Assembly (NCBI GenBank): GCA_030390025.1 | Contig: CM059443.1 | Location: 4,650,001-4,714,000, forward strand | Direction: 5' to 3' | Source of the DNA: Squalus acanthias | Lineage: Eukaryota | Length of the DNA stretch: 64,000 bases | Shown here: in pieces, positions 1 to 64,000 of the stretch | Layout: every line of letters begins with the position of its first letter | How positions within the stretch are numbered: position 1 is the first letter of the stretch | The notes under the pieces: model-generated | Seen by the model: only the letters and a program-made list of their open reading frames with translations | What the model was told of the DNA's origin: nothing | Database searches by the model: none | Position numbers and translations under genes: made by a program

Positions 1-1266
1 TAAATGGCTTACCCTTTAACCTTAGACTGTGACCCCTGGTTCTGGACTCCCCGGCCATCGGGAACATCCTTCCTGCATCCAGTCTGTCCAGTCCTGTTAG
101 AATTTTATAAGTTACAATGAGATCCCCTCTCATTCTTCTAAACTCCAGCGAGTATAAGCCCAATCGACCCAATCTCTCCTCATACGTCATTCCTGCCATC
201 CCAGGTATCAGTCTGGTGAATCTTCGCTGCACTCCCTCCATGGCAAGAACATCCTTCCTCAGCTAAGGCGACCAAAACTGCACACAATACTCAAGATGTG
301 GTCTCACCAAGGCCCTGTACAGCTGCAGCAAGACATCCTTGTTCCTGTACTCGAACCCTTTCGCTACGAAGGCCAACATACCATTTGCCTTCTTAACCGC
401 CTGCTGCACCTGCATGCTTACCTTCAGCGACTGGTACACAAGGACACCCAGGTCTCGTTGCACTTCCCCTTCTCCCAATCTGTTGCCATTCAGATAATAA
501 TCTGCCTTCCTGTTTTTGACACCAAAGTGGATAACCTCGCATTTATCCACATTATATTGCATCTGCCATACTTCTGCCCAATCACCCAACCTGTCTAAAT
601 CATACTGGAGTTTCTCGGCAACCTCCTCACGGCACACATCCCACCCAGCTTTGTGTCGTCTGCAAACTTGGAGATATTACATCCAATTCCCTCGTCTAGA
701 TCATTAATATATATTGTGAATAGCTGGGGTCCTAGGACCGATCCCTGCGGTACCCCATTAGTCACTGCCTGCCACTCGGAAAAAGACCCGTTTATTCCAA
801 CTCTTTGCTTTCTGTCTGCCAACCAGTTCTCTATCCAAGTCAATACCTTGCCCCAATCCCATGTGCCTTAACTTTACACGCTAATCTCTTATGCGAGACC
901 TTATCGAAAGCCTTCTGAAAGTCCAAATACGCCACATCCACCGGTTCTCCCTTATCTACTTTACCAGTTACATCCTCAAAAAATTCCCATAGATTAGTCA
1001 AGCACGATTTACCTTTTGTAAATCCATGTTGACTTTGTCCGATCCTGTCACTGTTTTGCAAGTGCTCTGCTATTACATCTTTTATAATGGACTCTAGCAT
1101 TTTCCCCACTACCGCTGTCAGGCTTACCGGTCTATAATTCCCTGTTTTCTCTCGACCACCTTTTTTGAATAGTGGGGTAACATTAGCTACCCTTCAATCC
1201 ATGGGTACTGTTCCAGAGTCTATAGAATTTTGGAAGATGACCAGCAATGCATCTACTATTTCTAGT
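1..1266 (-). mobile_element. CR1-clade LINE, RT region fragment (frameshifted, runs off window start)
   Basis: ORFs 840..1109, 595..843 and 263..637 carry CR1 RT motifs [38 protein letters not shown] and RPHLEYCVQFWSP in shifting frames. Confidence 0.9.
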
Positions 1267-2359
1267 TTAGCATTACCTCTTTGCTATTGAACTCTATGCT
1301 CCTACATACAAAACATAGAGAGATATACTGAGATAGAGGATCAGCTATGATCATATTGAATGGCAGAGCAGGCTCGAATGACCTACTCCTGCTCCTATTT
1401 TTCTATGTTCCTAAAGGATCCAATATGCTTTTTTACAGCTTTATCAACTCTGTCTCCCACAGTTATAGATCTGTGTATCTGAACCCTCAAATCTCTCTCC
1501 TCCTTTTAAAATGTTATTGTTTAGTGTAAAGTGCTCTCTTATTCTTCCTCCCAAAATGTAACACTTCAAATATCTCTATTAAATTTCATCTATCTGCCCG
1601 ATCTACTAACCTGTCTATATCCTCCTTAAGTTTTGTACAAGTTTATTCATAGTTAACCACTCTCGCAATTTTTGCATTGACTAAAACTTTTGATATATCC
1701 TCATACTCAAGTCCAGATCATTTATATATTGAGGAAAGCAATGGTCCCAACACTGGCCCCTGGGAGAATGTGGGGGGCAGGGGAGGGAGGTGCAGGGAAG
1801 GGGGGTTACACCACTAAATCACCCTCCAGGCTCAAATTGATTACTTTAATTTTATCAACAAGCCTCTTATGTCTCACCTTATCACCCTTTGGAAAGTCCA
1901 TAGACAACATCTACTCCATTTCCTTCATCAATAGACTCTCTCCTCAAAAGAATTCTATTACATTTTTCTGACATGACTTGGCTTTTATGAAACTATGCTG
2001 GCTCCCTAATGATTCATATCTCTAGGTGAGTATCAATTCATCCTGTATTGTGGCCTCTAGAAACTTACCACGGTCTATAGTTACCCAGTTTATTCCTTTA
2101 TAAACAGAGATCCTAAACGGCAACCCTCGAGACATCTGACCCAACTTCTCTATCCAAGGATGTTTGAATAAGTGTGATCAGACCCTCTGCTGTTTCCTCT
2201 CGGCTTCCTTCAACATTCTTGGATGCATGGAAACAGGACAAGAATTGGAGCAAAGTGTTGGCTCTCCTCACATCTAGAGCACTTGATGGTGTCAGGGATG
2301 GGGAGGAGCACACAAGGTGACAAAACACACACTCGGAAATATTTCCTGCACAGATTCTC

Positions 2360-2365
2360 TTTATT
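2360..2365 (-). terminator. Putative polyadenylation signal of IgL cluster 1
   Basis: AATAAA on the minus strand about 410 nt after the C stop codon; conserved in cluster 2 at 44400-44405. Confidence 0.6.
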
Positions 2366-2777
2366 GGAAGTTACGCTCAGTGACAGTAGTCGTCAGTCTG
2401 ATGCTCTTGACAGATCATAAACTATCTTCATTAAACCATTTTCATTAAATTCAGCACTGGTCCTGGGAAAACCACCCATTTGAACTGAAATTCCTGATTA
2501 GAGACCAGTAACTGGTCACTTTAACCCTGGTGTAGCCTCTTGTAATAGAAGAAACTGAGCAAAACCTGCCTCAGGTACAAAGACTTCAAATGATACAGCA
2601 GAATCACACAAAGCAAAACAGAAGCACAAAATGCAGCAAATACCAAGGGTAGAGGGTGGATAATGGGGATGGGGAAGGGGAAGATGATGGGGTTGGTGAG
2701 GGATACAGGGTGGATAATGGGGAAAGTGACACTTTCCCACTATTCAGGCAGCATACACGAGTGAAGCTTCGATCTAT

Positions 2778-3100
2778 TTAACAGTTGGATTGTGCGACTG
2801 TTGCGGTTGTTTTGGAAGCTGTTCCTTGTTGAACTGTACAGGAGTACACCTTCCCACTGCTCCAGTCTGTGCCGGGGACCGTCAGGTAGCTGCTGAGACT
2901 GAAGGTGTTGTCCGTGTTCCGCGACACGGTGCTGGTTTGGACCTCACTGCTCGTCGGACTCCCGTCGACTGTCCAGCTGACCGCAGCGAAGCCCATGGAC
3001 AGTTTGCTGACCAGGCAAACTAAGGTGCCTGCTCCTTTAGAGGACATCTCCTCGGCTGAAGGCCCAAGCAGTTTTACTGAAGGCTCAGGGAGTTGCTCAG
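2778..3100 (-). CDS. Ig light-chain constant exon (sigma-type), cluster 1
   Basis: Acceptor ttgcag|CT at 3101/3100. Reads (A)EQLPEPSVKLLGPSAEEMSSKGAGTLVCLVSKLSMGFAAVSWTVDG...FSLSSYLTV...DWSSGKVYSCTVQ...QSNC*. C1-set Cys/Trp/Cys present, plus the terminal Cys for H-L linkage. Confidence 0.93.
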
Positions 3101-4634
3101 CTGCAATAGGAACCAGAGAAGATGTGTTTGTATAAAGTTATAGAAAAGTTTAGCATTTCAGAGTTTAATAGAAGCAGATTTTAAAGATTGCAGCTTCCTA
3201 TAGTGGACCCCAGAAGTTCACTGAGTGACGGGGCATTGCCCCTTTAAGATTATCCAGGCTTTGTCAAAACAGAAAAAGCTACAATTTGTTTCTGTAGAAT
3301 TATTGTTTAGGATCCTGCTGGTGACTCGCTGGATTAGAGCATCACTCACTCTGGGACTACACCTCCTGCTCCCAGGATCCATCCCCGGTCTGTGCCAAGT
3401 TAGCTGATCTAGGGCGAGGGCACCAGGGACGCTTCACTTGGCCTCAGTATCCCGGGTTAGGGAAAGAAGTGATCCAGGATCCCACTTCTGACCACAAACC
3501 AGTGACCTCTGCCTCTGCGATCATTGATTTGAAGTTGATAATCTACCCCAACAGGTGATGCGTTTTGGCACTGAGCCATTGAGGACTTGGGAGAGACACA
3601 CTGAGTATAAAGTGGCTCCATCCCCATGTAATGTACCCACACCCTGTCCTACCAGCTGCACATTCCTCCTCTACAATTCCCCCCTTCCCTCACCACCCAT
3701 CACTAATGCCCCTGCTGTGCCACCACTGCCGAGGAAGGATAAAAGATCTCAAACTCTCCACTGGCCCAGTGGGTGAGGGCACCAGGTGTGTGGTCCCGAG
3801 CTCTACAGACAGAGTGACAGGTTGGTCTGTGATGAGGCTCCAATTGGCACAGTGCCCCTGGGTTAGGAGAGGGGAACAAAAAGCTAACGTCCCCTTTCCT
3901 GGTTGATATCCAGTGACCCTTCTCCCGCCTCCCACTGCCCCCATTGGGAAGGTGCTCAGTTGTGGGTGTGAGGCCAGGACAGGACATGGATATTGACAGG
4001 TGAATGACCCGCCGACACTCAGTGTCCCGGCTAATTTATGAAGAATGGTCAATTGGGGCAAGGTGGTGGAGGGCTCACAACTCCCATGGACACAAGCCTG
4101 AGGGAATGGGAGGGACGATTCTCAATATCCAAGTGTACACGGTGGGAAATTGGAAGTTGCAAAATGTTTTTAAAAAAGGAAAATCTACAAGTGCTGATGT
4201 GGGGCTGCCGGCGATGTACACAAAGCAGCAACAGTAACCCACCAGCACAGGCTCAGTGTCGACATGGCAACCGGCAGAATTCACAGTGAGCCAGTGGTGT
4301 GGGGCCCGGTCCGGGTGTTAGTGGTCAATGCCAAAGATCAGCACAAACCAGAGAGCCTTTTCACCGCAGTGCCGCTCCTACCAGAGTCCGGCTACAGACA
4401 GATTCTGGTCCCCACACACCATTGGGGGGAATTGTACCCAGAACCAGAGCTCCAGCCTCAGAATGTGCAGCAACCAGAATCACTCAGCATCAGGACTCAA
4501 AGGAGCAGTGCGGAGGGGAATGGATGGCGATGAAGGGAAGAGGAAAGGAAATAGAAGATGGGAGCAGAGCTTTATTGGACAGGAGTCAGAAGGAGAGTTC
4601 CAGCATGAACTGGGAGGATTGAGGAGGAGAGTTT

Positions 4635-5021
4635 CTGAGGGTGGGGAGGTGGATGGGGTACAGTGTCTGAGGGTGGGGAGGTGGATGGGGTACAGTGTCT
4701 GAGGGCGGGGAGTTGGACGGGGTACAGTGTCTGAGGGTGGGGAGGTGGATGGGGTACAGTGTCTGAGGGTGGGGAGGTGGACGGGGTACAGTGTCTGAGG
4801 GTGGGGAGTTGGATGGGGTACAGTGTCTGAGGGTGGGGAGGTGGACGGGGTACAGTGTCTGAAGGTGGGGAGGTGGACGGGGTACAGTGTCTGAAGGTGG
4901 GGAGGTGGACGGGGTACAGTGTCTGAGGGTGGGGAGGTGGACGGGGTACAGTGTCTGAAGGTGGGGAGGTGGATGGGGTACAGTGTCTGAAGGTGGGGAG
5001 GTGGATGGGGTACAGTGTCTG
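4635..5021 (+). repeat. 32-bp G-rich minisatellite, about 12 copies, in the J-C intron of cluster 1
   Basis: Unit GGGGTACAGTGTCTGA(G/A)GGTGGGGAGGTGGA(T/C); TACAGTG recurs every 32 nt from 4659 to 5011. Confidence 0.95.
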
Positions 5022-5329
5022 AATTGGCTCAAAAGGCGGTGTCAAGGACCTCAACTGGGGCAGGGAGGGAAGTTGTTCATGGAAAGGGAGTGACTGGTGG
5101 GGAATTGATGATCTGTCACTAAATGGTTTAAGGATCAGGATGAAATTGGTGCAGACAAATGTGGGTCAGAGCACAACGTGGCACGATTGAAATCAGAATG
5201 TGGGGGAATGCTGGGGTGGGCAAGAATGACAGAATAATGAACTCTCAACAACATGGTATTAAACAGATCCAGAACCACCGATCCTGAGCAGTCTAATCTA
5301 TGGAATCTGGAACTATGTCTGGACAACAC

Positions 5330-6112
5330 TTCAGTGCAGTCCTGAGCGAGTAGAATACTGCATTATTAGTGGTGCTATTTTAGGAAAAGACGTTAAACTG
5401 AGGCCCATCGGTTTATTCAGGTGGATGCAAGAGATCCCATGACATGGTTGTCCCAGTGTCCTGGCCAATATTCCTCTCTCAACCAATACTGTCTCACTGT
5501 TGTGTGTGGGATCTTGCTGTGTTTTACTGCAGAACATTGAATGGATTACTTTTGAAGTGCAGTCAATGTGCAACACTTCGGGATATAAGGTTATAGAAAT
5601 GCAATTATTTGTTCAATTTTTAATTTAATGGAAAGAAAGAGTTGCATTTATATAGCGCCTTTCACAACATCCCAAAGCGCTTCAAAGCCATTTAAGTACT
5701 TTGAAGTGTCATCACCTTTGTAATGTAGGAAACGCGGCAGCCAATATGTGCACAGCAAGCTCCCACAAACAGCAATTTGATAAAGATCAGATCATTTGTT
5801 TTAATGATACTGATTGAGGGATAATTATTGGCAGGATAACCCCTACTAAAAGATCCCACGGCACGATTTCAAAGAGCGGGGGAGTTATCCCCGGTGTCCT
5901 GGCCAATATTTATCCCTCAACCAACATAACAAAAACAGATTATCTCTTCATTATCACATTGCTGTTTGTGGGAGCTTGCTGTGCGCATATTGGCTGCCGC
6001 ATTTCCCACATTACAACAGTGACTACACTTCAAAGATGATTTCATTGGCTGGAAAGCACTTTGAGACGTCCGGTGGTCGCGAAAGGCGCTATATAAATGC
6101 AAGTCTTTCTTT
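5330..6112. mobile_element. Truncated SINE/L2-tail fragments in both orientations (J-C intron)
   Basis: Segments match the body and tail of the SINE at 11166-11630 (aaagatcccacggc..., cattacaacagtgact..., gaaaggcgctatataaatgcaa). About 5630-5830 is an inverted copy. Paralogous block at about 46335-47130. Confidence 0.7.
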
Positions 6113-6587
6113 AGTTTTTACTAACTGAACAGCTGACACACATGTATTATATGTTTAATACATCCCAGTCCAGCTAATGGTGAAAAATATTCTTACCATT
6201 GTTAAATAAAACAGCTCCACCATGGGGGGGGGCCACAATGTAACCCTTTCTCCCTCCATTCAGGTTTGAAAAAACTGCATCAGACACAGTGACCAAAACT
6301 ATCTGCTCTGACTGTTTAAAAAATGCAATCCATCTTCAGATAATTTTGGGAATGAAAAGATTGCAATTCAATTAGAATTCAAAAATTACACAGCACGAAT
6401 TAGCAGATACTGCTAGAAACACAGCACTAATTAACAGAGCGAGAGCAGGACACTAAACATTAATGCACTGGAATCAGCATTTTATCTCTAAAATTAGTAG
6501 AAAACGACAGTTTAAATTATTAATGAATTTCTAAATGTTCAAATTCACACAGCTAGTTTCTCCAGGAGGGAAATCCCAGCCACTTAC

Positions 6588-6624
6588 CTGCAACAAAGAA
6601 CTTGGTCCCTTTGCCGAACACCCA
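6588..6624 (-). CDS. Ig light-chain J segment, cluster 1 (WVFGKGTKFFVA)
   Basis: FGxGT motif; phase-1 donor G|gtaagt at 6588/6587; abuts the heptamer. Confidence 0.93.
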
Positions 6625-6663
6625 CACAGTGTGATGTTCTAGGGTTCAGTCCATACAATTACT
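6625..6663 (+). promoter_or_regulatory. 23-RSS of J, cluster 1
   Basis: CACAGTG (6625-6631), 23-nt spacer, nonamer ACAATTACT (6655-6663). Confidence 0.88.
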
Positions 6664-6976
6664 CAGGATCCTGGAATCAGTCAGAAAACACGTTCAGAAG
6701 CTCCAGTCCCAGCATTAATCAGACTCCATGTATTCAGAGTGTCCCAGCTGGTGTGGGGCAGGAAGGAATGAACTCACAGCAACATCCCCAGACTGACATT
6801 AAATGTCAGAAACACCCAATGCTGGGCAGTGAGACTCAGAATGTCAGCAATTCTGAAATGATATAAATTGGAAAATATGTTTAAAAGGACAAAATTAAAG
6901 TGATTTTATGAACTGTAAAACATTAGAAAGTTTTATCAGATAGAAAGATATTAAGTGTATAACACTTGCTGCTCCC

Positions 6977-7004
6977 AGTTTTTGTTTTACCTTCTGTCAC
7001 TGTG
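6977..7004 (-). promoter_or_regulatory. 12-RSS of V, cluster 1
   Basis: CACAGTG, spacer acagaaggtaaa (12 nt), nonamer ACAAAAACT. Confidence 0.92.
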
Positions 7005-7330
7005 ACACATAAGCACTGCTTGCTGAAACCCACTTTCCACAGTAATAGACGGCAGCGTCATTCACCTCCACGTTCTTTATGATTAACTGGTAAATGTTGT
7101 GGCCGCTGTTGGCTTTCGATGTGAAACGGTCGCTGCTAAACCCAGGACCATAGGTAGGGGCACTGCTAGAGTAATGGTAATAGAGGACCCATTGAGGAGC
7201 CGCTCCTGGTGTCTGCTTGTACCAGTTCACATATTGCTATCAACCGTTCCAATGTTACAGTCGAGTGTGGCCGTTTCCCCTGGTTTCACAGTCAGGTCTG
7301 GAGGCTGAGTCAGAGTCTGAGACTGTCCAT
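7005..7330 (-). pseudogene. Ig light-chain V exon (sigma-type), cluster 1, with a 1-nt deletion in CDR1
   Basis: QTLTQPPDLTVKPGETATLDCNIGTVDSN, then ATG TGA. VNWYKQTPGAAPQWVLYYHYSSSAPTYGPGFSSDRF...DAAVYYCGKWVSASSAYV resumes in another frame. Exon is 326 nt versus 327 nt in cluster 2. The TATLDCN, long CDR2 YGxGFSS and terminal VSQ* pattern match sigma (teleost L2/Xenopus sigma) V genes. Confidence 0.88.
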
Positions 7331-7435
7331 CTGTAAAAGAGCAGGGATTAAACATTACACATTGACTCTTTAAAAGTGATCCCAAGCCCCCCATCTGCTG
7401 CTGCGGGAGGAGCAGAGTTCAGTGTCTGTACTTAC

Positions 7436-7481
7436 AGCCCAGCCACAGCGCCAGAGACCAGAAAAAGCACAGCGTCTGCAT
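7436..7481 (-). CDS. Ig light-chain leader exon, cluster 1 (MQTLCFFWSLALWLG)
   Basis: 46-nt ATG exon with a hydrophobic signal peptide; phase-1 donor T|gtaagt; 105-nt intron to acceptor tttacag. Confidence 0.88.
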
Positions 7482-7595
7482 CGTTTCAGTCAGTGAGCTT
7501 CCTGCCTGCCTTCCCCGAGTGTATCTGTGACAGACTGTGGCAGCAGCTGCCCATTGAACCCAGTTATAGACCCATTCACATCAGGAAGGAAACCC

Positions 7596-7603
7596 ATGCA
7601 AAT
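7596..7603 (-). promoter_or_regulatory. Ig promoter octamer ATTTGCAT, cluster 1
   Basis: Perfect octamer in the light-chain orientation about 115 nt upstream of the ATG; TATA-like TATAAC at about 7563-7568. Confidence 0.85.
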
Positions 7604-8859
7604 GAGAGCGATTCACACTGACCAACCAGGGCAAGGATCTGAAACCCTCCCATTCAGCGTCAGAGACTGTCAGATTGAGGCAGTGACACCTCAGCACTGT
7701 CAGCAACGGACTTACATCTTAAACAGAAGATAGTTTATTGTCTGATATTTCCCAGTTTCTGCTTCTTCTCTCCAGGGCTGGAGTTTAAACTGCAGATCAC
7801 TCCTCCAATAACAAGAACTCTCTGCTATACCACAGTCTGGTGCAATACTCTCAGCTCGTGGCTCTCTCATTAATACAGAGACCTTATAAAACTGGAGGAC
7901 TGCGACACTTTTCAGCACCACACACTGATACAGCGCACGTTCCTGGGAGCACCCTCCCAGAGAAACCATCTGAAACATTCTCTATACAGCGAGCTCCTCA
8001 CCCGAGGACACTTACTGTGTGACTCCTACACAGAGTCCTGACTCAATGTGTTGGTGAACCCCCTCAGTTAGTGTTTAGACAATCTTGCTGTGTGTGTGTT
8101 GCCACTGGTCCAACAGTGAGTGAACATGCTTAACAGGGAAGGGGCTGAAGTTATAACTAGTTACCGATTTACTAACTTGCCAGCAACTGACTATCATATT
8201 TTGACCTGCTAACAACCAGCAGCTGACTATTAAGACTATTAAATATATTCTACTAACCGCTAAATACAGTCTATTATCTGAGTATTTGCTATTTTCATAG
8301 AATCAGGACATTGAGAGCCAATTGCAATGCCAGTAGGTTGGTGCCGCCCAAAGCAGCTGCCCCGAGTGGGCGTGAAACTGACAAACCCCTGGAGTCCCAG
8401 CAGGAACTGTGGGCTGTTATTTTAAGGAGAGGGGCTGTCCAGAACAGAGTCAAACCCTCTAGATCTGTATTTTATACCCACATTACACAAATATCTTGGT
8501 TTCTGTTCCATCTGACATCTTCCTTTCAGTAACTGTTAGACACCTCACTGCTTAAAGGAACAATGGTCTAGAAATTGGATATGGCCAAGAAACGGGCAGT
8601 TTCCTGGCCCAACGATGTTAAGCTGTGCCAGGTCAATATGTTCTAGGTAGCACCTAAAATTCATGCTTAGTCCTTATTAACATGATTATAGTCTTGATTT
8701 CAGCGCCAAAGCTGCTGCTCATTGGCTTAACGCTCAAGGTGGGCCAATATCAGTTACAGTCTAATTCCCAGTCATGTTTGCCACAGGCTTTGTTCAGTAC
8801 TTCAAGGGGAGATGCATTGATGCTGCAGCACCTCATTGTCAAGCCACTCACAGCTGCAG

Positions 8860-10440
8860 CTGGAAGAAGATGGTAGTGCAAACCCATGGCTGAGCCTCAG
8901 CACAGGGAGAGAGCCCGCAGCACTGTGGCCCCAAGGTCGGCCATCCAGTGTCGAAAGAAGTTGAATGACCTCACACAGGAGGTCAAGGTGAGTGAAGGCT
9001 TCAGCAAATGCCAGATCCCACCATCTGCACCACAAGCCACACACACACCCAGTTCTCACCTACCAACAATCTCTACCTATCAGCACTCACACCTTACAAT
9101 CAGAGCATCACTTCACCCTCACAACCTTACCACTGCTGCAATACTCACACCCACATCTCACACCCTGCACACACTGACAGCTATTCAACTATGGCAGGCA
9201 CATCGCCCAACACATTGCACCACACTTACTCACACACTTCACTTTCTCTTGCAGGCTAAGGTCGCACATAATCGGAGGGAGCAGCGGCAGACACGCGGTG
9301 GATGGGCGAGGCGGGCGTGGCAGGCTGCCATCCACAACCTCAGCCAGCTGGAGGAGAGAGTGCTGGACTTCATTGGGTGGCAGATCATAGAGGTCTTGGC
9401 ATCCGGCGAGGTTGAACTCCTTGGGGACAACAACGGTATGCTCATTCCTAATCCTTCTTCTCACATCCCACTTCCCCCTCATCCCACAATCTCTTCTCAC
9501 TTTCAAGCTGCTGATGCTGTCTGCCTGCATATACTGCTTCATGCCCACCCTCCCCTCACCATAACCCGACTCTAGTGCCTTTCTGCTGTCAGACAATCAA
9601 GAACAAGCACCTGAGAAGCCTGTCCCTGAGGCGATGCATGAAAGCGAGGGGGAGAAGAAGAGGAAGAAGAAGAAGACAGAGCGTCAGTGCATCTGTCACT
9701 CGCAGAAAGTAGCTCAGAAACAGGCACTGCGCGTAGTTTAGAGGCTAGTGTAGAAGGGGAATTTGCATTGGGCAGGAGTGGGCTGCAGCAAGACCAGGGG
9801 GAAAGGGTAGCTCCGGGCCCAGCTCCCCGTAGGGCAAGTTCGTGCGAGAGTTCTGCTGCACAAGACTCAGATGAGCACATCGATGGGAGAGTCTTCAGTA
9901 GACGGGTGATTGCCATGCACACTGAATTGCTAGGTGCAATGGCAAGCCTGCCAGAGAGCTTCATGGCAATGTCAAGGAGCATGGAGGAGTCAACCTCCAA
10001 CATTGCACAGGGCTCTGCACAGAGCTTGGAGCCCAGGATTTCCAGGCTGGAAATGATGGAAGACTCCCAAAGAAACCGTGTCAACCTGAACATGATGGTG
10101 CGTGTGATGGGCGGTCTCGCAGCAGCCATTGCAGCAAAGGCGGAAGCGACCCAACGTCTTAGTGCTGCAGCGGAAGCTCAGACCGCACTCATGCAGTCTT
10201 ATCTTGATACCACCTATGCTCAGACCGCTGTCATGCAATCTCAGTTTGCTGCCACCCAAGCTCAGACTGCCACCATTGTGGCTGGGTTTACCAGTGTCAA
10301 CCAGGGCTAGCAAGAAAGCGTACCAGACCAGCACCGCAATCTGTGCTCCATCAGATTGCTAGGAATGCTGAGGTCCTGCCCTGGGGCAGTGGCAGTGGGT
10401 CAATGGAGCAGAACCCTGCTGTCCTCTCTCAGGATGCCCA
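8860..10440 (+). mobile_element. PIF/Harbinger Myb/SANT-like (ORF2) gene remnant with introns
   Basis: RSAIQCRKKLNDL followed by donor aag|gtgagt (about 8988), then acceptor ttgcag and AKVAHNRREQRQTRGG, typical of Harbinger Myb proteins; followed by a coiled-coil-like exon (ORF 9687..10310). TIR-like GGTCTAGAAATT at about 8565. C-terminal remainder probably at about 16240-16460. Confidence 0.65.
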
Positions 10441-10789
10441 AGACAGTTGAGCTATCCCATCACGGAGCAGGAATAAGCCCTTGGACCTTCCCAGTCTGTA
10501 AATCTCAATACCGTGGTATTGTGCATAGACTCCTTCCATTGGACATCAATCATTGTGGGTGTGCAAAACCTTGAATTAAGAGCTGCGTCCAACTGCCATT
10601 GACTCTTCACTTTATTTTCTTCATCCAGCAAGAGTCAACTTGTCCCAAATCAATAAGGTGCCGGGCAACCCGACACGGGCTTAAAAACAGCCAAAAATCG
10701 ACACAGGGACTTTGTCTCCCAAAGAAGGAAATCAGGAGCGCTAAACCAGGCCGCATCCCCCACCATTCCCACCAGCAACACTTGCCTTT

Positions 10790-12245
10790 ATAAAGTGCCT
10801 CTTACATAGTAGAAAACCACGGTGACTCACAGAGCTGCAATCAGACTAACAGAGACACCAAGACAAAGAAGGAGATATTAGTAGGGGTGACCGAAAGCTT
10901 GGTCAAAGAGGGGGTCTTAAGGAAGGTCTTCAAGGCAGAGAGGGAGGTGGAAAGATAGAAGGGTTTAGGGAGGGAATTCCAGTGCATGAGGCCCAGATGG
11001 CTGAAGGCACGGCCGTCAATGGTGGGACTAAGGGCGAGCAGAATGCAAAAAATGCCAGAGTCACAGGAATGGTGAGGTCAGAGGGGGGGCGGTGTGGGGG
11101 TTGTAGGACTGGAGGTGGTTACAGAGATAGGGAGGCGTGAGGCAATGAAGGATGAGAATTGACAAGTGTCAGCCGTGGCTCAGTTGGTAGCACTCTCGCC
11201 TCTGAGTCAGAAGGTTGTGGGTTCAAGACCCATTCCAGAACATAAAAATCTCGGGTGACGCGCCGGTGCAGTACTGAGGATGTGCTGCACTGTTGGAGGT
11301 GCTGCCTTTCGGATGAGACTTTAAACCGAGGCCCTGCCTGTTCTCTCAGGTGGAAGTAAAAGATCCCACGGCATTATTTGGAAGAAGACCATGGGAGTTA
11401 CCCCGGTGGCCAGGCTAATATTTATTCCTCACTCAACATCACAAGAAACAGATTATCTGGTCATTATCGCATTGCTGTTTCTGGGATCTTGCTGTGCACA
11501 AATTGGCTGCCGCATTTCCTACATTACAACAGTGACTGCACTTCAAAAGTACTTTATTGGCTGTAAAGCACTTTTGAACGCACTGAGGTCATGAAAGGCG
11601 CTATATAAATGAAAGTCTTTCGTTTCTTTTTAAATTGGAGGCATTGGGGGACAGGGACTGGGAGCCAATGTAGGTCAGCAAGAGCAGGAGCGATCGGTGA
11701 ATGGGACGTGGTGCAGGATCTGATACAGGGAGCAGCGTTTTCGATGAGCTGAGGTTTAAGGAGATGGAGGATGGGAGGTCGTCCAGAAGAGCATTAGGAC
11801 AGTCAAATCTAACGATCAAGTTAAGATAGTCAAACAGCCCACTCAGTGGGGCAGCAAATCAGAAATGTAAGCACAAATAGGACTGATGTGCCTGGGCTTC
11901 TAACACTAGAATGCAATCTGGCCCATGGGCTATAGCTTTAACAGCGCTAATAAACGTAACCAAAGCTTTCCGTTAGATATCTCAACAACAACTTGCATTT
12001 ATATAGCACTTTTAAAATAGAAAATGTCCCAAGGCGATTCACTGGAAAGTAATCAGGCAAAAATTTGACACCAAGCCACATAAAGCGATATTAGGACAGG
12101 TGATCAAAGACTTGGTCAAAGAGATAGGTTTTAATGGCGTCTTGACGGAGGAGAGAGTTGTAGAGAGGCGGAGAGGTTTAGCAAGGAAATACCAGAGTTT
12201 AGGGCCTAGGCTGCTGAAGGCATGGCGCCAATGATGGAGCGATGC
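10790..12245 (-). mobile_element. L2-type LINE 3' fragments
   Basis: Degenerate L2 C-terminal coding and 3' tail (…gtgctatataaatgcaagttgttgttg on the minus strand near 11985-12010). Confidence 0.55.
11166..11630 (+). mobile_element. tRNA-derived SINE with Deu-like central domain and L2-like tail
   Basis: A box TGGCTCAGTTGG, B box GGTTCAAGACC, central gtaaaagatcccacggc, tail gaaaggcgctatataaat. Confidence 0.75.
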
Positions 12246-12247
12246 GT

Positions 12248-14593
12248 AATAAGAACATAAGAAATAGGAGCAGGAGTCGGCCATTTGGCCCCTCGAGCCC
12301 GCTCCGCCATTTAATGAGATCATGGCTGATCTGATCTTGGGCTCAGCTCCATTTTCCTGCCCGCTCCCCATAACCCTTCACTCCCTTATTGTTCAAAAAT
12401 CTGTCTATCTCCACCTTAAATATATTCAATGACCCAGCCTCCACAGCTCTCTGGGGCAGAGAATTCCATAGATTTACGACCCTCTGAGAGAAGAAATTCC
12501 TCCTCATCTCAGTTTTAAATGGGCGACCCCTTATTCTGAAACTATGCCCCTTGTTCTAGATTCCCCCATGAGGGGAAACATCTTCTCTGCATCTACCTTG
12601 TCGAGCCCCCTCAGTATCTTATATGTTTCAATAAGATCACCTCTCATTCTTCTAAACTCCAATGAGTATAGGCCCAACCTGCTCAACCTTTCTTCACAAG
12701 TCAACCCCTTCACCTCAGGAATCAACCTCGTGAACCTTCTCTGAACTGCCTCCAAAGCAAGTATATCCTTCCTTAAATAAGGAGACCAAAACTGTACGCA
12801 GTACTCCAGGTGTGGTCTCACCAATACCCTGTACAGTTGTAGCAGGACTTCCCTGCTTTTATACTCCAACCCCCTTGCAATAAAGGCCAACATTTCATTT
12901 GCCTTCCCGATTACTTGCTGTACCTGCATGCTAACTTTTTGTGTTTCATGCACAAGGACCCTCAGGTCCCTCTGTACTGCAGCATTTTGTAATCTCTCTC
13001 GATTTAAATAATAATTTGCTTTTTTATTTTTCTTAGCAAAGTGGATAACCTCACACTTTCCCACATTATACTCCATCTGCCAAATGTTTGCCCACTCACT
13101 TAGCCTGTCTATATCCCGTTGCAGATTCTTTGTGTCCTCTTCACAACTTGCTTTCCCACCTATCTTTGTATCATCAGCAAATTTGGCTACATTACACTCG
13201 GTCCCTTCATCCAAGTTATTAATATAAATTGTAAATAGTTGAGGCCCCAGCACTGATCCCTGTGGCACCCCACTAGTTACCGTTTGCCAACCGGAAAATG
13301 GCCCATTTATCCCGATTCTCTGTTTTCTGTTAGTTCGCCAATCCTCTATCCATGTTAATATATTACCCCCAACCCCATGAGCTCTTACCTTGTGCAGTAA
13401 CCTTTTATGTGGCACCTTATCGAATGCCTTCTGGAAATCCAAATACACCACATCCACTGGTTCACCTTTATCCACCCTGCTCATTACATCCTGAAAGAAC
13501 TCCAGCAAATTTGTCAAACATGATTTCCCTTTCATAAAACCATGCTGACTCTGCTTGACTGTATTATGATTTTCTAAATGTCCTGCTACTGCTTCCTTAA
13601 TAATGGACTCCAGCATTTTCCCAATGACAGATGTTAGGCTAACTGGTCTATATTTTCCTGCTTTCTGTCTCCCTCCCTTCTTAAATAGGGGTGTTACATT
13701 TACGGTTTTCCAATCCGCTGGGACCTCTCCAGAATCCAGGAAATTTTGGTAGATTGCAACCGATGCATCCACTATCTCTGCAGCCACTTCTTTTAAGACC
13801 CGAGGATGCAGGCTATCAGGTCCAGGGGACTTGTCCATCTTTAGTCCCATTATTTTAGCGAGTACTTTTTCTTTAGTGATAGTGATTGTTTTAAGTACCC
13901 CCCTCCCTATAGCCCCTTGATTATGTATTATTGGGATGATTTTAGTGTCTTCTACCATGAAGACTGATACAAAATATTTGTTCAAAGTCTCTGCCATTTC
14001 CCTGTTCCCCATTATTAATTCCCCAGTCTTATCCTCTAAGGGACCAATGTTTACTTTAGCTACTCTCTTCCTTTTTATATACCTGTAGAAGCTCTTACTA
14101 TCTGCTTTTATATTTCTTGCTAGTTTACTCTCATAATCCATCTTCTGTCTTCTTATTTTTTTAGTCATCCTTTGCTGGTTTTTAAAAATTTCCCAATATT
14201 CTGACCTCCCACTAATCTTGGCAACATTATACGCCTTTGTTTTCAAATTGATACCATCTTTTACTTCCTTAGTTAGCCACAGATGGTTCTCCCTTCTCTT
14301 AAAGTCTTTCCTTCTCACTGGAATATATTTTTGTTGAGAGTTATGAAATATCTCCTTAAATCTCTGCCATTGCTTATCAACCGTCTTACCATTTAATCTA
14401 TTTTCCCAGTCCACTTTAGGCAACTCTGCCTTCATACCTGTGTAATTGCCTTTATTTATGATCAGGACACTGGTTTGAGATCCAACTTTCTCACCCTCCA
14501 ATTGAATTTGAAATTCAACCATGCTATGATCACTCTTTCCTAGAGGATCCTTTACTATGAGATCATTTATTAATCCTGTCTCATTACACAGTA
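12248..14593 (-). mobile_element. CR1 LINE, 5'-truncated, 663-aa ORF2 segment (12531..14522)
   Basis: Full RT motif set ([29 protein letters not shown]) and a CR1 3' tail ending in ttatgttc repeats. Confidence 0.92.
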
Positions 14594-14744
14594 AGACACC
14601 AGAATTGGAGTGCAGAGATCTTGGAGAGTTGTAGGGCTGGAGGACGTTACAGGGATAGGGAGGGGCGAGGCCATAGAGTTATTTGAAAGAAAGGATGAGA
14701 ATTTTAGAATCTAAGCATTGCCAGACCGGAAGCCAATGTAGGTA

Positions 14745-16237
14745 CGGTAGCATAGTGTTTATGTTAGTGGACTAGTAATCCAGAGACCTCGACTAATATC
14801 TAGAGAAGCGAGTTCAAATCCCACCACGGCAGCTGGGTAATTTAAATTCAGCTAATTAAATAAATCTGGAATAAAAAGCTAGTATCAGTAATGGTGACCA
14901 TGAAACTACCGGATTGTTGGAAAACCCATCTGGTTCACTACTGTCCTTTAGGGAAGGAAATCTTCCAGGCTTACCTGGTCTGGCCTATATGTGACTCCAG
15001 ACCCACAGCAATGTGTGGTTGACTCTTAACTGCCTCTGAAATGGCCTAGCAAGCCACTCATTTGTAAAAAAAAAACTACGGAAAACAATAATAATAAGAA
15101 GAAGAATAAAACCGGATGGACCATCGACCACGGCATCAGCTTCGGACACAACAAAGGCACACCAGCCCAGTCGACCCTGCAAAGTCCTCCTCACTAAAAT
15201 CTGGGGACTTATGCCAAAATGGAGAGCTGTCCCACAGGCTAGTCAAGCAACAGCCTGACATAGTCATACCTTTCAGTCAACGTCCCAGACTCCTCTATCA
15301 CCATCCCTGGGTATGTCTTGCCCCACCGGCAAGGCAGAACCACCAGAGGATGGAACACAGTTGGGGAGAGCGTGGCCCTGGGAGTTCTTATCATTGACTC
15401 TGAACCACACAAAGTCTCATGGCTTCCGGTCAAACATGGGCAAGGATTACCACCTACCGCCCTCCCTCAGCTGATGAATCAGTACTCCTCCATGTTGAAC
15501 ACCATTTATAGAAACATAGAAACATAGAATCTAGGAGCAGGAGTAGGCCATTCGGCCCGTCGAGCCTGCTCCGCCATTCAATACGATCATGGCTGATCAT
15601 CCAAATCCAGTACCCTGTCCCTGCTTTAATCCCCACAGTACACATATCCCACCCTACCCCCGTAACCCCACGTATTTAATTCCCCCTAACATATCCCATC
15701 CTATCCCCATAACCCCACATATTTAATCCCCCCTAACACACTAAGGGTCAATTTATCATAGCCAAATCAACCTAACCCACACATTTTTGGACTGTGGGAG
15801 GAAACCGGAGCACCCGGAGGAAACCCACGCAGACACGGGGAGAATGTGCAAACTCCACACAGACAGTCACCCGAGGTCAGATTCGAACCCGGGTCTCTGG
15901 CGCTGTGAGGCACCAGTGCTAACCACTATGCCACCGTGTTGGAAGAAGCACTGAGAGTAGCAAGGGCACAGAATGTACTCTGGGTGGGGAACGTAAATGT
16001 CCATCACCAAGAGAGGCTCGGTAGCACCACTACTGACCGAGCTGGCTGAGTTTGAAGGACATAGCTGCCAGTCTGGGCCTGCGGCAGGTGGTGAACCAAG
16101 ACGAGGGAAAAACCTACTTGACCTCGTACTCACCAATCTACCTGTCGCAGATGCATCTTTCCACGACAGTATTGGTAGCAGTGACCACCGCACAGTCCTT
16201 GTGGAGACAAAGTCCCATCTTCACACTGAGGACACCA
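14745..16237 (+). mobile_element. 5' part of a tRNA-headed single-ORF LINE (same family as 25093-28309), interrupted by CR1-tail and V-SINE insertions
   Basis: Same head (ggtagcatagtg...gttcaaatcccacc) and same APE peptides (GELSHRLVKQQPDIVI, KNLLDLVLTN...IGSSDHRTV). Confidence 0.75.
15700..15937 (-). mobile_element. V-SINE (HE1-like)
   Basis: V-domain ggaggaaaccggagcacccggaggaaacccacgcagacacggggagaatgtgcaaactccacacagac; tRNA-like head with GGTTCGAATC on the minus strand. Confidence 0.8.
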
Positions 16238-19200
16238 TCCAGTCTGCCCAGCTAGTGGTTGACCAAGAAGAAGAAGAAACACCGTCTCTCGATTTGACGC
16301 CACCAGCTCCTTGAGGTCGTCCTGCAAGGCCATCTGAAGTCTCCCCCACTGAAAGACAGCAGCCTTCCACCAGCCATGCTGCAGCCACTAGGGTATCACT
16401 GAGTGACATCAGTAGGATAGGCAAAGGCACACGCAAGATAGTCACTAAGGGAATGCACAAGGGTGACTAGTTTATTTTTTGATGTCATGTTGGATGGATA
16501 GATGTATAAAGTTGGATTGGAAAGTTTGCTTTGTGGTGGCTTTTATTTCAGCATTGTGGCCAAGAGGACGCTCTGATGGTCAGTAACAGAGGAAAGGAAA
16601 GGTGTGGGGCTAATGTTGAAAGGGGAATTGGGGTTGTGGTCACTGGTACTGCAGGCGGATGATTCCATCCCGGATATCCCGTCCAGAAAGGGGCTCTCTG
16701 CATTGCATCCTTCCTTCCGCTTCCTCCTCATCTGCTTCTACCTCTTCTGTGTCTTCCTCTTCTGCTTCTTCTTCTTCCCTCTGCAAGCAGATGCTGGAAA
16801 TCTGAAATAAAAACAGAAAATACTGAAAATCTGGAATAAAAGCAGAAAATGCTGCAAATACTCAGCAGCTCAGGCAGCATCTTGACCTGAGATGTGAGCT
16901 CTGTTTCTCTCTCCACAGATGCTGTCTGACCTGCTGAGTATTTCCAGCATTTTCTGTCTTCAAAGAGGACTTCCTTTACCACCCAAAGCCTTGCAAGCAT
17001 CCAGCAGCACTCCATGCACTCCCTGCACACTTTTAAAACATTTAAAATATATTGCACCGAGCCACTGCTTCAATGAAATATTTAAAAAAGTCCAAACGCT
17101 TAAATCCAAACTTACCTGAAAGATGTGTGTGTCCCTTTAAGAAGCGCTCAGCGTCTCTGCGGGGCTGCTGCACGCATGCTTTTCAGAGCGTGCTTAGCTC
17201 CCGGCGGTAAAGTCAGCATAAAGGTCGAAGTTTGCAAACGTGGCGTCAAGTCGGCGTTGCACCGTGAATAACGTCACGCTCTGCTGATTTACAGCTCTGT
17301 GGCTAGCGCTGCCAACGGCATTGCCATGACCGTTACCAAAATGGCAGCTGCAGAGTCTCGCGCCAGAGGTGGCGGAAGCGAGGCGGCCGCCACTTTTTTC
17401 TCTGAAACGTGCCTTAACGGCCAGCGATATCAGTGCGAATATCTAGACTGCAGAGTCTATCCAGGAAGTATGATTTGGAATATTTAATTAATTGTAAAAT
17501 CACAAACAGAAAGGGAAATAAAGTGAGAAAAAGAAAGCTGTGAGAGATAAAAGAGGCAGAAAGAAAAATTTCAAAAATATATTTACATTTTTAAGTTTTT
17601 AAAAATCTCCAACAATAATTAAATTTTGAAGAAATGAATCTCCACGTTTGTAAAATTAAATTTTCAGTGCCAGAGAGTTTGTTTGGCAGTAATTAAATCT
17701 TACCATGTCATTAAAATTCACTTACATCTGAATGCACCAGCTCTAACGTTACCTGGCGTGTTTAGTGAGTTCCACAAATTCACACCTTTACATGGATTTC
17801 AATGCCGAGTCTATCGGCGAGGTACCGGTGGAGCGAAGCTTGTGGAGGAGCCGGGCAAATCGGACAACAACTTCCGGATTTCCACGTTTAACTGCGCATG
17901 TGCGGACTCCGGAGGTTGCTGTCCCATTTACTCCATAATAAGTGAGTGCTGTTAGCATCACCGTTATTCTTAACACAAAATCGGAGCCAATATGTTATGG
18001 GGTTGTTTCTACCTTTGTTTTAGAAATGATCCCAGAACAGAACACTGTGAGACACCACTAGACATTTCCAAATACTCTGAGAATCTTCCCTTAACCCCTA
18101 CACTCTGTTTCCTCCATTATAAGCAGTTTTAATCCAATTAGCTGTCCTTCCCCTAATTCCATTATCCCTGAATCTTCTCCAATAGTCTCCTGTGTGATAC
18201 CTTGTCAAACGCTTCCTGAAAGTCTGTACACACCACATCCACTGCATTTCACCATCCAGCATATCTGTCACTGTTTCAAAGGCAGTACACTTTGCACTGG
18301 AATCTGAATTGCCGCCATATTTCTGTGCCTGGATTTAAAGGAACATTTTCCAAAGGAAAACAATCAAAAATACCGTGGGCTAAAACCCCACAAACCCGCT
18401 CCGTCACCATGATGATGGAGTGGGATTTGTGCACTGACCCAAGAGCCTGACCCCACCGAGATCCTGAGGTCAGGCAATTTATGTCTCCGACACCCGCGTT
18501 AGTATCAGCGCAATCATAGACGTGCACCAGAGGGAAGGAGAGTAAAATACAGCGTTTCTCAGGCTCTTTGGGGTGAAGCTGGTAGGCCCAACTATAAAAT
18601 GCACAGAAGGTTTGAAATTGGTCCCCTTTTATAGGAGGGTCAAGGTGGCCACAACTTCAGCATTGGAGTGTTCCAAGCCATTAAGATAGCCTAGAACACG
18701 TTGGTGGGCCCACCCCTGTATCTTGACAGCATACGTTATGTTGAGGGCTCAGGAGGCAGGGCTCCAGCAGACAGCACCATCCCACCAGTCCCACTTCCTT
18801 TTAATACCCCAGGCTATAAGGGGGTGGTGCAACTACTGGCCATCCCAGTTCCCGAGGAAATCCCCGCGCTCGTATTATTGCCAAGTTCCACACCCGATTT
18901 CCTGCCCCCACCTGTCCTCGCCCACCCTGATTACACTGCAAGTCCTCACCAGGCCCCAAGGGAATAACTAAATGTAAAAGTAGATAAATTGTTCACTGCG
19001 AACAAAAAAACTCCAGTCCACCACCAGCTCAACATTGCTTTAGGCCGAAGCAGGCCAGGACCCGAGAGCTGTCAGGTACACAGTTTATACTGGCATGGTG
19101 CATGCTGGGAGCAGAGCATCACCAATGTTGCTTCCTTCTTCTTTTTCTCTCTCAGAAATATTATTTCTCTCCATTTGATCATTATTGTGGTTATATGAAC

Positions 19201-20315
19201 GTTCCTCTCTTATTCCTCCTAAGCTCCAAACAGTCGGTCCCACAGTCCCTTCATCCTTCCTGCATTGTCACTGTGTTGAAATCAAGACTCATCACAATGT
19301 CCCCCATTTTAACTCATTCTTTCTAGCGTCTCAGTAATGTGGAACTCCTGAGTCTCTCCTTCGCCCAATAATCCAGTTGTTTTAAACCCAATTTTGTCTT
19401 CACTCTTGAGTTGCCTTATCTGACCCCCTTCCCCCTACTCTTCTCAGTCTTTGTGATGTTCTGCCTTTCACCAAAGTTTCTCAATGGAAAAATGTCTGTA
19501 CGGTGAGTTGGGAAAACAGGTGGTGTGGTTTCCCTACTCACAATGCACCTTGCTGTGGTTTGGGTTTTTCCCAAATCTTTTGTCCTCTGGTCATGGCTAA
19601 ATGGCAGTTTCTATAAGCAGACTAAGGCCTAGAAATTCAGTAGCCCCTGGAAACGGGCCGGTGATCGCGATGCGATAGCAACCCACGCCCATTTGGAGGA
19701 CTGCAGGCAGCAGGTAAAATTCATGCTACCTGCTACTTTGCATGATTGTAGCATTCAGCCAAGCGCTGAACGAGCTGCTGTGTGGCTGAACGCTCAGCAA
19801 GGGGCCCAAGTTCGTTGGAGGTTATCTCCAATTAAAGCTAGCCTGCACTACTTAAAGGCAGTCTGCACCTCTTAAAGGGGAGGTGCATTCTGCCTGCAAC
19901 AGATGGTGGAAGTGCTTGTGGAGGCTATTATCAGAAAAAGAAGACTGAGTAATGGTTCAACAGGCCAGAGACTGGCTCAAAGATTCTCCAATGCAGCACT
20001 ATGACTTTTACTGTGATTGTCGAGATGTCCACATCTGGCAAAAGCTTACAGAAAGGACGCTGACAAACGTTGTAAGATTCTCAAAACACTTTGCTCTTTT
20101 ACTCTCAGGGAATGGTTAAAAGTATCTGAGAATGAGGCAGTGTGTTGCTATTTTCTCTGCTGATTTAACTTGCTTCGTATATACTTCTTTCTTGAAATTA
20201 ACAAAAAACTGTAGTTTACCTTGATATAAAAAACCTTTCAGTGTGGGGTTATTCGAGAGATCAGAGCATATAATGCATCCCATAGTATTTTCAGTCTTAA
20301 CCCAAACAAACATTC

Positions 20316-20698
20316 TGGGCTAAAAATTCAGTTGCGTAGCGCCCTTGATGGTGAATGCCCAGTACCCTGGCAGCATGCTGCTTTTATTTGGCGCCAGTCT
20401 TTGAACCACCAAGACATCCAGATTGTGGCTACTGGGCGACAAGGGCTATCCGCTGACCACCTGGCTCATGAATTCGCTCCGCAACTCAACCACACGTGGG
20501 CAGCATGCGAGCAACGAGAGCCATGCTGCCACAGGAAACATCATACAGCAGACCATTGGCATCCTTAAAGATCACTTCTGGTGCCTGGATCTCTCTGTAG
20601 GAGCCCTACAGTACTCACTGGAGTGTGTGTCCCAATTTGTGGTGGTCTACTCATCCTCCACAACCTGGCCATCATGAGGGCGCAGCCCTTGCCACCAG
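20316..20698 (+). mobile_element. Harbinger transposase (HARBI1-like DDE) C-terminal remnant
   Basis: WLLGDKGYPL..WLM...N.SHAAT.NII.QTIGILK..F.CLD motifs (ORF 20423..20677); TIR-like GGGCTAAAAATT at about 20317. Confidence 0.8.
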
Positions 20699-22730
20699 TA
20701 TTCTTCTGAATTCCCTATTGGATTTCTTGGTGACTATCTTATATTGATGGCCTCTAGTTATGCTCTTCCCCACAAGTGGAAACATTCTCTCTGTATCCAC
20801 TCTATCAACATTTTTCATAATTTTAAAAGCCTCTATTAGGTCACCCCTCAGCCTTCTTTTTTCAAGAGAAAAGAGACCCAGCCTGTTCATCCTTTACTGA
20901 TATGTATACCCGTGCATTTCTAGTATCATCCTTGTAAATCTTCTCTGCACCCTCTCCATTGCCTCTATATCCTTTTTATAATATGGCTACCAGAACTGCA
21001 TGCAGTACTCTAAGTGTGGTCTAACCAAGGTTTGATACAAGTTTAGCATAACTTCCCTACTTTTCAATTCTATACCTCTAGAAATAAACCCTAGTGCTTG
21101 GCTTGCTTTTTTATGGCCTTGCTAACATGTGTCGCAACTTTTAGTGATTTGGGTATTTGTACTTTGAGATCCCTTTGTTTCTCTACCCCACCTAGACTCG
21201 CACCCTCCAAGCGATAAGTGATCTCCCTATTCTTCCTACCAAAATGTAATTCCGCTCATAATTGTGAACAGCAGTGGTCCCAGCACTGATCCTTGTGGAA
21301 CACCACTACCCACCTTCTGCCACTGTGAATAGCTACCCTTTACTCCTACTCTCTGCTTTCTGTCTGAAGCCAATCAGCAATCCATTCTGCTACTTGTTCT
21401 CTGACACCACATTCTCTGACCTTATTCATTAATCTATTATAGAGTACCTTATCAAAGGCCTTTTGAAAATTCAGACAAATTACATCTACTGCATTACATA
21501 AGAACATAAGAAATAGGAGCAGGAGTAGACCAATCGGCCCCTCGAGCCTGCTCCGCCATTCAATGAGATCATGGCTGATCTGATCCAACCTCAACTCTAA
21601 AGAACACAAGAAGCAGGAACAGGACCAGGCCACTCGGCCCCTGGGCCCGCTCCGCCACCCACAGGGCCTTGACCGATCCGAACTCAAACTCATGTCCAAT
21701 TTCCAGCCCGCTCCCCGTAACCCCTGATTCCCTTTACTTCTAGGAAACGGTCTATTTCTGTTTTAAATTTATTTAATGAAGTAGCTTCCACAGCTTCCTG
21801 GGGTAGCAAATTCCACAGACCCACTACCCTCTGAGTGAAAAAGTTTCTCCTCATCTCAGTTTTGAAAGAGGAGCCCCTTATTCTAAGATTATGTCCCCTA
21901 GTTCTAGTTTCACCCATCATTGGGAACATCCTCACCGCGTCCACCCGATCAAGCCACTTCACAATCTTATATGTTTCAATAAGATCGCCTCTCATTCTTC
22001 TGAACTCCAATGAGTAGAGTCCCAATCTACTCAACCTCTCCTCGTATGTCCACCCCCTCATCCCTGGAATTAACCGAGTGAACCTTCTTTGTACTGCCTC
22101 GAGAGCAAGTATGTCTTTTCTTTTATTACCATTGTCTACTCTCTCTGTTACCTCTTCAAAAAATTCAATAAGTTTGGTCAAGCAAAATTTTCCCTTTTGA
22201 AATCCATGCTGACTATTCATTATTATAGTTTTGGTTTCTAGATGTTCTTCTATTTTCTCCTTTAGTAGGGATTCCATTATTTTTCCTACCACCGATGTTA
22301 AGCTGACTGGTCTATAATTCCCTGGACATGTTCTATCCACCTTCTTAAATGTCAGTATTACGTTAGCTATCCACCAGTCCTCTGGCACTACACCTTTTTC
22401 TAACAAATTATTAAATATGTGTAGTAATGCCTCTGCTATCTCTTCCCTAGATTCTTTTAAAATGCATGGATGCAATCCATCTGGACCAGGGGTTTTATCC
22501 TCTTTGAGTATGTTTAGTTTTTTTAATATATCCCCTTTTTTTTACTTTAAATGCACTTATCTCATTACTAATCTCATCATCCAATGTCATGTCCATCTCT
22601 TCCTATCTCCCTGGTAAATACTGAAGCAAAATAATTATTTAATATTTCTGCCAGCTCTCTATCGTTACCTGTGGTATTATCCTGTCTATCCCTTAATGGC
22701 TCTATTCCCATCCAACCTTCCTTTTTTTGA
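20699..22730 (-). mobile_element. Old CR1 LINE with a nested younger CR1 3' fragment (about 21500-22123); the same old element continues in pieces to about 28730
   Basis: RT motifs broken at VDNGN|KRKDILALEAVQRRF, a jump to the C-terminus of the inserted copy; APE remnants at 24920-25090 and 28310-28730. Confidence 0.75.
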
Positions 22731-24215
22731 AGGACAATTTCAGATCATAACCTCTGCCCCTATCATTCTTTTCTCTCTCTCACATGGCAGCTGTTGATCA
22801 TCCTGTCATTGCCATTCACACGTCATCTTGTGCAGGAATAAGCCATATAACCTATTCAGAAAAATACACTATCTTATGAAAGAATTCTAGCCTTATTAAA
22901 ACATGACAAACTAGGTTTGGAAATTTAGAAACCTAACTATGAAGTAGCTATGAAAGAATTCTGGCTTTTGAGATAAGATAGTTGTTGACCCTGAATAAAT
23001 AACCTTATTGAAACAGAAGGTGAAGGGCTCCAACAGGCTGAACTTTTGGGAACGAAACAATGGTTCACCCTGGATAAGGTGTTCTAATTTACACGTCGTA
23101 AAGAAGCACATAAGATAAGGAACATCTGCCCTCATAAAGATGACATAAAGTAAGGAACACCTGCTGTCACACCGTTTTTATATGGTAAACTTAGAACACC
23201 TAGAGATGAGACATGAGTCTGGCTGAGGTGGCAGTAAGAGTTGCAGAGGTCGGCAGAAAAATGACTAGAGATAATTAGCTTGCATCAGCAGAAAACCTTA
23301 AAGGAAATACCACTGGAAAAGGATATAAATATTGAACTCTCAAATGGGATAACAGACTCGCTTTAATTGGGCAAAGCGATTCTCGGCTTCAGAGGCGGCT
23401 CTGTAGTCACCAACTCTTTGTACCTCGGGGATCAAAGGTCTTTGATATTGGTGGATATCCTGTAGAACACTTTAAGAACTGTAATACTGTAGTGAAGTTA
23501 AGATTTAAAAGTAAGATTCTCTGTTAATAATAAGATAGCAAGTTTTCTCTTTTTTACTGTAAATTGCATGTCGGTTCTTTAATAAATCTATATATTTTTA
23601 GAATTGTCTCACATAAGACTTCTGTATCAAAAACTCGCAAACTCAATCTCTGTACACTCTTTGGTGAGGAGTTGCAGAATTCTGGGGGAGTTTTCCGGAC
23701 CCTCATAATATCCGGAATTTTACAGTCTAGCTAAACTTATTAAAAGTGCTATCTGGAGGACGGGAACATTCTCAGGTTGTTCCTTTCCTTTAGGGAGAGA
23801 TAGTCCAGACCTTTAGACCCAATTAATCGTCTTTAGGATTCGGCTACCTCAAACTTTAGTTGAAAGTGAACGTCTGAGAAATACGCCTGATCCGGGGTAG
23901 CCCTAAAGGGGCTAGGACTAGTAAATATCCTTGCAATCTTTTGTTTCTTAACTTGTCCCATTACAATCTCCTTTTGCCTTGCACCATCATCCCTGTTGTA
24001 TCTTAATCTCTCCTGCCTTCCATCCTATCACTGACCTTCCCTTTTGTTCTTTCCTCCCCTCCCCCCTCTCCTTGCCCCTACACTTGCTTAAAAACCTGTT
24101 ACATCTCCAACTTTTTCCAGTTCTGACGAAGGGTCATCGACCTGAAACGTTAACTCTGTTTCTCTCTCTACAGATGCTGCCTGACCTGCTGAGTATTTCC
24201 AGCATTTTCTGTTTT
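22730..24215 (+). mobile_element. Penelope-like pLTR fragment with minimal hammerhead (about 24117-24156), split by the solo LTR
   Basis: Matches the 3' end of the Penelope array at 49121-56482 (acaatttcagatcataacctc..., ctgacgaagggtcatcgacctgaaacgttaac). Confidence 0.75.
22829..23935 (+). mobile_element. Solo LTR of a foamy-like endogenous retrovirus (second lineage)
   Basis: TG...CA, 1107 bp, 4-bp TSD ATCT (22825-22828 / 23936-23939). Colinear with the LTR at 30030-31148; highly similar in R/U5 and more diverged in U3. Confidence 0.9.
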
Positions 24216-24690
24216 TACTCCTTTTTTATTGATGTGCCTATAAAATATTTTACTATTTTGTTTTATGTTCCTTGATAATTTAATTTCATAGTTCCTCTTT
24301 GCCTCCCTAGTTGTTTTTTTTACTTCTCTGCTAATCTTTTCATATTCTCCCTTATCATGCACTCCCCTGCTGTCTAGTTACTTAATGTATGCCTCTTTCC
24401 TTACCCTCAATTGTTCCCTTATGGCTTTATTCATCCATGGCATCTCATTATTGTTTAGCTTGTTCTTTCCTTTTAGAGGAATATATTTTTCCTGCACTCT
24501 GTTGAACACCGTTTTAAATGTTTCCCATTGCTGTTCTACATTGTTGTTTGCCAATATTGTTACCCATTTTTTTTCCCAAGTTCTATTCTCAGCCCCTCAA
24601 ATTCAGCTTTTCTCCAATCTGTTAACCTGGTTTTTGTCATACTTATGTCCTTTTCAATTTTCATCTTAAAGCATATTATAGTATGGTTAC

Positions 24691-24919
24691 TGACATAAGA
24701 AAACTACTAGGCACTTGGTCTAAGCGTTAAACAAAGCTTTAATCAACTGTTTTACAACATGGAGATCTAGTTGTGTCCTTAATTAGTTCCTGTTAAGGAA
24801 TGTCCTGAGCAAGCTGGGCCCATGCCCGAGTATTTATACTCTCCCTGGACAGCGCAACCAGCAGACCGTCCAGTATTACTTCATAAGTCATTTCCACATG
24901 AATGACAAGATTCATGTCA
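24691..24919 (-). mobile_element. Solo LTR related to the tandem Gypsy element
   Basis: Termini TGACAT...ATGTCA with near-TSD GTTAC/GTCAC. Shares gctttaatcaact, catggag.tctagtt and gggcccatgcc.gagtatttatact with LTR 31339-31553. Confidence 0.75.
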
Positions 24920-25092
24920 GTCACTATTTGTTCTATATGTTCCCCTATTTTCACTTCTCTTATCTGCTCTGGTTCATTCCCCATTACTAGATCCAACAGC
25001 GAATCCTCTCTTGTTTGGGCTTTTTACGTATTGGGTTAGAAAGGAGTCCTGTACACATTGTACCTACCTCTTCTGTCCAATTAATATCAGGG

Positions 25093-28000
25093 AACGGTAG
25101 CGTAGTGGTAATGTCACTGGGCTAGTAATCCAGAGACCTGGACCAATGATCCACGAACGTGAGTTCAAATCCCACCATTTAAATTCAGTTAATTAAATAA
25201 ATCTGGAATAAAAAGCTAGTTCAGTAATGGTAACCATGAAACTATCGGATTGTCGTAAAAACCCATCTGGTTCACTAATGTCCTTTAGGGAAGAAAATCT
25301 GCCGTCCATACCTGGTCTGGCCTATATGTGACTCCAGACCCCCAGCAATGTCTTTGACTCTTAACTGCCCTCTGAAACGGCCTAGCAAGTCACTCAGTTG
25401 TAACAAACCGCTATGAAACAAAATAATAAGAATGAAACCGGACGGACCACGTGGCATCGACCTCGGCACTGGCTACAGACACGGCAACGGCAATGGCACA
25501 CCCAGCCCAGTTGAACCTGCAAAATCCTCCTCACCAACACTTGTGCCAAAATTGGGAGAGCTGTCCCACAGACTAGTCAAGCAACAGCCTGACAGAATCA
25601 TACTTTCAGCCAATGTCCCAAACTCCTCCATCACCATCCCTGGGTATGTCCTATCCCACCGGCAGGACAGACCCTCCAGGGGTGGTGGCACAGTGGTATA
25701 CAGTCGGGACGGAGTCCTCAACATTGACTCCGGACCCCATGAAGTCTCATGGCTTCAGGTCAAGCATGGGCAAGAAAACCTCCTGCTGATTACCACCTAC
25801 TGCCCTCCCTCAGCTGATCAATCAGTACTCCTCCATGTTGAACACCACTTGGAAGAAGCACTGAGAATAGCAAGGGCACATAATGTACTCTGGGTGGGGG
25901 ACTTCAATGTCCATCACCAAGAGTGATTCGGTAGCACCACTACTGACTGAGCTGGCCGAGTCCTGAAAGATATAACTGCCAGACAGGTGGTGAGAGAACC
26001 AACACAAGGGGAAAAACCCACTTGAGCTTGTCCTCACCAATCTACCTGTCGCAGATGCATCTGTCCATGACAGTATTGGTAGCAGTGACCACCGTGGAGA
26101 CGAAGTCCCATCTTCACACTGAGGACACCCTCCATCGTGTTGTGTGGCACGCCCACAGTGCTAAATGGGATAGATTCAGAACAGATCCAGCAGCTCAAAA
26201 CTGGGCATCCATGAGGCGCTGTGGGCCATCAGCAGCTGCAGAATTGTATTCCACCACAATCTGTAACCTCATGGCCCGGCATATCCCTCACTCTACCATT
26301 ACCGCCAAGCCAGGGGACCAACACTGGTTCAGTAAGGAGTGTAGAAGAGCATGCCAGGAGCAGCACCAGGCGCACCTAAAAATGATGTGCCAACCTGGGG
26401 AAGCTGCAACACAGGACTACATGCATGCTAAAAAACGGAAGCAGCATGCTGTAGACCGAGCTAAGAGATCCCACAATAAACGGATCAGATCAAAGCTCTG
26501 CAGTCCTGCCACATCCAGTCGTGAATGGTGGTGAACCATTAAACAACTAACGGGAGGAGGAGGCTCCATGAATATCCCCATCCTCAATGATGGTGGGGCC
26601 CAGCACGTGAGTGCAAAAGACAAGGCTGAAGCGTTTGCAACCACCTTCAGCCAGAAGAGCCGAGTGGATGATCCATATCGGCCAACTCCTGAGGTCCCCA
26701 CCATCACAGAAGCCAGTCTTCAGCCAATTCGATTCACTCCACGTGATATCAAGAAATGGCTGAGCGCACTGGATACAGCAAAGGCTATGGGCCCCAACAA
26801 CATCCCGGCTATCGTGCTGAAGACTTGTGCTCCAGAACTAGCCAAGCTGTTCCAGTATAGCTACAACGCTGGCATTTATCCGACAATGTGGAAAACTGCC
26901 CAGGTATATCCTGTCCACAAAAAGCAGGACAAATCCAACCCGGCCAATTACCGCTCCATCAGTCTACTCTCAATCATCAGAGTGATGGAAGGTGTCGTTG
27001 ACAGTGCTATCAAGCGGCACTTATTCACCAATAACCTGCTCACTGATGCCCAGTTTGGGTTCCGCAAAGACCACTCAGCTCCCAACCTCATTACAGCCTT
27101 GGTCCAAACATGGACAAAGGAGCTGAATTCCAGAGGTGAGGTGAGAGTGACAGCCCTTGACATCAAGGCAGCATTTGACCGAGTGTGGCATCAAGGAGCC
27201 CTAGTAAAACTGAAGTCAATGGGAATCGAGGGGAAAATGCTCCACTGGCTGGAGTCATACCTAGCACAAAGGAAGATGGTTGTTGTGGTTGAAGGTCAAT
27301 CATCACAGCCCCAAAACATTGCTGCAGGAGTTCCTCAGGGCAGTGTCCTAGGCCCAACCTACTTCAACTGCTTCATCAATGGCCTTCCCTCCAACATAAG
27401 GTCAGAAATGGGGATGTTCGCTGATGACTGCACAGTGTTCAGCGCCATTCACAGCTCCTCAGATAATAAAGCAGTCCATGCCCACATGCAACAAGGCCTG
27501 GACGACGTTCAGGCTTGGGCTGATAAGTGGCAGGTAATATTCGCACCACAGAAGTGCCAGGCAATGACTATCTCCAAAAAGCGAGAGCCTAACCAACTCC
27601 CCTTGACATTCAACGGCATTACCATCGCTGAATCCCCCACCATCAACATCCTGGGGGCCACCAGAAACTTAACTGGACCAGCCACATAAATACTGTGGCA
27701 ACAAGAGCAGGTCAGAGGCTAGGTATTCTGTGGCAAGTGTCTCACCTCCTGACTCCCCAAAGCCTTTCCACCATCTACAAGGCACAAGTAAGGAGTGTGA
27801 TGGAATACTCCCCACTTGCCTGGATGAGTGCAGCTCCAACAACACTCATGAAGCTCGACACCATCCAGGACAAAGCAGCCCGCTTGATTGGTACCCCATC
27901 CACTTAAACATTCACTCCCTCCACCACCAGCGTACTGTGGCTGCAGTGTGTACCATCTACAAGATGCACTGCAGCAACTCACCAAGGCTTCTTCGGCAGC

Positions 28001-28309
28001 ACCTCCCAAACCCGCGACCTCTTCCACCTAGAAGGACAAGGGCAGCAGGCACATGGGAACACCACCACCTCCAAGTTCCCCTCCAAGTCACACACCATCC
28101 TGACTTAGAAGTATATCGCCGATCCGCCATCATCGCTGGGTCAAAATCCTGGAACTCCCTCCCTAACAGCACTGTGGGAGTACCTTCACCACACGGACTG
28201 CAGTGGTTCAAGAAGGTGGCTCAAGACCACCTTCTCAAGGGCAATTAGTGATGGCAATAAATGCTGGCCTTGCCAGTGACGCCCACATCCCATAAACGAA
28301 TAAAAAAAA
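25093..28309 (+). mobile_element. About 3.2-kb single-ORF APE-RT LINE (CR1-group) with a tRNA-like 5' head; decayed
   Basis: A box TAGCGTAGTGG (25098), B box GTTCAAATCC (25163); APE motifs (GGGTVVY, VGDFNVHH); RT motifs ([26 protein letters not shown]); 3' end gcaataaatgctggcc...cccataaacgaat(A)8. Confidence 0.85.
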
Positions 28310-28749
28310 GTTGAAATCTCCCATGATTGTTATTCTATGTTTTTTACTCCTTTCCCTAATTTGTCTGCTTATTTCTTCCTCCACCTCCCTTCCATTATTA
28401 GGTGCTCTGTAGAATACGACTATTAGTGTGATTGATCCTTTATTATCTTTTATCTCTAGCTAAATGGATTCTATTTTTGTCTTGCTGATATCTGCGTCAC
28501 TTTTTTCTACTGCCATTATGTTATCCCTAATAAGTACAGCTACTCCTCCTCCCCTTTTTCCCTCCCTATCTTTTCTAAATATGTTATACCCTGCAATGTT
28601 TAATTCCCAGTCCTGTTTTCTTCTGTAGCCATGTCTCAGTAATCCCTACTATGTTTGGTTCCTCACAATGCATGATTGCCTCCAGCTCCCCTGTTCTATT
28701 ACAGACACTGTGTGCATTGCTTTACAGGCAGTTTAATCAGGATCTAATC

Positions 28750-29440
28750 ATCCACCTGCAATACCAGTGAACACAACCCCAATTCCCCAGTCACCATAAA
28801 TCCCACACCTTAGCTTCCCTCTGTTACTGACCATAACAGTGTCATCTTGGTCTCTATGTTGAAATAAAAGCTGCCACAAAGCAAACATTCCAGTCCAGCT
28901 TTATACATCTATTTATCCAATATTACATCAAAAAATCAACTAATCACCATTCTGCATTCCCGTGGTGACTTGCTTTCGTGTGCCTTTGCCTATCTTAGTG
29001 TGCCTACGCAGTGCTACCCCAGTGGCTGCAGCATGGCTGGTGGAAGGTTGCTGACTTTCAGTGGGGGAAGACTACAGATGGGCTTGCAAGACAACCTCAA
29101 GGAGCTTTGGGCCGAGGAGGCCACGCATCTGACTGCACCACCTCGGCATGGGCGGCAACAGTCTGGGCTGGCTGGCTGACAGGCAACAGCAAGGGCAGTA
29201 GCAGAGTGGCAGTGGTGGGAGTACAAATTGTTGTCATCCTGAGAGAGGACAGCAGGGTTAACCTCCACGGATTTGTTGCCACTCCCCTGCGGCAGTGCCT
29301 CAGCAATCCTAGTAATCTGCTGGAGTAGAGACTGCTGGACTGCTGTGACACCCTGCAAACCCCTTTCAACACTGGTAAACCCAGCCATGATGGCAGCAGT
29401 CAATGCTTGCCTGGCAGCACTCAGACATTGGGTGGCAGGC
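28750..29440 (-). mobile_element. Harbinger Myb/SANT ORF2 C-terminal remnant
   Basis: AIMAGFTSVERG...NPAVLSQD is homologous to TIVAGFTSVNQG at about 10270-10440 and to 16300-16400. Confidence 0.55.
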
Positions 29441-30029
29441 AGAAGGCACCTCCCCTTTAAGTGCAGGGAGCAGGGGCGTACACCACTGTTTATCTCCCTC
29501 CAGGCTCAAATTCCTTCTTATTCACGCACTTTAATTTTAATCAACAAGCCTCTTATGTTGCACCTTATCAACAACATCTGCTCCATTTCCTTCATCAATA
29601 CACTCTCTCCAAGAATTCTATTAAATTTTTACAGACATGACTTGGCTCTTATGAAACCAAGTTGGCTCTCCTTAATAAGCCCATCTCTCTAAGCGAGTAT
29701 TAATTCATTCTGTATTGTGGCCCCTCAAAGCTCACCACAGCTGCTGTTAATCTGACTCTTTATAAAGGAATAAACTAGGTAACTAAGACCAGAGGTGTTA
29801 CATTGGCAGCTCTCGAGACATCGGACCCAACTTCTATATCCAAGGATCTTTGACAGATTGTGATCAAACACTGGTTTGGCCTCAACTGGAGTGTTGTGTC
29901 CAATTCTGGGCACCGCACTTTAGGAAGGATGTGAAGGCCTTACAGAGGGTGCAGAAAAGATTTACGAGAATGATTCCAGGGATGAGAGACTACAATTACG
30001 TGGATAGACTGGAGAAGCTGGGATTGTTA

Positions 30030-31148
30030 TGTGAAGGAATAAGCCATATTCAGAAAAATACACCATTCTATGAAAGAATTCTGGATTTATTAAAACATGA
30101 CATACTAGGTCTGGAAATCTGGAAGCCTCAACAATCTAAAATTGTTAACAGCATTCGGGCTATTGGGATAAGATAAGTTGTTGACACTGAATCAATAACC
30201 TATTGAAACAGGATGTTGGAGGCTCCTGAAGTCTGAAGCTTTGGAAAGAACACAATGGTACACCCTGGTTGAGGTGTTTTAATTTACACTTCATAAAAAG
30301 ACACAAACAGAAGACCTTGGTAAAAATGACATCAAATAGATGCACCTGCTGTTACACCGTATTTGTGTTAAGCTTAAGACACCTACACAGGAGACATAAT
30401 TCTGCATTGCTACCAGCTGTGGTGACTGTAAGGATAGCAGGGGTCAGCAGAAAAATGACTAGAGATAATTAGCTTACATCAGCAGAAAACTTCAAAGGAA
30501 AAACCACTGAAAAAGGATATAAATATTGAACTTTCAAATGGGATGATAGATTCGCTGTAAAGGGGCAAAGCGATTCTCAGGCTTCAGAGGCAGCTCTGTA
30601 AGTCTACAACTCTTTGTACCTCGGGGGTCAAGCTATTGTACTGTATTTGATTTTGGTGGATATCCTGGAATAAAGACTAAGTACTGTAAAAATGTAGCGA
30701 AGTTAAGATCTGATAATAAGAATTGTAAGCTTTCTCTTTTTGGAACTGTTAATGTTGCGATTGAAACACCTACTGTAATTACATGTCGGTTCTTTAATAA
30801 ATCTATGTATTTTTAGAATTGTCTCACATAGTACTTCTGTATCAAACTTGCGAACTCAATCTCTGTACACTCTTTGGTGAGGAGTTGCAGAATTCTGGGG
30901 GAGTTTTCCAGACCCTCATAATATCCGGAACGTTACAGTCCAGCTAAACATATTAAAAGTGCTATCTGGAGGATGGTAACATCTTCAGGTTGTTCCTTTC
31001 CTTTAGGGAGAGATGGTCCAGACCTTTAGACCCAATTAAGCGTCTTTAGGATTCGGCTACCTCAAACTTTAGTTGAAAGTGAACGTCTGGGGAATATGCC
31101 TGATCTGGGGTAGCCCTAAAGGGGCTAGGACTAGTAATTATCCCTTCA
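30030..31148 (+). repeat. 5' LTR of the foamy-like provirus
   Basis: TGTGAAGG...CTTCA; TATAAATA 30518-30525; GTAAGT 30598-30603; AATAAA near 30669 and 30796. Confidence 0.92.
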
Positions 31149-31150
31149 GT

Positions 31151-31168
31151 TGGCGCCCAACGTGTGTG
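31151..31168 (+). promoter_or_regulatory. Primer-binding site, tRNA-Lys(CUU)
   Basis: TGGCGCCCAACGTG, a 14-nt perfect match to the Lys1,2 PBS used by foamy viruses, 2 nt after the LTR terminal CA. Confidence 0.92.
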
Positions 31169-31591
31169 TTAACGAGTTGATACAGCACCTATACTTATAT
31201 TTATATCTATATCCATCTTGTAGGTTGTTAAGTATAGAAGGAGTGTTTTACTGACAGTGGTACTAAGACCCAGATTTAAGTCTCTAAAGACAACAAGTCC
31301 CTGATCAGGCCTTGTAGAACTTAAATCAGAACTCCCTCTGACGTAATAAAGACTCACTACGCACTTGAACATAAAGCAAGGCTTTAATCAACTTGTAACA
31401 AAACATGGAGGTCTAGTTAGCAGTCACTAGCTTCCTGTTTCCAGATTGTCTCTCCCCAAGGTGGGCCCATGCCTGAGTATTTATACGCCCTGGACGGCAC
31501 CCCAGCTGGCCGCCCAGTAGTACTTCCTGAGTTGTTACTTGCGATTTATGACATTCTTCCTCCCTAAAAGGTTTGGAAGTCCAGTCTTCCT

Positions 31592-34500
31592 TTAACGGAC
31601 TAGGCGGACCAGAAATAGCCGTAGACGTTTAGCTCTCTGCTTGTGAGTGGAAGGCACGTCTCCCCGGACCGTGTCCTGGTCCCTGGGTCGCTTGGCCCGT
31701 ACCGGTAAGTCAGTAGAGTCCGCGTCATCTTGATCATCCTGTGGAGGACTGGGAATATCATGACTCCGGGTGCGGGTCCCCACAGGTGCTGAGCTGGCCT
31801 CATCCCGGGTCGTGGCTGGAGATTGTCCGGCGTCCTGGTTTCGGGTGGCCATCCTACGGGGAGCGTCCAGCTCCCTGAGTTGATCCGGTAGCGTTGCCGG
31901 CAGATCCCCCGATGTCCCAGGCGGGGCGTCATTTTCATAGGGGTGCGGAGTGTTGATATCATTGTCGGGGGATCCTTCATCATTCGGCCCCGTGTGACCG
32001 GTTGGGCAGGGAGCCAGATCTCGGAGCGAGACGGTGGTCTCCCGGCCATCAGGTTACCGTACGTGCGCATACGTGGGGTTTACCTCCGTTAACTCCACCT
32101 CGTCAACGAGAGGGTCGTTTTTGGCAGACCGGACGAACCTCCGGAGTAGCACCGGGCCTGGAGCCACCAACCATGACGGTAGAGACGTCCCATGTGTAGA
32201 GCGACGCCGGAATTTGAAGAATCGCTCATGAGGCGTGACATTAGTAGATGTGGAGAGAAGAGACCTGATAGAGTGTAACGCGTCGGGGAGCACCGTTTCC
32301 CACTGCTGGTCCGGCAGGTTGCGTGACCTTAGTGCCAGACGGACAGCGTTCCAGATGATGGCATTGTATCGTTCAACCTGTCAGTTACCGATTGGGTGAT
32401 ATGGTGTCGTCTTACTTGAGCCGATTCCCCGTTGGGAGAGATAACTTTTAAGTTCACTCGACATAAAGGAGGGACCCCGATCAGTGTGGATAAAATTGGC
32501 CGTCCCGCAAAGGGAAAAGACCTGATCGAGGCATTTAATTACCGTAGAGGTAAGCATATTAGGGCAGGGGAAGGCGAAGGGAAAGCGTGAATACTCGTCC
32601 ACCATCGTAAGTAGGTAGGTGTTCCTTGTCGACGAAGGCAATGGCCCTTTAAAGTCTATGCTGAGCCTCTGCATAGGCTGCATTGCATGTATGAGTAAGC
32701 CATCTGATGGGCGAAAGAATTGTGGTTTCAATTCTGCACAAATCCTACAGGAGGAGCATGTTTTCTTTACGTCCTCGGTTGAAAATGGTAGATTTTTGGA
32801 GCGCACAAAGTGCAACATGCGGGTCACACCAGGATGGCATAAGTCCATATGCAAATCCGCCAGAGTCGACGTTGACATTGAGGAGCAAAATGCCCGTGTG
32901 AAGGTATCTGGGGCCACGTTCTGTTTGCCGGGTCGGTAACAGATAGTATATCCAAAGGCAGCCAGCTCCATCCTCCAGAGTTGAATTTTATTATTTTTGA
33001 TTTTCGTGCGCCTCCGGTTATCCAACATGAAGGCCACAGAGCACTGGTCAGTTATAAGCGTAAAATGACGCCGAGCAAGAAAATGACCCCATTGGCGTAC
33101 AGCCTCGATGATGGCCGTAGCCTCCTTCTCGACGGGGGGGTAATGGAGCTCGCTACCCTGCAAGGTTCTGGATAGGAATGCCACGGGTCGGCCACCTTGA
33201 TTCAAGGTAGCGGAGATCGCCACCTCCGATGCATCGCATTCGACCACAAAAGGAAGATTTTCGTCAATGGAGCGAAGCGTGGCTTTCTCCAGCTGTCGTT
33301 TGAGGAGGTTGAAGGCAGAAATAGCCATAGCTTCCAATGGAAAAGACTTCGCATGGAGCAGGGGCTGTATTTTATCGGAGAAGTGTGGTATCCATTTTGC
33401 GTAATAAGCAAACATGCCAAGTGCCCGACGAAGAGAGCCGAGGTTCGTCGGGGGAGGGAGCTCCTGAAGTGGACGAAGTCGCTCTGGGTCCGGTTTAATA
33501 ACACCGTTGCCCACCCAGTAGCCAAGAATGTTCACCGATGGCACCGACTTCACCGATTTGGATTCGTTTAACGTTAAGTGGCGACGGCGGAGTACGTCAA
33601 AAAATCTCTGAAGATTGGCGTCATGCTCCTTTTGATCATGGCCGGCAATAGTGATATTGTCTAAATACGGAAAGGTATCCGTCAAGTTCTCTTGCCGGAC
33701 TAGGCCATCCATGGCCCGTTGGAAGACGGCCACCCCATTGGTGACCCCGAATGGAAGGCGGCGAAACTGGAAAAGCCGACCATTGGCCTCAAAGGCCGTA
33801 TACTTCTTGTCGGAGTCTTGCAGTGGCACCTGATGGTACGCGCTTTTTAAATCGAAGGTCGAGAATACCTTGTATTTGGCAAGGTTGTTGACCATGTCAT
33901 CTATGCATGGCAGCGGGTAGGCATCCAGATCGGTATATTGATTAATAGTCTGCGAATAATCGATACACAGACGTTTTTTATGTTGTTTTAAGGGATTCCT
34001 CACGATGACGACCTGAGCCCGCCAGGGAGATGAACATGGCTCGATAATACCGTCGACTAAAAGGCGAGAGATTTCCGCCTCAATAAACGCTCGATCGTCT
34101 TGGCTAAAGCGCCGCGATTTGGTGGCTATGGGTTTACAGCGGGGGGGAAGATTGGCAAACAGGGAGGGTTCACCGAGTAAGGCCGCCGAGAGTGCACAAA
34201 ACGGCACCTTAGAAATGGTAAGCTCCGGCCTTGACCCTCCAAACTCAAAAGTGATCTTCTTGTGCTGCTTCTGGAAGTCCTGTCCCAGAAGCACATCGCT
34301 ACATAAGTTTTCGAGTACTCCGAGCCGGGTGGAGAGATACGTGCGGCCGTTGAGGATGAGGTTGACAAGACAGAAGCCAGAAGAATTGGTGGTCAGAGTC
34401 GTCAGAGCCATTGCAATCTCCCTGTCCGAGGGATAAGTGTGCAGTTTTAACCTGTTGACAGCCCGCTTACTAATGAAGCTGTCAGAGCTGCAGGAGTCGA

Positions 34501-34717
34501 TTAGCGCGCTTAGAGTGTGCCCATTTACTGAAACCTCAATATAATCATACACATGAGGAGACACGTAGTTGATAAGCATTCGTAACTTATTAGGGACATC
34601 CGCCCCACATTCTTCAAGAAAGTTGCTAAAGGTACGAAACCAATGCTTCCATACCTTCGCTGCCGCAGGTGCATTCGGGTCCAGGTCGAGACGAGCGGGT
34701 CTAAGGAGTTTTTCCAT
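31592..34717 (-). pseudogene. Gypsy gag(truncated)-PR-RT-RH-IN polyprotein, copy A; in-frame stops at 32381 and 32054
   Basis: PR IDSCSSDSFI; RT CIDYS / DLKSAYHQ / PFG / YLDN; RH CDASE, EKEA, TDQ; IN H-H-C-C, IDFKGPLP, HTDRG, then GN*QVERYN and HVR*PDGRETTVS in the same frame. Confidence 0.92.
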
Positions 34718-35070
34718 GATGGATCAGTTTCTTGCCCTAGTTCCCTTCTGTGGTTCGAGTTGCAGCTGGTTGTTCCAAATCACCCAAAGCGTGGAGACGA
34801 TACCAAGTTGATTAAATTGATGTAATAAAGACTCACTACGCACTTGAACATAAAGCAAGGCTTTAATCAACTTGTAACAAAACATGGAGGTCTAGTTAGC
34901 AGTCACTAGCTTCCTGTTTCCAGATTGTCTCTCCCCAAGGTGGGCCCATGCCTGAGTATTTATACTCCCTGGACGGCGCCCCAGCTGGCCGCCCAGTAGT
35001 ACTTCCTGAGTTGTTACTTGCGATTTATGACATTCTTCCTCCCTAAAAGGTTTGGAAGTCCAGTCTTCCT

Positions 35071-38000
35071 TTAACGGACTAGGCGGACCAGAAATAGCCG
35101 TAGACGTTTAGCTCTCTGCTTGTGACTGGAAGGCACGTCTCCCCGGACCGTGTCCTGGTCCCTGGGTCGCTTGGCCCGTACCGGTAAGTCAGTAGAGTCC
35201 GCGTCATCTTGATCATCCTGTGGAGGACTGGGAATATCATGACTCCGGGTGCGGGTCCCCACAGGTGCTGAGCTGGCCTCATCCCGGGTCGTGGCTGGAG
35301 ATTGTCCGGCGTCCTGGTTTCGGGTGGCCATCCTACGGGGAGCGTCCAGCTCCCTGAGTTGATCCGGTAGCGTTGCCGGCAGATCCCCCGATGTCCCAGG
35401 CGGGGCGTTATTTTCATAGGGGTGCGGAGTGTTGATATCATTGTCGGGGGATCCTTCATCATTCGGGCCCGTGTGACCGGTTGGGCAGGGAGCCAGATCT
35501 CGGAGCGAGACGGTGGTCTCCCGGCCATCAGGTTACCGTACGTGCGCATACGTGGGGTTTACCTCCGTTAACTCCACCTCGTCAACGAGAGGGTCGTTTT
35601 TGGCAGACCGGACGAACCTCCGGAGTAGCACCGGGCCTGGAGCCACCAACCATGACGGTAGAGACGTCCCATGTGTAGAGCGACGCCGGAATTTGAAGAA
35701 TCGCTCATGAGGCGTGACATTAGTAGATGTGGAGAGAAGAGACCTGATAGAGTGTAACGCGTCGGGGAGCACCGTTTCCCACTGCTGGTCCGGCAGGTTG
35801 CGTGACCTTAATGCCAGACGGACAGCGTTCCAGATGATGGCATTGTATCGTTCAACCTGTCAGTTACCGATTGGGTGATATGGTGTCGTCTTACTTGAGG
35901 CGATTCCCCGTTGGGAGAGATAACTTTTAAGTTCACTCGACATAAAGGAGGGACCCCGATCAGTGTGGATAAAATTGGCCGTCCCGCAAAGGGAAAAGAC
36001 CTGATCGAGGCATTTAATTACCGTAGAGGTAAGCATATTAGGGCAGGGGAAGGCGAAGGGAAAGCGTGAATACTCGTCCACCATCGTAAGTAGGTAGGTG
36101 TTCCTTGTCGACGAAGGCAATGGCCCTTTAAAGTCTATGCTGAGCCTCTGCATAGGCTGCATTGCATGTATGAGTAAGCCATCTGATGGGCGAAAGAATT
36201 GTGGTTTCAATTCTGCACAAATCCTACAGGAGGAGCATGTTTTCTTTACGTCCTCGGTTGAAAATGGTAGATTTTTGGAGCGCACAAAGTGCAACATGCG
36301 GGTCACACCAGGATGGCATAAGTCCATATGCAAATCCGCCAGAGTCGACGTTGACATTGAGGAGCAAAATGCCCGTGTGAAGGTATCTGGGGCCACGTTC
36401 TGTTTGCCGGGTCGGTAACAGATAGTATATCCAAAGGCAGCCAGCTCCATCCTCCAGAGTTGAATTTTATTATTTTTGATTTTCGTGCGCCTCCGGTTAT
36501 CCAACATGAAGGCCACAGAGCACTGGTCAGTTATAAGCGTAAAATGACGCCGAGCAAGAAAATGACCCCATTGGCGTACAGCCTCGATGATGGCCGTAGC
36601 CTCCTTCTCGACGGGGGGGTAATGGAGCTCGCTACCCTGCAAGGTTCTGGATAGGAATGCCACGGGTCGGCCACCTTGATTCAAGGTAGCGGAGATCGCC
36701 ACCTCCGATGCATCGCATTCGACCACAAAAGGAAGATTTTCGTCAATGGAGCGAAGCGTGGCTTTCTCCAGCTGTCGTTTGAGGAGGTTGAAGGCAGAAA
36801 TAGCCGTAGCTTCCAATGGAAAAGACTTCGCATGGAGCAGGGGCTGTATTTTATCGGAGAAGTGTGGTATCCATTTTGCGTAATAAGCAAACATGCCAAG
36901 TGCCCGACGAAGAGAGCCGAGGTTCGTCGGGGGAGGGAGCTCCTGAAGTGGACGAAGTCGCTCTGGGTCCGGTTTAATAACACCGTTGCCCACCCAGTAG
37001 CCAAGAATGTTCACCGATGGCACCGACTTCACCGATTTGGATTCGTTTAATGTTAAGTGGCGACGGCGGAGTACGTCAAAAAATCTCTGAAGATTGGCGT
37101 CATGCTCCTTTTGATCATGGCCGGCAATAGTGATATTGTCTAAATACGGAAAGGTATCCGTCAAGTTCTCTTGCCGGACTAGGCCATCCATGGCCCGTTG
37201 GAAGACGGCCACCCCATTGGTGACCCCGAATGGAAGGCGGCGAAACTGGAAAAGCCGACCATTGGCCTCAAAGGCCGTATACTTCTTGTCGGAGTCTTGC
37301 AGTGGCACCTGATGGTACGCGCTTTTTAAATCGAAGGTCGAGAATACCTTGTATTTGGCAAGGTTGTTGACCATGTCATCTATGCATGGCAGCGGGTAGG
37401 CATCCAGATTGGTATATTGATTAATAGTCTGCGAATAATCGATACACAGACGTTTTTTATGTTGTTTTAAGGGATTCCTCACGATGACGACCTGAGCCCG
37501 CCAGGGAGATGAACATGGCTCGATAATACCGTCGACTAAAAGGCGAGAGATTTCCGCCTCAATAAACGCTCGATCGTCTTGGCTAAAGCGCCGCGATTTG
37601 GTGGCTATGGGTTTACAGCGGGGGGGAAGATTGGCAAACAGGGAGGGTTCACCGAGTAAGGCCGCCGAGAGTGCACAAAACGGCACCTTAGAAATGGTAA
37701 GCTCCGGCCTTGACCCTCCAAACTCAAAAGTGATCTTCTTGTGCTGCTTCTGGAAGTCCTGTCCCAGAAGCACATCGCTACATAAGTTTTCGAGTACTCC
37801 GAGCCGGGTGGAGAGATACGTGCGGCCGTTGAGGATGAGGTTGACAAGACAGAAGCCAGAAGAATTGGTGGTCAGAGTCGTCAGAGCCATTGCAATCTCC
37901 CTGTCCGAGGGATAAGTGTGCAGTTTTAACCTATTGACAGCCCGCTTACTAATGAAGCTGTCAGAGCTGCAGGAGTCGATTAGCGCGCTTAGAGTGTGCC

Positions 38001-38196
38001 CATTTACTGAAACCTCAATATAATCATACACATGAGGAGACACGTAGTTGATAAGCATTCGTAACTTATTAGGGACATCCGCCCCACATTCTTCAAGAAA
38101 GTTGCTAAAGGTACGAAACCAATGCTTCCATACCTTCGCTGCCGCAGGTGCATTCGGGTCCAGGTCGAGACGAGCGGGTCTAAGGAGTTTTTCCAT
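35071..38196 (-). pseudogene. Gypsy polyprotein, copy B; same two stops (35860, 35533)
   Basis: Near-identical to copy A; 778-aa ORFs differ at 3 residues. Confidence 0.92.
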
Positions 38197-38589
38197 GATG
38201 GATCAGTTTCTTGCCCTAGTTCCCTTCTGTGGTTCGAGTTGCAGCTGGTTGTTCCAAATCACCCAAAGCGTGGAGACGATACCAAGTTGATTAAATTGAT
38301 GTAATAAAGACTCACTACGCACTTGAACATAAAGCAAGGCTTTAATCAACTTGTAACAAAACATGGAGGTCTAGTTAGCAGTCACTAGCTTCCTGTTTCC
38401 AGATTGTCTCTCCCCAAGGTGGGCCCATGCCTGAGTATTTATACTCCCTGGACGGCGCCCCAGCTGGCCGCCCAGTTGTACTTCCTGAGTTGTTACTTGC
38501 GATTTATGACACCCTCAATATACCATTGAGGTCTAGAAATTCCTTATAAAGTTCAAATTAAACCCTAACCGAGGTTAGGTCCTGACGAA

Positions 38590-40218
38590 ATGGAAAGCCC
38601 TGTAGGAATTGGCCAAGTCTTTTTATTAGGGAATTCAAATGATTGCTTTATTAGGGGAAATAATCCTATCCCTGTACCTCCACAAGACAAAGTAATAATT
38701 TTTGATCGATCGTCAATCATGATTAAAAAAGGGACATCCCAACAATCCTCAGCTGGGATGGGGATAGTAGTAGGGACTTTTCGAGATTCCTATTCTTTTA
38801 ATCCAGAAGAATTACTGTCCATACCCCTTGGCCATAAGACAGCGCAATATGCTGAAGCCGCAGCATTACGGTATGCTTTAGAAAAGGCAGACCCTATTAA
38901 ACCCACACTAATCTGTACAGATAGTGACTACTGTAAAAGAGGATATAACCAAGATCTAGTTTTCTGGGAACAAACAAATTTTATCAATCATAAGGGTAAA
39001 CCCATAAAACATAAGTCATTGTGGGAAGACATTCTCCGTTCGAGAATGGAGAAACAGAATTGTCAGGTGATTCATGTAAACGGGCATACCACTGGGACAG
39101 TACACTCAAAAGGAAACAGTCTTGGACACGAACAAGCAAAACGCTCAGTCTTCATGACACCCCCTCGAGAGGGGCCTGCCAATATTAGTGTAATCACTAG
39201 GGCAGAACGGGTAGCTAATCAGGATGAGGAACTGATTCAGCTATTAGACCCGACAAAAGAGAATCCACCAGGATATCCACCAAAGTACTTTTACTCGGAA
39301 ACCCCTACGGGTATTGTGCTAGTTAAGTTGCCCAAGGGAAACCGAGAAGTAGTCCCGAGACACAAACGAGAACAGCTTGTAAAAGAAGCTCACGAGAGAA
39401 TAGGTCAAGCACATTGTGGTGCCAGAACAATATTCTGCAAATTGACACCCTTATATTGGTGGCCAGGCATGCTTAAGGCCTATAAAACATATGTGGCAAA
39501 TTGTGAGCCATGCTATTTAACCAATAAGTCATCACTAATTAAGCCACCACCATTGGCTCCTGTGAAAGCTGATGAGCCAATGGGAAAATTCTTTATTGAC
39601 TTTATTGGACCACTTCCCCCGTCTTTGGGATACAGACATGTTCTCGTTTGTGTAGATGGATGCACTTCCTTCTGCTGGCTGGTCCACACAAAAATTGTTT
39701 CAGAAAACGCACTCGCCAATGCTATTACTGACATAATTACTGTAGCTGGTGCGCCCAAAATCTTACACTCCGTTAAAGGCGGAGCCTTTGTCTCCAAGGT
39801 CTTCAAAGACTACTGCGAACAAAGGGGGATTGGGTTAGAGCACAGCACGCCACATCATCTGCAATCAGCGGGGCTGTTGGAACGTAAAAACCAGGAAGTT
39901 AAAAAGCTATTGGTCAAACTGTTGAGAATCAGGGGAAATAAGTGGACCACCGTCATTCCGGAGGTGCAGCTATCACTTAATAATGTGCCCACATCTGCAT
40001 CAGGGACAGTGTCCCCTAAAACTCCATATTATCTGATGTATGGGGTTGAGATGAATACACCGCTTACCCATAGTTCTTTTATTGCCTCTACACTTTCTGA
40101 GTCCGTGACCCGACAGCGACAGTTAGATTTAAAAAAAGAAGTAACAGAGGAGATTCATCAAATTGATCAGAGGATAAGGGAGGCAAATAGGCAGAAAAAA
40201 TTGACAAACAAAGCATAG
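38590..40218 (+). pseudogene. pol: Foamy-like Pol remnant: RNase H plus integrase (542-aa ORF; C-terminal domain continues out of frame to about 40400)
   Basis: SAGMGIV...SIPLGHKTAQYAE...TDS...KPIKH; integrase N-terminal extension GYPPKYFY; HHCC; KFFIDFIGPLPPSLGY; ERKN; then LRPKWKKP...INERTV...RTVSINNLK. These parallel prototype foamy virus SAGMGIV/SIPLGNHTAQMAE/YPKQY/FFIDYIGPLPPSQGY/LRPRWHKP/RTVSIDNLK. Confidence 0.88.
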
Positions 40219-41049
40219 CCCCAGCAGGAGAATGAGTACAGGAAAAGAAGTTTGAGCAAAAACCTGGTTTAAGACCGAAGTGGAAAAAACCTGTTCAGAT
40301 ACATTCTGTTATTAACGAAAGAACAGTTAAAATACATATTAATCAGCCGAATGGCAAGCATATTCTTAGAACTGTCTCCATAAACAATCTCAAAAGATGT
40401 CCTGCGGGATACCGAAATGGAGGAACAATACAAGGTGCAGTCGTACACTGTCGTTCAAGACCCAGCCTGGAGCACGACATAGGAAATGGATGCAATCGAA
40501 TTACTGACGGCGGTCAGTCAGACGGTGTCACCGACTCCTCCACACGATGCTTGGCAACACCTCAGGAATTGGATTCACGAAAAGCCACAACCGAAACAAG
40601 GAAAGATCAATGAGTTACTTCAACGAAGGAGGAAAACACCGCGGATGAAGAAGGAATCAACTGAGCGCCTGGCAAGGGCTTTACGACAACAAGAGTCTGT
40701 CCACACGCTGGATCGAAGAAACAGCGTGTCAAGCTTTAGCTAGTTCCAAATGACGTCTCCTTGACTCGTATGAATAACTCACCTCTACGGAACATACATC
40801 TGCCGATTGGACATTCTAACTACAGGTTGTTTCGTTAATTGCATGACAATGTACCTATCATCCTTTTAAATTGTGTTCAATTTAAAATAAGGCAAAACAT
40901 TGTCCTGGGATGACTTTAAAGGAATTTTCATGTCGCACATGATTAGGCTCTTGTGAATCTCATGAAATTAATGTGCTATTGTAACCTTATTAGTAACATT
41001 GGCCAAACTCTGTCTAGATGCTCGTGTTCATTTTTGGTCAAGATGGGTG

Positions 41050-43065
41050 TGTGAAGGAATAAGCCATATTCAGAAAAATACACCATTCTATGAAAGAATT
41101 CTGGCCTTATTAAAACATGACATACTAGGTCTGGAAATCTGGAAGCCTCAACAATCTAAAATTGTTAACAGCTTCAGGCTAATGGGATAAGATAAGTTGT
41201 TGACACTGAATCAATAACCTTATTGAAACAGGAGGTTGGAGGCTCCTGAAGTCTGAAGCTTTGGAAAGAACACAATGGTACATCCTGGTTGAGGTGTTTT
41301 AATTTGCACTTCGTAAAAAGAAACAAACAGAAGACCTTGGTAAAAATGACATCAAATAGATGCATCTGCTGTTAAACCGTTTTTGTGTTAAGCTTAAGAC
41401 ACCTACACAGGAGACATAATTCTGCATTGCTACCAGCTGAGGTGACTGTAAGAATAGCAGGGGTCAGCAGAAAAATGACTAGAGATAATTAGCTTACATC
41501 AGCAGAAAACTTCAAAGGAAATACCACTGAAAAAGGATATAAATATTGAACTTTCAAATGGGATGATAGATTCGCTGTAAAGGGCCAAAACGATTCTCAG
41601 GCTTCAGAGGTGGCTCTGTAAGTCTACAACTCTTTGAACCTCGGGGCTCAAGGTAATGTATTGTATTTGATTTTGGTGGATATCCTGGAATAAAGACTAA
41701 GGGGTAAAAATTCAGTTGGTTGCGCCTCCCGTTAGCGCCTTAAGAGGGCGCTAATGGGGCGCAAAGCCGCTAACGCCCGGGCGCAGCGATGTTTGCGCCG
41801 CTCGGGAACTTAACTTGACATTGTGCGGCGGCGCTAAAACTTACCGCTGCGACCACCTGCGCGCGCAGATTGTGACGTCATTCCATGGTGCAACGCCCTT
41901 GTGGCGCCCCGGAGCGGAAATTGAGTATCGCCCCCTGCCTTACCGCCTGGCGCATCCAACGACCAGAAGACTGGAACGCTATCAATCGCTGTGGGGCTGG
42001 GGGGGGGCGCTATTTAAAGGGGGCCTCTTCCTGTCTTTTATTGTTGGTGGCATTTTTGAACTACGCATTCTGAGAGCGAGAGGGAGAGACTTCTGGAGAG
42101 ATTCAACGTTGTGTGAAGGAGTTTTGGGTACTGAGCAGCACTTTGCAGGTTCATTTTGATTTGCCATTCCTTGTATCGATTTAGCAGAGACTGTGGGAGC
42201 TGCACTCTGAGCTCTTTGCCTGGTACTCTCCATTGTTCTTTCCAGCACATTTGATGTGCAAGTCTCTCCAGGCCGAGATTCAAGGCTGCAATGAACAGGA
42301 TGTGGATGGAAAGCAAGATTAACCATCCCCTTTAAGAACTGGCCCGTGCCATTGTGTGTGTGTTCCATTGCTGACTGACATTACATGAGCTTCGCCAGCG
42401 CTCTGAGGTAGCGCCTCACTCCTTGGCCTTTGCGCCTTAAGACAGGTGTGCAGCGCCTGATTTAGCGCTCCACTCACCTCCCGGGGCGGTAAAAGTGAAG
42501 TTTCCAGTCAGTGCCAATAATTAGCGCCAGGCGCTAATATTTGCGTCCAGACGATATTTGCGCCCCAAATGGGGCGCGACCTAATTTCTACCCCTAAGTA
42601 CTGTAAAAATGTAGCGAAGTTAAGATCTGATAATAAGAATTGTAAGCTTTCTCTTATTGGAACTGTTAATGTTGTGATTGAAACACCTACTGTAATTATA
42701 TGTTGGTTCTTTAATAAATCTATATATTTTTAGAATTGTCTCAAATAGTACTTCTGTATCAAACTTGCGAACTCAATCTCTGTACACTCTTTGGTGAGGA
42801 GTTGCAGAACTCTGGGGGAGTTTTCCGGACCCTCATAATATCCGGAATGTTACAGTCCAGCTAAACTTATTAAAAGAGCTATCTGGAGGATGGTAACATC
42901 TTCAGGTTGTTCCTTTCCTTTAGGGAGAGATGGTCCAGACCTTTAGACCCAATTAAACATCTTTAGGATTCGGCTACCTCAAGCTTTAGTTGAAAGTGAA
43001 CGCCTGGGGAATACGCCTGATCTGGGATAGCCCTAAAGGGGCTGAGATTAGTAATTATCTCTTCA
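41050..43065 (+). repeat. 3' LTR of the foamy-like provirus (interrupted by a MITE)
   Basis: 2016 bp minus the 897-bp insertion plus TSD equals 1119 bp; preceded by purine-rich AAGATGGG; about 47 differences from the 5' LTR by eye (about 4%). Confidence 0.92.
41701..42594. mobile_element. Non-autonomous PIF/Harbinger element (MITE)
   Basis: TIRs GGGGTA(A/G)AAATT, TAA target duplication (41698-41700 / 42595-42597), absent from the 5' LTR, CpG-rich. Confidence 0.92.
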
Positions 43066-44817
43066 GTTATTCTTAGAGCTGAGAAGGTTGAGAAGATATT
43101 TGATAGAGGTGGTCATAATCATGAGGGGTCTGGACAGAGTAGATTGCGAGAAACTGTTCCCATTGGCAGAAGGGTTGAGAACCAGAGGATACAGATTTAA
43201 GGTGATTGGCAAAAGAACGAAAGGCGACATAAGAAAAAACTTTTTAACGTCATAAGTGGTTAGGACCTGGAATGCACTGCCTTAAAAGGTGGTGGAAGCA
43301 GACTAAATCACGGCTTTCAACATTGAGTTGGATAAGTAGCTGAAGGAAAAATAAATTGCAGGGCTACGGGGAAAGGGCGGGGGAGTGGGACTAGCTGAAG
43401 TGCTCTTGCAGAGCCAGTAGGGGCTCGACGGGCTGACTAGCCTCCTTCCGTGCTGTAACCATTCTATGATTTTATGAAAATTTTACAGATCTGTTGATAT
43501 GAACCCTCAAGTCTCTCTCCTCCTTTTAAAGTTTTGGTGTAAAGTGCTCTCATTCTTCATCCCAAAATGTAACACCTCATTTCTCTATTAAATTTCATCT
43601 ATCTATCTGCTCGATCGACTAACCTGTCTATATCCACCTGAAGTTTTGTACCTGTCTCTTCACAGTTAACCACTCTCACTATATCTGTGTTGACTAAAAG
43701 TTTTGATACTATAACCCCATACTCAAGTCCAGATCATTTACATAATGAGGAAAGCAACGGTCCGAACAGTGGCCCCTTGTAGAGCGTGGGGGTCAGGGGG
43801 AAGGGTGGTGCAGGGGCGGGGGAGTATACCACGGTGTCTCCCCCCAGGCTCTTAATTCCCTTTTCTACTCCCCTTAATTTTATCCTTTTCAACCTTATCA
43901 ACCCCTTTTTGAAAGTCCATATACACAACATCTACTGCATTTCCTTCACCAATAGACTCTCTCCTCAAAGAATTCCGTTAAATTTCTCAGACATAACTTG
44001 GCTTTTATGGAACCATGCTGGATCTCTTTATAAAGCCCAAGTCTCTAGGTGAATATTAATTTATCCTGTATTGTGGCCTCTAGAAACTTACCACTGGTGC
44101 TATTAATCGGACTGATCGATAATTACCTAGTTTATTCCTTTATAAACAGATGTTACAGTCATAACCCTCGAGACATCTGACCCAACTTCTCTATCCAAGG
44201 ATGTTTGAATAAGTGTGATCAAACCCTCTGCTGTTTCCTCTGACTTCCCTCAACATTCTTGGATGCATGGAAACAGGACAAGAATTGGAGCAAAGTGTTG
44301 GCTCTCCTCACATCTAGAGCACTTGATGGTGTCAGGGATGGGGAGGAGCACACAAGGTGACAAAACACACACTCGGAAATATTTCCTGCACAGATTCTCT
44401 TTATTGGAAGTTACGCTCAGTGACAGTAGTCGTCAGTCTGATGCTCTTGACAGATCATAAACTATCTTCATTAAACCATTTTCATTAAATTCAGCACTGG
44501 TCCTGGGAAAACCACCCATTTGAACTGAAATTCCTGATTAGAGACCAGTAACTGGTCACTTTAACCCTGGTGTAGCCTCTTGGAATAGGAGAAACTGAGC
44601 AAAACCTGCCTCAGGTACAAAGACTTCAAATGATACAGCAGAACCACACAAAGCAAAACAGAAGCACAAAATGCAGCAAATACCAAGGGTAGAGGGTGGA
44701 TAATGGGGATGGGGTAGGGGAAGATGATGGGGTTGGTGAGGGATACAGGGTGGATAATGGGGAAAGTGACACTTTCCCACTATTCAGGCAGCATACACGA
44801 GTGAAGCTTCGATCTAT

Positions 44818-45140
44818 TTAACAGTTGGATTGTGCGACTGTTGCGGTTGTTTTGGAAGCTGTTCCTTGTTGAACTGTACAGGAGTACACCTTCCCACTGC
44901 TCCAGTCTGTGCCGGGGACCGTCAGGTAGCTGCTGAGACTGAAGGTGTTGTCCGTGTTCCGCGACACGGTGCTGGTTTGGACCTCACTGCTCGTCGGATT
45001 CCCATCGACTGTCCAGCTGACCGCAGCCAAGCCCATGGACAGTTTGCTGACCAGGCAAACTAAGGTGCCTGCTCCTTTAGAGGACATCTCCTCGGCTGAA
45101 GGCCCAAGCAGTTTTACTGAAGGCTCAGGGAGTTGCTCAG
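44818..45140 (-). CDS. Ig light-chain constant exon (sigma-type), cluster 2
   Basis: Intact frame with the same acceptor; differs from cluster 1 by F>L and S>N. Confidence 0.93.
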
Positions 45141-47330
45141 CTGCAATAGGAACCAGAGAAGATGTGTTTGTATAAAGTTATAGAAAAGTTTAGCATTTCA
45201 GAGTTTAATAGAAGCAGATTTTAAAGATTGCAGCTTCCTACAGTGGACCCCAGAAGTTCACTGAGTGACGGGGCATTGCCCCTTTAAGATTGTCCAGGCT
45301 TTGTCAAAACAGGAAGAGCTACAATTTCTTGACATAAAATTATTGTTTAGGATCCTGCTGGTGACTCGTTGGATTAGAGCATCACTCGCTCTGGGACTAC
45401 ACCTCCTGCTCCCAGGATCCATCCGCGGTCTGTGCCAAGTTAGCTGATCTAGGGCGAGGGCACCAGGGACGCTTCACTTGGCCTCAGTATCCCGGGTTAG
45501 GGAGAGAAGTGATCCAGGATCCCACTTCTGACCAAGAACCAGTGACCTCTGCCTCTGTGATCATTGATTTCAAGTTGATAATCTACCCCAACAGGTGATG
45601 CGATTGGACACTGAGCCATTAAGGGACTTGGGAGAGACACACTGAGTATAAAGTGGCACCATACCCGTGTAATGTACCCACACCCTGTCCTACCAGCTGC
45701 ACATTCCTCCTCTACAATTTGCCCCTTCCCTCACCACGCATCACCAATGCCCCTGCTGTGCAACGCACTGCCACGGGAAGGATAAAAAGATCTCAAATTC
45801 TCCACTGGCCCAAGCTCTACAGACCAGTAAGTGACAGGTTGGTCTGTGATGAGGCTCCAATTGGCACATTGCCCCTGGGTTAGGAAAGGGGAACAAAAAG
45901 CTAACGTCCCCTTTCCTGGTTGATATCCAGTGACCCTTCTCCCACCTCCCACTCCCCCCATTGGGAAGGTGCTCAGTTGTGGGTGTGAGGCCAGGAGAGG
46001 ACAAGGCTATTGACAGGTGGGGAGTTGGATGGGTACTCAGTCTCTCAACTGGCTCAAAAGGCAGTGTCGAGGAGGGAAGTTGTTCATGGAAAGGGAATGA
46101 CTGGTGGGGAATTGATGATCTGTCTAAAATGGTTTAAGGATCAGGATGAAATTGGTGCAGACAAATGTGGGTCAGAGCACAACGTGGCACGATTGAAATC
46201 AGAATGTGGGGGAATGCTGGGATGGGCAAGAATGACAGAATAATGAAATCTCAACAACATGGTATTAAACAGATCCAGAACCACCGATCCTGAGCAGTCT
46301 AGTCTATGGAATCTGGAACTATGTCTAGGCAACACTTCAGTGCAGTCCTGAGCGAGTAGAATACTGCATTATTCGTGGTGCTATTTTAGGAAAAGACGTT
46401 AAACTGAGGCCCATCGGTTTATTCAGGTGGATGCAAGAGATCCCATGACATGGTTGTCCCAGTGTCCTGGCCAATATTCCTCTCTCAACCAACACTGTCT
46501 CACTGTTGTGTGTGGGATCTTGCTGTGTTTTACTGCAGAACATTGAATGGATTACTTTTGAAGTGCAGTCAATGTGCAACACTTCCGGACATAAGGTTAT
46601 AGAATTGAAATTAATTTTTCAATTTTTAATTGAATGGAAAGAAAGAGTTGCATTTATATAGCGCCTTTCACAACATCCCAAAGCGCTTTACAGCCATTTA
46701 AGTACTTTGAAGTGTCGTCACTTTTTAATGTAGGAAACGCGGCAGCTCATTTACACACAGCAAGCTCCCACAAACAGCAATTTGAGAATGACCAGATCAT
46801 TTGTTTTAATGACACTGATTGAGGGATAATTATTGGCAGGTACACCTTGGATAACTCCCCTACTAAAAGATCCCACGGCACGATTTCAAAGAGCGGGGAG
46901 TTATCCCCGGTGTCCTGGCCAATATTTATCCCTCAACCAACATAACAAAAACAGATTATCTCTTCATTATCACATTGCTGTTTGTGGGAGCTTGCTGTGC
47001 ACATATTGGCTACTGCATTTCCCACATTACAACAGTGACTCCACTTCAAAAAGTATTTAATTGGCTGGAAAGCACTTTGAGACGTCCGGTGGTCGTGAAA
47101 GGCGCTATATAAATGCAAGTCTTTCTTTAGTTTTTACTAACTGAACAACAGCTGACACACATGTATTATATGTTCAATACATCCCAGTCCACCTGATGGT
47201 GAAAAATATTCTCACCATTGTTAAATAAAACAGCTCCACCATGGGAGGAGCAGGGGGGGGGGGGGCACAATGTAACCCTTTCTCCCTCCATTCAGGTTTG
47301 AAAAAACTGCACCAGACAGTGACCAAGACT

Positions 47331-47697
47331 AAGAGGTGTACAAGGTTATGACGGGTTTGGATAGGCTAGACGGGGAGAGGCTGTTCCCACTAGTTGATGG
47401 TACAAGGACTAGGGGACACAGATTTAAGGTTTTGGACAAGAGATACAGGGGGGTGTGAGAAAAAATTTTTTCACACAGCGAGTGGTGATGACCTGGAATT
47501 TGCTGCTGACGAACGTGGTGGAAGCGGAGACACTCAATGTTTTCAAGGGGAGACTGGATAGGCACTCGAGGGAAATAAACTTGCAGGGCTACGGAAATAA
47601 AGCGGGGCAATGGGACTGACTGGATTGGTCTTCAGAGAGCCGGTACGGACTCGATGGGTCGAATGGCCTCCTTCTGTGCCATTATGACTCTATGACT
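47331..47697 (+). mobile_element. CR1 3' fragment inserted only in the cluster-2 J-C intron
   Basis: Ends in ctatgact repeats; the empty site gaccaaaact|atctg is visible at about 6300 in cluster 1. Confidence 0.85.
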
Positions 47698-48000
47698 ATC
47701 TGCACTGACTGTTTAAAAACTGCAATCCATCTTCACAGATAATTTTGGGAATGAAAAAATTGCAATTCAATTAGAATTCAAAAATGACAGCACTAATTAG
47801 CAGCAACTGCTAGATACACAGCACTAATTAACAGAGCGAGTGCTGGACACTAAACATGATTGTACTGGAATCAGCATTTTTACTCTAAAATTAGTGTCTA
47901 ACAAATAGTAGAAAAAGACTAAGTTTAAATTATTAATGAATTTCTAAATGTTCAAATTCACACAGCTAGTTTCTCCAGGAGGGAAATCCCAGCCACTTAC

Positions 48001-48035
48001 CTGCAACAAAGAGCTTGGTCCCTTTGCCGAACACA
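48001..48035 (-). CDS. Ig light-chain J segment, cluster 2 (VFGKGTKLFVA)
   Basis: FGxGT motif and G|gtaagt donor; 2 nt shorter than J1 at the coding end. Confidence 0.93.
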
Positions 48036-48074
48036 CACAGTGTGATGTTCTAGGGTTCAGTCCATACAATTACT
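48036..48074 (+). promoter_or_regulatory. 23-RSS of J, cluster 2
   Basis: CACAGTG, 23 nt, ACAATTACT. Confidence 0.88.
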
Positions 48075-48388
48075 CAGGATCCTGGAATCAGTCAGAAAAC
48101 ACGTTCAGAAGCTCCAGTCCCAGCATTAATCAGACTCCATGTATTCAGAGTGTCCCAGCTGGTGTGGGGCAGGAAGGAATGAACTCACAGCAACATCCCC
48201 AGACTGACATTAAATGTCAGAAACACCCAATGCTGGGCAGTGAGACTCAGAATGTCAGCAATTCTGAAATGATATAAATTGGAAAATATTGTTTAAAAGG
48301 ACAAAATTAAAGTGATTTTATGAACTGTAAAACATTAGAATGTTTTATCAGATAGAAAGATATTAAGTGTATAACATTTGCTGCTCCC

Positions 48389-48416
48389 AGTTTCTGTTTT
48401 ACCTTCTGTCACTGTG
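48389..48416 (-). promoter_or_regulatory. 12-RSS of V, cluster 2 (variant nonamer)
   Basis: CACAGTG, 12 nt, ACAGAAACT. Confidence 0.88.
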
Positions 48417-48743
48417 ACACAAAACCATTGCGTGCTGAAACATACTTTCCACAGGAATAGACGGCAGCGTCATTCACCTCCACATTCTTTATGATTAACT
48501 GGTAAATGTTGTGGCCGCTGTTGGCTTTCGATGTGAAATGGTCGCTGCTAAACCCAGGACCATAGGTAGGGGCACTGCTAGTGTAATGGTAATAGAGGAC
48601 CCATTGAGGAGCCGCTCCTGGTGTCTGCTTGTACCAGTGCACACCATAGCCATCATTCGCTCCAATGTTACAGTCGAGTGTGGCCGTTTCTGCTGGTTTC
48701 ACAGTCAGGTCTGGAGGCTGAGTCAGAGTCTGAGACTGTCCAT
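48417..48743 (-). CDS. Ig light-chain V exon (sigma-type), cluster 2, open frame
   Basis: QTLTQPPDLTVKPAETATLDCNIGANDGYGVHWYKQ...DAAVYSCGKYVSARNGFV; both Cys and the Trp are intact. Confidence 0.9.
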
Positions 48744-48848
48744 CTGTAAAAGAGCAGGGATTAAACATTACACATTGACTCTTTAAAAGTGATCCCAAGC
48801 CCCCCATCTGCTGCTGCGGGAGGAGCAGAGTTCAGTGTCTGTACTTAC

Positions 48849-48894
48849 AGCCCAGCCACAGCGCCAGAGACCAGAAAAAGCACAGCGTCTGCAT
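48849..48894 (-). CDS. Ig light-chain leader exon, cluster 2
   Basis: Identical to the cluster-1 leader. Confidence 0.88.
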
Positions 48895-49008
48895 CGTTTC
48901 AGTCAGTGAGCTTCCTGCCTGCCTTCCCCGAGTGTATCTGTGACAGACTGTGGCAGCAGCGGCCCATTGAACCCAGTTATAGACCCATTCACATCAGGAA
49001 GGAAACCC

Positions 49009-49016
49009 ATGTAAAT
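49009..49016 (-). promoter_or_regulatory. Mutated promoter octamer (ATTTACAT), cluster 2
   Basis: Same position as 7596-7603 with one substitution. Confidence 0.75.
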
Positions 49017-49120
49017 GAGAGCGATTCACACTGACCAACCAGGGCAAGGATCTGAAACCCTCTCATTCAGCGTCAGAGACTGTCAGATTGAGGCAGTGAC
49101 ACCTCAGCACTGTCAGCAAC

Positions 49121-52100
49121 CAGAGTTACCCTTGTCCTCACCTTTCACCTCACCAGCCTCCACATTCAACGGATCATCCTCCGCCATTTCCGCCACCTCC
49201 AGCGCGATCCCACTACCAAACGCATCTTCCCCTCACCTCCCCTTTCAGCATTCCGTAGGGACCGCTCCCTCCGCGACACCCTAGTCCACTCCTCTATCAC
49301 CCCCAACACCCCTTCCCCTTCGCCCGGCACCTTCCCGTGCAAGCACAGGAGATGCAACACATGCCCTTATACCTCCCCCCTTCTCACTGTCTAGGGCCCC
49401 AAACACCCCTTCCAGGTGAAACAGCGATTTACTTGTACTTCTTGCAATTTAGTATACTGTATTCACTGCTCACGATGTGGTCTCCTCTACATTGGGGAGA
49501 CCAAACACAGATTGGGTGACCGCTTTGCGGAACACCTCCGTTCAGTCCGTAAGGGGGACCCCGAGCTTCCAGTCGCCTGTCACTTTAATTCTCCGCTCCA
49601 CTCCCACTCAGACTTCACCGTCCCCGGCCTCTTGCATTGTTCCACTGAAGCTCAGCGTAAGCTCGAGGAACAGCACCTCATCTTTCAATTAGGCACTTTA
49701 CAGTCCTCTGGACTCAACATAGAGTTCAACAATTTCAGATCATAACCTCAGCCCCTATCATATATATATATTTTATCCACACTCTTTGTCTGTCTTATTT
49801 TTCTCTCTCCCACATGGCAGCTGTCTTCATTCTGCCAGCGCAATTTACACTTCATCTAGAGCCATCCTTTGTTTCTTAACCTGTCCCATTACCATCTCCT
49901 TTTGCCTTGAATATCTCTTAATATCTCTTAACCTCTCCTGCCTCCCATCCTATCACAGACCTTCCCTTTTGTTCTTTCATCCCCTCCCCCCTTTCTCAGC
50001 CTCTACACTTGCTTAAAAATCTGTTCCATTTCCTGCTTTTTTCCAGTTCTGACGAAAGGTCATTGACCTGAAACGTTAACTCTGTTTCTCTCTTCACAGA
50101 TGTTGCCTGACCTGCTGAGTATCTCCAGCATTTTCTGTTTTTATTTCAGATTTCCAGCATCTGCAGTATTTTCTTTTTGTATTAGTGTTTAATTCACTGC
50201 CACCTCTCTTCCAGGAATGCCCACCTTGAAGAAGTTCTGCCCTTCTCTTCGACAGGAGTTCCGTTTGTCTCTTTTACCTTGTTCATCTTCATTGTTTTCT
50301 GTCTCCCTTCTTGTGTTTGATCAGGTATCTACCAAAACTCGCTTTCACAGCCACGTATCTTTCCTCAGCAACTGTCTCCGGCTCCAACTTACTCCACGTG
50401 GATTCCAACTGAAATTGCACCCTTCGTGTTTTGGATCCACCCAGGACTACAGATATCTCCAAGATATTCAGCGTTCCTCGAACCACTGCTCTCGCCGTAT
50501 CCTGAGATCCATGCTGAATGCCATGCGCCGCCACATGAACACTCTCGACCTCTCTCTTCAGCAGCACCGACTCACTCTATTTCAAAGCTGTCCTGGTCCG
50601 CAGTTCCATTTCATCCTTCGCCTCATCCGGCGCTTTAACAAAAAACTTGTTTTCTTCCTTTCAAGTGTCAAGGATCGAAGGCTTTAACAACCCTTGAACA
50701 CCAACGACCCTCCGGAACCTTCTTCCCCTTCACTTTCCTCTGACCCCATCCCTTCTCCCAATCTCACCCCCTGCCGTGTTTTCACTATCCCCTCTGACCT
50801 TCCCCTCTCTGACCCCGAACGATCAGTCCTTAGCAAAGGCCTGAGCTTCATCCCCTTACGCCCCCACCTCAATGAATTTCGAGCTCGGCACGATGCTGAG
50901 CTGTTTTTCCGCCGCCTTCGTCTCCGTGCCCACTTCTTTGACCAGGAGTCTTCCCCCCACACGGCTGACCCTTTCTCCCGCTTTCAGAATTCTCGTTCCA
51001 CCTGGACCCCTCCCTCTGGCCTCTTACCCTCTCTAGATCTTTTCATTGCAAACTGCCGGCGTGACATCGGCCGTCTCTATTTCTCTGCTCCCCTCACTCA
51101 CTCCAACCTACCTCCCTCTGAACTTGCAGCACTCCATTCTCTCAGATCCAACCCCGACATTGTCATTAAACCTGCTGACAAGGGTGGTGCTGTTGTTGTT
51201 TGGCGAACCGACCTCTACCTAGCGGAAGCTGAACGCCAACTCTCCGACACCTCCTCCTACTTCCGCCTGGACCATGACCCCCACCACCGAACATAAAGCC
51301 ACCGTTTCCAAGACTGTCACTGACCTCATCTCCTCTGGCGATCTTCCCCCCACGGCCGCCAACCTCATAGTTCCCCAACCCCACACAGCCCTCTTCTACC
51401 TCCTTCCCAAGATCCACAAACAGGACTGCCCTGGTAGACCCATCGTTTCAGCTTGTTCTTGCCCCACGGAACTTATCTCTTCCTGTCTCGACTCTATTTT
51501 TTCTCCCCTTGTCCAGTCTCTTCCCACCTACATCCGCGGCTCTTCCGACGCCCTCCGCCACTTTAACAGTTCAGTTCCTGGTCCTTTTCACTATGGACGT
51601 ACAATCCCTCTACACCTCCATCCCCCACCAGGATGGCCTGAGGGCGCTCCGCTTCTTCCTTGAACAGAGGCCCAACCAGTCCCCATCCACCACCACTCTC
51701 CTCCGCCTGGCTGAACAACTTCTCCTTTGACTCCGCTCACTTCCTCCATGGGTCCTAGCTATGCCTGCCTTTTCGTGGGATATGTGGAACACTCTTTGTT
51801 CCAGTCCTACTCAGGTCCCCTCCCTCACCTCTTTTTCCGGTACATTGATGACTGTGTCGGTGCCGTTCCCTGCTCTTGCCCTGAACTAGATAATTTCATT
51901 CACTTTGCTTCCAATTTCCACCCTTCCCTCACCTACACATGGTCCATCTCCGACTTTTCCCTTCCCTTCCTCGACTTCTCCGTCTCCATCTCTGGGGATA
52001 GGTTATTGACAAACATTCACTACAAGCCCACTGACTCCCACAGCTACCTGGACTACACTTCCTCCCACTCCGCCTCCTGTAAGGACTCTATTCCATTCTC

Positions 52101-55100
52101 CCAGTTTCTCCGTCTCCGCCGCATCTGCTCTGACGATGCCACCTTCCATACCAGTGCTTCTGACATGTCTTCCTTTTTCCTGAACCAAGGATTCCCCTCT
52201 ACAGTGGTTGACACGGCCCTTGACCGTGTCCATTCTATCTCCCGCACTTCTGCTCTCACTCCTGCCCCTCCCTCCTGGAACCACGACAGAGTTCCCCTTG
52301 TCCTCACCTTTCACCTCACCAGCCTCCACATTCAACGGATCATCCTCCGCCATTTCCACCACCACCAGCGTGATCCCACCACCAAACGCATCTTTCCCTC
52401 ACCTCCCCTTTCAGCATTCCGTAGGGACCGCTCCCTCCACGACACCCTAGTCCACTCCTCTATCACCCCCAAAACCCCTTCCCCTTCGCCCGGCACCTTC
52501 CCGTGCAAGCGCAGGAGATGCAACACATGCCCTTATACCTCCCTCTTCTCACTGTCCAGGGCCCCAAACACCCCTTCCAGGTGAAACAGCGATTTACTTG
52601 TACTTCTTGCAATTTAGTATACTGTATTCGCTGCTCACGATGTGGTCTCCTCTACATTGGGGAGACCAAACGCAGATTGGGTGACCGCTCAGTCCGTAAG
52701 GGGGACCCCGAGCTTCCGGTCGCCTGTCACTTTAATTCACTGCTCCACTCACACTCAGACCTCACCGTCCTCGGCCTCTTGCATTGTTCCACGGAAGCTC
52801 AGCATAAGCTAGAGGAACAGCACCTCATCTTTCGATTAGGCACTTTACAGCCTTCCGGACTCAACATCGAGTTCAACAATTTCAGATCATAACCTCAGCC
52901 CCTATCATATATATATATTTTATCCACACTCTTTGTCTGTCTTTTTTTTTTCTTCTCCCTCACATGGCAGCTGTCTTTCATTCTGCCAGCGCAATTCACA
53001 CTTCATCTCGAGCCATCCTTTGTTTCTTAACCGGTCCCATTACCATCTCCTTTTGCCTTGAATATCTCTTAATATCTCTTAACCTCTTCCGCCTCCCATC
53101 CTATCACAGACCTTCCCTTTTGTTCTTTCATCTTCTCTCCCCTTTCCCAGCCTCTACACTTGCTTAAAAATCTGTTCCATTTCCTGCTTTTTTCCAGTTC
53201 TGACGAAAGGTCATCGACCTGAAACGTTAACTCTGTTTCTCTCTTCACAGATGCTGCCTGACCTGCTGAGTATCTCCAGCATTTTCTGTTTTTGTTTCAG
53301 ATTTCCAGCATCTGCAGTATTTTCTTTTTGTATTAGTGTTTAATTCACTGCCACCTCTCTTCCAGGAATGCCCACCTTGAAGAAGTTCTGCTCTTCTCTC
53401 CGACGGGAGTTCCGTTTGTCTCTTTTACCTTGTTCATCTTCATTGCTTTCTGTCTCCCTTCTTGTGTTTGATCAGGTATCTACCAAAACTCGCTTTCACA
53501 GCCACGTATCTTTCCTCAGCAACTGTCTCCGGCTCTGACTTACTCCACGTGGATTCCAACTGAAATTGCACCCTTCGTGTTTTGGATCCACCCAGGACTA
53601 CAGATATCTCCAAGATATTCAGTGTTCCTCGAACCACTGCTCTCGCCGTATCTTGAGATCCATGCTCAACGCCATGCGCTGCCACATGAACACTCTCAAC
53701 CTCTCTCTTCAGCAGCACCGACTCACTCTATCTCAAAGCTGTCCTGGTCCGCAGTTCCATTTCATCCTTCGCCTCATCCGGCGCTTTAACAAAAAACTTG
53801 TTTTCTTCCTTTCAAGTGTCAAGGATCGAATGCTTCAACAACCCTTGAACACCAACGACCCTCCGGAACCTTCTTCCCCTTCACTTTCCTCTGACCCCAT
53901 CCCTTCTCCCAATCTCACCCCCTGCCATGTTTTCACTATCCCCACTGACCTTCCCCTCTCTGACCCCGAACGATCTGTCTTTAGCAAAGGCCTGAGCTTC
54001 ATCCCCTTACGCCCCCACCTCAATGAATTTCGAGCTCGGCACGATGCTGAGCTGTTTTTCCGCCGCCTTCGTCTCCGTGCCCACTTCTTTGGCCAGGAGT
54101 CTTGCCCCCGCACGGCTGACCCTTTCTCCCACTTTCAGAATACTCGTTCTACTTGGACCCCTCCCTCTAGCCTCTTACCCTCTCTAGATCTTTTCATTGC
54201 AAACTGCCGGCGTGACATCGGCTGTCTCCATTTCTCTGCTCCCCTCACTCACTCCAACCTACCTCCCTCTGAACTTGCAGCACTCCATTCTCTCAGATCC
54301 AACCCCGACATTGTCATTAAACCTGCTGACAAGGGTGGTGCTGTTGTTGTTTGGCGAACCAACCTCTACCTAGCAGAAGCTGAACGCCAACTCTCCGACA
54401 CCTCCTCCTACTTCCGCCTGGACCATGACCCCCACCACCGAACATAAAGCCACCGTTTCCAAGACTGTCACTGACCTCATCTCCTCTGGCGATCTTCCCC
54501 CCACGGCCGCCAATCTCATAGTTCCCCAACCCCACACAGCCCTCTTCTACCTCCTTCCCAAGATCCACAAACAGGACTGCCCTGGTAGACCCATCGTTTC
54601 AACCTGTTCTTGCCCCACGGAACTTATCTCTTCCTGTCTCGACTCTATTTTTTCTCCCCTTGTCCAGTCTCTTCCCACCTATATCCGCGGCTCTTCCGAC
54701 GCCCTCCGCCACTTTAACAGTTTCCAGTTTCCTGGCCCCAACCGCCTCCTTTTCACTATGAACGTACAATCCCTCTACACCTCCATCCCCCACCAGGATG
54801 GCCTGAGGGAGCGCCGCTTCTTCCTTGAACAGAGGCCCAACCAGTCCCCATCCACCACCACCCTCCTCCGCCTGGCTGAACTTGTTCTCACATTGAACAA
54901 CTTCTCCTTTGACTCCGCTCACTTCCTCCATGGGTCCTAGCTATGTCTGCCTTTTCGTGGGATATGTGGAACACTCTTTGTTCCAGTCCTACTCAGGTCC
55001 CCTCCCTCACCTCTTTTTCCGGTACATTGATGACTGTATCGGTGCCGTTCCCTGCTCTCGCCCTGAACTAGGTAATTTCATTCACATTGCTTCCAAATTC

Positions 55101-56482
55101 CACCCTTCCCTCACCTTCACATGGTCCATCTCCGACTCTTCCCTTCCCTTCCTCGACTTCTCCGTCTCCATCTCTGGGGATAGGTTATTGACAAACATTC
55201 ACTACAAGCCCACTGACTCCCACAGCTACCTGGACTACACTTCCTCCCACCCCGCCTCCTGTAAGGACTCTATTCCATTCTCCCAGTTTCTCCGTCTCCG
55301 CCGCATCTGCTCTGACGATGCCACCTTCCATACCAGTGCTTCTGACATGTCTTCCTTTTTCCTCAACCGAGGATTCCCCACTACAGTGGTTGACACGGCC
55401 CTTGACCGTGTCCATTCTATCTCCCGCACTTCTGCTCTCACCCCTGCCCCTCCCTCCCGGAACCACGACAGAGTTCCCCTTGTCCTCACCTTTCACCCCA
55501 CCAGCCTCCACATTCAACGGATCATCCTCCGCCATTTCCGCCACCACCAGCGTGATCCCACCAACAAACGCATCTTCCCCTCACCTCCCCTTTCAGCATT
55601 CCGTAGGGACCGCTCCCTCCGCGACACCCTAGTCCACTCCTCTATCACCCCCAACACCCCTTCCCCTTCGCCCGGCACCTTCCCGTGCAAGCGCAGGAGA
55701 TGCAACACATGCCCTTATACCTCCCCTCTTCTCACTGTCCAGGGCCCCAAACACCCCTTCCAGGTGAAACAGCGATTTACTTGTACTTCTTGCAATTTAG
55801 TATACTGTATTCGCTGCTCACGATATGGTCTCCTCTACATTGGGGAGACCAAACGCAGATTGGGTGACCGCTCAGTCCGTAAGGGGGACCCCGAGCTTCC
55901 GGTCGCCTGTCACTTTAATTCACCGCTCCACTCACACTCAGACCTCACCGTCCTCGGCCTCTTGCATTGTTCCACGGAAGCTCAGCGTAAGCTCGAGGAA
56001 CAGCACCTCATCTTTCGATTAGGCACTTTACAGTCCTCTGGACTCAACATCGAGTTCAACAATTTCAGATCATAACCTCAACCCCTATCACATATATATA
56101 TATTTTTTATCCACACTCTTTGTCTGTGTCTTTTTTTCTCTTCTCTCCCACATGGCAGCCGTCTTTCATTCTGCCAGCGCAATTTACACTTCATCTAGAG
56201 CCATCCTTTGTTTCTTAACCTGTCCCATTACCATCTCCTTTTGCCTTGAATATCTCTTAATGTCTCTTAACCTCTTCCGCCTCCCATCCTATCACAGACC
56301 TTCCCTTTTGTTCTTTCATCTTCTCCCCCCTTTCCCAGCCTCTACACTTGCTTAAAAATCTGTTCCATTTCCTGCTTTTTTCCTGTTCTGACGAAAGGTC
56401 ATCGACCTGAAACGTTAACTCTGTTTCTCTCTTCACAGGTGTTGCCTGACCTGCTGAGTTTCTCCAGCATTTTCTGTTTTTA
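49121..56482 (+). mobile_element. Penelope-like element array (partial copy plus two near-full copies), probably Neptune-like, decayed
   Basis: KPADKGGAVVV, YLLPKIHK..PGRPIVS, RYIDD, Cys-rich linker CKRRRCNTC, GIY-YIG LVYCIRCSRCGLLYIGET...GLN. EN ends repeat at 49745, 52892 and 56075 (about 3.15-kb period). Confidence 0.92.
50043..50082 (+). ncRNA. Minimal type-I hammerhead ribozyme motif in pLTR (also about 53194-53233, 56382-56421 and 24117-24156)
   Basis: AGTT-CTGACGA-a-AGGTC(att)GACCT-GAAA-CG-TT|AACT: core, stem II, palindromic AACGTT stem III and a 4-bp stem I. Confidence 0.7.
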
Positions 56483-57876
56483 TTACCAATTTACTAACTT
56501 GCCAGCCAGCTGACTATCATATTTTGACCTGCTATCAAGCACCAGCTGACTATTAAGTCTATTAAATATATTCTACTAACCGCTAAATGCAGTCTATTAT
56601 CTGAGTATTTGCTATTTTCATAGAATCAGGACATTGAGAGCCAATTGCACCTCATTTAAATACCAAAGGGGATTGGCTGAAGCTGAACTGCACTGAGATG
56701 TGGCTTCAACCAATCAGCTTCCAGTATTTGAATGAGGTTTGGTGCCGCCCAAAGCAGCTGCCCCGAGTGGGCGTGAAACTGACAAACACCTGGAGTCCCA
56801 GCAGGAACTGTGGGCTGTTATTTTAAGGAGAGGGGCTGTCCAGAACAGAGTCAAACCCTCTAGATCTGTATTTTATACCCACATTACACAAATATCTGAG
56901 AGTTTCAGCTCCACCCATTTAAGTAACTCAGACACTTCACTGTTTAAAGGGGATTTTATCTCCAGTACTGTGGGGGGAGGGGGGGTCTCTGGGTGTGGTC
57001 AGTTTTAGGATCAACATGCTTTATAAACTCTGTGTGAAGAGAAAGAAAGATTAAGAGGAGAGCTATTTTTATGGAATAAAGAATTGTCTGGGCAGAATTA
57101 TTTTTTGCTTTTAGTAAAAATAGCACATTTTATTTTAGAAGTTTGGAGACTGTCGAGTCAGGCCTCCCTTACTGTAAAGCAGCTCTGGTGCCATCACTGC
57201 ATAACTATGAATTTTCAACCATGAAGAACATATCTTATATGCTACAAATTAAACCTATATTGGTACCCTGGAATGGGTGAGGCTCGGGAGGGACTGCTCT
57301 GACTGAAAAGAGATGACAAAAATCAGAGTACTCTTTGTCCCTTCTCAGTTCAGTCCCAAAGAATGATGTCCAAGCTAATTTAAACATCCACCAAGAACCA
57401 ATGAGTCTACCATCCACTGTTATATGGAGTACGCATCCCAGATAAAGTCTCAGATTTGGCCATGTACTGGCATAACTTCCAAATTGATCATCAGTGCCAC
57501 AAAAGACATTAGGCTGAAAGCCTCATGCAAATCAATGAAAACGATACTGGTACTGTTCTTTGAGCCTAATGGTGCTCTGTGAACCTGAATGAAATCTCAA
57601 CCTGCTCCACACATTGCTCATAATCCAGCGGGTTCCATTTTGATCATGCTTCGGTCGTCCAATACACATGCCATTATCAGCCAAAGACTAATACCAGTGG
57701 CTCGAGTCTTAAAAATACAGATTTTTAAAAATCTAAAATGTGGTATTACTCTGAATATAAAAATATTTCCCCATTAATGTTAGAGTTACTTCATGATGGT
57801 TTACAGAACCCACTGAGTGTGACAGTTAACACATAGCAGAAAGCACAAGTTTCCGCACCATTCCTTTAAGTACATT

Positions 57877-59710
57877 AAGTAGGAGCAGGAGTAGGTCACT
57901 TGGCCCCTCGAACCTGCTCCGCCATTCAATAAGATCATGGCTGATCTGATCTTGGCCTCAACTCCACTTCCCTGCCTGCTCCCCATAACCCTTGACTTCC
58001 TTATCATTCAAAATTCTGTCTATCTCCACCTTAAATATATTCAATGACCCAGCCTCCACAACTCTCTGGGGAAGAGAATTCCAAAGATTCACGACCCTCT
58101 GAGAGAAGAAATTCCTCCTCATTTCCAATTTAAAAGGGTGCCCCCTTATTCTGAAACCATGCCCCCTAGTTCTAGATTCCCCCACAAGGGGAAACACCCT
58201 CTCTGCATCTACCCTGTCAAGCCCCTTCAGAATCTTATATGTTTCAATAAGATCACCTCTCATTCTTCTAAACTCCAATGAGTATAGGCCCAACCTGCTC
58301 AACCTTTCTTCATAAGATAACCCCTTCATCTCCGGAATCAACCTCGTGAACCTTCTCTGAACTGCCTCCAATGCAAGTATATCCTTCCTTAAATAAGGAG
58401 ACCAAAATTGTACGCAGTACTCCAGGTGTGGTCTCACCAACGCCCTGTACAGTTGTAACAGGACTTCCCTACTTTTATACTCCATTCCCTTTGCAATAAA
58501 GGCCAACACTCCATTTGCCTTCCTAATTACTTGCTGTACCTGCATGCTAACTTTTTGTGATTCATGTACAAGGACCCCCAGATCCTTCTGTACCTCAGCA
58601 TTTTGTAATCTCTCCCCATTTCAATAATAATTTGTTTTTTTATTTTTCCTACCAAAGTGGATAACCTCGCATTTTCCCACATTAAACTCCATCTGCCAGA
58701 TTTTTGCCCACTCACTTAGCCTATCTATATCCCTTTGGAGATTCTTTGCGTCCTCCACACAATTTGCTTTCCCACCTATCTTTGTATCATCTGCAAATTT
58801 GGCTACATTACACTCAGTCCCTTCATCCAAGTCATTAATATAGATTGTAAATAGTTGAGGGCCCAGCACTGATCCCTGCGGCACCCCACTAGTTACAGTG
58901 TGCCAACCTGAAAATGACCCATTTATCCTGACTCTCTGTTTTCTGTTAGTTAGCCAATCCTCTATCCATGCTAATATGTTACCCCCAATCCTGTGAGCTC
59001 TTATCTTGTGTAGTAACCTTTTATGTGGCACCTTATCGAATGCCTTCTGGAAATCCAAATACACGACATCAACTGGTTCCCCTTTATCCACCCTGCTCAT
59101 TACATCCTCAAAGAACTCCAGCAAATTTGTCAAACATGATTTCCCTTTCATAAAACCATGCTGACTCTGCTTGACTATATTATGATTTTCTAAATGTCCT
59201 GCTATCACTTCTTTAATGATGGACTCCAGCATTTTCCCAATGACAGATGTTAGGCTAACTGGTCGATAGTTCCCTGCTTTCTGTCTCCCTCCTTTCTTAA
59301 ATAGGGGCGTTACATTTGTAGTTTTCCATTCCTCTGGGACCTCTCCAGAATCCAGAGAACTTTGGTAGATTACAACCAATGCATCCACTATCTCTGCAGC
59401 CACCTCTTTTAAGACTCTAGGATGCACGCCATCGGGTCCAAGGGACTTGTGCACCTTTAGTCCCATTAGTTTGCCTAGTACTTTCTCTCTAGTGATAGTG
59501 ATTGTTTTAAGTCCATCCCCCCCCCACCCCAATAGTCCCTTGATTATCCATTATTGGGATGCTTTTAGTGTCTTCTACCATGAAGACCGATACCAAATAT
59601 TTGTTCAAGGCCTCCGCCATTTCCCTGTTTCCCATTATTAATTCCCCAGACTCATCCTCTAGGGGACCAACGTTTACTTTAGCTACTCTCTTCCTTCTTA
59701 CATACCTCTT
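57877..59710 (-). mobile_element. CR1 LINE, 5'-truncated
   Basis: ORFs 58621..59532 and 57958..58545 carry CR1 RT and C-terminal motifs; close relative of 12248-14593. Confidence 0.92.
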
Positions 59711-60049
59711 CCTTTTTAAGTACCTGAATTATACATGAGTCATATGGTGATAAATGGCAGCCATTTTGTTGAAGTTAATGGTGCTGGTGACTGTTCTAAT
59801 GGTGTTTCCATGTGTGAAGAAACAGATTTTTGATCAGCTGTGCGAACCATGGAGCAGCAGACGTGCAAGAGCATGTGATGATCATTTACCTGCACTCCCA
59901 GCAGGAGAGGGCTGCGTCTATTTCCACCACTGTGTTGGAAATAGCAAATTTCTTATTCTCACCGACAGGAAGTGGGAGGACAATATTCACCCAACACTTT
60001 GTCTGCAATGTGTAATTTGATCCAGCCATTGTCAGTTCAGACAAGGCAT

Positions 60050-60360
60050 AGTGCTAACATTACTGATTTCAGAGAACAGACAGCGCTAACACTACCAACT
60101 TCAGAGAACACACAGCGCTAACACTACCGAGTTCAGACACAGCACTAACACTACCGAACTCAGAAAACGCACAGCGCTAACACTACCTAGTTCAGAGAAA
60201 AATGAGAAGTCGCACAACACCAGGTTATAGTCCAACAGATTTATTTAATTTTACAAGCTTTCGAAGCAGTTCGCTCCTTCGTCAGGTCAGATTTCAGAGA
60301 ACACAGCGCTAACACTACCGAGTTCAGAGAACGCACAGCGCTAACACTACCGAGTTCAGA
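60050..60360 (+). repeat. 32-bp minisatellite (about 7 imperfect copies) interrupted by a short hammerhead-bearing fragment at about 60203-60288
   Basis: Unit CAGCGCTAACACTACCGAGTTCAGAGAACACA. Confidence 0.85.
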
Positions 60361-60540
60361 TAGGAATGGGTGAGGCCATGGAGGGATTGCAACATGAGGA
60401 TGAGAATTTTAAAATCAAGGTGTTGGTGGACTGGGACCCAATGTAGGTCAGCTAGCACAGGGGTGATGGGTGAACGGGACTTGCTGCGAGTTAGGATACA
60501 GGCAGCAGAGTTTTGGATGAGCTCAAGTATATTAAGGGTG

Positions 60541-63500
60541 GAAACATAGAAACATAGAAACATAGAAAGTAGGTACAGGAGTAGACCATTCGGTCCTTCG
60601 AGCCTGCACCGCCATTCAATGCGTTCATGGCTGAACATGCTACCTCAGTACCCCATTCCTGCTTTCTCGCCATACCCCTTGATCCCCTTAGTTGTGAGTG
60701 TTATATCTAACTCCCTTTTGAATATATTTAGCGAACTGGCCTCAACAACCTTCTGTGGAAGAGAATTCCATAGATTCACCACTCTCTGGGTGAAGAAGTT
60801 CCTCCTCAGCTCAGTCCTAAATGGCTTCCCCTTAATCCTTAGACTGTGACCCCTGGTTCTAGTTTTCCCTACCATTGGGAACATTCTGCCCGCATCTAAT
60901 TTGTCTAAACCAGTCAGGATTTTAAATGTCTCTATAAGATCCCCCCTCATTCTTCTGAACTCCAGAGGATACAAGTTCAGTTGACCCAATCTTTCTTGAT
61001 ATGTCAGTCCGGCCATCCCAGGAATCAATCTAGTGAACCTTCGCTGCACTCCCTCAATAGCAAGAATGTCCTTCCTTAAGTTAGGAGACCAAAACTGCGC
61101 ACAATACTCCAGGTGTGGCCTCACCAAGGCCCTGTACAACTGTAGCATCACCTCCCTACTCCTGTACTCAAATCCCCTTGCTATGAAGGCCATCATTCCG
61201 TTTGCTTTCTTGACTGCCTGCTGCACTTGCATTCCCACCTTCAGTGACTGATGTACCATGACGCCCAGGTCTCATTGCACGTCCCCTTTCCCTAATCTGC
61301 CACCATTCAGGTAATAGTCCGCCTCTCTATTTTTACCACCAAAGTGGATAACCTCACATTTATCCACATTGTACTTCATCTGCCATACATTTGCCCATTC
61401 ACCCAACCTGTCCAAGTCACTCTGTAGCCTCCTAGCATCCTCCTCATTGTTCACACTGCCTCCCAATTTAGTGTCATCGCAAATTTGGAGATATTACATT
61501 TAATCCCTTCGTCCAAATCATTAATATATAATGCAAACAGCTGGGGTCCCAGCACCGAACCCTGCGGTACCCCGCTAGTCACTGCCTGCCATTCTGAAAA
61601 GTACCCATTTACTCCTACTCTTTGTTTCCTGTGTGCCAACCAGTTCTCAATCCACGTCAACACATTACCCCCAATCCCATGTGCTTTAACTTTGCTCACC
61701 AATCTCTTGTGTGGGACCTTGTCGAAGGCCTTCTGAAAGTCCAAATACACCACATCTACTGGTTCCCCCCTGTCCACCCTATTGGAAACATCCTCAAAAA
61801 ATTCCAGAAGATTTGTCAAGCATGATTTCCCTTTCACAAATCCATGCTGACTTGGACCTATCATGTCGCCACTTTCCAAATGGTCTGTTATGACATCTTT
61901 AATAATTGCTTCCATCATTTTACCCACGACCGATGTCAGGCTGACCGGTCTATAATTCCCTGCTTTCTCCCTCCCTCCTTTTTTAAAAAGAGGGGTTACA
62001 TTGGCCACCCTCCACTCCATCGGAACTGATCCAGAGTCTAAGGAATGTTGGAAAATGATCGTCAATGCATCCACTATTTCCAAGGCCACCTCCTTAAGTA
62101 CTCTGGGATGCAGACCATCAGGCCCCGGGGATTTTTCAGCCTTCAGTCCCATCAATTTCCCCAATACCTTTTCCCGACTAATAAGGATTTCCCTCAGCTC
62201 CTCCCTCTTACCAGATCCTCTGACCCCTTTTATTTCCGGCAGGTTGTGTGTGTCCTCCACAGTAAACACTGAACCTAAGTACTTGTTCAATTGATCTGCC
62301 ATTTCCTTGTTCCCCATTACGACTTCCCCTGTTTCCGACTGCAGGGGACCTACGTTTGTTTTTACTAACCTCTTTCTTTTTACATATTTATAGAAGCTTT
62401 TGCAGTCCATTTTAATGTTCTCTGCAAGCTTCCTTTCATATTTTATTTTCCCTGCCCTAATCAAACCCTTCGTCCTCCTCTGCTGAGTTTTGAAGTTCTC
62501 CCAGTCCCCGGGTTTGCTGCTACTTCTGGCCAATTTGTATGCAACTTCCTTGGTTTTAATACTATCCCTGATTTCCCTTGTTAGCCATGGTTGAGCCACC
62601 TTCCCTTTTTTATTTTTATGCCAGACCGGGATGTACAATTGTTGTAGTTCATCCATGCGATCTCTAAATGTCTGCCATTGCCCTTCCACTGATAGCCCCT
62701 TAAATATCGCTTGCCAATTTAACCTCGCCAATTCACGCCTCATACCCTCAAAGTTGCCCTTATTTAAGTTCTGGACCATGGTCTCTGACTTAACTGTTTC
62801 CTTCTCCATCCTAATGTAGAACTCCACCATACTATGGTCACTCTTCCCCAGGGGGCCTCGTACCACAAGATTGCTGATTAGTCCCTCCTCATTACACAAC
62901 ACCCAGTCCAGGATGGCCTCCCCTCGAGTTGGTTCCTCAACATATTGGTTTAGGAAACCATCCCTTAAACACTCCAGGAAATCCTCCTCCACCGTATTGC
63001 TTCCAGTTTGAGTAGCCCAATCTATATGCATATTAAAGTCACCCATGATAACTGCCGTGCCTTTTTTGCACGCACCTCTGATTTCCTGTTTCATACCCTC
63101 CCCCACCTCACTACTGCTGTTTGGAGGTCTGTACACAACTCCCACTAACGTTTTCTGCCCTTTGGTGTTCTGCAGCTCAACCCATATTGATTCCACATCC
63201 TCCAAGCTGATGTCCTTCCTAGCTATTGCATTAATCTCCTCTTTAACCAGCAATGCTACCCCACCCCCTTTTCCTTTTATTCTATCCTTTCTGAATGTTG
63301 AATACCCCTGGATGTTCAGTTCCCAGCCTTGATTGTTCTGGAGCCACGTCTCTGTAATCCCAATCACATCGTATCCGTTAACATCTATTTGCACAGTCAA
63401 TTCATCCACCTTATTACGGATACTCCTTGCATTAAGACACAGAGCCTTTAGGCTTGTTTTATTAACATCCTTTGTCCTTTTAGACTTATGATTTAGTATG

Positions 63501-64000
63501 GCCCTTTGTGTTTCTTGCCTTTGTTTACTCGGCCTTCCCCTATTGTTTCTCACCCTTCTAACATTTGTTTCTGACTGCATATTACTTCCCCCTGTTTCGC
63601 TACATAGGTTCCCATTCCCCTGCCATATTAGTTTAAATCCTCCCGAACTGCTTTAGCAAATATTACCCCGAGGACATCGGTTCCAGTCCTGCCCAAGTGC
63701 AGACCGTCCCTTTTGTACAGGTCCCACTTCCCCCAGAACTGGTTCCAATGCCTCAGGAATTTGAATCCCTCCCTCCTGCACCACTGCTCAAGCCACGTAT
63801 TCAATCTCACTATCCTGTTCTCTCTATTCTGATTAGCACGTGGCCCTGGTAGCAATCCAGAGATTACTACCTTAGAGGTCCTACTTTTTAATTTAGCTCC
63901 TAGCTCCCTAAATTCTGCTTGTAGGACCTCTTCCCGCTTTTTACCTATATCGTTGGTACCTACATGCACCACGACAGCTGGCTGTTCACCCTCCCTCTTC
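60541..64000 (-). mobile_element. CR1 LINE: ORF1 end (SGNH esterase-like, 63628..63972) and ORF2 APE-RT with a frameshift at about 61480 and a stop at 61272
   Basis: VHVGTNDIG...DGLHL; NARSI, ITETWL, GDFN, SDH; RT motifs; 3' tail of tttctatg repeats. Confidence 0.93.

Follow-up and report, generated by a model that had tools for sequence, protein, structure and literature searches.

The RNA signal CAS-II is known from primate and cat foamy viruses, and in mammalian foamy viruses it partly serves Pol encapsidation; to our knowledge it has been regarded as a feature of foamy viruses only. In prototype foamy virus (PFV), CAS-II occupies some 1.8 kb at the 3′ end of pol, while CAS-I takes in the first 200 nt of gag (PMC5035957). 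Foamy-like endogenous retroviruses (FLERVs) of catshark and chimaera are already in print (PMC10699275, PMC5512871); the portions of the latter paper drawn on here report that only pol was detected in Callorhinchus, and its supplement gives gag and pol of the newt element as overlapping. In the portions of these two accounts that we consulted no amplified deleted forms are described, and a literature search covering mostly freely accessible papers found no report of such forms, or of read-through, in foamy-like ERVs.

The window analyzed here, a 64-kb stretch of dogfish (Squalus acanthias) DNA, contains one such element (Table 1), which an earlier note had described as a precisely delimited and datable foamy-like provirus in a probable Ig locus. 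The LTR ends and the flanking GTTA duplication confirmed the exact limits, with the paired LTRs, the 4-bp TSD and the Lys PBS all recovered as proposed; the first 14 letters of the PBS are those of the Lys PBS given for AciFLERV (PMC5512871 supplement). The LTR pair, which had been judged about 4% apart, gave a K2P distance of 0.0415 (1118 aligned sites; 28 transitions, 17 transversions), or 4.1%. This divergence would date the insertion of the copy into the CR1 LINE to tens of millions of years before the present, and the Gypsy element and the MITE would have entered it afterwards. Ig V segments with a 12-bp RSS and a J segment are present in the window, so that the Ig setting stands as a description, but it is incidental because family copies occur on many contigs. 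Considered as an isolated locus, this dead ERV copy within an Ig light-chain region is unremarkable.

Table 1. Features of the foamy-like element and its later insertions (positions in the window).
Feature	Position	Strand	Remarks
Left TSD, GTTA	30026..30029	+	Within a CR1-type LINE that resumes colinearly past the element; flanks match LINE ORF aa 58-111 (left) and aa 124-206 (right)
5′ LTR	30030..31148	+	1119 bp, TG...CA ends
tRNA-Lys-type PBS, TGGCGCCCAAC	31151..31164	+	Single occurrence in the window, both strands checked
Leader, 5′ portion	31149..31338	+	Continues at 38517 onward in other copies; leader adjoins internal part in 11/11 other loci
Later insertion, tandem Gypsy element	31339..38511	-	Separate from foamy element; three 215-bp LTRs, period 3479; PR-RT-RH-IN; 5-bp TSD CCCTC; its RT clusters among the Gypsy rows
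gag start codon and first 38 Gag codons	38590..38703	+	Identical sequence begins the gag ORF in undeleted copies
gag-to-RNase H deletion junction	38703..38705	+	3-base microhomology inside a looser 17-base match
RNase H and integrase (N-terminal extension, HHCC, core)	38704..40218	+	Ends at stop
Purine-rich 10-mer	39165..39174	+	9/10 identity to family 3′ PPT; at RNase H-integrase boundary; weak candidate central PPT, post hoc and alone not significant
Predicted hairpin spanning second catalytic Asp codon	39768..39784	+	Site of the two-base change (39773, 39775) that is commoner among RT-deleted copies
Integrase C-terminal SH3 domain	40236..40610	+	Frame differs from core; SH3_11 E 6e-07
env start remnant and env deletion junction	40417..40755	+	About 3 kb of env gone; env-bearing copies ~3 kb longer here, with Foamy_virus_ENV
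3′ PPT	41040..41049	+	Decayed in window copy
3′ LTR	41050..43065	+	Split by the MITE; has this span because the 894-bp MITE lies inside
Later insertion, 894-bp MITE	41701..42594	.	Terminal inverted repeats, TAA duplication; numerous copies elsewhere
Right TSD, GTTA	43066..43069	+	

The view of the element as a near-complete, rare provirus had to be abandoned, for it is an internally deleted, twice-invaded copy in a family of hundreds (about 230-290 loci in the genome). The later insertions make up 62% of the 13-kb span and leave 5 kb, of which only about 2.7 kb is foamy internal sequence; protease, RT and the greater part of both gag and env are missing. At the junction ~3.3 kb of gag-PR-RT is absent, and Gag runs in frame into RNase H at the first catalytic Asp of the latter; the integrase has lost its frame near 40216 and has Val in place of the second catalytic Asp. 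One foamy provirus of 13 kb, complete for the most part, or a misread Gypsy or orthoretroviral element, might be suggested by the 13 kb enclosed between paired LTRs and a TSD with a PR-RT ORF within, but this has practically no probability: the PR-RT ORFs are antisense and belong to the three-LTR Gypsy insertion, which has its own TSD and is absent from other copies, and foamy-specific domains exclude a Gypsy origin of the outer element. The deleted layout of the other copies, with the RT and integrase trees, refutes it.

Domain searches of the window copy identified RNase H, Integrase_H2C2, rve and SH3_11. The best PDB match of its protein was PFV integrase (E 3.9e-67, N-terminal extension included) as against E 4.6e-14 for Ty3, and the retained Pol aligns to PFV Pol from about residue 590 onward, in agreement with the resemblance described in the earlier note. 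The Pol phylogeny which the earlier note had proposed as a check grouped the protein with foamy viruses and not with Gypsy rows. In the integrase tree, from which 13 of 34 database rows with too little integrase were excluded, the window integrase joined five mammalian foamy viruses and one unnamed protein (support 97/97). The RT of a sibling copy fell inside a 21-row foamy-like clade (99/95), apart from Gypsy rows, with proteins of Callorhinchus, Scyliorhinus and Pleurodeles and the mammalian foamy viruses (supports 90/76, 95/76); outgroups in the trees are labeled by host or Pfam only, with no named lokiretrovirus or epsilonretrovirus reference among the rows. Gypsy-type RT and integrase were found only in the inner insertion. 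Sibling copies, not the window copy, yielded Gag_FV_central (E 5e-13), Spuma_A9PTase (E 1.6e-07) and Foamy_virus_ENV (E 9.5e-22). No zinc-knuckle family was found at E up to 1 in the gag-pol frame of one copy, which points to a Gag without a Cys-His box, as in mammalian spumaviruses. Among proteins of near length, a search gave three Gypsy-like matches and none to foamy relatives.

Judged by its sequence features (Pol grouping, foamy-type Gag, A9 protease and Env, Lys PBS and 4-bp TSD), the family belongs with the foamy-like, class III spuma-related ERVs. It resembles CmiFLERV, NviFLERV and AciFLERV (PMC5512871) and ERV-Spuma.0-Sca (PMC10699275) in its Lys PBS, 4-bp TSD, LTRs of more than 1 kb and foamy-type Pol, a comparison of reported features. 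In contrast to the pol-only Callorhinchus element in the same part of PMC5512871, the dogfish siblings show gag, A9 protease and env, and unlike the FLERVs described there most dogfish copies are env-less or further deleted.

The gag-pol layout also differs from that of the newt element, whose gag and pol overlap in the consulted supplement (PMC5512871), in that gag and pol share one frame across a TGA, which 40 of 46 copies have at the junction. The stretch 3′ of the gag stop is structured (z -2.5 to -3.3 against mononucleotide shuffles, three copies). Pol was likely made by read-through across the gag TGA, unlike in mammalian foamy viruses; a spliced-pol strategy is unlikely because there is no Met from the gag stop as far as the protease motif. 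The mammalian spumavirus arrangement, in which Pol is made separately from Gag and starts at a codon of its own on a spliced mRNA, was thus not found, as far as sequence alone can tell. The in-frame gag-TGA-pol layout bears on how mammalian foamy viruses came by their unusual spliced Pol. No perfect central copy of the 3′ PPT was found in seven long copies.

Env-bearing, env-less gag-pol and several deleted forms were observed, all with the same leader, gag start and integrase region. Env-bearing copies were few and broken. The deleted layout of the window recurred in all 11 other copies first examined, and its gag-to-RNase H junction pattern was found at at least 72 places (undeleted gag pattern, 159; controls, 0), which identifies an amplified, non-autonomous form. 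The 17 class C/C2 copies examined had distinct 4-bp TSDs, exact in 13, and LTR pairs 0.022-0.055 apart. One deletion thus stands at many independent insertions with their own TSDs, with longer helpers alongside. Segmental duplication was ruled out as the origin of the copies, since flanks and TSDs differ, as was splicing as the origin of the deletion, since the junction ends show microhomology and not GT-AG. In the sections of PMC6466679 consulted, mouse IAP I-delta-1 and ETn/MusD are alike in env loss, intracellular amplification and non-autonomous deleted subtypes multiplying in trans, and IAP I-delta-1 also has an in-frame Gag-Pol fusion. These elements are, however, class II and betaretrovirus-like, no more than 38 Gag codons are left in the dogfish fusion, and one dogfish lineage persisted with the frame broken.

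Among 140 loci we identified nine shared deletions, each in 2-51 copies (related copies, not independent events), all inside reference 321-4015, so that gag, protease, RT or a portion of RNase H is lost. No shared deletion was found among these loci in the integrase-to-PPT stretch, reference 4016-6035. When copies were sampled by gag start alone or PBS alone, with 22 covered end to end, each 200-nt bin from 4001 to 6000 was retained in 20-22 of 22 copies, as against 3-10 of 22 for RT bins. Shared insertions near reference 4730-4785 proved to be distinct MITE-type elements at one target site and were rejected as replicated insertions.

We consider it probable that the window element is an internally deleted foamy-like ERV copy, no longer competent to code, that was multiplied by the Gag-Pol of longer env-less relatives and whose RNase H-integrase stretch was kept as a CAS-II-like RNA signal in cis; deletions would have spared the integrase-coding stretch because this RNA was needed for copying, as in modern foamy viruses. 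Env loss would have led to intracellular amplification, template switches of RT at microhomologies to the deletions, and helper copies would have acted in trans on the deleted forms, while selection for packaging or reverse transcription would have kept the leader and gag start (CAS-I-like) and 3′ pol (CAS-II-like). Set against PFV and minimal vectors, as given in the consulted parts of PMC5035957 and PMC3705302, the deleted form retains the LTRs, PBS, leader, first 114 nt of gag, 3′ pol and PPT, which are the regions PFV requires in cis, the match being by position only. The CAS-II-like reading is weakened because a virus with Gag-Pol read-through would not need a Pol encapsidation signal. 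That the stretch, under no selection, was left by chance and biased mutation, through a few founder deletions at microhomologies that happened to lie in gag and RT, is quite improbable. With all nine deletions, random placement spares the integrase-coding part with p 0.0065, in an interval chosen post hoc and with deletions nested in few lineages; just nine shared events are involved, several of them nested, and once the two largest are set aside p becomes 0.066. Four small private deletions do fall within the kept stretch, which shows no conserved core (V-lineage shared changes are even, 4-14 per 100 nt), but large deletions, private ones included, repeatedly end just upstream of it (3593-3846, 4015), the retained parts coincide with both the CAS-I and the CAS-II positions, and the identical two bases are altered on two backgrounds.

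It is unlikely that the stretch was instead kept as an in-frame Gag-RNase H-integrase fusion whose translation aids its own RNA in cis, for which mouse IAP I-delta-1 with its Gag-Pol fusion offers a precedent (PMC6466679), or protects that RNA against nonsense-mediated decay. The frame is preserved across both gag-RNase H junctions, which suits a protein-based explanation: independently formed, they let a reading from the gag ATG continue into RNase H in 34 of the 38 class C copies measured and in 8 of the 9 of class C2 (1 in 9 by chance). Classes C and C2 also have no fixed stop or frameshift, and their shared changes lean synonymous (omega 0.53; 8 synonymous, 11 non-synonymous or stop), but the lean is not significant (Fisher p 0.19) and the second catalytic Asp is altered in 43 of 70 RT-deleted copies. 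The V lineage, moreover, went on replicating and retained the integrase-to-PPT stretch despite a stop and +1 frameshift upstream of the integrase core common to 16 of 21 copies (0 of 80 in classes B, C and C2); integrase changes shared by V1 and V2 were 5 synonymous against 30 non-synonymous or stop, and TSDs in 12 V copies were exact in five, matched at 3 of 4 bases in three and gave no clear call in four. Translation of the fusion may account for class C alone.

The two-base change at the second catalytic Asp, on two backgrounds, compares with only 2 of 27 among pol-complete copies, and no templated donor for it was found inside the element (no 7-10-mer match, both strands of one long copy). 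It is possible, though rather doubtful, that nature has carried out in this family a deletion scan of a foamy-like virus of deep-branching position, in which the Asp hairpin was part of a CAS-II-like 3′ pol signal and was tuned in parallel by defective genomes once free of coding constraint. Such a signal, already present in a Gag-Pol read-through virus, would be older than the spliced-pol strategy, and if this stretch is also the one spared in defective genomes of a shark-type relative, packaging by a two-part design would be very old. The deletion ends would then bracket the signal to about 1.4-2 kb, comparable to minimal foamy vectors.

The provirus is inserted in a CR1-type LINE whose halves are colinear on both sides of it. 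Its limits, as proposed in the earlier note, were borne out by the paired LTRs, by GTTA as the target site duplication (TSD) on either side and by a primer binding site (PBS) starting at 31151, the sole match within the 64-kb window (coordinates in the table). Comparison of the LTR pair revealed 45 differences over 1118 aligned sites (K2P 0.0415), confirming the divergence of about 4% first judged by eye. This gives an age of about 41 million years with the catshark rate assumed in PMC10699275 (0.5e-9 per site per year), or about 94 million years (hand arithmetic) with the 2.2e-10 of PMC4422223. The element is real and datable as had been claimed, but it is a dead and gutted foamy-like provirus. 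Later insertions make up 8070 of the 13036 bases of its span, and about 5 kb of foamy-like sequence remains once these are removed. In this remainder a short microhomology marks the point where 38 Gag codons run in frame into RNase H at its first catalytic Asp. Missing are approximately 3.3 kb spanning gag, protease and RT, and about 3 kb of env. A domain search of the ORF at 38569-40218 identified RNase H, HHCC and integrase core domains, with an SH3-type C-terminal domain downstream in a different frame. The inserted Gypsy element has a very short gag, and its two units differ at only 9 of 3264 internal bases and its LTRs at 1-4 of 215, which points to a duplication that is either recent or an artefact of assembly.

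Features of the window, and deletions shared between family copies (deletion positions refer to the 6049-nt internal region of one env-less copy used as reference, all others to the window)
Feature	Position	Strand	Remarks
5' LTR	30030-31148	+	LTR pair comparison
3' LTR	41050-43065	+	LTR pair comparison
Tandem Gypsy element	31339-38511	antisense	three 215-bp LTRs, own 5-bp TSD
MITE	inside 3' LTR		894 bp + 3-bp duplication
Ig light-chain-like V segment	48741-48418	minus	heptamer/12-bp/nonamer signal; close J
J segment (FGxGT)	near 48031	minus	close to V 48741-48418
Second Ig light-chain-like V segment	end near 7011	minus	heptamer/12-bp/nonamer signal
Shared deletion	321-3678		15 copies
Shared deletion (window's own)	378-3698		51 copies
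Shared deletion	709-1694		12 copies
Shared deletion	1915-1987		8 copies
Shared deletion	1915-3666		7 copies
Shared deletion	2327-3593		20 copies
Shared deletion	2623-2986		4 copies
Shared deletion	2932-3500		2 copies
Shared deletion	3904-4015		23 copies

The probable Ig locus setting is backed by the two V segments with 12-bp signals and the J segment; V segments with a close J are the cluster layout of cartilaginous fish Ig loci. This arrangement, together with the hosts of the nearest named proteins, points to a shark as the source. Also present are a solo LTR of the provirus family (22829-23930, 80.6% identity to the 5' LTR) and a 32-bp minisatellite (4527-5102). An element whose ORFs resemble RT and GIY-YIG, and which we take to be Penelope-type, occurs three times in tandem at about 49100-56500, with a period of about 3150-3190.

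Phylogeny upheld the claim that Pol tracks foamy viruses. The best solved relative of the window protein was PFV (prototype foamy virus) integrase (E 3.9e-67; Ty3, 4.6e-14). In trees with no named lokiretrovirus or epsilonretrovirus among their rows, five mammalian foamy viruses plus an unnamed protein formed a group with the window integrase (22 rows, 97/97), and the RT of a sibling copy fell inside a foamy-like clade (36 rows, 99/95), in a subgroup that also takes in mammalian foamy viruses and proteins of newt and shark (supports 90/76 and 95/76, not starred) and is separate from ray-finned-fish proteins. Gag_FV_central, Spuma_A9PTase and Foamy_virus_ENV domains are present in sibling copies. 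However, unlike in mammalian foamy viruses, gag and pol share a single frame, with a TGA at their junction in 40/46 copies, a predicted structured stretch after it and no Met ahead of the protease motif in the pol frame; Gag-Pol would be made by read-through of this TGA. The family is hence a foamy-like ERV and is not classed as a mammalian-type spumavirus. In P0043, an unnamed 1687-aa foamy-like database protein that lies near this family in both trees, Gag and Pol are joined in a single open frame.

A DNA search of the genome gave 849 candidates, of which 40 were scored, and the deleted layout of the window copy was found in 11/11 other loci first fetched. Pattern counts, all lower bounds, were 72 for the window junction, 159 for undeleted gag at the same spot, 191 for the LTR-PBS join and 110 and 179 for two integrase-core alleles; reversed-pattern controls gave 0 in the genome. 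Copies with the two types of gag-RNase H junction (classes C and C2) have distinct flanks, exact 4-bp TSDs in 13/17 and LTR pairs 0.022-0.055 apart. Env-bearing copies (11 Pfam matches at 6 places) have leader, gag and pol in common with the rest of the family. Using 38515-41045 as query, the family was also detected in sequencing runs X1, X3, X13 and X18, from four differently coded organisms; one contig bridged the window junction, and the second junction type, the RNase H deletion and the frameshift site of a further deleted lineage (V) were seen in other contigs, so more than one species probably has the deleted forms. Two loci (L124, L125) are tandem proviruses with one LTR in common. Our literature searches turned up no description of deleted foamy-like ERVs that have been amplified; one may exist in supplements or subscription papers beyond those covered.

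When 140 loci were mapped on the reference and shared deletions of at least 40 nt counted, all nine lay outside 4016-6035, the stretch from integrase to PPT. Under random placement the sparing of the integrase-coding part (4200-5400) had p 0.0065, or 0.066 minus the two largest deletions, the interval being post hoc and the events nested. Among 20 private deletions, 4 small ones fall within the spared stretch. In seven other single copies, outside that count, internal sequence runs directly into the distal part of the 3' LTR. Since about 40 of the 140 loci had been picked by likeness to this stretch, two unbiased samples were drawn, 40 loci via the gag start alone and 40 via the PBS alone, the PBS set minus loci already sampled or listed. 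Each contained 22 copies complete end to end, with bins 4001-6000 present in 20-22/22 and RT bins 2201-3600 in 3-10/22; env was absent in 44/44 copies complete from PBS to 3' end. Different MITE-type elements have inserted independently at the same two integrase-region sites (4780-4785 in L107, L113, L148 and L159; 4730 in L133 and L141).

The retention of this stretch could reflect either protein or RNA. The V lineage forms a ladder of successive deletions in the tree, and a stop and +1 frameshift upstream of the integrase core occur in 16/21 of its copies versus 0/80 copies of classes B, C and C2. Among the integrase changes common to the lineage, 5 are synonymous and 30 are non-synonymous or create a stop (11 copies; CpG sites excluded), and V copies have distinct flanks, with TSDs exact in 5/12, near in 3/12 and without a clear call in 4/12. 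The lineage thus continued to be copied, and retained the stretch, with a non-functional integrase. PFV requires in cis, according to PMC5035957, the leader with the first 200 nt of gag (CAS-I) and about 1.8 kb of 3' pol (CAS-II), to which the retained parts correspond in position. The spared stretch is thus a likely cis element, but shared changes are spread evenly along it and no perfect central PPT was found, both of which count against this reading. For class C, a fusion protein acting in cis, by analogy with IAP I-delta-1, may play a role, given that each type of gag-RNase H junction preserves the frame (34/38 class C, 8/9 class C2) and that C and C2 together lean synonymous (omega 0.53), non-significantly (p 0.19). 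What gives the finding its value is the family's series of natural deletions; together these bracket the likely cis element.

A two-base change at the second catalytic Asp codon and the next codon (39773 and 39775) was observed in 43/70 RT-deleted versus 2/27 pol-complete copies, excluding copies with other alleles and gag-only deletion groups (Fisher 8e-7, overstated because the copies are related). No other site co-varies with it in C copies. In V copies, lineage-specific alleles on either side (41 nt upstream, 17 nt downstream) are older than the change, and single-step intermediates occur; it thus arose at least twice or was moved within a tract of <60 nt. The change, which we would guess reflects selection on a cis element, adds two G-U pairs to a predicted hairpin and is carried by the window copy.

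Follow-up and report, generated by a model that had tools for sequence, protein, structure and literature searches.

An LTR-complementary primer site in a Gypsy element of Squalus acanthias and its relatives points to self-priming outside the chromoviruses

To our knowledge, self-priming of reverse transcription has been shown experimentally only in fission-yeast elements, and it is usually tied to chromoviruses. In Tf1, the RNA's initial 11 bases pair with the primer-binding site and RNase H cuts between bases 11 and 12 (PMC7175516). Published accounts treat self-priming as proven in Tf1 and infer it for Tf2, for Tj1 and for Tf1/sushi elements (PMC7175516, PMC4600332, PMC5341516), and Tf1 and Tf2 of Schizosaccharomyces pombe, Tj1 of S. 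japonicus and Tf1/sushi elements share a primer site that is complementary to the LTR in place of a tRNA site. Self-primers have also been predicted in plants for the Tcn1 clade (Gypsy) and for the TAR lineage with Houba and Osr-1 (Copia), using as criterion an LTR complement of at least 10 nt beginning 0-5 nt past the LTR (PMC6317226). With these predictions self-priming outside chromoviruses had already been proposed, although the non-chromovirus Gypsy lineages of plants are given there as tRNA-primed (PMC6317226). The hairpin site of fungal GalEa and the hairpins of bivalve TRIMs likewise lie beside the 5′ LTR and lack a tRNA site, but there each of the two arms is internal, and a complement of the LTR was not found (PMC5445492, PMC6934838). 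For Saci2-like elements, tRNA sites are described (PMC12471100). Among the titles and abstract openings listed in searches of openly accessible papers, the top 12-20 in the larger searches, none described self-priming in an animal non-chromovirus Gypsy clade.

We describe a Gypsy element of Squalus acanthias in which the primer site is not of a tRNA type and a complement of the element’s own LTR stands in its place. The element has the 11-nt core and the Ty3/Gypsy domain order of Tf1, but differs from Tf1/sushi in lacking a chromodomain and SH3_Tf2-1 and in having its own long reverse transcriptase (RT) branch. Across its lineage the pairing covers 11-18 nt rather than a fixed 11 nt, the LTRs are short with a loop of 21-70 nt, the arm often ends in a polyA hexamer, and RNA start and RNase H cut are predicted. 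Unlike the plant elements for which the same criterion has been used, it belongs to an animal, and unlike TAR it is not a Copia element. One arm of its pairing lies in the LTR, in contrast to GalEa and the TRIMs.

The window, by which we mean the whole 64,000-nt stretch of S. acanthias DNA analysed, contains the element on the minus strand at 31339-38511 as a head-to-tail tandem (LTR-internal-LTR-internal-LTR) with a 5-bp target duplication at both flanks. The 5′ LTR (38297..38511) is 215 bp long and bounded by TG...CA, the middle LTR (34818..35032) is common to both units, and the 3′ LTR (31339..31553) is followed by the target duplication; the LTR end at 38297 was set by this third LTR and by the duplication on both flanks. 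First and middle LTR differ at one base, and the internal units at nine over 3263 nt. A polypurine tract (35033..35044) precedes the middle LTR. The gag-pol frames of unit 1 (35860..38196) and unit 2 (32381..34717), which encode protease, RT and RNase H, are defective in the same way, each having lost 813 nt of gag in frame and carrying an early stop in integrase. The TG...CA LTRs, the target duplication and the polypurine tract are those of Ty3/Gypsy elements, as is the order protease-RT-RNase H-integrase, and the RT is nearest to that of Ty3 among solved structures. Elsewhere in the 3.7-Gb genome there are many copies of the window family with frames of about 1,315 codons. The primer-binding site is present in 688 copies of this family, and a corresponding 12-nt site in 259 copies of a sister family of the same genome, which is about 77% identical to it over gag-protease. 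The RT catalytic motif of the window family (RT in 35860-38196) is YxDN and not YxDD despite hundreds of young, long-frame copies; no account of this motif in RT was found in the literature search.

Other repeats were observed in the window. Adjoining the tandem, an RNase H-integrase frame on the plus strand (38569-40218) appears retrovirus-like from its RT-less order and its sequence. Both flanks of 31339-38511 recur in the window, which makes it probable that another LTR element was the target of the Gypsy insertion. At 49121-56464, three units in tandem, each about 3.2 kb long and with RT-like and endonuclease-like pieces, look Penelope-like by eye, and a minisatellite of at least 13 units of 32 nt occupies 4527-5102.

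On the minus strand, a single spacer base A (38296) follows the 5′ LTR, and the next 13 nt (38295-38283) are the exact reverse complement of an arm within the LTR (38353-38341), with a loop of 45 nt between them. The second unit repeats the arrangement, with 34816-34804 complementary to 34874-34862 in the middle LTR. Both pairings had been reported in a first-pass annotation of this DNA and are confirmed here; calculated from LTR composition, a perfect 13-nt match has a chance of about 3e-5. Within the arm, which is the predicted self-primer, the 11-nt core spans 38351-38341 and a polyA-like hexamer (38346-38341) makes up the last six bases. The duplex is predicted in minimum-energy and centroid structures alike, and the stability of the whole local fold is not unusual (z -0.55 and -1.07). 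The annotation had further stated that a solo LTR at about 24738 retains the motif. It does so at 11 of 13 nt, but this solo LTR (24691..24919, minus strand) belongs to the sister family and not to that of the window; its arm is 12 nt long (24749-24738), and the sister family’s own full-length copies carry a matching 12-nt complement of their own LTR.

Pairing has been maintained through a two-sided change within this genome. Contigs assembled from related runs contain an LTR variant at 34869 that marks an older subfamily with a 4-nt insertion in U5. The site base is changed in all 31 copies of this subfamily found by pattern, and the partner change is present in the 5′ LTR of 22, with CpG-type decay in the other 9. 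Where the 5′ LTR had decayed, the 3′ LTR keeps the partner base in 6 of 7 readable copies, so the older subfamily already carried the change in site and arm alike when it inserted. An intermediate sublineage with a G-U pair was weighed and dropped, as the 3′ LTRs point to CpG decay after insertion.

Relatives were collected in order to follow site and arm over larger distances. A protein search returned 349 homologs, of which the 120 listed are 47-67% identical; the named sources among them are a soft coral, crustaceans, a tunicate and a sea cucumber, each represented by protein records. From a metagenome scan the best 80 of 271 loci were taken. Of these, 27 stretches had a gag start plus 200 nt upstream, and two more lay too close to a contig end. 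A genome search with a distant gag gave only the same family back, no relative was found in viral contigs, and a protein-atlas look-up of Gag yielded generic or unnamed clusters only. Among the listed homologs the RT motif is YxDN in 74 and YxDD in 36, with 10 not parsed.

Searched blind, 22 of the 27 stretches proved to contain a perfect inverted repeat of 11-18 nt, against a mean near 7 and a maximum of 12 in shuffled sequences. With the two local families added, pairing is perfect in 24 of 29 upstream regions, representing 18 families, and the arrangement thus extends across the lineage. Two of the five misses have no visible LTR, and the three others are decayed copies whose site, judged by eye, is still similar to the arm in the 3′ LTR or in the family. 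In 17 of the 18 families the site begins 1 nt past the CA of the LTR, and in one it begins 2 nt past it, over loops that vary from 21 to 70 nt among families. At seven of the first 11 positions, two or three Watson-Crick pair types occur among the 18 families, and the average match of a site is 13.6 nt to its own LTR and 5.5 nt to the LTRs of other families. The families were chosen for an 11-nt match, and a pairing rate calculated within them is therefore circular, whereas the variety of pairs and the fixed offset are not. A second two-sided change inside one family distinguishes L068 from L073/L077/L125, which are near-identical metagenome copies. The covariation that the annotation had proposed to look for is thus found both across families and within the genome.

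Two features around the pairing were observed by the way. In several relatives (L065-L068, L075/L076, L080, L090, L097, L136) a single mismatch at position 12-17 is often followed by renewed pairing, and positions 14-16 are paired in 11 of the 18 families; such renewed pairing may be a record of longer primers from upstream starts. From L064 to L136, the arm is nearly always followed by four RCCT-like bases, which often pair with an AGG further downstream and stack a hairpin on the duplex. A hairpin immediately after the arm, sought as a possible counterpart of the U5 stem-loop of Tf1, is predicted in many relatives but beats shuffled loops (at most 1/30) in only 4 of 17 families, and the window family is not among these.

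The annotation’s view that the element does not look like a chromovirus is borne out. A chromodomain and SH3_Tf2-1 are absent from a full-length sister copy and four homologs (Pfam, E 0.05), and both were detected in all three comparison elements, which come from viral contigs. In RT-RNase H trees, the lineage forms one side of a long, fully supported branch, and the three chromodomain-bearing elements group without it (95/94; Tf1 and sushi themselves are not in the tree). Supports were obtained under a simpler model with a long pararetrovirus row left out. The sister of the lineage is the TGG-type group described below, weakly supported at 70/82, and holding the lineage together with the chromoviruses was not rejected in an AU test (p 0.13). 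By domains and by nesting, the lineage thus appears not to be a chromovirus, while a position as sister to the chromoviruses is not rejected. Searches with DUF4939, chromodomain and SH3_Tf2-1 found no chromovirus in this genome, the SH3 hits being retrovirus-like. We presume that the lineage may correspond to the Cigr-1 clade or to one of the MolGy clades. Cigr-1 of Ciona intestinalis has short LTRs and a single frame of about 1,200 codons, a layout resembling that of most of the listed homologs, tunicate proteins included. The main text of the report on the mollusc clades Cigr-1, MolGy1 and MolGy2 does not contain ‘PBS’ or ‘primer’ (PMC6238403).

Genome copies show a hot spot of variation exactly where the complement ends. 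At the first unpaired position of the window family (38282, minus strand; G in the window and A, G or C in sister copies), 116 copies in otherwise exact context depart from the majority A, against 8 at the next base. These variants comprise 100 G, 16 C and no T. T is the base that would be templated by read-through into the LTR upstream of the arm, and it is found in none of the 116. The corresponding base of unit 2 is 34803. In the sister family the complement is one base shorter and the hot spot is shifted by one; the first 100 of 259 copies, read by hand, comprise 51 with G, 36 with A, 7 with a one-base insertion and 6 with a deletion, and in exact context T occurs once and C never. An alignment of 41 fetched sister-family copies contains 4 one-base indels at the hot spot where 0.13 are expected, and also two other sites with more indels.

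The hot-spot alleles recur on different sublineages, and the G allele is present in both sublineages of the window family, unlinked to their markers. Of all non-CpG sites the hot site needs the most changes on both trees, counts that favour it because it alone was excluded when the trees were built. The alleles are partly inherited, with 13 of the 16 C copies in one sublineage (10 changes versus 14.6 when shuffled). Counting against a footprint of priming, T stands at this position in 2 of 19 fetched copies of the older subfamily. A TGG-type family of this genome has no hot spot in 51 copies, so that a footprint reading is without a positive control. The hot spot agrees with a primer whose end lies exactly at 38353, in the manner of Tf1, and we infer, as a likely reading, that it marks this end. 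We further infer that the variable base is an untemplated addition made when synthesis of the plus strand runs off its template at the primer's 5′ end. Tf1 reportedly keeps its primer through reverse transcription. Its RT adds untemplated bases (PMC3185545).

From these patterns we consider it highly probable that, like Tf1, the element uses a short piece of its own RNA to prime reverse transcription. Covariation, domain content and the RT tree together support self-priming outside the chromoviruses, a likeness to Tf1/sushi at which the annotation had hinted. A competing idea is that the primer is supplied by the host, as a tRNA, a tRNA half or another small RNA, and that the LTR match is incidental. 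Half-tRNA primers do exist in Copia lineages (PMC6317226), and our tRNA sample, from an Rfam search with 63 places, covers only 4 isotypes and 19 distinct sequences, does not represent the host tRNAs one by one and is too thin to count alone. Within that sample the best match to the site is 7 nt. As the annotation had noted, there is no recognisable tRNA site: no TGG lies within 5 nt of the LTR end, so a mature tRNA 3′ end cannot pair, and the TGG 12 nt downstream of the LTR end is not conserved, with most sister copies having TGA. No occurrence of the 11-nt core in the genome has a tRNA T-arm motif after it. The site also varies across 18 families, each time following its own LTR, and does so even between subfamilies in one host, and we accordingly give an outside primer next to no weight. 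The other Gypsy families of this genome, which we take to be Mag-like, provide a comparison: they too have short LTRs and a single gag-pol frame, but share only about 30% RT identity with the element, have a TGG site 1-5 nt past the LTR (9 of 9 copies) and have no hot spot, nor any self-complement apart from matches of 3-7 nt. L268-L269 and their relatives in the genome form a second very young Gypsy family with frames of 1,335 codons and a TGG-type site.

Alternatively, the duplex could serve solely to hide the polyA signal of the 5′ LTR, with something else nearby acting as primer. In 11 of 17 families the last bases of the arm are AATAAA or ATTAAA, and the duplex, which is present in the predicted fold, can form at the 5′ LTR only. 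The hexamer at the arm end is non-canonical in the remaining 6, however, and two of these have a canonical one at another place in the loop, where it is unmasked; since pairing persists without a canonical polyA signal, masking is not its core job. A plain hairpin, moreover, would not explain why a hot spot lies at its edge or why the site keeps a constant 1-nt offset from the LTR end while loops vary from 21 to 70 nt, and no conserved alternative primer site was seen nearby. Masking as the main function, which the annotation had offered instead of or beside priming, thus receives very little weight from us, but the duplex may conceal the signal as a side effect or benefit. Within self-priming itself, and already counted in the probability given to it, the primer might be cut not from the 5′ leader but from the 3′ copy of R or from a partner RNA in the particle. 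With the arm upstream of the likely polyA site, the same letters occur at both RNA ends, and the DNA sequence cannot separate the copies. This route would require two cuts for a defined 5′ end, fold-back onto the site is local and favourable, and the literature examined contained no precedent, so that we allow it scarcely any probability.

Where the RNA begins is less straightforward. A TATA-like box, TATAAATA (38436..38443, minus strand), lies 92 nt before the 11-nt core, and the distance is 90-92 nt in both local families. On account of this box the annotation had cautioned that the transcript probably does not begin with the paired bases. The local TATA position would indeed place the start about 60 nt too early for the arm, and in both local families the pairing includes a C ahead of the first purine, which also counts against a start at the arm. 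C is an unusual start base for Pol II. The box is common to the sister family, but it was not found in 13 of 17 families; the four that have it are the two local ones, a relative with it at 114 nt and another at 28 nt, where the perfect match is 11 nt long and then ends in a true mismatch. The core starts with AG in 14 of 17 families, near the initiator consensus quoted in PMC3601003, and a start at the arm is therefore plausible for the lineage. Together with the hot spot at the edge of the complement, the scarcity of the box suggests that the caution is likely wrong or only half right. Alternative starts by which Tf2 gains or loses its self-primer (PMC5341516) are a possible model for two starts here. 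In assembled contigs from eight of 15 related runs, LTR depth fits DNA, and neither starts or ends nor joints or polyA tails were seen. Around the TATA box, a block of 32 nt (34936-34967, 38415-38446) is common to more abundant families and has a short inverted repeat as its core; a depth peak in the same contigs falls on it. Many arms follow a T-rich stretch and AG, and a splice-made primer was considered for this reason; it was rejected by eye for both local families, the match being contiguous in the DNA with no usable donor between TATA and arm.

In the self-priming mechanism that we propose from sequence comparison, the RNA that is copied into DNA would begin at about 38353, and its first 13 nt would fold back onto the primer-binding site. 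The element’s RNase H would cut past the last paired base (38341), and the new 3′ end would prime minus-strand DNA into U5. The remainder of R, from the cut to the polyA site, would be used for the first strand transfer. Plus-strand synthesis would then copy the primer through to its 5′ end and rewrite the site from the LTR in each cycle, which would explain the perfect match between site and arm, while an untemplated base added at the primer end would explain the hot spot. In the 3′ LTR, the letters of the arm are likely the polyA signal wherever a canonical hexamer is formed. Given self-priming, the 5′ end of this RNA is somewhat more probably the transcription start itself; that it arises by a second cut in a longer RNA is a rather unlikely variant. 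Only as a tentative and doubtful scenario do we suggest that a large animal Gypsy lineage evolved self-priming independently of the chromoviruses with its polyA stretch as primer, and that in the vertebrate families, with a TATA-driven start some 60 nt upstream, the primer is made by two cleavages or by a second start, which would act as a switch between protein-making and copy-competent RNA.

Self-priming itself was already known, and what is new here is the hot spot at the primer edge. It offers a way to infer the 5′ end of a primer from genome copies alone and could be applied to any LTR family without a tRNA site. The lineage is relevant to the question, posed in PMC3601003, of whether self-priming is an ancestral trait or a convergent one. 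Self-priming elements would also lack the site by which tRNA fragments silence LTR elements (PMC7472051).
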